Shown here piece by piece: positions 1 through 32,945 of a stretch of DNA of 32,945 nucleotides (its first letter is position 1; each line of letters begins with the position of its first letter). This DNA comes from Myxococcota bacterium. Its GTDB lineage: Bacteria; Myxococcota_A; SURF-8; G963663525. Position numbers and translations under genes: made by a program. The notes under the pieces were generated by a model. It was not told the DNA's origin and did not search any database. It saw nothing but the letters and a program-made list of their open reading frames with translations. The stretch covers positions 1 through 32,945 of the forward strand of contig CAXXVK010000009.1 in assembly GCA_963676915.2 (NCBI GenBank), written 5' to 3'.

Positions 1-489
1 GCTCTGGATGGCGTGGACGACTACGTGAGCATTCCCGCGAGCAGCCAGACACAAAACGATTCGTTCACCGTGGAAGCCTGGTTCAAGCCGGATACCTTGA
101 AAACTCAGATACTGCTAAGCAATTACTCCGCAACCGAGCAATACTGGCGTATTTTCATGACCGGTACGAGCGGTTTTATCGAGTTCGATTCTCTTCCCAA
201 CGAAATCGGTAATCTTCGAACCTCCACCAGCACCGTTGCCGGTCGGTGGTACCATATCGCGGCGAACTACGATGCATCGAGCAAGACGGCGCGTCTCTAT
301 CTCGACGGCAATCTGGAGGCTGAAAGCAGTGGTATCGAATCCATGGGAGGAGATGCTTCCTCCGGGGTGAATATCGGTTCCTCAAGTTATCCTTTCGCCG
401 GACAAATCGATGAAATCCGGCATCTGGAATCGTGTCCGAACCGCTTCGGAAATCGAGGCGACGCGCTTTCGTTCGTTATCGAGCCATGA
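1..489 (+). CDS. Fragment 1 of the giant surface protein: LamG/concanavalin-like domain (true frame to ~420)
   Basis: LDGVDDYV...FTVEAWFK...WYHIAA...LYLDG...FAGQIDEIR is a typical LamG (Laminin_G_3) pattern. Confidence 0.8.
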   Translation, partial: ALDGVDDYVSIPASSQTQNDSFTVEAWFKPDTLKTQILLSNYSATEQYWRIFMTGTSGFIEFDSLPNEIGNLRTSTSTVAGRWYHIAANYDASSKTARLYLDGNLEAESSGIESMGGDASSGVNIGSSSYPFAGQIDEIRHLESCPNRFGNRGDALSFVIEP

Positions 490-3400
490 AGCCAATCTCG
501 CGGCGTACTATAAATGCGACCACCTGTCGGGAACCGTACTTCAGGATTATACCCATAACGCCAACAATGGCACGTTGGTCAATGGCGGACTGTTCGAGGA
601 ATCCTACGCCATGGTTCGACCGGCTTCCGTAACCATCGAGGAAATCGGGTCCGATACTTTCACCGTTCATTGGACAGCGCCGGAAACCGGTTCCGCTCCT
701 ACGAAATATTATCTGGATGTGGACAACGACTCGGACTTCAACTCTCCTTTGTCGGGCTACGACAACAAAGACATGGGTACGGCGACAAGTCTTGTCGTAA
801 CAGGACTTGATGTGGGTAGCTTGTATCATTCCAGGGTGCGTGCATACAAGGACTCCACCACCGGTCAAAGCACCTCGACGTTGGCCGATCCGACTCGCAC
901 AAGCATATTCAATGTTACAACCGATCCATTTCAAGATCTATATTATGGAGACGCCGCCTTCGGCGATTATGATAACGATGGCGATCTGGATCTTGTTTTG
1001 TGCGGCAAGATGAAAATCAACTCGGATGAACCGCAGTTCACTTCTCTTTATCGTAACGATTCCGGCACTTATACCCAGGTAAGCTCTTCCATCATGGATC
1101 TGTGCTTCTGTACCGTCGATTGGGGAGACTACGATAACGATGGCGACCTGGATCTTCTGATGACCGGGCAAACGCAGGATACGAGTCTCGGCAGTACGAA
1201 TCATACCGTGATTTATAGGAACAACAACGGTACTTTTGAAGATATCGGTGCGGGTTTGGCTGGCGTAAGCAGGGGTTCCGCCGATTGGATCGATCTGGAT
1301 GGAGACGGTGATCTGGACGTTTCGCTTACCGGACTCTCTGACAACACGTATCTGTATTACAACAATGATGGGGTTTTCGAAGGGTTTTCCATCGATTCTC
1401 TCGATGTCGATTATTTCGAACCGATCGATTTCGACAACGACGGGGACGTGGATTTCATCATGGGAGAAACCTATTCCCCCACGTTGGTGTATCGCAACGA
1501 CGACGGGCAATACACGTCCGTGGACGTAGGTCTACCCGATGGGACAACCAAAGCCGAGATAGCCGATTTCGACGGCGATGGTGACCTGGATATTGCGTTG
1601 TTAATAGGTAGTTACACGTTTACGATCTACAGAAACGATAACGGGACATTCCAGGATATCGGAGCGGATTTACCCTTACTCTCGGGTAGCGATATGGTCT
1701 GGGGCGATGTAACGAACAACGGATACCCGGACCTCATTCTCACCGGTCTGGGCGGCGACTCCGCCTGGGATACTCAGATGGTTTACACCTGCTTGAACGA
1801 AGCCGGAAGTTTTACATGTTCGCTGGTGGACAATATCGGATATGTGGGTTCGTTGGCCCTGGGAGACATGGACAACGACAACGACCTGGACATGCTGGCA
1901 CTCTCGGTATGACCGACAACAGCGCCGACCAATTCGAAACACGGCTCTATCGAAACGTGACCGCCAACGCGAACACCGCTCCGACGCCTCCAGGCGGGCT
2001 GGCGATCTCGTCACCCATGGATCGTAGAGTTACATTTTCCTGGAATACGGCTTCCGACACCGAAACGCCCTCCAACGGATTATCCTATAATATTGTGGTG
2101 GGAACATCTACGGGCCAGGAAGATATCATCGCCTCCAACTCCGACCGTTCCACGGGATACCGGCGAATCGTTCGCCTGGGAAATACCGGTGAAAACACCT
2201 CAACTTCTTTGCACTCGCTGGAAATAGGGACCTATTACTGGTCGGTACAATCGGTGGACGCCGGGGCCAAAGGCTCGCCATTCGCTACAGAGCAGCAGTT
2301 TGTTGTCGACTCGCTTGCCGTCACGACCGCCGAGGTGAGTGACTATTTTGTGACAAGCGCTGTCTGCGGCGGAAATATAACCGATGCAGGCGATGCTTCC
2401 GTAACGGCACGAGGCGTCTGTTGGGGCACCGATCCTATGCCTGATTTTTCAGATACCTGTAGCGAAGACGGAGCAGGCGCGGGAGTTTTCACAAGTTCGC
2501 TTACTGGGTTGCAGCAAGGACTTTCGTATTATGTCCGGGCTTACGCGGTCAATTCCAATGGTACGGTTTTCGGCGAGCAGCGGGGTGGTCGCCGACTCGC
2601 TTTCCGTGACGACCGCCGAGGTGAGCGACATTACATTGGACGGAGCTGTTTGTGGTGGAGACGTAACCAATGGGGGAAATGCTTCCGTAACTGCACGGGG
2701 TGTGTGCTGGAGCACCGATCCCATGCCCGATCTTTCATCAGGTACTTGCACGGACGAAGGAAGCGGCACGGGAGGGTTCACGAGTTCCCTCACAGGTTTG
2801 CAAAGCGGATCTTTTTATTACGTTCGGGCCTATGCCGTCAACGCCAATAACACGGCTTATGGGGAGCAAAAATCATTTTTCTGTCTCATGAATCCAACGG
2901 GCAATGCCCTGCACCTCGATGGCTCAGACGACCACGTGAAAATTCCCGATCATTCCGATTTGCGAATGACTGAAAATTACACTTTAGAAGCCTGGGTGAA
3001 GCTCGACGGCTTCCGCTCCCTTGCAGGAATAATTTCCAAATATCATACAAGCGATCAACCAAGCTATAATCTTCGATTGAGCTACGATATGCCATTCAAC
3101 GGACTGAACTTCGATGGCATGACCACCGATAGCGGGATTTTGGTGTTGGGCAAGTGGTATCACATCGCGGCTGTCAATAATGCAGGTACCCGAAGTTTGT
3201 TTGTGAACGGACAGGCGCAACAGCTTACGGGAACAGCTCATGCCAACGGGGTCTACACAGACGACGTTCGTATCGGCTCCGATTTCAGTGGACAATATTT
3301 GAACGGCACGGTGGATGAAGTACGGATCTGGAATCGACCGTTGAGTGAGACGGAAATTCAAGAGCAGATGCATCGGACGCTTGAAGGCGATGAAAACGGA

Positions 3401-6400
3401 CTTGTCGCATATTACGGATTTAATTACGGATCGGGTCTGGAACTGTTCGATTTGACATCGAATGGTCACGATGGCGACCTTGTCAACATGAATGGCGACG
3501 AATGGACCGACTCCGAAATCATCATCACGGACGACATCCCCGAGGCATACCGAAACGACACGACAGCGATCTGGTGGCCCCAAATCGATGCAGGCAGCGG
3601 AACCGGCCTTGCACTGTCTGCCGTTTCTTTGGGCAGTGGCAACGGTGTAATTTTCGGCCACAATGCCTCAACCGGTTCTCAATATGACACCACACTCATG
3701 ATGAGTCGCTGGAACCGAGACTGGCGTCTTGTCTTTTTGGGAGATACCGAAATCTCCATGACGTTCGATATCAGCGACGCCCAGGCCCAGGACCCAGGTG
3801 GTTTGGGCGGGTATTTCCTGCTGTACTCCACGGACGACGTTCAGTTCTCTATCGTGGATGTTACGGTTACAGCCGAGGGAGAAGATTCCCTGACAGCGAC
3901 ATTGCCGATAGCGAAGCAGGCTGCGGGAATTTATACGATCGCCAGACAGATCGATACGGATGAGGACGGGGTGTTCGACGACGAAGACAATTGCCCGGAC
4001 GATTCCAACAAGATCGTACCGGGGATTTGTGGCTGTGGTGTGGCCGATACGGATTCGGATACCGATGGCACCGCAGACTGTAACGACAACTGTCCGAACG
4101 ATTCCAACAAGATCGTACCGGGGATTTGCGGCTGTGGCGTGACCGACACGGATTCGGATACCGATGGCACAGTAGACTGTAACGACAATTGCCCGAACGA
4201 TTCCAACAAAATCGAGCCGGGTGTTTGCGGATGTGGAGTCGTGGACGACCTGACGGACACGGACAATGACGGCACGGCGGATTGCGCCGATGATTGCCCG
4301 GATGATCCCGACAAAACCGAGTCGGGCGTTTGCGGATGTGGTGTCGCCGATACGGATTCGGATACGGACGGAACGGCGGATTGCAACGATAATTGCCCGG
4401 ACGACCCTGACAAAACCGAGCAGGGAACTTGTGGCTGTGGAGTTGTTGAAGATCTGGCGGACGCAGATAACGACGGCACGGTCAACTGTATCGACGATTG
4501 CCCGAATGATCCCGAGAAAACCGAACCCGGCGTCTGCGGTTGCGGAATCGTGGAAGACCTGACGGACACGGATAGTGACAGCACACCCGATTGTATCGAC
4601 GACTGCCCGAACGATCCCGACAAGATCGAACCCGGCGTTTGCGGCTGCGGTGTTGTGGAAGACCTGACGGATACGGATAGTGACGGCACGGCGGATTGTG
4701 CCGATGATTGCCCGGATGATCCTGACAAAACCGAATCCGGGATTTGCGGTTGTGGAATTGCCGATACGGATTCGGATACGGACGGAACGGTGGACTGTAA
4801 CGACAATTGCCCGAGCGATCCCAACAAGACCGAACCGGGCATTTGCGGTTGCGGAATCGTGGATGATTTGACGGATTCGGATACGGACGGAACGATCGAT
4901 TGTAACGATGGTTGCCCGAGTGATCCCGACAAAACGGAACCGGGTCTTTGCGGCTGCGGGCAGCCGGAAGAAAACACGGAGGATTCCGATAGCGATGGCG
5001 TTGCCGACTGTGCAGACCTGTGTTCCAACTTCGACGATTCCCAAGACAGCGACGGCGACGGAATTCCCGACGGATGCGAGCACGCCGACCATGCATTGGA
5101 GTTCGATGGTATCGATGACTATGTAAGCATTCCGGACCATGCGGATTTAAAGATGACCCAGGACTTTACCCTGGAAGTCTGGGTGAAATTCAACAATCTA
5201 AGCTATTGGGCAGGGATCATCTCCAAACATCAAACCAGCAGTCAGGGGAGCTATTATCTTCGCCTGAACTGCTCAAGTACATACTCTGGTTTGGGTTTTG
5301 AAGGACTATCTACCCCCGACGATCTGCTTGAAACGGGCAAATGGTATCACGTTGCAGCCGTCAACGACGGGGGAACACGGCATCTGTACCTGAATGGAAG
5401 TGAAGAAACGATTTTCCTCGAAACTAGCTATACAAACGCGAACGGGACGGATGATCTGCGCATCGGTTCTCATTTGGATGAATATTTCCTCGATGGTGCC
5501 GTGGATGAAGTACGAATCTGGAGTCGCCCGCTTAGCCAGTCGGAAGTTCTGGAAAACATGCACAGTGTTGTCGATCCGGCATCCACAGGACTGGAAGCCT
5601 ATTATCGTTTCAACCAGGAAAACGGAACAACAGTACCGGATTTGACCGGAAATGGCCACACCGGCATGCTCACGAATATGGTATCTTCCGGTGCTGAAAA
5701 CGACTGGGTTATCTCCTACGCCCCCAATGGCCAGAGTCCGTTTGTGTCGCCGCAGAATAGGACGGCGGTCTGGTCCACGGTAACCTCGATGGCATCCGCT
5801 GGCGGCCTTGCCGTTTCAAGCCCTGGTCTAACGCTTGAAGAAAATTTCCTGGTGTTAGACAACGATGGGGCGACTGGAATCAGTCAGAGTAATCTATCGT
5901 GGAGATATTCCTCTCGTTGGAACAGGTTGTGGTTTTTCGATGTGGTCGGGGATGTGGGGTTAGATCTGACCTTCGATTTCGATGAAGTTGGTCTTGGTAG
6001 CGAACCGGATGGGGAAGATTATTGCCTTTTGTACTCGGATTATGGTGACACATTTGAGGCTGTGGATGGCACCACTACTGCGAAGAGCTCCGGGACGGTT
6101 AGCTTTTCCCTCGATTCAACCGACGTATCGACCGGTTATTACGGAGTCGGCAAGCTCGCGGATTGCGATTGTGAGATTGCTTCCGGTTGCTATTTTGACG
6201 GCAATCTCAACCCCTCCAATTCCTGTGAAACCTGCGATTCGACCTCATCAACCGATTCATGGACTGTTGTAGAAGATGGAGAGACCTGTGATGATGGTCT
6301 GTTCTGCAACGGTGCGGATACATGCAGTGACGGAACGTGTTCTGTGCATGCAGGTTCTTCATGCGATACCCATTGCCAAAGCTGTAACGAGGAAACCGAT

Positions 6401-7762
6401 TCGTGCGACAACATAACCGGCGATTGCGGTGACGGCTTGTTCTGTATCGGTGGTGCGGGTACATGCTCGGAGGGCGTATGCGTAGCATTAAATGACCCAT
6501 GCCCCGGTGTTTGCAAGACCTGCAATGAAGAGACCGATACCTGTGACAACAACACCAACGGGTGCGATGACGGAATTTACTGTAACGGAGTTGATCAATG
6601 TTCGGATGGAGAATGTGTCCATCCAGGAAACCCCTGCGACCCACAATGTGGAGTTTGTAACGAGGAAACCGATTCCTGCGACGGATTTTCGGGCGATTGT
6701 GACAATGGAGATCCTTGTACCGATGGTTATTGTAGTTATGGGTCCTGTTTATCTGGAAACAGCGTATGTGAAAACGATGGCGTTTGTAGCCTGGATGGAG
6801 AAGGCAACGCCGTGTGTGACTGCGCCGAAGGCTATGCCGGAACGTATTGCACAGAATGCGATGATAGTGAAGGCTTGTACTTTTCTTTCTTGGATATGTG
6901 CTTGCCACGCAATCCATGTTGGAATCCGATCTGGGAGAATCAACTTTGCGCCGACGATGAACTCGAAGGGGCTTGTCCTTTGACGGGGTACTGTGACACT
7001 ACCCATCCTAGCGGGAACCAGTACGTTTGCATACCGGATATGTGTGTGTCCGACGGTACGGATTCCATATGTGCCCCTATGGAAGATCCTGACCCCTGCC
7101 CGCAAGCCACACACAACTGTTACTGCATATCCGGTAGTTGCGGTTGTTATGCCGATGCGAAAGTGGACCTCCTCTATTTACGTGCACAACGGACGATTCA
7201 TGGAATCGCGGTGGACTGGCAAACCGGCTCCGAAATCGAATGCGGAGCCTTCCGTTTGTTGCGTGCCGAATGTATTTTCGGTCTTTGTCCCGATCTTGAC
7301 GGGCATCGTGAGCTTTCCGCAACGACGGTTCCTTGCGAAAACAAGGCCGAAGGCGCGGCCTATTCCATCATAGATACAAGCGCTGAAGCGGATGTGATCT
7401 ACTCGTACTACTTGAGGGAATATGACATCGGTGGTGCGGTTTTCACCTATGGACCGATAAAAGTCTCCGTCGAGGAGTGGGTCGCGGTGGTTGAACGTCC
7501 TGACCTGGTCGTCGAGCGAGGAGACCGCGCCGAACCGCGCGTCGGATGGGATTTCTGGCTGGGCGACAATCCGACGGTTTTACTTCCCGAAAAGCCTGAT
7601 ACAACGAACCCGGATGATTCAGAAACGAACTCCAACGATATCGGTATTGCGGAAGACTCATCCACCCTGCCGAAAGGGTGTTCACAAAGTACGACTGATG
7701 GTCTGTTGTGGGTTATGCTGTTGGCTTTGATCATCTCTGTACGAAAGAAAATCAAGGTATAA
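1..7762 (+). CDS. Giant cell-surface adhesin-like protein (>2580 aa, 5'-truncated by the window), reconstructed across three 1-nt frameshifts: LamG - FN3 - FG-GAP/VCBS repeats - FN3-like x3 - LamG - TSP3 repeats - LamG - Cys-rich/EGF - Ig-like - MYXO-CTERM-like anchor
   Basis: Domain motifs run straight across the ORF junctions: DEIR|IWNR at ~421 (+1), LALS|GMTD at ~1906 (-1), GEQR|VVADSL at ~2584 (+1). Frame 1 is open from base 1. Confidence 0.85.
410..1912 (+). CDS. Fragment 2: end of LamG, FN3 domain, FG-GAP/VCBS beta-propeller repeats
   Basis: IWNRVRTASEI...AAYY; FTVHW...YYLDV...Y.SRVRAY (FN3); repeated GDYDNDGDLDL-type motifs (about 7). Confidence 0.85.
   Translation: MKSGIWNRVRTASEIEATRFRSLSSHEANLAAYYKCDHLSGTVLQDYTHNANNGTLVNGGLFEESYAMVRPASVTIEEIGSDTFTVHWTAPETGSAPTKYYLDVDNDSDFNSPLSGYDNKDMGTATSLVVTGLDVGSLYHSRVRAYKDSTTGQSTSTLADPTRTSIFNVTTDPFQDLYYGDAAFGDYDNDGDLDLVLCGKMKINSDEPQFTSLYRNDSGTYTQVSSSIMDLCFCTVDWGDYDNDGDLDLLMTGQTQDTSLGSTNHTVIYRNNNGTFEDIGAGLAGVSRGSADWIDLDGDGDLDVSLTGLSDNTYLYYNNDGVFEGFSIDSLDVDYFEPIDFDNDGDVDFIMGETYSPTLVYRNDDGQYTSVDVGLPDGTTKAEIADFDGDGDLDIALLIGSYTFTIYRNDNGTFQDIGADLPLLSGSDMVWGDVTNNGYPDLILTGLGGDSAWDTQMVYTCLNEAGSFTCSLVDNIGYVGSLALGDMDNDNDLDMLALSV
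1816..2850 (+). CDS. Fragment 3 (true coding ~1906-2583): FN3-like domains
   Basis: NTAPTPP...FSWNTASD.ETP..GLSYNI...YYWSVQSVD, and VTT..VS...GGNIT..G...VTARGVCW...YYVRAYAVN repeat. Confidence 0.75.
   Translation: MFAGGQYRICGFVGPGRHGQRQRPGHAGTLGMTDNSADQFETRLYRNVTANANTAPTPPGGLAISSPMDRRVTFSWNTASDTETPSNGLSYNIVVGTSTGQEDIIASNSDRSTGYRRIVRLGNTGENTSTSLHSLEIGTYYWSVQSVDAGAKGSPFATEQQFVVDSLAVTTAEVSDYFVTSAVCGGNITDAGDASVTARGVCWGTDPMPDFSDTCSEDGAGAGVFTSSLTGLQQGLSYYVRAYAVNSNGTVFGEQRGGRRLAFRDDRRGERHYIGRSCLWWRRNQWGKCFRNCTGCVLEHRSHARSFIRYLHGRRKRHGRVHEFPHRFAKRIFLLRSGLCRQRQ
2302..2872 (+). repeat. Tandem duplication of a ~95-aa FN3-like unit (2 copies)
   Basis: gactcgcttgccgtcacgaccgccgaggtgagtgac at ~2308 and gactcgctttccgtgacgaccgccgaggtgagcgac at ~2594; both units contain SVTARGVCW.TDPMPD and YYVRAYAVN. 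Confidence 0.85.
2531..7762 (+). CDS. Fragment 4 (true coding from ~2585): FN3-like, two LamG, TSP3 repeats, Cys-rich/EGF repeats, C-terminal GC-TM-basic sorting signal
   Basis: 1743-aa ORF; two LamG patterns; 10 CP.D..K..PG.CGCG repeats; CDDGLFCNG.D.C repeats; ends KGCSQSTTDGLLWVMLLALIISVRKKIKV. Confidence 0.9.
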   Translation: MSGLTRSIPMVRFSASSGVVADSLSVTTAEVSDITLDGAVCGGDVTNGGNASVTARGVCWSTDPMPDLSSGTCTDEGSGTGGFTSSLTGLQSGSFYYVRAYAVNANNTAYGEQKSFFCLMNPTGNALHLDGSDDHVKIPDHSDLRMTENYTLEAWVKLDGFRSLAGIISKYHTSDQPSYNLRLSYDMPFNGLNFDGMTTDSGILVLGKWYHIAAVNNAGTRSLFVNGQAQQLTGTAHANGVYTDDVRIGSDFSGQYLNGTVDEVRIWNRPLSETEIQEQMHRTLEGDENGLVAYYGFNYGSGLELFDLTSNGHDGDLVNMNGDEWTDSEIIITDDIPEAYRNDTTAIWWPQIDAGSGTGLALSAVSLGSGNGVIFGHNASTGSQYDTTLMMSRWNRDWRLVFLGDTEISMTFDISDAQAQDPGGLGGYFLLYSTDDVQFSIVDVTVTAEGEDSLTATLPIAKQAAGIYTIARQIDTDEDGVFDDEDNCPDDSNKIVPGICGCGVADTDSDTDGTADCNDNCPNDSNKIVPGICGCGVTDTDSDTDGTVDCNDNCPNDSNKIEPGVCGCGVVDDLTDTDNDGTADCADDCPDDPDKTESGVCGCGVADTDSDTDGTADCNDNCPDDPDKTEQGTCGCGVVEDLADADNDGTVNCIDDCPNDPEKTEPGVCGCGIVEDLTDTDSDSTPDCIDDCPNDPDKIEPGVCGCGVVEDLTDTDSDGTADCADDCPDDPDKTESGICGCGIADTDSDTDGTVDCNDNCPSDPNKTEPGICGCGIVDDLTDSDTDGTIDCNDGCPSDPDKTEPGLCGCGQPEENTEDSDSDGVADCADLCSNFDDSQDSDGDGIPDGCEHADHALEFDGIDDYVSIPDHADLKMTQDFTLEVWVKFNNLSYWAGIISKHQTSSQGSYYLRLNCSSTYSGLGFEGLSTPDDLLETGKWYHVAAVNDGGTRHLYLNGSEETIFLETSYTNANGTDDLRIGSHLDEYFLDGAVDEVRIWSRPLSQSEVLENMHSVVDPASTGLEAYYRFNQENGTTVPDLTGNGHTGMLTNMVSSGAENDWVISYAPNGQSPFVSPQNRTAVWSTVTSMASAGGLAVSSPGLTLEENFLVLDNDGATGISQSNLSWRYSSRWNRLWFFDVVGDVGLDLTFDFDEVGLGSEPDGEDYCLLYSDYGDTFEAVDGTTTAKSSGTVSFSLDSTDVSTGYYGVGKLADCDCEIASGCYFDGNLNPSNSCETCDSTSSTDSWTVVEDGETCDDGLFCNGADTCSDGTCSVHAGSSCDTHCQSCNEETDSCDNITGDCGDGLFCIGGAGTCSEGVCVALNDPCPGVCKTCNEETDTCDNNTNGCDDGIYCNGVDQCSDGECVHPGNPCDPQCGVCNEETDSCDGFSGDCDNGDPCTDGYCSYGSCLSGNSVCENDGVCSLDGEGNAVCDCAEGYAGTYCTECDDSEGLYFSFLDMCLPRNPCWNPIWENQLCADDELEGACPLTGYCDTTHPSGNQYVCIPDMCVSDGTDSICAPMEDPDPCPQATHNCYCISGSCGCYADAKVDLLYLRAQRTIHGIAVDWQTGSEIECGAFRLLRAECIFGLCPDLDGHRELSATTVPCENKAEGAAYSIIDTSAEADVIYSYYLREYDIGGAVFTYGPIKVSVEEWVAVVERPDLVVERGDRAEPRVGWDFWLGDNPTVLLPEKPDTTNPDDSETNSNDIGIAEDSSTLPKGCSQSTTDGLLWVMLLALIISVRKKIKV
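3953..5080 (+). repeat. Coding tandem repeats: 10 thrombospondin type-3-like Ca-binding units of 33-35 aa (99-105 bp)
   Basis: Ten CGCG-containing units such as DTDSDTDGTADCNDNCPNDSNKIVPGICGCGV; the first copies are nearly identical in DNA. Confidence 0.9.
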
Positions 7763-8191
7763 TGGCGAGGTACAGATAAAAGAAATTTCTAATTCTTTTT
7801 TGCACTCTACCATAGCCTCCCAGATTCTTGCTTGCAACGAAGCCGAACCGTTGTAGAATGATATCGACCTCGCAGATGTGGATATTTTCATTCCTACCGT
7901 GATAATGATTTGCTGGAAGAAGTTCCGCAGGAAAGTGATTCTGACGAAATTTCCTTACATTCCTTGGGATACGCCTTGGCGAAAAAAGGCCGATTGCTCT
8001 GTCCCCCTGGAAACAGTACCGTTTGATGTGTCTTCGTTCTAGAACGTTCATTTATTCGTCGAAGCATTTGAAATCCAATCAGGCTGCGATCTTGGAATGG
8101 AGTGTAACACTTTGATTCTGGAATACCCTGCAATTGCCAAACTGGATAAAAGGCTCTGCAACGCCGACATCGGATATTTCGTATACGTCGA

Positions 8192-8240
8192 GGGCTGTGA
8201 CAAACCAAAGGGATTTCCTTCGTGTGGTTTGTCACAGCCC
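8192..8240. repeat. Perfect 16-bp inverted repeat with 17-nt spacer (REP-like element or miniature IS-end remnant)
   Basis: gggctgtgacaaacca (8192-8207) / tggtttgtcacagccc (8225-8240); the spacer can also pair aagg/cctt; no U-tract on either side. Confidence 0.7.
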
Positions 8241-8444
8241 ACTCACGGTCAGACGTATTTTAAGGGTCATTCACCGGCAACAATTACGACACCAGATTTA
8301 TTGGTCGCCTGTCAAACCCAAGTTCGTTCTCGATAACCCTGTCGGTATGGCTAAGTGTTCCTTTGAAAAAGCACAATGAATTCAATAATATGAACTCTCC
8401 CATTGTCGCAATCTTGGTCAGATGGAGTTTTCGGAGAGGACGGG

Positions 8445-8909
8445 TCAATCCTCGAAACATCCCATCATGTTTGCCTGAACTTCGCCATTGCAACTGGACC
8501 ATTTGTCTTCGATGTCGCAAGAATCTGCCATGCATTCGAAGAATCCACCCATGACTTGCTGCATACATTCCATATTCATCCCTTCTGCAAACTGCTCCAT
8601 GGTGGGCTTGTACGCATCAACCCAACCCGCACAAAAAGCATCCGTGTCGGCAAAGTCGGTGTCGGTCCAATCGAACTCACAAGTAGTATCCCAGTACTGG
8701 GTGCACCCTTGACCGGCTTGAGCCATTAGACTTGCAATCGGGTCGTCGCCGCTCTCGTTTTCATCGCCGGTATCCTCATCACCGGACGAGGTGTCATTTT
8801 CATCGCCGGTGTTGCTATCGTCGTCACCGTCGTCACCGCCGCAAGCGATAAACAAGTTCAGAGACAGCAGCAACGCAGTAAAAATAAGAAATGTTTTTGT
8901 CAGCTTCAT
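8445..8909 (-). CDS. Hypothetical lipoprotein with acidic linker and 8-Cys helical domain
   Basis: RBS gaaggag; MKLTK + hydrophobic stretch + FIA|CGG lipobox; Asp/Gly-rich linker; 8 further Cys. Confidence 0.85.
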   Translation of the reverse strand: MKLTKTFLIFTALLLSLNLFIACGGDDGDDDSNTGDENDTSSGDEDTGDENESGDDPIASLMAQAGQGCTQYWDTTCEFDWTDTDFADTDAFCAGWVDAYKPTMEQFAEGMNMECMQQVMGGFFECMADSCDIEDKWSSCNGEVQANMMGCFED

Positions 8910-8995
8910 GGTTTTCTCCTTCAGTTAGTTGTACCGTTTTTTTCCGGCATAAGTGCAAATGATCGGAACCTGATCCTGATTCGGTTTTGGACTTG

Positions 8996-10495
8996 TTACC
9001 AGGTAAACGAACCCAATAACGACACGGTATGCTCGCCAAGTGTAGACTTGCTGTTGTCATATTCGCTTGCTACGGCATGATCGCTTGCACCCTTCTGGGT
9101 GTTGGGAACGGCCAGCTCGTAGGCTACGTTGATTTCGAAAAAGTCGGCGTAGTTGTATCCACCGCCCAGGGTAATGTGATGTTCGACGATGGCAGGGAAG
9201 ACGGGAAAGACGGTTGAACTGGGTACAGGATTCTCGCCATAACTGTATCCCATACGACCGAAGACTCCTTCGAGAAACTCGTATTCCACGCCGACGGCAA
9301 TGGGAAACTGGTCCTTCCAGTTTAGGGGTAAGATTGTGACGACTTTGTCGCTGCCAATCATCCTGTTGATGTTTTCGTTGTCACCATCGGTCATGACCAT
9401 CTTGAATTTTTTCATGGAATCAGACCAGTGAATCCAGTGGATATCCACGGCGATCAGCAAGTTGTCAATCGGCTTGACCGCCAACCCCAACCCCACTTTT
9501 CGCGGCCAAGCAAAAGCGATCTTCGCGTCATAATTTGCACTGTACCCAATGGAAGGATCGATGCCGTTTGAGGCAAAAAAGTCTTCGATACCCTGTTGGA
9601 TTTCCTCCTGGGATGCGCCTATATTGGTAGGCATGGCAGCGAACGCATCGACCATTTTCGGCATGGCGTCGTCAAACTGCCCTTGCATGTCCATGCGTGC
9701 CTTGCCATGGAAAGTCAGCTTGCTTTTCATGGTGTATGTCAGACCAATGGATACCTTTTCATGCGGAGTAAGCAAAACTCCGAACTTACCGCCGAATCCG
9801 TAGGCGATGGCGTCTTTCAGCTCGGCAATAGCCGTCAATTCGTCGTAACCCAGCATGCCACCGAACAAAGCGCCATAACTTGTTTTCCCAACGTTTCCTC
9901 CGGCCATCGTCATACTGGCTTCACCTTCCATCAAGGAAGGTTGAACCGAGTAAGGCATTTTCATGGCCATCATGGCAAAACCTACGTTGAACGACACACC
10001 GATCGAAATCATTTTATGGGGTTGATAGGCCAACGCAGGCGATAGTTTCATGTAGGCGATCTGCGAGCGGTAATCGAGCTTCTCTCCCGGATGGATGACA
10101 GGGTGCTCCATCGAAAACTTGGCCCCCATACCTCCTTGGGCAAACATGCCCATGCCAAAAGAAATCGGTACTTTTTCTAAAGAATGGGCATAGGCCAGGA
10201 CAGGCATGGGGAAGATCTGCAACGCTCCATCCTTGTCGTTGACGGCGTTTTGAAAGTGAAGCGTGGGAATCATGAGGGCCGCCCCCGCATCGATCCTGTG
10301 ATTTTTTGTTTGGGTCAACCCGGCGGGATTCGTATTGATCGCGGTAGCATCGGTAGCCACGGCGAGGTCTGCGCCACCCATGCCTCCCGAACGAGCACCA
10401 ACGAACGTCATTTCCATACCGTTGGTCGCCAATGCCGGACGGAGGGATAGAAGAACGAAGCAGAACCCCAAAAACCATCGTGAAGATTTCAACAT
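8996..10495 (-). CDS. OmpP1/FadL/TodX-family outer-membrane transporter
   Basis: Signal peptide; GARSGGMGGA...DATAINTNPAGL N-terminal signature; beta-strand pattern; C-terminal aromatic (FTW). Start moved to ATG 10495, which has a gaagga RBS. Confidence 0.9.
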   Translation of the reverse strand: MLKSSRWFLGFCFVLLSLRPALATNGMEMTFVGARSGGMGGADLAVATDATAINTNPAGLTQTKNHRIDAGAALMIPTLHFQNAVNDKDGALQIFPMPVLAYAHSLEKVPISFGMGMFAQGGMGAKFSMEHPVIHPGEKLDYRSQIAYMKLSPALAYQPHKMISIGVSFNVGFAMMAMKMPYSVQPSLMEGEASMTMAGGNVGKTSYGALFGGMLGYDELTAIAELKDAIAYGFGGKFGVLLTPHEKVSIGLTYTMKSKLTFHGKARMDMQGQFDDAMPKMVDAFAAMPTNIGASQEEIQQGIEDFFASNGIDPSIGYSANYDAKIAFAWPRKVGLGLAVKPIDNLLIAVDIHWIHWSDSMKKFKMVMTDGDNENINRMIGSDKVVTILPLNWKDQFPIAVGVEYEFLEGVFGRMGYSYGENPVPSSTVFPVFPAIVEHHITLGGGYNYADFFEINVAYELAVPNTQKGASDHAVASEYDNSKSTLGEHTVSLLGSFTW

Positions 10496-10875
10496 GCCAT
10501 TTCCTTCGTTTGCCGCATGCAAAATGTGGGAGCCTGTGAAAAGAGACAACTCTCAAGGCTATCTTGGAAAAGGATAGGATGGTTGGTGTATTTTGTCAAT
10601 TAAAAATTAGAAAACATCATTGTGATGTATTCGAAATTTTGGTATCTTAAAATACATTAAGCGTTTTCAATAAACAGATCTTTTGTAAAAAGAGTCTGTT
10701 TTACATTCGACATTTGGAAAACGATGGCGGCAACTCAATAGGTCGCTATATGGAAAAAACACGAAAAAATGGCGAAGCTTTTAGAGATCCAGGTAATGGA
10801 ATTCCTATAAAACAGGATTTGAACAAGTTCCGACATGATATGGTAGGACGTTTTTTGTTTATGGAAAGAAAGCCG

Positions 10876-11772
10876 ATGATACTCGATAAGAAAATTCAGA
10901 TTTTTCTGACCGTAGCCAAAGCGGGAAGTTTCAGTCAAGGTTCTCGTCAACTGGGATTGAGTCCTTCCGTGGTCAGCTTTCATATCGATGCACTGGAAAA
11001 ATACTTGGGGGTATCCCTGTTCGACCGCCATGGCCGCAGTATTTCCCTGTCGAAAGAAGGGAAGTTTCTTTTAGACAAGACCCTGCCTTTGGCTCAGGAA
11101 GCCGAACTGCTCGAAGAGACATTTTCCAAGCACTCCCGTAAAATCAGCCTATGTATTCATCTTGCCGGTGACGCGCTTACCTGTGCGTATATCTTACCGA
11201 ATACACTTTCCGGCTTTCGCACCCTAGAACCAGATGTCTCTTTTACCTATGATCACCTGAATCAGGAAACAATGATCTCGGGCATCGTGAATGGTGAACT
11301 CGACATCGCCTTGGTCGGATACCACACCTCCCACAAGAAACTGGCGGTACAGGAATGTTTTCATGACGATATCGTTTTCATTGGCTTGCCTAGCCTAGTT
11401 CCGGAAAAGATTTCAGCACAAGAACTACGAATGCTTCCCCTGTTGTGGATTACCAGCGACCGTGGGTTGGAATTGGCCTTGAAAGCTGCACTTGCCAAAG
11501 TGGGGATTACTCCGAACAACCTGAATATTTTCATGGAAGTTACGGATCTTCCCATTCTGAAAATGCTGATCCGCGAAGGAGTTGGGAGCGCTTTTCTTCC
11601 TAGACTGGCCGTCGAAGACGAATTGAAGTACTCCTTGTTGCGTGAGGTCGAGGTTGAAGGCGTCAAAATACAACGAACGACCTATCTACTATACAATAAA
11701 GAGAGGGAACCTAGGGAGATTGTCTCTCGCTTTCTCGACTTTGCGATAAAAAACGGCCAGAATAGTAAGTGA
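10876..11772 (+). CDS. LysR-family transcriptional regulator (CysL/CbbR-like substrate domain)
   Basis: FLTVAKAGSFSQGSRQLGLSPSVVSFHIDALEKYLGVSLFDR HTH; ~298 aa; divergent from the FadL-like gene. Start could be 10861. Confidence 0.9.
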   Translation: MILDKKIQIFLTVAKAGSFSQGSRQLGLSPSVVSFHIDALEKYLGVSLFDRHGRSISLSKEGKFLLDKTLPLAQEAELLEETFSKHSRKISLCIHLAGDALTCAYILPNTLSGFRTLEPDVSFTYDHLNQETMISGIVNGELDIALVGYHTSHKKLAVQECFHDDIVFIGLPSLVPEKISAQELRMLPLLWITSDRGLELALKAALAKVGITPNNLNIFMEVTDLPILKMLIREGVGSAFLPRLAVEDELKYSLLREVEVEGVKIQRTTYLLYNKEREPREIVSRFLDFAIKNGQNSK

Positions 11773-11826
11773 TTCAATCTGGTGCAGATGCATGGCAGTG
11801 TAGGTAACATTGCATTGAGGCCATAT

Positions 11827-12750
11827 ATGAAAGACGAAGCGAAACACGTACGCAAAACACATACGACGGAGACGCGGCCTGCTTTTGGCCTACAGGCTCC
11901 GGAAGAGGAGAAACCATTCGGTGCGGTGAGACGCAGGCTGTTCGAAATCATTTTCGAGGACGATACTCAGGCGGGTAAGGGGTTCGACGTTCTACTGCTG
12001 ATAGCCATCGTTTTAAGCGTCTTGGCGGTGCTGCTCGAAAGCGTGGCGACGTTGCGCGAGAGCTATGGCGGACTGCTCTATGCCGTGGAATGGTTTTTCA
12101 CGATTCTGTTTTCGATTGAATACCTGCTACGCCTATTTTCGGTACGTCATCCGCACCGCTACGCGTTCAGTTTCTTCGGCGTCATCGACCTATTAGCTAC
12201 CATTCCCACCTACTTAAGCCTATTTCTGGTCGGCGCGCAATCGCTGCTGGTGATTCGCGTTTTTCGCCTGTTGCGCGTTTTTCGCGTGTTCAAGCTGACG
12301 CGCTATCTTAGCGAAGCGAGCGTGCTATTGATCGCTTTACGAGCCAGCCGCCAGAAGATCACCGTGTTTCTCGGTACGGTACTGGCGCTGGTGTTCACCA
12401 TGGGTAGCCTGATGTACCTGATTGAGGGATCGGAGAGTGGCTTCACCAGCATTCCACGTGGGATCTACTGGGCAATCGTTACACTCACGACCGTTGGCTA
12501 CGGTGACATTGCGCCGCAGACGGTACTTGGTCAAGCGCTGGCATCGATAGTGATGATTATGGGCTACGGCATCATCGCTGTCCCAACGGGAATCGTCACT
12601 GTCGAAATGGCGCGCGCTGCCAATCTGCCGATGATGACTGCTCCCTGCCATCACTGCGGAACAGCTCAACATCTTGCCGACGCCCGCTTTTGCCGAATCT
12701 GCGGCTCTTCGCTAAACGATGGTGAAACCCAAGATGGAGAATCTCGATGA
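11827..12750 (+). CDS. Voltage-gated-type potassium channel (ion transporter, 6 TM) with C-terminal zinc ribbon
   Basis: TTVGYGD selectivity filter; S4 helix IRVFRLLRVFRVFK; CHHC...CRIC. Start 11827 follows gagg; the ORF is open from 11782. Confidence 0.92.
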   Translation: MKDEAKHVRKTHTTETRPAFGLQAPEEEKPFGAVRRRLFEIIFEDDTQAGKGFDVLLLIAIVLSVLAVLLESVATLRESYGGLLYAVEWFFTILFSIEYLLRLFSVRHPHRYAFSFFGVIDLLATIPTYLSLFLVGAQSLLVIRVFRLLRVFRVFKLTRYLSEASVLLIALRASRQKITVFLGTVLALVFTMGSLMYLIEGSESGFTSIPRGIYWAIVTLTTVGYGDIAPQTVLGQALASIVMIMGYGIIAVPTGIVTVEMARAANLPMMTAPCHHCGTAQHLADARFCRICGSSLNDGETQDGESR

Positions 12751-12874
12751 TCCACGGCACATGTTTCCCGTATGCCAGTATCGAAGATCGCTGAACTTCC
12801 GTGGTTGCCCTATACCAGTATTTCTAAGGGTTGTTTCATGTCTTAGAAATCATCTCGATGTGATGAATCCAACA

Positions 12875-13069
12875 TCAGGCATTCCGAGTAAAGGCAACGT
12901 CCGAGCAACGCCAGCACCCTTGTTTTTCCAGATCCTTGCTTTCATCCACATGGGCATCGCACAGCCAATTACAGCCGTTGGGGTCCACGATGACTTTCAT
13001 CGGTCGGGCGGCTTTGTGGGGTTCGATGGTGGTGGAGAAGCTTCCTTCCAGTTTTTTTTCTTCGCTCAT
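12875..13069 (-). CDS. Small (64 aa) 4-Cys hypothetical protein
   Basis: Strong RBS aggagg; CNWLC and CWRC motifs; lies directly downstream of a sigma54 promoter. Confidence 0.8.
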   Translation of the reverse strand: MSEEKKLEGSFSTTIEPHKAARPMKVIVDPNGCNWLCDAHVDESKDLEKQGCWRCSDVAFTRNA

Positions 13070-13141
13070 GACATCCTCCTTGCGGTTTTGTTACAGGCAC
13101 CCATTGTGGGGTCGCCTGTTTCATTTTCTGCTTTGTGTAAA

Positions 13142-13157
13142 AGCAAGGAAAATGCCA
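13142..13157 (-). promoter_or_regulatory. Sigma54 (-24/-12) promoter for the 64-aa gene
   Basis: Minus strand TGGCAT-TTTCC-TTGCT matches TGGCAC-N5-TTGCW with exact spacing; next to a sigma54 activator gene. Confidence 0.85.
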
Positions 13158-13231
13158 TAAGTCCTAACTGCTGAATAATACAGGGGTTATCTCGGTATAG
13201 GGGTTTAGGGGTATTTTTATTTGTCTTAAAA

Positions 13232-13281
13232 GAATGCGTATATGCTACTCTTTATAGGAATGCAGTTGCAATAACGCATCT
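13232..13281. promoter_or_regulatory. Two putative enhancer (UAS) boxes, consensus AGTTGCA-N4-TGCAACT
   Basis: GAATGCG-TATA-TGCTACT (13232-13249) and AGTTGCA-ATAA-CGCATCT (13264-13281); centres 32 bp apart; 75-125 bp upstream of the -24 element. Confidence 0.6.
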
Positions 13282-14679
13282 CTATGTCGAGTTTCGGGAG
13301 CGACCATCCCGGTCGGGTAAATCCAGCCCCAGTTTACGAATCTTACGGTGTAACGTGGTTTTATGGATGCCCAATGCCTTGGCCGTTTCCAGTCGATTAT
13401 AACCGTTTTCGGCGAGTTTCCTCGTCAGGAATTCACGTTCCATTTCCTCTAGAGTAGCAGGACTGCAACTGTCTGGATCGATACGATCCGACCGGAGAAC
13501 ATCGGGTAGATGCTCCATAGCAATCAGTCCACCGGGACAGAGCACGAAAGCGTGCTCGACGATATTTTCCAACTCGCGCACGTTTCCAGGATAATTGTAG
13601 CCGAGCAGTGCCCGCATGGCGTCGGGAGAGAAGCCAGACACCTGTTTGTTTCGCAACAGGCGCAATCGCCGTAAAAAATGTTCGGCCAACAGGGGAACAT
13701 CGCCCTCGCGTCGTCGCAAAGGAGGCAGTTTCAGTTCGATTACGTTGAGACGATAATACAGGTCTTCGCGAAAACTTCGCTCACGTACGTTATCGACAAG
13801 GTCTCGGTTGGTGGCCGACAGGATACGCACATCGGATGTTTCACTGGCATGGCCCCCCAGAGGTTCATAGGTTTTTTCCTGAAGAAAACGCAGTAATTTC
13901 ACCTGCATCGGCAGGGGAAGGTCTCCGATTTCGTCGAGAAACAGTGTACCTCCCTTGGCCAATGCCACGCGGCCCGGTTTATCTCGGGTCGCCCCCGTAA
14001 AAGCACCTGCCTTGTACCCGAACAGTTCCGACTCGATCAACTCGGACGGAAGTGCCCCGCAATTGACCGCGACAAATGGCTGCTCTTTGCGGTCACTCAA
14101 ATCATGCAAGGCATGTGCGACCAGCTCTTTTCCCGTGCCGCTTTCCCCTCTGATCAGCACGGTGCTGTCTCCGATCGCTACTGTCGGTAGACGCTCAAAC
14201 AGGCTTTGCATCAGTGCGCTTTTACCGATGATATCGGCGAAAGAATAGCTTTTTTCCACTTGCCGCCGGAGAGATTCGACCAGGCGCAGATCGCGGAACG
14301 TCTCGACACCACCGACCACGCGCCCCTCTTTGTCGCGCAGCAGGGACGTGGAAATACTTACCGGCAGAGTTTCGCCGTTGGCAGAGGTAATGGTGATTGC
14401 CAAGTCCACGATGGGTTGTCCCGTTTCCAGCGTATAGCGCATGGCGCAAGCATCGTGGCAGATGTTGGTTTGCAACACGTCGTGGCAGGGGCGACCAAGG
14501 ACTTCTTCCTTTTTGTACCCAGTGATCGCTTCAGCCGCCCGATTGAAACAGGCGATGTTCATCCGGTTATCCACGGCATATACACCGTCAGAAATGCTGG
14601 ACAACACCGCCTCGAAACGTTCCTCCGGCGAAGAATGTCGCCAAACCCGTCCTTCGAAGCATTCCTTGTTTTCTGCCAT
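13282..14679 (-). CDS. PAS-domain sigma54-dependent activator (bEBP), OrpR-like
   Basis: PAS with C-HDVLQTNI-C-HDA-C (CX8CX3C); GESGTGKE Walker A; GAFTGA; LFLDEIG; Fis-type HTH. Start ATG 14679 has an aggagg RBS. Confidence 0.93.
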   Translation of the reverse strand: MAENKECFEGRVWRHSSPEERFEAVLSSISDGVYAVDNRMNIACFNRAAEAITGYKKEEVLGRPCHDVLQTNICHDACAMRYTLETGQPIVDLAITITSANGETLPVSISTSLLRDKEGRVVGGVETFRDLRLVESLRRQVEKSYSFADIIGKSALMQSLFERLPTVAIGDSTVLIRGESGTGKELVAHALHDLSDRKEQPFVAVNCGALPSELIESELFGYKAGAFTGATRDKPGRVALAKGGTLFLDEIGDLPLPMQVKLLRFLQEKTYEPLGGHASETSDVRILSATNRDLVDNVRERSFREDLYYRLNVIELKLPPLRRREGDVPLLAEHFLRRLRLLRNKQVSGFSPDAMRALLGYNYPGNVRELENIVEHAFVLCPGGLIAMEHLPDVLRSDRIDPDSCSPATLEEMEREFLTRKLAENGYNRLETAKALGIHKTTLHRKIRKLGLDLPDRDGRSRNST

Positions 14680-14715
14680 GGATTCCTCCTGTTTCAAAAA
14701 CGATCTATGCATAAC

Positions 14716-14733
14716 AGTGGCAAAAATGCAACT
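14716..14733. promoter_or_regulatory. Third copy of the palindromic box, upstream of the activator gene (putative autoregulatory site)
   Basis: AGTGGCA-AAAA-TGCAACT, one mismatch from a perfect 7-4-7 palindrome. Confidence 0.55.
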
Positions 14734-14801
14734 GAATAACAAGAATCTCTATGTTTTTTCAATAAAGGGTTAACGAACGTCGAATTATGCCGAAAAAAAC
14801 A

Positions 14802-14829
14802 TTGACACATTCGCACGATCATGCGATTG
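14802..14829 (+). promoter_or_regulatory. TTGACA hexamer followed by an imperfect palindrome (putative ArsR-family operator)
   Basis: ttgaca 14802-14807, then CATTCGCA-CGATCA-TGCGATTG 14808-14829; no clean -10 hexamer at 17 bp. Confidence 0.4.
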
Positions 14830-14872
14830 ATAAAACGTAAGCGGTAAACAACGCTTCGGAAAGGAATGCTTT

Positions 14873-15217
14873 ATGGACCAGCGCAGAAATCAGCAGGAAT
14901 CGGTACTCCCCGATATCTTCGATCTGCACGCCGAGTTCTGTAAAATCTTCAGCGATCCGAAACGTCTGCGCATTATGTGGAGTCTGCAACAGGGAGAACG
15001 CTCAGTTAGCGATCTGGCAAAGGAATTGGGACTTACCGTCTCCAATACGTCCCAGCATCTGCGCATGATGTTCGATCGAGGCGCGGTGACCTACCGCCGC
15101 GAAGGGAAAACCATCTTTTATCGCATCGCCAACGACAAATTCATCGAAGGCTGCTTGAAAATCCGAGAAGGTCTGAAAGAACAATTGATACGGAACAATC
15201 AGGCCGCTTCCTCTTGA
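14873..15217 (+). CDS. ArsR/SmtB-family transcriptional regulator with two Cys
   Basis: FCKIFSDPKRLRI...SVSDLAKELG....TSQHL...RREGKTIFY; RBS aagga. Confidence 0.92.
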   Translation: MDQRRNQQESVLPDIFDLHAEFCKIFSDPKRLRIMWSLQQGERSVSDLAKELGLTVSNTSQHLRMMFDRGAVTYRREGKTIFYRIANDKFIEGCLKIREGLKEQLIRNNQAASS

Positions 15218-15272
15218 TAACAAACACATATCTTCGTCAAGAATTCTATGGATGAAAAGCGGAGTAAGCACC

Positions 15273-16193
15273 ATGGGAGTGAACCGAAGAACCTTTTTGA
15301 AAGTGGCGGGCATTACCATGGCTGCCGCTTTGCCGCACAAAGCTGCTGCCAAGGAGTCAACATCACCCGATGCCGATCCGGTCGGATGCCTGGTGGACAC
15401 CACCAAATGCATCGGATGCCGCAAATGCGAGCAAGCCTGCAATCGCGCCAATCGGCTTCCTATGCCGGAAAAACCGTTCGATGACCGCTGGGTTCTACGT
15501 GAGCGCCGCCGCCCGGACGCCACCCGTCATACTGTGGTCAACAGTTATCCGGGACGTCCTTCGCCTGTTCAAACCGACCGAAAGGAAACCAATGTCAAGG
15601 TTCAGTGCATGCACTGTCTGGACCCGGCCTGTGTTTCGGCCTGCATCGTCGGTGCGCTGACAAAATCCGAGACAGGTCCGGTGCTCTACGAGGCCGACAA
15701 ATGCATCGGATGCCGTTATTGCATGGTGGCCTGTCCTTTCGAGATTCCCGCGTATCAGTACGACGAACCAGTGGCGCCGAAAGTCACGAAATGTACTTTC
15801 TGCGTGGATGAACAGGAAAAAACCGGCGCATCTCCCGCCTGTGCCGCAGCTTGTCCCATGGAAGCGCTGGTCTTCGGAAAACGTGCGGACCTCTTGAAAC
15901 TGGCCCGCCGCCGGATCGAATCCAAGCCGGATCGTTACATCGATCATATCTACGGAGAAAAGGAAGTCGGCGGAACAAGCTGGTTGTATCTCACCGGACG
16001 CCCGGCTGAGGAACTTGAGCTGCCCAAACTTCCCGAAACCGCCCCGCCCCGGCTCTCGGAATCGATCCAGCACACCATTTTCAACTATGGAGCCATTCCG
16101 CTGGCATTCTACGGAAGCCTGGCGGGCGTCATGTGGATGAGTCGCCGCAAGAACGGTGATTCGTCCGAAAAAACGGATGAAAAACAATCCTGA
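15273..16193 (+). CDS. Tat-exported 4Fe-4S dicluster electron-transfer subunit (HybA/HmcB/NrfC-like) with C-terminal TM helix
   Basis: NRRTFLK twin-Arg signal; CIGCRKCEQAC, CMHCLDPACVSAC, CIGCRYCMVACP, KCTFC...PACAAACP. Confidence 0.92.
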   Translation: MGVNRRTFLKVAGITMAAALPHKAAAKESTSPDADPVGCLVDTTKCIGCRKCEQACNRANRLPMPEKPFDDRWVLRERRRPDATRHTVVNSYPGRPSPVQTDRKETNVKVQCMHCLDPACVSACIVGALTKSETGPVLYEADKCIGCRYCMVACPFEIPAYQYDEPVAPKVTKCTFCVDEQEKTGASPACAAACPMEALVFGKRADLLKLARRRIESKPDRYIDHIYGEKEVGGTSWLYLTGRPAEELELPKLPETAPPRLSESIQHTIFNYGAIPLAFYGSLAGVMWMSRRKNGDSSEKTDEKQS

Positions 16194-16225
16194 TTCTCCA
16201 AACCTACAGCGAAAAGTGACCGACG

Positions 16226-19200
16226 ATGCAAACGACCAAACCACTTCGATTCTGGACGCCCGGTGCTCTTGTACTCGTGGCGATCATGGCCGTGGGGTAT
16301 TTATTCGGACTGGCGCGCATGATCACGGGCCTGGGACCGGTCACAAACCTGACCGACCAATACCCCTGGGGAATATGGATCGGCATCGACGTAGCCTCCG
16401 GTGTCGCACTGGCGGCGGGCGGATTCACCACGGCAGCGCTGATCAATATTTTCGGACGCGCCAAATACCACCCGCTGGAACGCCCGGCTCTGCTCACAGC
16501 TTGGCTGGGTTATACTTTCGTGGGTGTGGGTTTGATGTTCGACCTGGGCCGCTATTACAACATCTGGCATCCGGCTATTTACTGGCAAGGCAACTCGGTC
16601 CTGTTCGAGGTCGGTATGTGCGTGATGTTCTATCTCACCGTACTGACAGTGGAATTTTCTCCGACGCTTCTGGAGGGAATCATCCGTCGCGAAGGGGAAA
16701 GCATGGTTTTGGGCCGATTGGCGAAAAGCCTGAGTCGCCCACTAAACGCGCTACACATGATGATTTGTCGTGTACTGCCGCTGTTTATCATTGCAGGTGT
16801 TGTTTTGTCCTTCATGCACCAATCCTCATTGGGTTCTCTGATGCTCATCGCGCCGACCAAGCTGAGCAGCTTGTGGTGGACACCCATTTTACCCATTCTG
16901 TTTTTACTCTCGGCCATCATGATCGGCTTCCCGATGGTCATTTTCGAATCGATCAGCGCTGCAAAAGCCTTTGGACGTACTCCCGAAATGGAGTTGCTTA
17001 CACCGTTGTCGAGGGTGATTCCCTGGTTTTTAGGATTGTATGCTTTGGTCAAATTCGGGGATCTCGCGTTTCGCTGGGATCAACTCGACTTCCTGGCCCG
17101 TCCTTCCGACACGGCGGCTCTGTTTGTCGAAATTGGCGTTGGAGTGGTGATTCCTTTCGTCATGTTGTTGCAGAAATCCGTGCGCCGCTCGACGTTCTGG
17201 TTGTTCATCGCCGTGTCCGCGATGATCCTGGGCGTGTTGCTCAACCGAATAAATGTGTTCATCGTCGGTTTCCATCCGCCGTTCGGTGAAAGCGGGTATT
17301 TTCCGGCCATCGGTGAAATCGCCGTAACGATGGGCCTGATTGCCACTATCGTTTTTCTTTATCGCTTTTTCGCCTACTATTTTCCCGTGTTCGATGCCCA
17401 AAATCTCTCTGTAAAAGAAGAAGAGTGCGAAAGCCGTAGGCGTCGCGCTCCCGGACTGGCGTGGATGGCCCGTGGTCTTGCCATAGTGCTGATGCTGTCG
17501 TTCGTGATCCTCTACGCCGTGGTCCATCGCCAGGGCATCAAAACAAGCGTCGTACAATTTGCCGATGCAGCCTATGCGAAAGCCTCCGAAAAGTCCGAAA
17601 CACACGATCCTCTGAATATCCCCGAGCCGTTGTCTTTCTCGGCGGAAACCATGCCGAAAATGCTGATACTCAACCGTCAGCAGGCCAACGAAAAAATCAA
17701 CGATTACGAAGCTGTGCGTTTCATGCACAAAGCCCATGCGTCGCGATTGGATGGCAATTGCAGCCTCTGTCACCACAAAGTTCAGCGGCATAAAGGAGAC
17801 CGCATCGGCGAAGCGCTGGAATTCTCCGACATGGACGAGCGCAAACCCGCATCTTGCGTGGCCTGCCACCAATATCCCAACGAGGCGGATGCCCCGGACC
17901 GTCCGGGTTTGAAAGGCGCTTATCACGCACAGTGCATTGGTTGTCACGAGCAGGAAAAAAGCGAAAACGCCCCCACCGACTGCACCGGTTGCCACGCCAA
18001 GCGCACACCCGATCATGGAGAATTCATTCATTTTGCCGGAAAACCCGACCCACGGGAAATTACATCCCGCTGTCTGGAGTGTCACGAGCAGGTGGGAGAG
18101 GATATTCTGCAAACCGCGCATTGGAAATGGGAAGGACCATCTCCCCATACAAAAGGCTACGAGCACCGAACGGATCTAGGTAAAAAGAAGGTCATCAACA
18201 ACTATTGCATCCACGTTCGTTCCAACGAAGCCCGCTGTTCCCAATGCCACATCGGTTACGGTTGGGAAAACGACGAGTTCGACTTCAACGACCCCACGAA
18301 CATCGACTGCCTTGTTTGTCACGACACCACCGGCACTTATGCCAAGGATGCTCCGAACGGCGGCTTGCCCAAGGCAGAAGTCAACACCGTTCAAGTTGCG
18401 AGCCACATTGGCAAAACCTCGCGCCAGACCTGCGGAAAATGCCACTTCTTCGGGGGGGGGGGAGCGAACGTCAAGCATGGCGACCTCGAACCCACGCTGA
18501 TGAACCCGCCGGACGAATTCGACGTGCATATGGGGCGCGCCGGGATGGATTGCCAGGACTGTCACCGAACCCAAGAACACCGTATCGCGGGACAATGTCT
18601 AGCGATTCCTACCAGCGAAGGCCGCGTGAGTTGCGAACAGTGTCATGGGGACAAACCCCACAACATGAATCACGACATCGGTTTCCACCTCGACAAGCAC
18701 ACCCGGTCGGTTTCTTGTCAAACCTGCCATATTCCGCATTTCGCCAAGAAAACCCCAACCAAGATGTTTTGGGACTGGTCCACGGCGGGTAAAAAACTGG
18801 CGGTCGAAAAAGACGAATACGGGATGCCGAATTACAACAACAAAAAAGGTTCTTTCCGCTGGGGGATGAACGTCGATCCTTGCGTGACCTGGTATGATGG
18901 TACCCATCGTCGCCATTTGCTGGGAGATCCGGTCGAAGATCCGGACAAACCGACGCTTTTGAATACTCCGGAAGGTTCCATCCAAGATCCGAGCGCAAAG
19001 CTGTATCCTTTCAAATGCTATTCAGCAGTGATTCCCATGGACGCTGAGCGAAAAATTTTCGCGGTACCGAACCTTTGGAAAGGGTTTTGGAAAGATTTCG
19101 ACTGGCAGAAGAGCCTTGCACAAGGCATGAAACTGTTCGGTGAACCTTTCTCCGGTAAGGTCGGATTTGGCAAAGCGGATATGTTCTGGGCAATCAACCA

Positions 19201-19441
19201 CGAGGTCGTTCCGGCAGGACAGGCGCTCGGTTGTGCGGATTGCCATAGCCAACAGGCCGTGACCTGCTCACGCTGCCACGGAGAACAACCCGGCTTCGAC
19301 AGTGCCGCTCTCATCGGTCCGCGTTACCCCGAGAGCAAAGCCAAGCTCAAGAGGTCGGATTTCGAAGCCATGGGATATTCCGACGATCCCGCCGTTTCGG
19401 GAGGACGATTCCATCATTACACGTTGCCGGGTAGGGACTGA
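16226..19441 (+). CDS. Fusion of a NrfD/HybB-like membrane quinol-interacting subunit, a tetraheme cytochrome c3-like domain and an octaheme tetrathionate reductase (OTR)-family domain; 13 CxxCH motifs
   Basis: TNLTDQYPWGIWI.DV..GVALAAGG, DLGR, MHQSSLG (HybB/HmcC); F.HKAH...CSLCHH...AYH.QCIGCH (c3); HWKW, INNYC, CHIGYG, CHFFGGGG..VKHGD, DVHM, CQTCHIP, WDWS.AG (OTR). Confidence 0.9.
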   Translation: MQTTKPLRFWTPGALVLVAIMAVGYLFGLARMITGLGPVTNLTDQYPWGIWIGIDVASGVALAAGGFTTAALINIFGRAKYHPLERPALLTAWLGYTFVGVGLMFDLGRYYNIWHPAIYWQGNSVLFEVGMCVMFYLTVLTVEFSPTLLEGIIRREGESMVLGRLAKSLSRPLNALHMMICRVLPLFIIAGVVLSFMHQSSLGSLMLIAPTKLSSLWWTPILPILFLLSAIMIGFPMVIFESISAAKAFGRTPEMELLTPLSRVIPWFLGLYALVKFGDLAFRWDQLDFLARPSDTAALFVEIGVGVVIPFVMLLQKSVRRSTFWLFIAVSAMILGVLLNRINVFIVGFHPPFGESGYFPAIGEIAVTMGLIATIVFLYRFFAYYFPVFDAQNLSVKEEECESRRRRAPGLAWMARGLAIVLMLSFVILYAVVHRQGIKTSVVQFADAAYAKASEKSETHDPLNIPEPLSFSAETMPKMLILNRQQANEKINDYEAVRFMHKAHASRLDGNCSLCHHKVQRHKGDRIGEALEFSDMDERKPASCVACHQYPNEADAPDRPGLKGAYHAQCIGCHEQEKSENAPTDCTGCHAKRTPDHGEFIHFAGKPDPREITSRCLECHEQVGEDILQTAHWKWEGPSPHTKGYEHRTDLGKKKVINNYCIHVRSNEARCSQCHIGYGWENDEFDFNDPTNIDCLVCHDTTGTYAKDAPNGGLPKAEVNTVQVASHIGKTSRQTCGKCHFFGGGGANVKHGDLEPTLMNPPDEFDVHMGRAGMDCQDCHRTQEHRIAGQCLAIPTSEGRVSCEQCHGDKPHNMNHDIGFHLDKHTRSVSCQTCHIPHFAKKTPTKMFWDWSTAGKKLAVEKDEYGMPNYNNKKGSFRWGMNVDPCVTWYDGTHRRHLLGDPVEDPDKPTLLNTPEGSIQDPSAKLYPFKCYSAVIPMDAERKIFAVPNLWKGFWKDFDWQKSLAQGMKLFGEPFSGKVGFGKADMFWAINHEVVPAGQALGCADCHSQQAVTCSRCHGEQPGFDSAALIGPRYPESKAKLKRSDFEAMGYSDDPAVSGGRFHHYTLPGRD

Positions 19442-19490
19442 GAAGCAAAGTGGAAGGCTGAAGCACCGATTTTCGGGTTTCGGCATCTTC

Positions 19491-19528
19491 AAAAAGGCGG
19501 AGTGACCACGACACTCCGCCTTTTTTTT
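19491..19528 (+). terminator. Rho-independent terminator, probably bidirectional
   Basis: aaaaaggcggagtg-accacga-cactccgcc-tttttttt. Confidence 0.9.
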
Positions 19529-20095
19529 GTGTACTGCCAAGGAGCTACCATAAGGCAGCGAAAACAGTGCACAAACTTGCATGAATTTGAAGAGTTTTTT
19601 CGGATATGAAAGCGCTTGGATCGTCTTTCCGTGTCCAGATTAGCCAGCTGTTTTCCCATCATTTTACAGTCCAGGTCACAATGGGTTCCACTTCGTTGGG
19701 GACGATGCCGGAAGTGGGGATCGTCGCCAACGGCATTTCGTCATATCCAAGATGATACTACCGTTATGCCGCGTTTCGCCAACGACGAAATCACCTCGTA
19801 ATCCTCGGTCGGTATTTTTAGATGACTTCTAAACACATTGATTTCGGGCAAGTACATATGCAAAGGAAGTTGTTTCCTTGAAGTTTTCTCCATGATTTTG
19901 ACTGAACAACCCAGCACGACCTGATTAGAAAGAAAAAAGTCTAGAGATTTCAATGCGTAGGAAAGCGGTTAGGTTTTTTTTCAATTTTTTCCTCGAATCG
20001 GAGAAAAAGCGTGTCTTGAGAATTGAAAGTTCTGGTTTGAGCGATTGGCCAAACCGTTTCGTTCTCATCCGATTTCTCGATGAAAGGAGAAAACA

Positions 20096-23000
20096 ATGAA
20101 GATGGGTGCTTTTTTTTCTCTCTTCCTTCTCGCATGCTGTCTGCAAGCATGTGACCAGGATCGTGCTGAATTCCCGATCTCCGGGAACGAACCGTCTTCG
20201 GGCTTGGGCCAGGTGGTTCTGTCTATGAGTGTGGAAGATATGTCACTGATCGATCTGGGAAACATTCAATTGTACGCAGATCGAATTGATGGCGAGGCGA
20301 AATACGGTTCCATGTGTTTCGCGGAGGAGAATCCGGTTTTGCCGGAAGATGACACCCCGTGGACCTGCGACATATGGGAATTGCCCTCCGACATATACAT
20401 ATTTTCCGCTGAGATTTACACGCCGGATGGAGATCTCCTGTGTCTCGAAACGCCGACTTCGGACCCGGTAGAAGTCGTGGGTGGCCAGACAACCTACCTC
20501 TCGTTATCGAATTGCCGATTTTACCCCGACGACCCGGCGGACGGCGATATCGAAACCAACGGCGAGGTCGTGGTTGACATTCCTTTCGAACCGCTCCGTC
20601 CCATAATTCCGAATATCCACGTTGAAAAACTTTCCGATACGGACGTCCGGTTGACCTGGGCTCCCGACGACAGTGTTGATTCCTGGGAATTTCGTCTGTA
20701 CGGAAATGAAAACAAAACTCCCGATATTGATATCGATCCGGTACGAACCGAATCCATGGTTAACGAACCGGTCATTATCTGTACCGATCTTCCAATAAAT
20801 CAATTCTTTATTTCCACTGTGACTCCTTTTGCCGAAGGACAGGATTTCAGTCATAAATTGGGGCAAGTCGAATTCTCTACGATCCCCTCTGATGGCGATA
20901 TCGATGATGATGAAGAAATCATTAGCGGTGACGATGATATCCTTCCCGATGGGGATATGGACGACGAGAGCGACGAAATCGATACCATAGAGGCGATCGA
21001 GCAGGAAGCTTCGGCCAATGCCTGTGATGGTATTGATTGCTCGCAACACGGAATTTGTGAAATAGATACCATTGGGCAGGCTGCTTGCATCTGCGATCCC
21101 GGATATTCGCCCAATGGTTTGGATTGTGAATGGGCATATGTTGACGACCCGACAGTCGGTGACATCGGTGGGCGCGAGGAATGCGCCCAACTGTTCCAGT
21201 ATCCTTTCTACAGTGAACACGGCATGACCGATGATTTCCTGGGCCATATCCAGACTGGACGTCCTGGAGGCATCGATTACGACGGTATTATCGGAGATGA
21301 TGTCCTTTCCATCGGGCACGGTACAGTTACCGAACCTCCGGTTAACAATATACCCCTCGGCTCCTCAGCAATCTATGGTTGCGAAGGGACCGGCTGGGGG
21401 AATCACGTCATTATCTGTTTCTTGGATGACCAATGTGTGATTTACGCCCACTTGAAACCGGGTAGCATTCCACTTCAACTCGGAGATGTCGTTCAGCCTG
21501 GTCAGAAAATTGGCGAGGTGGGTAATACCGGTAACGTTTGTTCGAGCGGCGGAGACGGTAGTCACCTTCATCTCGGATTCAAAAACGACAGCGGATGGAT
21601 CGATCCTTTGACGTGTTTCCTCGATCCCATCGAATTTCCGGAACAGGGTGTCACGCCGTTGACCTGCCAAGATAACGATTTCGATATCTACGGACAAGGC
21701 AACGATTGTCTCCTGTTCGATTGTGACGATACGGATAATTACAAGCAGTCCTACGGAAGTTCGTGCACTTGTCTTGCCGACGAGCCGGGTGGCGAAGCCT
21801 GCGAGGATAGAGACGGTGACAACCGCTACAGCGGTAAGAATTGTCCGTTTTTCGATCAGGATTGTAACGACAACGATTCCTCGATTGCTATCGGTTGCGA
21901 TGCTCCCGACTGCTCCACGATATGCACTCCCGGTGCCGTTTCCTGCCAAGGCTCCAAAATCATTACTTGTTCACTCGACGGTTACGAGTGGATTCCAGGT
22001 GATGACTGCGGTTCCTGTGGTTGCAGCCAAGGGGAATGCGATTACGACGCGCAAGCCGATTATACCTGTTATAACGGCGATTTATGGTACCTTGACTGCG
22101 AAGGCTCGCGTACCTCGATCAAAACAAGCTGCGAATGCGGATGTAGCGGACAAAGCTGCTTGCAGGGCAGCGACTACCTGAGTTGCTACAATGGTGATGT
22201 CTGGCAATATAACTGCCAGGATCAGAGAGAAAGCCTGGTAGACGACTGTGGTTCCTGCGGTTGCAGCCAAGGGGAATGCGATTACGACGCGCAAGCCGAT
22301 TATACCTGTTATAACGGCGATTTATGGTACCTTGACTGCGAGGGCTCGCGTACCTCCATCAAAACAAGCTGTGAATGCGGATGTAGCGGACAAAGCTGCT
22401 TGCAGGGCAGCGACTACCTGAGTTGCTACAATGGTGATGTCTGGCAATATAACTGCCAGGACCAGAGAGAAAGCCTGGTAGACGACTGCGGTTCCTGCGG
22501 CTGTAGCCAAGGGGAATGCGATTACGACGCGCAAGCCGATTATACCTGTTATAACGGCGATTTATGGTACCTTGACTGCGAAGGCTCGCGTACCTCCATC
22601 AAAACAAGCTGTGAATGCGGATGTAGCGGACAAAGCTGCATACAGGGCAGCGACTACCTGGACTGCTACAATGGTGATGTCTGGCAATATAACTGCCAGG
22701 ACCAGAGAGAAAGCTTGGTGGAAGACTGCGGTTCGTTGGGATGCACCAACGGCGCCTGCAACGAACCCTACAGCCCCAGCGTGGTCATTGTTGACAATCA
22801 GGACTCTTCCGGTTTTACGAAAACCGGTACATGGTTCCATGCTTCCGATCACGACTCTTTCACGACCGGAGCCATCAATCAGAGTTTCGATTACACAATC
22901 AATTTCCTGGTGGATGGCACCACCGGAACGTGGCGAACTCCGACCAAGCTGTATGGTACCTATGACATCTACAAAAACGATGTCAGTCCCAATCAGTCGT

Positions 23001-23248
23001 TCAACGTAAACACGGAAGGAACGTACATCGTGTACAACAAATGCACTTCCGTACGTTACTACGTGGAACATGATGGTCATACCACCGGTGAGGCAATAGA
23101 TAAAAGCCAAGCCGGTTCAGGCTGGAGCAAAATCGGGCGCTTCGTCTTTACGGACCGCTACGGCGAAGTGCGCCTTCAAGATTACAGCGCCACCCCCGAT
23201 CGGTGTACGATCAGCTTTGACGCAATCAAATGGGTAAAAGTCAACTGA
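20096..23248 (+). CDS. Large lipoprotein with M23-family peptidase domain, EGF-like and Cys-rich repeats, and C-terminal golvesin/Xly-CBD-like domain
   Basis: RBS aaggag; LQA|CD lipobox; GIDY...GWGNHV...YAHL...V.PGQKIGEVGNTG...HLH...IDP (M23, ~21190-21625); VIVDNQD..GF...GTW...FDAIKW C-terminus. Confidence 0.88.
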   Translation: MKMGAFFSLFLLACCLQACDQDRAEFPISGNEPSSGLGQVVLSMSVEDMSLIDLGNIQLYADRIDGEAKYGSMCFAEENPVLPEDDTPWTCDIWELPSDIYIFSAEIYTPDGDLLCLETPTSDPVEVVGGQTTYLSLSNCRFYPDDPADGDIETNGEVVVDIPFEPLRPIIPNIHVEKLSDTDVRLTWAPDDSVDSWEFRLYGNENKTPDIDIDPVRTESMVNEPVIICTDLPINQFFISTVTPFAEGQDFSHKLGQVEFSTIPSDGDIDDDEEIISGDDDILPDGDMDDESDEIDTIEAIEQEASANACDGIDCSQHGICEIDTIGQAACICDPGYSPNGLDCEWAYVDDPTVGDIGGREECAQLFQYPFYSEHGMTDDFLGHIQTGRPGGIDYDGIIGDDVLSIGHGTVTEPPVNNIPLGSSAIYGCEGTGWGNHVIICFLDDQCVIYAHLKPGSIPLQLGDVVQPGQKIGEVGNTGNVCSSGGDGSHLHLGFKNDSGWIDPLTCFLDPIEFPEQGVTPLTCQDNDFDIYGQGNDCLLFDCDDTDNYKQSYGSSCTCLADEPGGEACEDRDGDNRYSGKNCPFFDQDCNDNDSSIAIGCDAPDCSTICTPGAVSCQGSKIITCSLDGYEWIPGDDCGSCGCSQGECDYDAQADYTCYNGDLWYLDCEGSRTSIKTSCECGCSGQSCLQGSDYLSCYNGDVWQYNCQDQRESLVDDCGSCGCSQGECDYDAQADYTCYNGDLWYLDCEGSRTSIKTSCECGCSGQSCLQGSDYLSCYNGDVWQYNCQDQRESLVDDCGSCGCSQGECDYDAQADYTCYNGDLWYLDCEGSRTSIKTSCECGCSGQSCIQGSDYLDCYNGDVWQYNCQDQRESLVEDCGSLGCTNGACNEPYSPSVVIVDNQDSSGFTKTGTWFHASDHDSFTTGAINQSFDYTINFLVDGTTGTWRTPTKLYGTYDIYKNDVSPNQSFNVNTEGTYIVYNKCTSVRYYVEHDGHTTGEAIDKSQAGSGWSKIGRFVFTDRYGEVRLQDYSATPDRCTISFDAIKWVKVN
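22001..22735 (+). repeat. Three near-identical 240-bp (80-aa) coding tandem repeats plus a partial fourth
   Basis: Units start at 22001, 22241, 22481 (gaygactgyggttcctgyggytgyagccaagggg) and 22721 (partial); each holds two CYNGD(L/V)W sub-repeats. Confidence 0.95.
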
Positions 23249-23265
23249 TTTCAGTGACTTCTTTC

Positions 23266-23295
23266 AACCGGGGCTGATGATTCAGCCCCGGTTTT
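23266..23295 (+). terminator. Rho-independent terminator
   Basis: aaccggggctga-tgat-tcagccccggtt-tt, 18 nt after the stop codon. Confidence 0.85.
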
Positions 23296-23691
23296 CTATG
23301 CGCTTCTTAAAAGCCTCATTTCGATCATTGATACGTCCTCGAAATGCACGACCTCAGAGGCAGATTTTCCATGTGAGGGGGATCCTTGGAAATCTATAGG
23401 AAGAATCACAGCATTCTTTTCGTAGAGGCGAAGTCCTCTGAACGAGAATTTGCCAAGCCTCCTTCTAGAATCGCCGAAAATCATTCCGGATCTACCTCGA
23501 GGAGCCATGTCAGGTCTTTCCAACCGAATATATTCTTGAGAATTTTTATTGAATTTGCTGGCACCTTTAGGATAAGATCCATCACTAAAGAAACATACAA
23601 AATCTTACATCCTTGGAAAATATTCAAAAGCACTTTCTGCCATCTGCAGAAGGTCAATTGTTGCGTTTTTCATTCGTATCGGGGAAACGAA

Positions 23692-24534
23692 ATGTATTTT
23701 TATTTATCGACGGAAGAAGTCGAATCCTATTTGGGAGCGCAAAAAAAAGAGGCAGACACTCTTTTGCAAAGGTTTTGCGAAAAAAAAGGTGGTCGAAAAA
23801 AGCTTCTTGCCAAAGCTGAAAAATTCCGGCACATCGTCGAACCCGAAGATTTGGTACAAGAAACGTGCCAAAGTGCTCACAGCAAAAGATCCACAATTCG
23901 GAGTCATACGCCAGGAGCCTTCATTGTTTTTTGGATGCAAACAATGAGCAATATTGCCAAAAATATGACGCGAGATAAGTTTTCCAAAGATCAGATTCGC
24001 ATCAGTATTACCAGAAAATACATCCGTGAACATTTCGACTTTTTAGCGAATTACGCAATCGAAGCAGGAGAGGTGAAAGTAGATGACGCACGCCGTTTCA
24101 AAGGGTACTACAATGGCAAAAACAAACCCAATATGACGGCTTTTTTGAAACTGCAATTGTTGCCTGGAGAAACGGAACAGGAAGGAGAACAGAAACTAAG
24201 GCGCTTTGATATAGTCCTGCGACGTATAGCAAAAAAAATAGAATACGACAACGTACGAAAAGAATTTGTTCAGAAAACCATTGTGGAATTTCCAACACAG
24301 TTCGGTATTGAGCGAGAAGAAAAAATCCTTTCGATACTTCAGGATAAGGACGTTTCATTACCGAAAGAAATAGATCAGAAGCTGTTTCATCGACAAATCG
24401 AAACCTTTCGTTCTACATACGAAAAAGTTCATGATTTGCGCGACTTGACCGAAGCGGAATTGTTTAAATTCGTTGAAATGCTTGAAGAAATCGTCTCCAA
24501 AACAAACTCGTCAAAAAAGAACGGAGAAGAGTGA
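23692..24534 (+). CDS. Divergent ECF-type (sigma70 group 4) sigma factor-like protein with C-terminal extension
   Basis: EPEDLVQET...GAFIVFWMQTMSNIAKNMTR fits sigma region 2 (D..Q...F..W......N...D..R); weak region-4-like segment. ATG 23692 follows gggga; the ORF is open from 23386. Confidence 0.65.
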   Translation: MYFYLSTEEVESYLGAQKKEADTLLQRFCEKKGGRKKLLAKAEKFRHIVEPEDLVQETCQSAHSKRSTIRSHTPGAFIVFWMQTMSNIAKNMTRDKFSKDQIRISITRKYIREHFDFLANYAIEAGEVKVDDARRFKGYYNGKNKPNMTAFLKLQLLPGETEQEGEQKLRRFDIVLRRIAKKIEYDNVRKEFVQKTIVEFPTQFGIEREEKILSILQDKDVSLPKEIDQKLFHRQIETFRSTYEKVHDLRDLTEAELFKFVEMLEEIVSKTNSSKKNGEE

Positions 24535-25505
24535 TGAGCTTCGATTATTTTGAAAACTGGCCCAGAGTTTGTTTCGATGACGACGGAAAGGGTAACAAAT
24601 ATCGCCAAACCGATAGAACAAAAATCAATACTTACGGTAAACAATCCGGGATGTTTTATCGAACGAGAGACATGCATGTCGTTTTCGATCCTTACCAGTC
24701 CGATTCAATCGAACTGTTGTACGAGGATCACGCATCTCCGACTTTAATCAATCTGCTACCATATGCCGACAGACGTAACCGCAATAAGCATGGAATCAAG
24801 CACGTTGTCGGTATTCTACCGAGTTCCATATCGCCGCCTGATCTTAAACTCGACGTCGGCGAGGCAACGTTCAATTGGGAACAATGGGATCTTCGGAAGC
24901 TTCAACCAAATTTGAACGTTTTGAATGAAGAAATGCAAAAAGTTTTCTTGCTGATCCATCCAGATAGGAAACCAGAGCCAGTTTGTCCGATTGCAACTCG
25001 CATCGATCACGCTGATTTTGACAAGAAAAAAGAACTCGTGTTTAAGGGCTGTTATGCTTGTCGTCAAAAAAACTACAAAAAACTCTTAGATACCAAGCTT
25101 CTCGATATTCCTTTGAAAGAATGGTTTTCCCGTTACGAAAAGGAAGCGAAATATGCCGCTGTCCATGGTAAGGGCATTTGGGTTCTAGCAAAGGATCCCC
25201 ATACTGGATTGAGACGAATTTTCATTTGCACCAAAAAGTCAATGTTTGCGTATTTCATTGAATCGGATAGTCAATCCGGTGTGTTTTTCATGCAAACCGC
25301 TTTTTATTTGAACAAATTTCCCGAAGTAACCAAGAGCATATGGGAAGAGTTTCTCAAAAAAGTGAAAAAATGGACCAATATGCATTTGGATGCAATGGAC
25401 TTCATTGTAGCTGAAGAAACTCCGGATCATTTGATGGACCTGGATCCTGGTACCTACACTTTCGCGAGAAGTTATTTTTCGACCTTGGACGAGGAACGGT
25501 CATGA
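24531..25505 (+). CDS. Hypothetical protein (324 aa), possible BECR-fold RNase
   Basis: Overlaps the upstream stop (GTGATG); RBS ggag; HGIKHV, RYEKEA and QTAFY motifs; CYAC. Confidence 0.75.
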   Translation: MMSFDYFENWPRVCFDDDGKGNKYRQTDRTKINTYGKQSGMFYRTRDMHVVFDPYQSDSIELLYEDHASPTLINLLPYADRRNRNKHGIKHVVGILPSSISPPDLKLDVGEATFNWEQWDLRKLQPNLNVLNEEMQKVFLLIHPDRKPEPVCPIATRIDHADFDKKKELVFKGCYACRQKNYKKLLDTKLLDIPLKEWFSRYEKEAKYAAVHGKGIWVLAKDPHTGLRRIFICTKKSMFAYFIESDSQSGVFFMQTAFYLNKFPEVTKSIWEEFLKKVKKWTNMHLDAMDFIVAEETPDHLMDLDPGTYTFARSYFSTLDEERS

Positions 25506-26668
25506 AAAAGCAAAAAAAACGCATTGTAAGTTCCCGCCATGAGGTGGTTTGGAAAAACGATCTGTTTTCAGACGCCTTACAATGGGCCGATATGCTCCGC
25601 CAGATTCACGAAAATGCCCCTGATAGCATTTCGATATTTTACGAGCGCCTTGCGTACTACAAAGATCGCTTCAATCCAACGTTGGAAGATATCGACCAAT
25701 TGGAAGCGTTGTCCGAAGAGGCGATTCAAGATGTAGAACAGCTTCGTTCAGAACTTCCACCTATTACGGCGAAGTTGTTCCTTTCGCTTCGATCGGATTC
25801 AACAATCTACAACCGGATTGCTTATCGGATATCTGAGCGAACACTTAAAGCTGATGCCATCGCTTTTCTTCACTACGTTCATCCCGCCAGTGGGGAGTAT
25901 ACGGATGTTTGGATCGATCACATATCAACCGATATTCAGGATCTACAGCTAATCGCCAAGCGACATGCACTCGCAGCGGTTCCATATAATTTGTGGAGAA
26001 ACAGCATTATTCTTCGAATGCCGACAGAAGTGGAAGAAATAGCTTCATGGCATACCGATTTACATACCGTGGAACCGATAACTCCTTTCAACCTAGTTCT
26101 CCCAAACCCGGAGTTGTCTGAGCTGGATCTGGTAGAAATCAAGCCATTTCTGTCTTTTGAGCCGGAACTTCACTCTCTCGTACAACAAATCCATGTTTTG
26201 GGAAAATCTGAAATCAAGCAAAAGACAGAAGCTAAAGGCGATCAGCCTGGCACGGTTATCCATATCAAAGAATATCTGGTCAACAAAGCCAAAGAAGGAC
26301 TCCAGAGTGCTGAACAATGGATCGCCGCATTGGAAGAAATTGCTCAACCGATTGGAGATGGTACGTCGATTGCCCCTGTTGCAGCAGGAGTAGCCGATTT
26401 GGTTCCAATAGATGAAAAATGTTTTCCACGTGTTTTGGAGGGAGGAGCTTTATTAATAAAAAGAAACATCTCCAAACAAATTTACATAATATACTTAACC
26501 GAATGCAATGCAGAATTAGTACAGAAAATCCTATTGATTGTGCAATTCGATACCGGAGATTCTCAAATTATTCTGGGAGAGGATTTGAACAGAAAAGCTT
26601 CAAAATCCGAGAAAATTCCAATGAAGAATGGACATATAGAACGTATCAATATCTTAAAGCTTGATTAA
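25502..26668 (+). CDS. Hypothetical protein (388 aa), possible anti-sigma/protease substrate
   Basis: ATGA overlap with the upstream gene; RBS gagga; helical N-terminus, linker with PVAAG, beta-rich ~90-aa C-terminus. Confidence 0.8.
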   Translation: MKKQKKRIVSSRHEVVWKNDLFSDALQWADMLRQIHENAPDSISIFYERLAYYKDRFNPTLEDIDQLEALSEEAIQDVEQLRSELPPITAKLFLSLRSDSTIYNRIAYRISERTLKADAIAFLHYVHPASGEYTDVWIDHISTDIQDLQLIAKRHALAAVPYNLWRNSIILRMPTEVEEIASWHTDLHTVEPITPFNLVLPNPELSELDLVEIKPFLSFEPELHSLVQQIHVLGKSEIKQKTEAKGDQPGTVIHIKEYLVNKAKEGLQSAEQWIAALEEIAQPIGDGTSIAPVAAGVADLVPIDEKCFPRVLEGGALLIKRNISKQIYIIYLTECNAELVQKILLIVQFDTGDSQIILGEDLNRKASKSEKIPMKNGHIERINILKLD

Positions 26669-26670
26669 AA

Positions 26671-29127
26671 ATGCCACGAATAGTTCAAATAGGTTTTCCG
26701 TGCCACACTAAAGAACCTACGTATATCAGCGTAAAGTTTATCAAAACTAACGCACACCACGTTGTAAATGCGGAGGCAGGTGAACTCGAAAGTTCTTCTG
26801 GTGCGCACTATATTTTTGAAACTCTTAGACTTAAAGAGACCACTTCTTCCCAATATTTTTCATTCGAACAATTTCCTCTTTATGACACCTCTCACATGCC
26901 TAAAACTCTATATAATGGTGATTCCGATGGAGCAGCATGTGCATTGGCCGTTGCCGCAGGGGATGAATTGAATGAAATCGACGGCGATGTACCTATTGTG
27001 CTTGTTTCATGCGCGATCAAACAAACAAAACAGAAAGAGGAATTGAAAGGCATCCGCCTGGAACCGGTGGCGACCATTAAAAGTAACGGCAAACAACAGG
27101 TTAATATTGGTTCCCTTGAAAGCAAATGGGAGGCAACTCAAAAAGCTTTTCATAATAACAAAAGCAAAGGTGCCGCTCTGGTTCTAATAAAAAGTGAAGC
27201 AGATAAACTTGGAGAAAAGCTAGATATCGTTCCAATAGAGGTACAAAACTTCAAGGTTTCGTCGTTGGAAAATCAAAATGGACCAAAGCTTGTATCTGTC
27301 GAAACCTATGATGCTCCGGTTCTTGCAAATTGTCTTAATATTCCGGGAGCAATTCTTTCCCCTCCACCGAAAATCCAGGATATCTTTCCCGACATTGAAG
27401 AGCCGGTGCCGGATACAGGGATTGTTCCTCGTATAGAACCTTGGGACCGTGCTCTCACTCGCCTCGTTGAAAACCAAACGTCGAAAATACCTCAACGGCT
27501 CGGTACACTAGCAGGTTTTGATCGGCAGTCATTCCTTTTTATCGTTGAAAGCGATCAACCCAAAGCGACTTATAACGAACTGCGACGGTATGAACGCCTT
27601 TTATTCGATGCTTGCCGATCAAGAGCGAAAGAAAATTTTTACAAAACGCGTTTCTGGCTTCCAATGTCTCATTCAAGTTTTCCCAATGGTCCAAACAATG
27701 CGGATGATTTTTTCCAGGCTGTAGTTCCTTCTCATCACATTCATGCCGAATATTTTAAAAAAAAGGGAAATATTGAAGAAGAACTGATTGTTGGGTTTCA
27801 TTTCAGCCTTTACGCCGACGAGCTGAAGCCTGATGTGTATCAATGTCTGATCAACTGGTGTAAAAGGATTTTTCACGGCTTCGAAGTGTCCTCCGAGCAA
27901 ATTCCCAGTAATTTCACGTATACTCCTCAAACAGCCAACCCTGCAGTGGTAATCGAAATCGTTTCTCCGGATGGTCAGGTACGTCAGGAAATTTTTCAAC
28001 AATTCCAAAGGGGTCTTTCACTTTTGAATCTACCATGCCCCCCTGTTTGTTTTGGCTTGCTCTACGAATCTGCAGACCATGTACCTGAATTTGTAGAGGT
28101 GGAGCAACAGGAGATGTCCTTGAAAAATGGGCTTCTGGATTTCAGGAAACGTTCAACGGTTCAGCCTGCAATAGGTACAAAGCTTGTCAGTTGTTTGGTT
28201 TCCATATTGGAAAATGAACAATTTTTCAATGACTTTGCCAGTAATCCCAAACTCAATCCACTTTTCGTTGCCTACAATTATTACATTGATAACAACCGGG
28301 AAGCTTTTAAAAAAACATCCTGTACTGCTTCTGAGTTACTGGAAGATATTACATGCTTTTCGAAATTAGCAGGATTGGATTTGAATCCCCTCCTCGACAG
28401 CTTTTTTTATGCTATAAAAACCTACAAACCAATCTGGATTGTGGCTTGGATCGAAGCTCTTATGGAAAAACGCACCCCTGAGCTTTTTGCTATTGCACTG
28501 TCTCATGCTGTCCAAACGGGGGGTGAATGCAACAACTGTATGGATCAAATCGTGTACATGTGCTTCAAATTCATCCAATCCGCATTGACTTCAAAATCTT
28601 TTATTAGCGACGGGGAAAAACTACAACAAGAAATCGACAAAATAATTCCCGATAGCCAAGCATTTTATCCTGTTTCAGAATGCCCGAAAGTATCGATTGC
28701 AGACTCTTTTTGTTTCGCTATATTACGATACGAACGTTCCTGCAAGGATAAAAAAACAAGTCAAATTTCTGAACTTTTATTGAAAAAATTGCATCCCAAC
28801 GTAACGGATCAGTGGAATTGCATTTATAGCGATGGGATGAACGAATGCAATTCACTTACTAGTGACCAAATGATTTATTTACTGACAAACGGCATACATT
28901 TAGATCTTAAAGATGCGCTGAAATTGTCAATCGAAAATTCTGGTGATCCACGTTCCCAAAAGGTTGTAGGCCAATTGAAGTTTACCTCGGATGAAATAGA
29001 GCACCTCATCAGTTGGGAACGCGATTTACGAGCTATTTTTGGCCTATTAACACCGGATGAATACGTTGAGCTTGCAAAGGATCAACGAGCCGTAATGAAA
29101 ATAAAACACTTGCGACAGGAAAATTGA
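26671..29127 (+). CDS. Hypothetical protein (818 aa) with N-terminal Lon-like (S16) Ser-Lys protease domain
   Basis: NGDSDGAACALA (S85) and IGSLESKWEA (K152) parallel Lon DGPSAG / IGGLKEK; starts 2 nt after the upstream stop. Confidence 0.7.
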   Translation: MPRIVQIGFPCHTKEPTYISVKFIKTNAHHVVNAEAGELESSSGAHYIFETLRLKETTSSQYFSFEQFPLYDTSHMPKTLYNGDSDGAACALAVAAGDELNEIDGDVPIVLVSCAIKQTKQKEELKGIRLEPVATIKSNGKQQVNIGSLESKWEATQKAFHNNKSKGAALVLIKSEADKLGEKLDIVPIEVQNFKVSSLENQNGPKLVSVETYDAPVLANCLNIPGAILSPPPKIQDIFPDIEEPVPDTGIVPRIEPWDRALTRLVENQTSKIPQRLGTLAGFDRQSFLFIVESDQPKATYNELRRYERLLFDACRSRAKENFYKTRFWLPMSHSSFPNGPNNADDFFQAVVPSHHIHAEYFKKKGNIEEELIVGFHFSLYADELKPDVYQCLINWCKRIFHGFEVSSEQIPSNFTYTPQTANPAVVIEIVSPDGQVRQEIFQQFQRGLSLLNLPCPPVCFGLLYESADHVPEFVEVEQQEMSLKNGLLDFRKRSTVQPAIGTKLVSCLVSILENEQFFNDFASNPKLNPLFVAYNYYIDNNREAFKKTSCTASELLEDITCFSKLAGLDLNPLLDSFFYAIKTYKPIWIVAWIEALMEKRTPELFAIALSHAVQTGGECNNCMDQIVYMCFKFIQSALTSKSFISDGEKLQQEIDKIIPDSQAFYPVSECPKVSIADSFCFAILRYERSCKDKKTSQISELLLKKLHPNVTDQWNCIYSDGMNECNSLTSDQMIYLLTNGIHLDLKDALKLSIENSGDPRSQKVVGQLKFTSDEIEHLISWERDLRAIFGLLTPDEYVELAKDQRAVMKIKHLRQEN

Positions 29128-29262
29128 ATTTTGTTTTTTATCGTTTCCTAAGGATGTCTGAATTTCTTACATCCAACCGAATCGGTGATCAGGGATCGAT
29201 TCAAGGGGTCTCAACAGGAATCATCATGGAAACGATCCGCTTCTTGCTTGAAGGAGTAATTC

Positions 29263-32200
29263 ATGCTATCGGACTGGTACATTTGTCAACGCCTTAACGT
29301 TTCCCCGTTTCGAACCTCGGTATTCCTTTCTTCGACGGCAATTTTGAAAGGGACGAATGAAAACTCGCTTTTAGCTAAACTGGCGATTGAAGAAATTACA
29401 AAACTGAACGAATGGCTTCAGTTGATCAGCCTGCAAAACGTACTCCTGCCTTTAAATTGGAACGACTGCAGTGAAGAGTTACAATATTCTATTGAGTCCT
29501 ACACTCAAAAATTGATTGATAAAATATCAAATTACGATTCAGCTCTCCTCAAGCAGTTGTTTCGTGTAGTAAGCAAAGAAGAATTTAAAAAGAATGAATT
29601 CGATAGAATTATTCGAATGATTCTTCCACCGATTATAAAGCAGGCACCAAGAAAACGATCTGCAAGTGCCTATTTAGATTTGCTTGACTTTGCAGACGAA
29701 AACATCCTACTTACTTTTATTCTATATGCTGCCAACCATCTTGAATCGGGTATGAAGTCCTGGCTAGCGGATACCATCAATGAAGAAAAAGAACATCCTT
29801 TTCAATTATTTTTCAATCGCTGCCTATCGGGTTCGTTAGGCCGTCACGCTTTTCGTCTAGCTTTGGATTTATTGCCAGCGAATCAAATCAACAATGTGGA
29901 AGATTTATTCCAAGAGATTCCATCCACGTCTTTGGTAGATGAACCAGACCTGCTTGAATCTCTGATTATCTTGTGGATCAGAAAGCATCGTGATGTATCT
30001 GCCGAAGCATTGACTTCCAAACTGGTTTTCGAAAGCTATCGTTTTTCGCTGTTCCGTTCGATATTCTGCGATTCAATAAGTGGACTTATGCCCCCACTGA
30101 CACCACTTTCACAGGACATCTACAGTTCGATAGGATTGAACGACTGGTTCAATGAAATTGAAAAAGTGTTATTCTTTCGAACTAGTGCTTATCGAATTTC
30201 AATCTGGCAAATCATTTGCTGGGAAGCCGGATTTCAGTTGTCCCCCGAAACATTTGCAAAGGAATTGATCCACAATTGGGCTCCGATATCCGGCACGGAA
30301 ACCACTCGCGTTAAAGTACGTGGACCTAAGCAAGAAAAAGAGCTTTTCTCCAAATGCTTGGTTTCGATAAAAAGTGCTCATGCATGGGACATCAAACGTC
30401 AAATAGATTATGATCCCAAGTCAGATAAAATTCAAGTGGATGCTTTTTCTAAAAATTGGATCTGCTCTCCTTGGGTTCCTTTCAACAGTAGAGATCAAGC
30501 AACGCAGCATTTATATCCATCGTTGGCACCGAGTCGCAAAAATAGCGCTAAAACAAAGCGATTAAAAAATCCACTAGTCTGGCTTCGACTATTGTGCACC
30601 AACGACATAGCAATCAATGCACTGTTACGGTTCGGTTTTGACTCTTACGAATCGGATTCGAACCATGAGATGGTGGAACTCTGCTCCCTTTTTGCTCATA
30701 CTTCCAGTGTATTAGGTATGTTCCGTTCTCTTGAAGGATTGAAAGACGGATCGTCGATCAATGAAATTCCTTATGCGTTCGTTGGAGTGGCACATTACAC
30801 CGTCAAACGGGTGCACAACTCGTTCGATAATACAGAAAAACGTCGACTCATGGAACTTCTCGTCTCTCAACTCGAAGCATATGACGATTCAAAGGTTCCA
30901 ACGATCAACGGGTGTAAAAACCGAGAGATGCACATGTTCATGACTGTGGCTTTGCCACAAATACTCATTTCATGGGCTAGATCATGGTATTTCTCTCTAT
31001 GGGGAGAATCGGATATTGATAAATGGAATGAATTGACCAAGAGAATCTATCGTTGCTATCCGGGACGAAAAACGACTCCCGAATTGGACAAACGCGTACA
31101 TTTTCCAAAAAAAATCGAAGCGGCAGCTTTCATCAAATATATCGATCCTTCTATAGAACCTGACATTCCGAAAGCCAATTACGACTGGAGAGAATTCGAC
31201 TCCCAAAAACGATATTCTGGTTGGAATGACAGCTATTGTAAGATGCTCTATACCGCAAAACTTTTTCCTGAAGAGTGGCGCGACAGAACGGACTGGGAAG
31301 AACCGAAAAAAGAGATCAATCAGTTGACACGCGCCGTTCAACGTGTCGGAAGTCTTGAACTCGATGATACAATCGATCTTGAGAGAAGCAATCGATGGAT
31401 ATTCGACTTGATTGCTGAACTTGATAAGATCAAAGATGTCAAAGAGTTGCCTCTTCTTGTCCGGTTGCGTTTGTTGGAACTTCTTTCGCACAAATCGTCT
31501 CAAAGTTCACATGAATTGATGACTGCCATTTCATGGGCTTTGTTCAGGTTCGGCGGCAGTATGGTGCTTTATAGGCTTTCGGAACGATTTCTTTTTAATG
31601 ACACTGAAATAACAAAAACGCTTGCTGATACTGAAACCAAATATGAACTATTGAAATGGATGATCTACGAGCATCTCTACGGAAGCGACGAGGTCATTGG
31701 TAGTAGTCCGTATGATCCCACCAATCATTTTCGTTCTCTAGATCGAAATACAATTATCGAGCACTCTCTCAAACGAGCTTTTTACTGTACCCTGAAAAAC
31801 GCAAATGAATCCGATCTTCAAGAATTTCTATCGAAACTTGGTGAATTTTTCCAAAAAATATCGAAGGAAAAACTTCCTTTTTCCATAACTAGTGTGGATG
31901 TAGCGGCTTTGGCAGAAAATAAGATCGACAAGTCGATTCTTCCTTCCTCATGGCAACTGAACAGTATTACAAGAGACAATGTGAACGACCGGTTTCATAT
32001 CTATCATGCTCCTCATCTCGGTCGATCGGAAGCCGAACAAAAAAGCTATTTTCAAGTACATGACCTGTTTTATTTGAAAAATATCGATAAACAGCTGCCA
32101 GACAGCTCAAAACGACGTGATAACTACAATCAAGCCATCGGTATTGTAATTGATAGTAAAAACCGGCATTTATTACTAAATGTGGGTTATCCCAATCCGG

Positions 32201-32945
32201 TAGAAGTAGAATGGAGAGGAAATGGCCAACCACCGAGCATCGGAAGAAAATTTAAAGTTCCTCTTAGGATGAATCCTAAAAAGGATTCTTTTGAATACGC
32301 CAGAGGAAGAAGGATCTCCAAGGCGTTTACCGATTATAGCACGGGTACGGTTTTTCTAAACTATAGAGAGAAATGTATCGATTACAAGAATGAATGGCTC
32401 CATATACCGAACGCTGTACTGTCGAACTGTCAGCAAAACAATCTCGATGATCTCCAGTTCCAAAAGGACTTGGTATTTACACATGTGATACCGGATATGG
32501 CAGGTGTTTTCAGAGAAAAACCCGATTTGCCGAACAAGAAAATTTCGGTTCGATTGACCCATGCTGGATTGAAAAAACCTGTAGAAAAGACTAGTATTGA
32601 ATTTTTTATGGATGCCTTCGGAGATCCATCCAAACCCTATAGAATGATCGTGTTGGTGGAGTGGATCCCTGGAGAAGGAATAGATATGGACCAGGTCTTG
32701 GTATCTCTAGAACCTGGTGAAAACTATCTTCTTTCTCCTGATGAATTTACTCCTGAAGCATGGGATACTTTAGACCTGAATGGACAATCATCCGTCCACG
32801 GGCTGCTGGCAGCCGTTCAATTGGTTCGACACAAGGAAAAAGTGCTCATCGATCTCGTTGGCGAAAAAGATGAAGACGATTCCACGATAACAAGAGCCGC
32901 TTTTCCACCGAATTTCCAATACCCCATCGACCGCAGAAATCTTTT
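29263..32945 (+). CDS. Giant hypothetical protein (>1227 aa, runs off the window; absent from the supplied ORF track)
   Basis: aaggag RBS at 29251-29256 and ATG at 29263 (MLSDWYICQRLNVSPF...). I translated frame 1 to base 32945 and found no stop. Confidence 0.9.
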   Translation, partial: MLSDWYICQRLNVSPFRTSVFLSSTAILKGTNENSLLAKLAIEEITKLNEWLQLISLQNVLLPLNWNDCSEELQYSIESYTQKLIDKISNYDSALLKQLFRVVSKEEFKKNEFDRIIRMILPPIIKQAPRKRSASAYLDLLDFADENILLTFILYAANHLESGMKSWLADTINEEKEHPFQLFFNRCLSGSLGRHAFRLALDLLPANQINNVEDLFQEIPSTSLVDEPDLLESLIILWIRKHRDVSAEALTSKLVFESYRFSLFRSIFCDSISGLMPPLTPLSQDIYSSIGLNDWFNEIEKVLFFRTSAYRISIWQIICWEAGFQLSPETFAKELIHNWAPISGTETTRVKVRGPKQEKELFSKCLVSIKSAHAWDIKRQIDYDPKSDKIQVDAFSKNWICSPWVPFNSRDQATQHLYPSLAPSRKNSAKTKRLKNPLVWLRLLCTNDIAINALLRFGFDSYESDSNHEMVELCSLFAHTSSVLGMFRSLEGLKDGSSINEIPYAFVGVAHYTVKRVHNSFDNTEKRRLMELLVSQLEAYDDSKVPTINGCKNREMHMFMTVALPQILISWARSWYFSLWGESDIDKWNELTKRIYRCYPGRKTTPELDKRVHFPKKIEAAAFIKYIDPSIEPDIPKANYDWREFDSQKRYSGWNDSYCKMLYTAKLFPEEWRDRTDWEEPKKEINQLTRAVQRVGSLELDDTIDLERSNRWIFDLIAELDKIKDVKELPLLVRLRLLELLSHKSSQSSHELMTAISWALFRFGGSMVLYRLSERFLFNDTEITKTLADTETKYELLKWMIYEHLYGSDEVIGSSPYDPTNHFRSLDRNTIIEHSLKRAFYCTLKNANESDLQEFLSKLGEFFQKISKEKLPFSITSVDVAALAENKIDKSILPSSWQLNSITRDNVNDRFHIYHAPHLGRSEAEQKSYFQVHDLFYLKNIDKQLPDSSKRRDNYNQAIGIVIDSKNRHLLLNVGYPNPVEVEWRGNGQPPSIGRKFKVPLRMNPKKDSFEYARGRRISKAFTDYSTGTVFLNYREKCIDYKNEWLHIPNAVLSNCQQNNLDDLQFQKDLVFTHVIPDMAGVFREKPDLPNKKISVRLTHAGLKKPVEKTSIEFFMDAFGDPSKPYRMIVLVEWIPGEGIDMDQVLVSLEPGENYLLSPDEFTPEAWDTLDLNGQSSVHGLLAAVQLVRHKEKVLIDLVGEKDEDDSTITRAAFPPNFQYPIDRRNL

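Follow-up and report, generated by a model that had tools for sequence, protein, structure and literature searches.

To our knowledge, protease-gated release of a sigma factor in defence has so far been documented only for two CRISPR-linked systems, CalpL-CalpT-CalpS and Craspase. The DNA analysed here (the window, 32,945 nucleotides, an entire contig, positions 1–32945) ends in an AT-richer block for which an earlier note had proposed a protease-to-sigma-factor cascade with a different trigger. We favour, with moderate confidence, the reading that the block is an acquired operon whose core is a proteolytic switch in two parts, akin to CalpL-CalpT-CalpS but working without SAVED, cyclic nucleotides or CRISPR.

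Five co-oriented genes on the + strand, A to E, encode proteins of 280, 324, 388, 818 and more than 1227 amino acids. The coupling that the earlier note had described was confirmed when the junctions were read directly. A and B meet at GAGTGATGAGC (TGATG, or GTGA with the GTG start of B), B and C overlap by ATGA at TCATGAAA, and C and D are separated by a 2-nt gap at TAAAAATG; D and E are 135 nt apart, with GAAGGAG before the ATG of E. The features of the locus are as follows.

Intergenic leader, 23249–23691, + strand: between an upstream gene of normal GC (stop at 23248) and ORF A; GC falls here
GC-rich hairpin and T run, about 23263–23297: after the stop of the upstream gene
ORF A, 23692–24534, + strand: 280 aa, with a pI of 9.0; candidate regulator, either divergent sigma-like or DNA-binding
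ORF B, 24531–25505, + strand: 324 aa, GTG start, in-frame ATG at 24534; coupled to A and C
ORF C, 25502–26668, + strand: 388 aa; protease partner, predicted substrate
Ala294-Ala295-Gly296 codons of C, 26381–26389, + strand: predicted cleavage or recognition motif in a linker, 92 residues before the C-terminus
ORF D, 26671–29127, + strand: 818 aa; Lon-like domain fused to a module of about 580 aa
ORF D residues 1–230, 26671–27360, + strand: Lon-protease-fold domain (as modelled) of a family without a Pfam model
ORF D candidate dyad, Ser85 at 26923–26925 and Lys152 at 27124–27126, + strand: marked by family invariance
ORF D residues 235–818, 27373–29127, + strand: conserved ~580-aa module, with swappable N-terminal heads elsewhere; predicted sensor or assembly part
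ORF E, 29263–32945, + strand: more than 1227 aa, running off the contig end; own GAAGGAG ribosome-binding site

GC content per kb was 0.39–0.44 from about position 23000 to the contig end, compared with 0.45–0.57 upstream and 0.52 genome-wide, and GC3 was 0.37–0.45 in A–E against 0.56–0.63 in three upstream genes. No homologue of D was found in 40 relatives. Judged from GC, GC3 and this absence, horizontal acquisition from a foreign source is the best explanation for the five-gene block. A motif scan of A–E detected neither a TM-like hydrophobic window nor a Walker A motif. The leader holds one sigma-70-like site (23507–23534), fewer than its shuffled versions, so this site is not evidence of a promoter.

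The Lon-like protease that the earlier note had read into D was borne out by structure prediction. The model of the domain was confident (pLDDT 90.1), and the 20 best matches among 48,161 PDB representatives were all Lon-fold, CalpL among them; on this model, residues 1–230 have a Lon protease fold. Sequence comparisons gave no such link: D matched neither Pfam Lon_C nor any other Pfam family at E ≤ 1, no Lon chain among PDB sequences was found by phmmer or by a profile of the D N-domain, and hhalign of the domain against 21 Lon_C domains returned probabilities of at most 2.4%. Neither S85, singled out in the earlier note, nor K152 varied among the 29 family members. In the model, S85 lies just ahead of helix 87–102 and K152 within helix 146–162, which is the order of Ser and Lys in Lon. 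The two residues are a candidate Lon-type Ser-Lys dyad, their putative equivalence to that of Lon being judged by topology. D would act as a Lon-fold Ser/Lys peptidase. At full length D was unique in a word search of 5.8 billion proteins, and a single-sequence model of the complete protein was unusable (pLDDT 33).

ORF C, the presumptive partner, consists of a 290-aa N-terminal part, the AAG motif and a C-terminal domain of about 10.5 kDa (10.5 kDa for the portion after AA|G). A profile built from four partners in other phyla was searched against all six reading frames of the genome (18,706 ORFs) and matched ORF C alone (E = 0.0023, residues ~277–387), at the predicted position directly upstream of D. 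A nine-sequence partner profile containing no window sequences again had ORF C as its sole match in the genome (E = 0.049). The scores were modest, at 12–18 bits; in the partner alignment A295, G296 and G352 of C were invariant. The 290-aa N-terminal part matched nothing, and neither HxxxCxxC nor zf-HC2 was detected in C by Pfam or motif scan.

Partners of this type recur elsewhere. At 23 of 27 loci the gene directly upstream of the Lon-like domain encoded an AAG partner with a C-terminal domain of about 10 kDa. They include four seed loci, where the partner is immediately upstream with an overlap or a few nt between, all five further full-length Lon-like loci (E = 5.6 × 10−19 to 4.3 × 10−11), and, among another 16 full-length loci, eight recognised by profile and four by motif. 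The partner was missing at four loci (L079, L080, L081 and L094, the last with just 177 nt upstream), and in G003, which belongs to the same order as the window genome, the partner was identified solely by eye (one profile search gave E = 0.31, the nine-sequence profile no match). Among 21 partners of other loci, 19 had an [AG]AG motif 85–100 residues from the C-terminal end and 14 had an HxxxCxxC anti-sigma motif, which most partners carry in their N-terminal half; the partner at L019 matched Pfam zf-HC2 (E = 6.7 × 10−4). Sigma factors were enriched nearby, an ECF sigma factor lying within the flank of 12 of the 26 other full-length Lon-like loci. The co-occurrence of homologues that the earlier note had named as a check was thus seen. 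Its proposed cascade was largely borne out for the C/D pair, with the Lon fold and the recurring partner; the sigma identity of A proved weak, and B and E were without relatives.

CalpT has two domains and is cleaved within a flexible linker that precedes a C-terminal domain of about 10 kDa, with Ala194 at P1, and from the CalpL structure only Ala or Gly were judged likely to fit as P1, as described in 10.1101/2021.12.06.471393. In CCaCalpT, cleavage of the sequence LAAA between residues A204 and A205 exposes an LAA degron, according to 10.1101/2024.05.08.593097. Given that CalpL cleaves CalpT behind a small residue that precedes a ~10 kDa domain, C and D are best read as a cleavage switch like that of CalpL-CalpT-CalpS, and by analogy the AAG of C would be the cleavage site. 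As in that system, the adjoining gene encodes a two-part protein, here a predicted substrate, in which a small-residue linker site precedes a C-terminal domain of ~10 kDa; related loci also have sigma factors nearby and, in one case, a MazF-like gene. D differs from CalpL in having neither a SAVED nor a CARF domain and shows no sequence similarity to that protein; its peptidase starts at residue 1 with no N-terminal helical domain before it and a different 580-aa module behind. The partners usually carry a zinc anti-sigma motif in place of a MazF-like fold, none matched DUF2080, and the order in the window is regulator-partner-protease.

In the switch that we propose, the C-terminal module of D would detect a signal or drive assembly, with the N-terminal Ser/Lys peptidase as the enzyme. 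C would be its cognate substrate and adaptor, docking on the peptidase by the ~10.5 kDa C-terminal domain. D would cut the Ala-Ala-Gly linker, and the 33.7 kDa N-terminal part of C would then be released or degraded, freeing its bound cargo. In related loci this cargo would be an ECF sigma factor, the partner there having a zinc anti-sigma motif; at the window locus A, which is basic and weakly resembles sigma region 2, is the foremost candidate, and B and E would be accessory proteins. Catalysis, cleavage at AAG, docking, the role of A as output, the trigger and any anti-phage role are inferences, a defence role for the operon being drawn from context only.

The earlier note had suggested the large downstream proteins as the sensor. 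This need not be E, a possible sensor or scaffold; the likeliest sensor is the ~580-aa C-terminal module of D. Among 1.84 billion representatives this module had 15 relatives, collinear through to the C-terminus, whose heads were Pkinase (five), TIR_2 (four), and PNP_UDP_1, Mrr_cat, FAD/NAD Rossmann and bDLD1 (one each), two having no head family. Metagenome contigs carried D-type modules with a CHAT-like or an EAD-like head, and caspase-EAD neighbours. Its occurrence behind kinase, TIR, PNP, nuclease, CHAT and death-like heads makes signal sensing or the driving of assembly the probable task of the module. Its conserved core behind swappable TIR, peptidase and EAD heads, including bDLD1, resembles the iSTAND/VMAP third components of vWA-MoxR ternary conflict systems described by Kaur et al. 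2020 (PMC7159879); unlike the iSTAND/VMAP proteins, the D module had no Pfam family at E ≤ 1 in nine proteins tested. The main text of PMC7159879 has no whole-word occurrence of Lon. No MoxR or vWA gene was found in the window, where the contig ends inside E; the two AAA_3 matches of the genome lie on contigs C30 and C67.

Neither B nor E resembled anything known in the searches made. B had no relatives or family in Pfam, PADLOC or NCBIfam, with nothing under E = 0.07, and resembled neither the MazF-like nor the X-family genes found at related loci (X is described below). E had no relatives and no motifs in the same three collections or in further relative and motif searches.

We also compared the locus with known defence systems. 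The absence of SAVED and cas genes claimed in the earlier note held for the locus, and the 33-kb contig is without cas genes: no Cas family was found in the nine upstream window ORFs scanned with Pfam or in A–E, and the sole Cas1 match of the genome is on contig C29. D had no Pfam SAVED match at E ≤ 1, and a genome-wide PF18145 search had no match, as was also true of its control. A PADLOC scan, recommended in the earlier note, matched no component model in A–E (PADLOC-DB 2.0, no family at E ≤ 1). On contig C19, PADLOC families were sought in the first 13.5 kb and none was found, weak ATPase matches aside; the two ORFs at its start had no Walker A. Craspase (gRAMP with TPR-CHAT, Csx30, Csx31 and CASP-sigma) runs from protease to inhibitor to sigma factor in the account of 10.1101/2024.05.08.593097, and the logic proposed here is alike; at L021, a TPR-CHAT gene lies directly downstream of the Lon-like gene. 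Unlike the Lon fold of D, the Craspase protease is a caspase-like CHAT fold, its activation is RNA-guided, and no gRAMP is present at the window locus.

The description of ORF A as ECF-sigma-like found weak support. Residues 43–106 had a weak likeness to sigma-70 region 2 (Pfam Sigma70_r2, E = 0.019, 15.2 bits against a cut-off of 24), and four NCBIfam sigma families matched the same stretch below threshold (E = 0.003–0.07, 12.7–17.1 bits against cut-offs of 171–250), but no Pfam family for sigma region 4 was found at E ≤ 1. Purpose-built ECF profiles gave A no significant score and did not have it among their top matches; hhalign probability was 4% against host ECF sigma factors and 2% in a second comparison. 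By family thresholds A does not qualify as an ECF sigma factor. These scores lower the probability that A is an ECF sigma factor, not that it acts as a released regulator. Its nearest atlas clusters were HTH/Sigma70_r2 at 0.76–0.81, under the tool's lead level, and mostly HTH_3 repressor-like.

The sub-threshold signal and these repressor-like neighbours would also suit a non-transcriptional output of the same protease-partner pair, in which A is an ordinary HTH operon regulator and cleaved C frees or activates a toxic or effector part (the N-terminal 290 aa of C, or B, or E), giving protease-gated toxin-antitoxin or abortive infection. We consider this unlikely, although it carries some weight. 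The N-terminal part of CalpT was first interpreted as a MazF-like toxin, in the relevant part of 10.1101/2021.12.06.471393, and in G003 a MazF-like gene (PemK_toxin, E = 1.9 × 10−4) adjoins the partner. Killing heads (TIR, PNP, Mrr nuclease) sit on D-type modules elsewhere. The third gene at 8 of the 26 related loci is not a sigma factor but a member of an unrelated ~300-aa family, X, so sigma factors are not the family's output in every case. However, Pfam, PADLOC and NCBIfam showed no toxin family in B, C or E, and both the ECF sigma factors near related loci and the zinc anti-sigma motif in most of their partners argue against this reading.

Many family members combine the Lon-like domain with a TM helix and extracytoplasmic domains (FGE-sulfatase, phosphonate-binding-like), or with a Ser/Thr kinase, in the manner of classical transmembrane signalling. 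The operon could accordingly belong to ordinary signal transduction, a cytoplasmic Lon-like site-specific protease controlling ECF-type regulators on environmental or envelope cues, with the low-GC island incidental. Pairs of ECF and anti-sigma factors are mostly stress regulators, and A–E lack PADLOC matches. So far unrecognised soluble anti-sigma factors probably exist, according to part of an ECF review (PMC7826278). Like classical ZAS anti-sigma/ECF pairs (RsrA-SigR type), most partners have HxxxCxxC and several loci an adjoining ECF sigma factor; unlike them, the partners have in addition the AAG linker and a C-terminal domain of ~10 kDa, the next gene is always Lon-like, and C has no Cys motif. 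Set against this signalling role are the fusion of other Lon-like members to STAND NTPases with TPR or HEAT repeats, the TPR-CHAT protease at L021, the copy number of the Lon-like domain (6–7 per genome in two genomes), the patchy, island-borne distribution of the family, and the heads that the D module shares with proteins predicted to be of immunity or apoptosis type (TIR, bDLD1, caspase-EAD neighbours); we think it improbable, a little more so than a toxic output. That the island is decaying or non-functional, its ORFs remnants without concerted function, is very improbable: B and E have no homologues, D is unique over its whole length and the contig ends within E, but five long intact frames are tightly coupled, D keeps its invariant catalytic candidates and a confident model, and C keeps the family motif.

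The proteolytic switch that we favour may extend beyond this operon. The peptidase family is absent from Pfam, NCBIfam and PADLOC models and is joined to a wide range of sensors, and here the Lon-fold peptidase and its neighbour with a small-residue linker and ~10 kDa tail occur without CRISPR or cyclic-nucleotide parts. We tentatively suggest, short of an even chance for the whole, that the Lon-like domain and AAG partner form an unnamed CRISPR-independent proteolytic-switch family in at least four bacterial phyla, of which CalpL-CalpT-CalpS would be one CRISPR-captured branch. Its sensors would be membrane receptors, Ser/Thr kinases, STAND NTPases and, in the window, an iSTAND-like module; its outputs would be ECF sigma factors, a MazF-like protein and the ~300-aa X protein. 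The window would then hold a death-domain-type immune scaffold with a protease-to-transcription output in place of a killing head. If the cleavage is real, it would define a new class of control of ECF-type regulators, in which a dedicated protease of the cytoplasm cleaves soluble anti-sigma factors, would tie the swappable-head immune scaffolds of comparative genomics to a transcriptional output, and would supply synthetic circuits with a compact and probably orthogonal pair of protease and substrate. The residues to probe are S85 and K152 of D and A294–G296 of C.

The source assembly is a draft of 74 contigs (5.18 Mb), and the window is one entire contig. Direct reading of the sequence confirmed the block of five co-oriented frames that the earlier note had described, with its junctions and its lower GC:

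23692-24534, + strand: ORF A, 280 aa, pI 9.0
24531-25505, + strand: ORF B, 324 aa
25502-26668, + strand: ORF C, 388 aa
26671-29127, + strand: ORF D, 818 aa
29263-32943, + strand: ORF E, 1227 aa, open at the contig end

In order, the junctions consist of TGATG, ATGA, a 2-nt gap and 135 nt containing a GAAGGAG site. GC per kb is 0.39-0.44 from about 23000 to the contig end, against 0.45-0.57 upstream and 0.52 genome-wide, and GC3 is 0.37-0.45 in A-E but 0.56-0.63 in three genes upstream. The block looks like a horizontal acquisition. Genes upstream of it are host-typical by Pfam (FG-GAP and laminin-G surface proteins, FadL, LysR, an ion channel, a sigma-54 activator, an NrfD-multihaem cytochrome and an M23 peptidase), and nothing informative came from scanning the region for tRNAs, Rfam families, promoters and terminators. 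None of the five proteins scored above threshold against Pfam, NCBIfam or PADLOC. Given these coupled frames, we regard a dead island as very improbable.

ORF D, the Lon-like protease fusion, matched only itself in a word-index search of 5.8 billion clustered proteins at full length. It had no homologue in 40 related genomes (0/40), no paralogue in its own genome and no usable match in the protein atlas, and single-sequence AlphaFold2 of the whole protein was unusable (pLDDT 33.4). An exhaustive phmmer search over 1.84 billion representatives (E ≤ 0.001) returned 44 proteins including D, the other 43 forming two disjoint sets of 28 and 15. In the 28 proteins of the first set, the domain that aligns to D 5-230 is invariably N-terminal; it is followed either by nSTAND1/nSTAND5 NTPases, accompanied by TPR, HEAT or FGE-sulfatase domains, or by a hydrophobic helix with additional domains. 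Eight residues are invariant in their alignment (G44, S85, A89, L92, S113, L149, K152 and L172), with the motifs GxSDxAACALA, LxSCS and SLxNKWxA. AlphaFold2 of the N-domain (residues 1-230) with a 29-sequence alignment gave pLDDT 90.1 and pTM 0.90, and the top Foldseek matches in the PDB were Lon-type domains only (BrxL C-domain, LonA, MtaLonC and RadA; E 4.9e-5 upward, TM 0.36-0.50). As modelled, the N-domain has a Lon protease fold, which bears out the Lon-like protease proposed from the sequence. In the model S85 lies just before helix 87-102 and K152 within helix 146-162, the order in which Ser and Lys occur in Lon. Because profile methods gave no sequence link between the N-domain and Lon, we call S85 and K152 a putative catalytic dyad.

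The 15 proteins of the second set align to D 235-420 and, collinearly, to the C-terminal end of D, so D 235-818 is one conserved module. It stands behind varied heads: Pkinase (5), TIR_2 (4), PNP_UDP_1, Mrr_cat, an FAD/NAD Rossmann domain and bDLD1 (1 each), and no family in 2. It also occurs on three metagenome contigs, every one ending inside the module gene, with kinase, CHAT-like and short EAD-like heads read from sequence and not by family search. Going by the translations, two of these contigs (L005 5305-8275 and L006 1880-3331) put the module behind other heads: on one, a caspase-like gene, whose helical tail is similar, and an alpha/beta-hydrolase-like gene (GxSxG) lie ahead of the gene with the short EAD-like head; on the other, a CHAT-like head is fused directly to the module. 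No Pfam family matched the module at E ≤ 1 in nine proteins checked. It was not found in GTDB representatives by pattern search, in five further genomes or in 400 other genomes of the window's phylum, where one extra match (genome G229) covers the profile's head part only.

Such swappable heads follow the same grammar as the iSTAND/VMAP 'third components' of vWA-MoxR ternary systems (PMC7159879), and PMC8195603 describes bDLD1 fused to iSTAND. Unlike iSTAND, the module of D has no Pfam match; unlike the ternary systems, the window has no MoxR or vWA gene, the genome's two AAA_3 matches lying on other contigs. By analogy, the module may work like an iSTAND-type scaffold; because it has no Pfam match and no MoxR/vWA gene in view, we call it scaffold-like and not iSTAND.

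The Lon-like domain proved to be one half of a conserved gene pair. A pattern search through a set with a single genome for each species gave four loci with the domain (Ca. Uabimicrobium amorphum, a Deltaproteobacteria MAG, a Spirochaetales MAG and a Brocadiia MAG). In all four, a gene of 240-326 aa directly precedes the Lon-like gene, overlapping it or separated by a few nt. The last ~110 residues of these four partners are mutually alignable and comprise an (A/G)AG motif and, after it, a conserved domain. Further places came from a genome of the window's own order (G003; one place, likewise in a low-GC patch), from the Uabimicrobium and Brocadiia genomes (eight) and from seven further genomes (19) in a sample of 301 genomes of the latter's phylum, of which nine have the domain. 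Besides the window this makes 32 places, with a near full-length domain in 26. Copies are multiple in some genomes (G401 and G412), with six places in Ca. Uabimicrobium amorphum and seven in another genome of the same phylum sample; among 400 other genomes sampled from the window's phylum, just one has the domain.

In the second batch, the partner profile picked out an adjacent upstream partner at 5/5 full-length places (E 5.6e-19 to 4.3e-11) and at 0/3 partial ones; in the third it did so at 8/16 full-length places (E 1e-19 to 1.8e-5). At four others of the 16, an upstream frame of partner size has an LPAAAGS-type motif and a different tail subfamily, and was recognised by the motif only. The partner is missing from the remaining four (L079, L080, L081 and L094, the last with just 177 nt upstream), and the 159-aa partner in G003 was recognised by eye only. 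With the window included, the pair occurs in 23 of 27 loci.

Searched against the 18,706 six-frame ORFs (at least 100 aa) of the window's genome, the four-partner profile had C as its sole match (residues ~277-387, E 0.0023). A nine-partner profile built without the window's sequence again found C only, with E 0.049 over the whole genome and 1.2e-5 against the five ORFs. The scores are modest, but the sole match in the genome is the gene at the predicted position, and we consider C the probable partner of D. Of the 21 partners examined, 19 carry an [AG]AG motif 85-100 residues before the C-terminus; in C it is A294-A295-G296, and a cut after the two alanines is predicted to give fragments of 33.7 and 10.5 kDa. 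HxxxCxxC, the zinc anti-sigma signature, is present in 14/21 partners, one of which matches Pfam zf-HC2 (E 6.7e-4). This Cys motif is absent from C, whose N-terminal 290 residues matched nothing. Prediction of a complex between D 1-235 and C 270-388 scored 0.00, was run without controls and weighs neither way.

ECF sigma genes are enriched around the pair, falling inside the fetched flank at 12 of the 26 other full-length loci. One matches Pfam Sigma70_r4 (L020, E 1.3e-6), three match the host-ECF-sigma profile (L019, E 1.7e-5; G003, E 2.8e-5; L043, E 1.8e-13), and eight more range from E 5.7e-29 to 7e-6. The commonest order is sigma-partner-protease; the sigma gene follows the protease in two loci and lies about 2 kb upstream in G003. 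A cascade-like cassette of the kind proposed from the sequence does exist. Eight of the 26 loci have as third gene, instead of sigma, a member of an unrelated family of ~280-320 aa, here called X, at these places and at L078, L085, L086 and L096:

L018, 8307-9275: X-family gene
L038, 6378-7220, - strand: X-family gene
L039, 6326-7198, - strand: X-family gene
L045, 6446-7399, - strand: X-family gene

X proteins have an LxxCIWP motif near the N-terminus, occupy the sigma gene's place upstream of the partner and occur in Planctomycetota-type genomes. They were rejected as sigma factors (hhalign against the sigma profile, probability 0.2%) and have no similarity to A or B. A TPR-CHAT protease gene (1227 aa; L021 11734-15417, + strand) begins at the stop of the Lon-like gene in the Brocadiia MAG, and these two consecutive different proteases recall the Craspase protease.

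In the window two genes, A and B, occupy the third-gene position. The only recurring signal among A-E was sigma-70 region 2 in A (residues 43-106), obtained with Pfam (E 0.019) and with four sigma models of NCBIfam (E 0.003-0.07). ECF profiles from the host and from the related loci gave A no significant score by hhalign or hmmsearch, and no region 4 was detected in it. The first protein had been read as ECF-sigma-like; the region 2 signal agrees weakly, and we call A a candidate sigma factor. B has no similarity to the G003 MazF-like protein, L020_326 or the X family. E gave nothing in the word-index search and resembles neither frames of contig C19 of the same genome, nor neighbours in any related locus, nor itself.

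A MazF/PemK-like gene (E 1.9e-4) abuts the partner in G003. Here (L025, G003:C1:986000-1004000, reverse strand) a low-GC patch encodes a 264-aa MazF/PemK-like protein, the 159-aa AAG-bearing protein and a 764-aa protein with the Lon-like domain, a Ser/Thr kinase and a multi-helix hydrophobic C-terminus. This arrangement would suit release of a toxin, an output other than transcription; set against the sigma genes at related loci, we think that reading possible but unlikely.

For the window we favour a protease-to-sigma cascade. A signal sensed by the module of D, possibly with E, would activate or assemble D; the Lon-like domain would then cut C, held by its own tail, at the AAG linker; the head of C would be lost or degraded; and its ligand would be freed, A being the candidate by position and weak similarity, and otherwise B.

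This kind of system, from protease through anti-sigma to sigma, is already known. As reported in 10.1101/2021.12.06.471393, CalpT is cut by CalpL, a monomeric SAVED-Lon protease, with Ala194 as P1 in VLRHVA/ST, the authors judging from the CalpL structure that P1 likely fits Ala or Gly only, and the small CalpT fragment has an immunoglobulin-like fold. In the Cloacimonas system (10.1101/2024.05.08.593097) the cut falls in LAAA (A204/A205), the N-fragment remains on the ECF-like sigma CalpS, and its new LAA end acts as a degron leading to sigma release. Purely from this parallel, we infer that the predicted cut of C would likewise leave an Ala-Ala end. The related loci resemble CalpL-CalpT-CalpS in having a Lon-fold peptidase and, beside it, a partner whose small-residue motif stands before a ~10 kDa tail and whose head, in most members, is anti-sigma-like and next to an ECF sigma. 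Unlike CalpL, D begins with its peptidase at residue 1 and has no sequence similarity to CalpL, and the sensor parts of the Lon-like family are other and varied. As the earlier note had held, CRISPR parts are absent: the contig has no cas gene and the window no SAVED or CARF domain by Pfam. A SAVED search of the genome found none, but its control gave no match either. The protease, the cassette and the lack of CRISPR parts in that note stand; the sigma identity of A, a sensor role for E and a role in defence are still conjectural.

The TIR_2 and bDLD1 heads on the module sit uneasily with a plain environmental ECF pathway, which we hold to be quite unlikely. The peptidase family, the partner family, the CRISPR independence and the sensor range have no Pfam, NCBIfam or PADLOC models. 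No description of a non-CRISPR Lon-like/anti-sigma/ECF cassette was found in the literature searched, including PMC8195603, PMC7159879 and PMC7826278; supplementary files (e.g. the PMC7159879 source data) may list such proteins.

The window's end shared no k-mer overlap with any contig end of the genome. The one sequencing run listed as containing the stretch (X1, 94% of words) has a contig that ends at 32416 without bridging, and no RNA data set containing it was listed. The start of contig C19 (C19:1-8000, L002) is also low in GC (0.40-0.47 over 8 kb). There a 268-aa frame runs in from the contig end and overlaps a 728-aa ORF, neither with any family, and a 1438-aa LVIVD/disintegrin/LTD protein comes next. 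The low-GC start may represent the far side of the island that contains A-E; no link was found. The genome's single Cas1 match is on contig C29 (C29:23202-24038, - strand) and may be a fusion, because its 885-aa open frame is far longer than Cas1 alone. Within the window, a 1050-aa lipoprotein-like ORF (20096-23248, + strand) has M23 peptidase and Golvesin_C domains and a tandem array of three nearly identical Cys-rich repeats, each about 70 aa long (DDCGSCGCSQGECDYDAQADY...). A single 1071-aa frame (16226-19441, + strand), just downstream of an Fe-S protein gene, joins an NrfD-like membrane domain to several multihaem cytochrome c domains (Cytochrome_cB, C7, CIII and c3_2), an unusual fusion.
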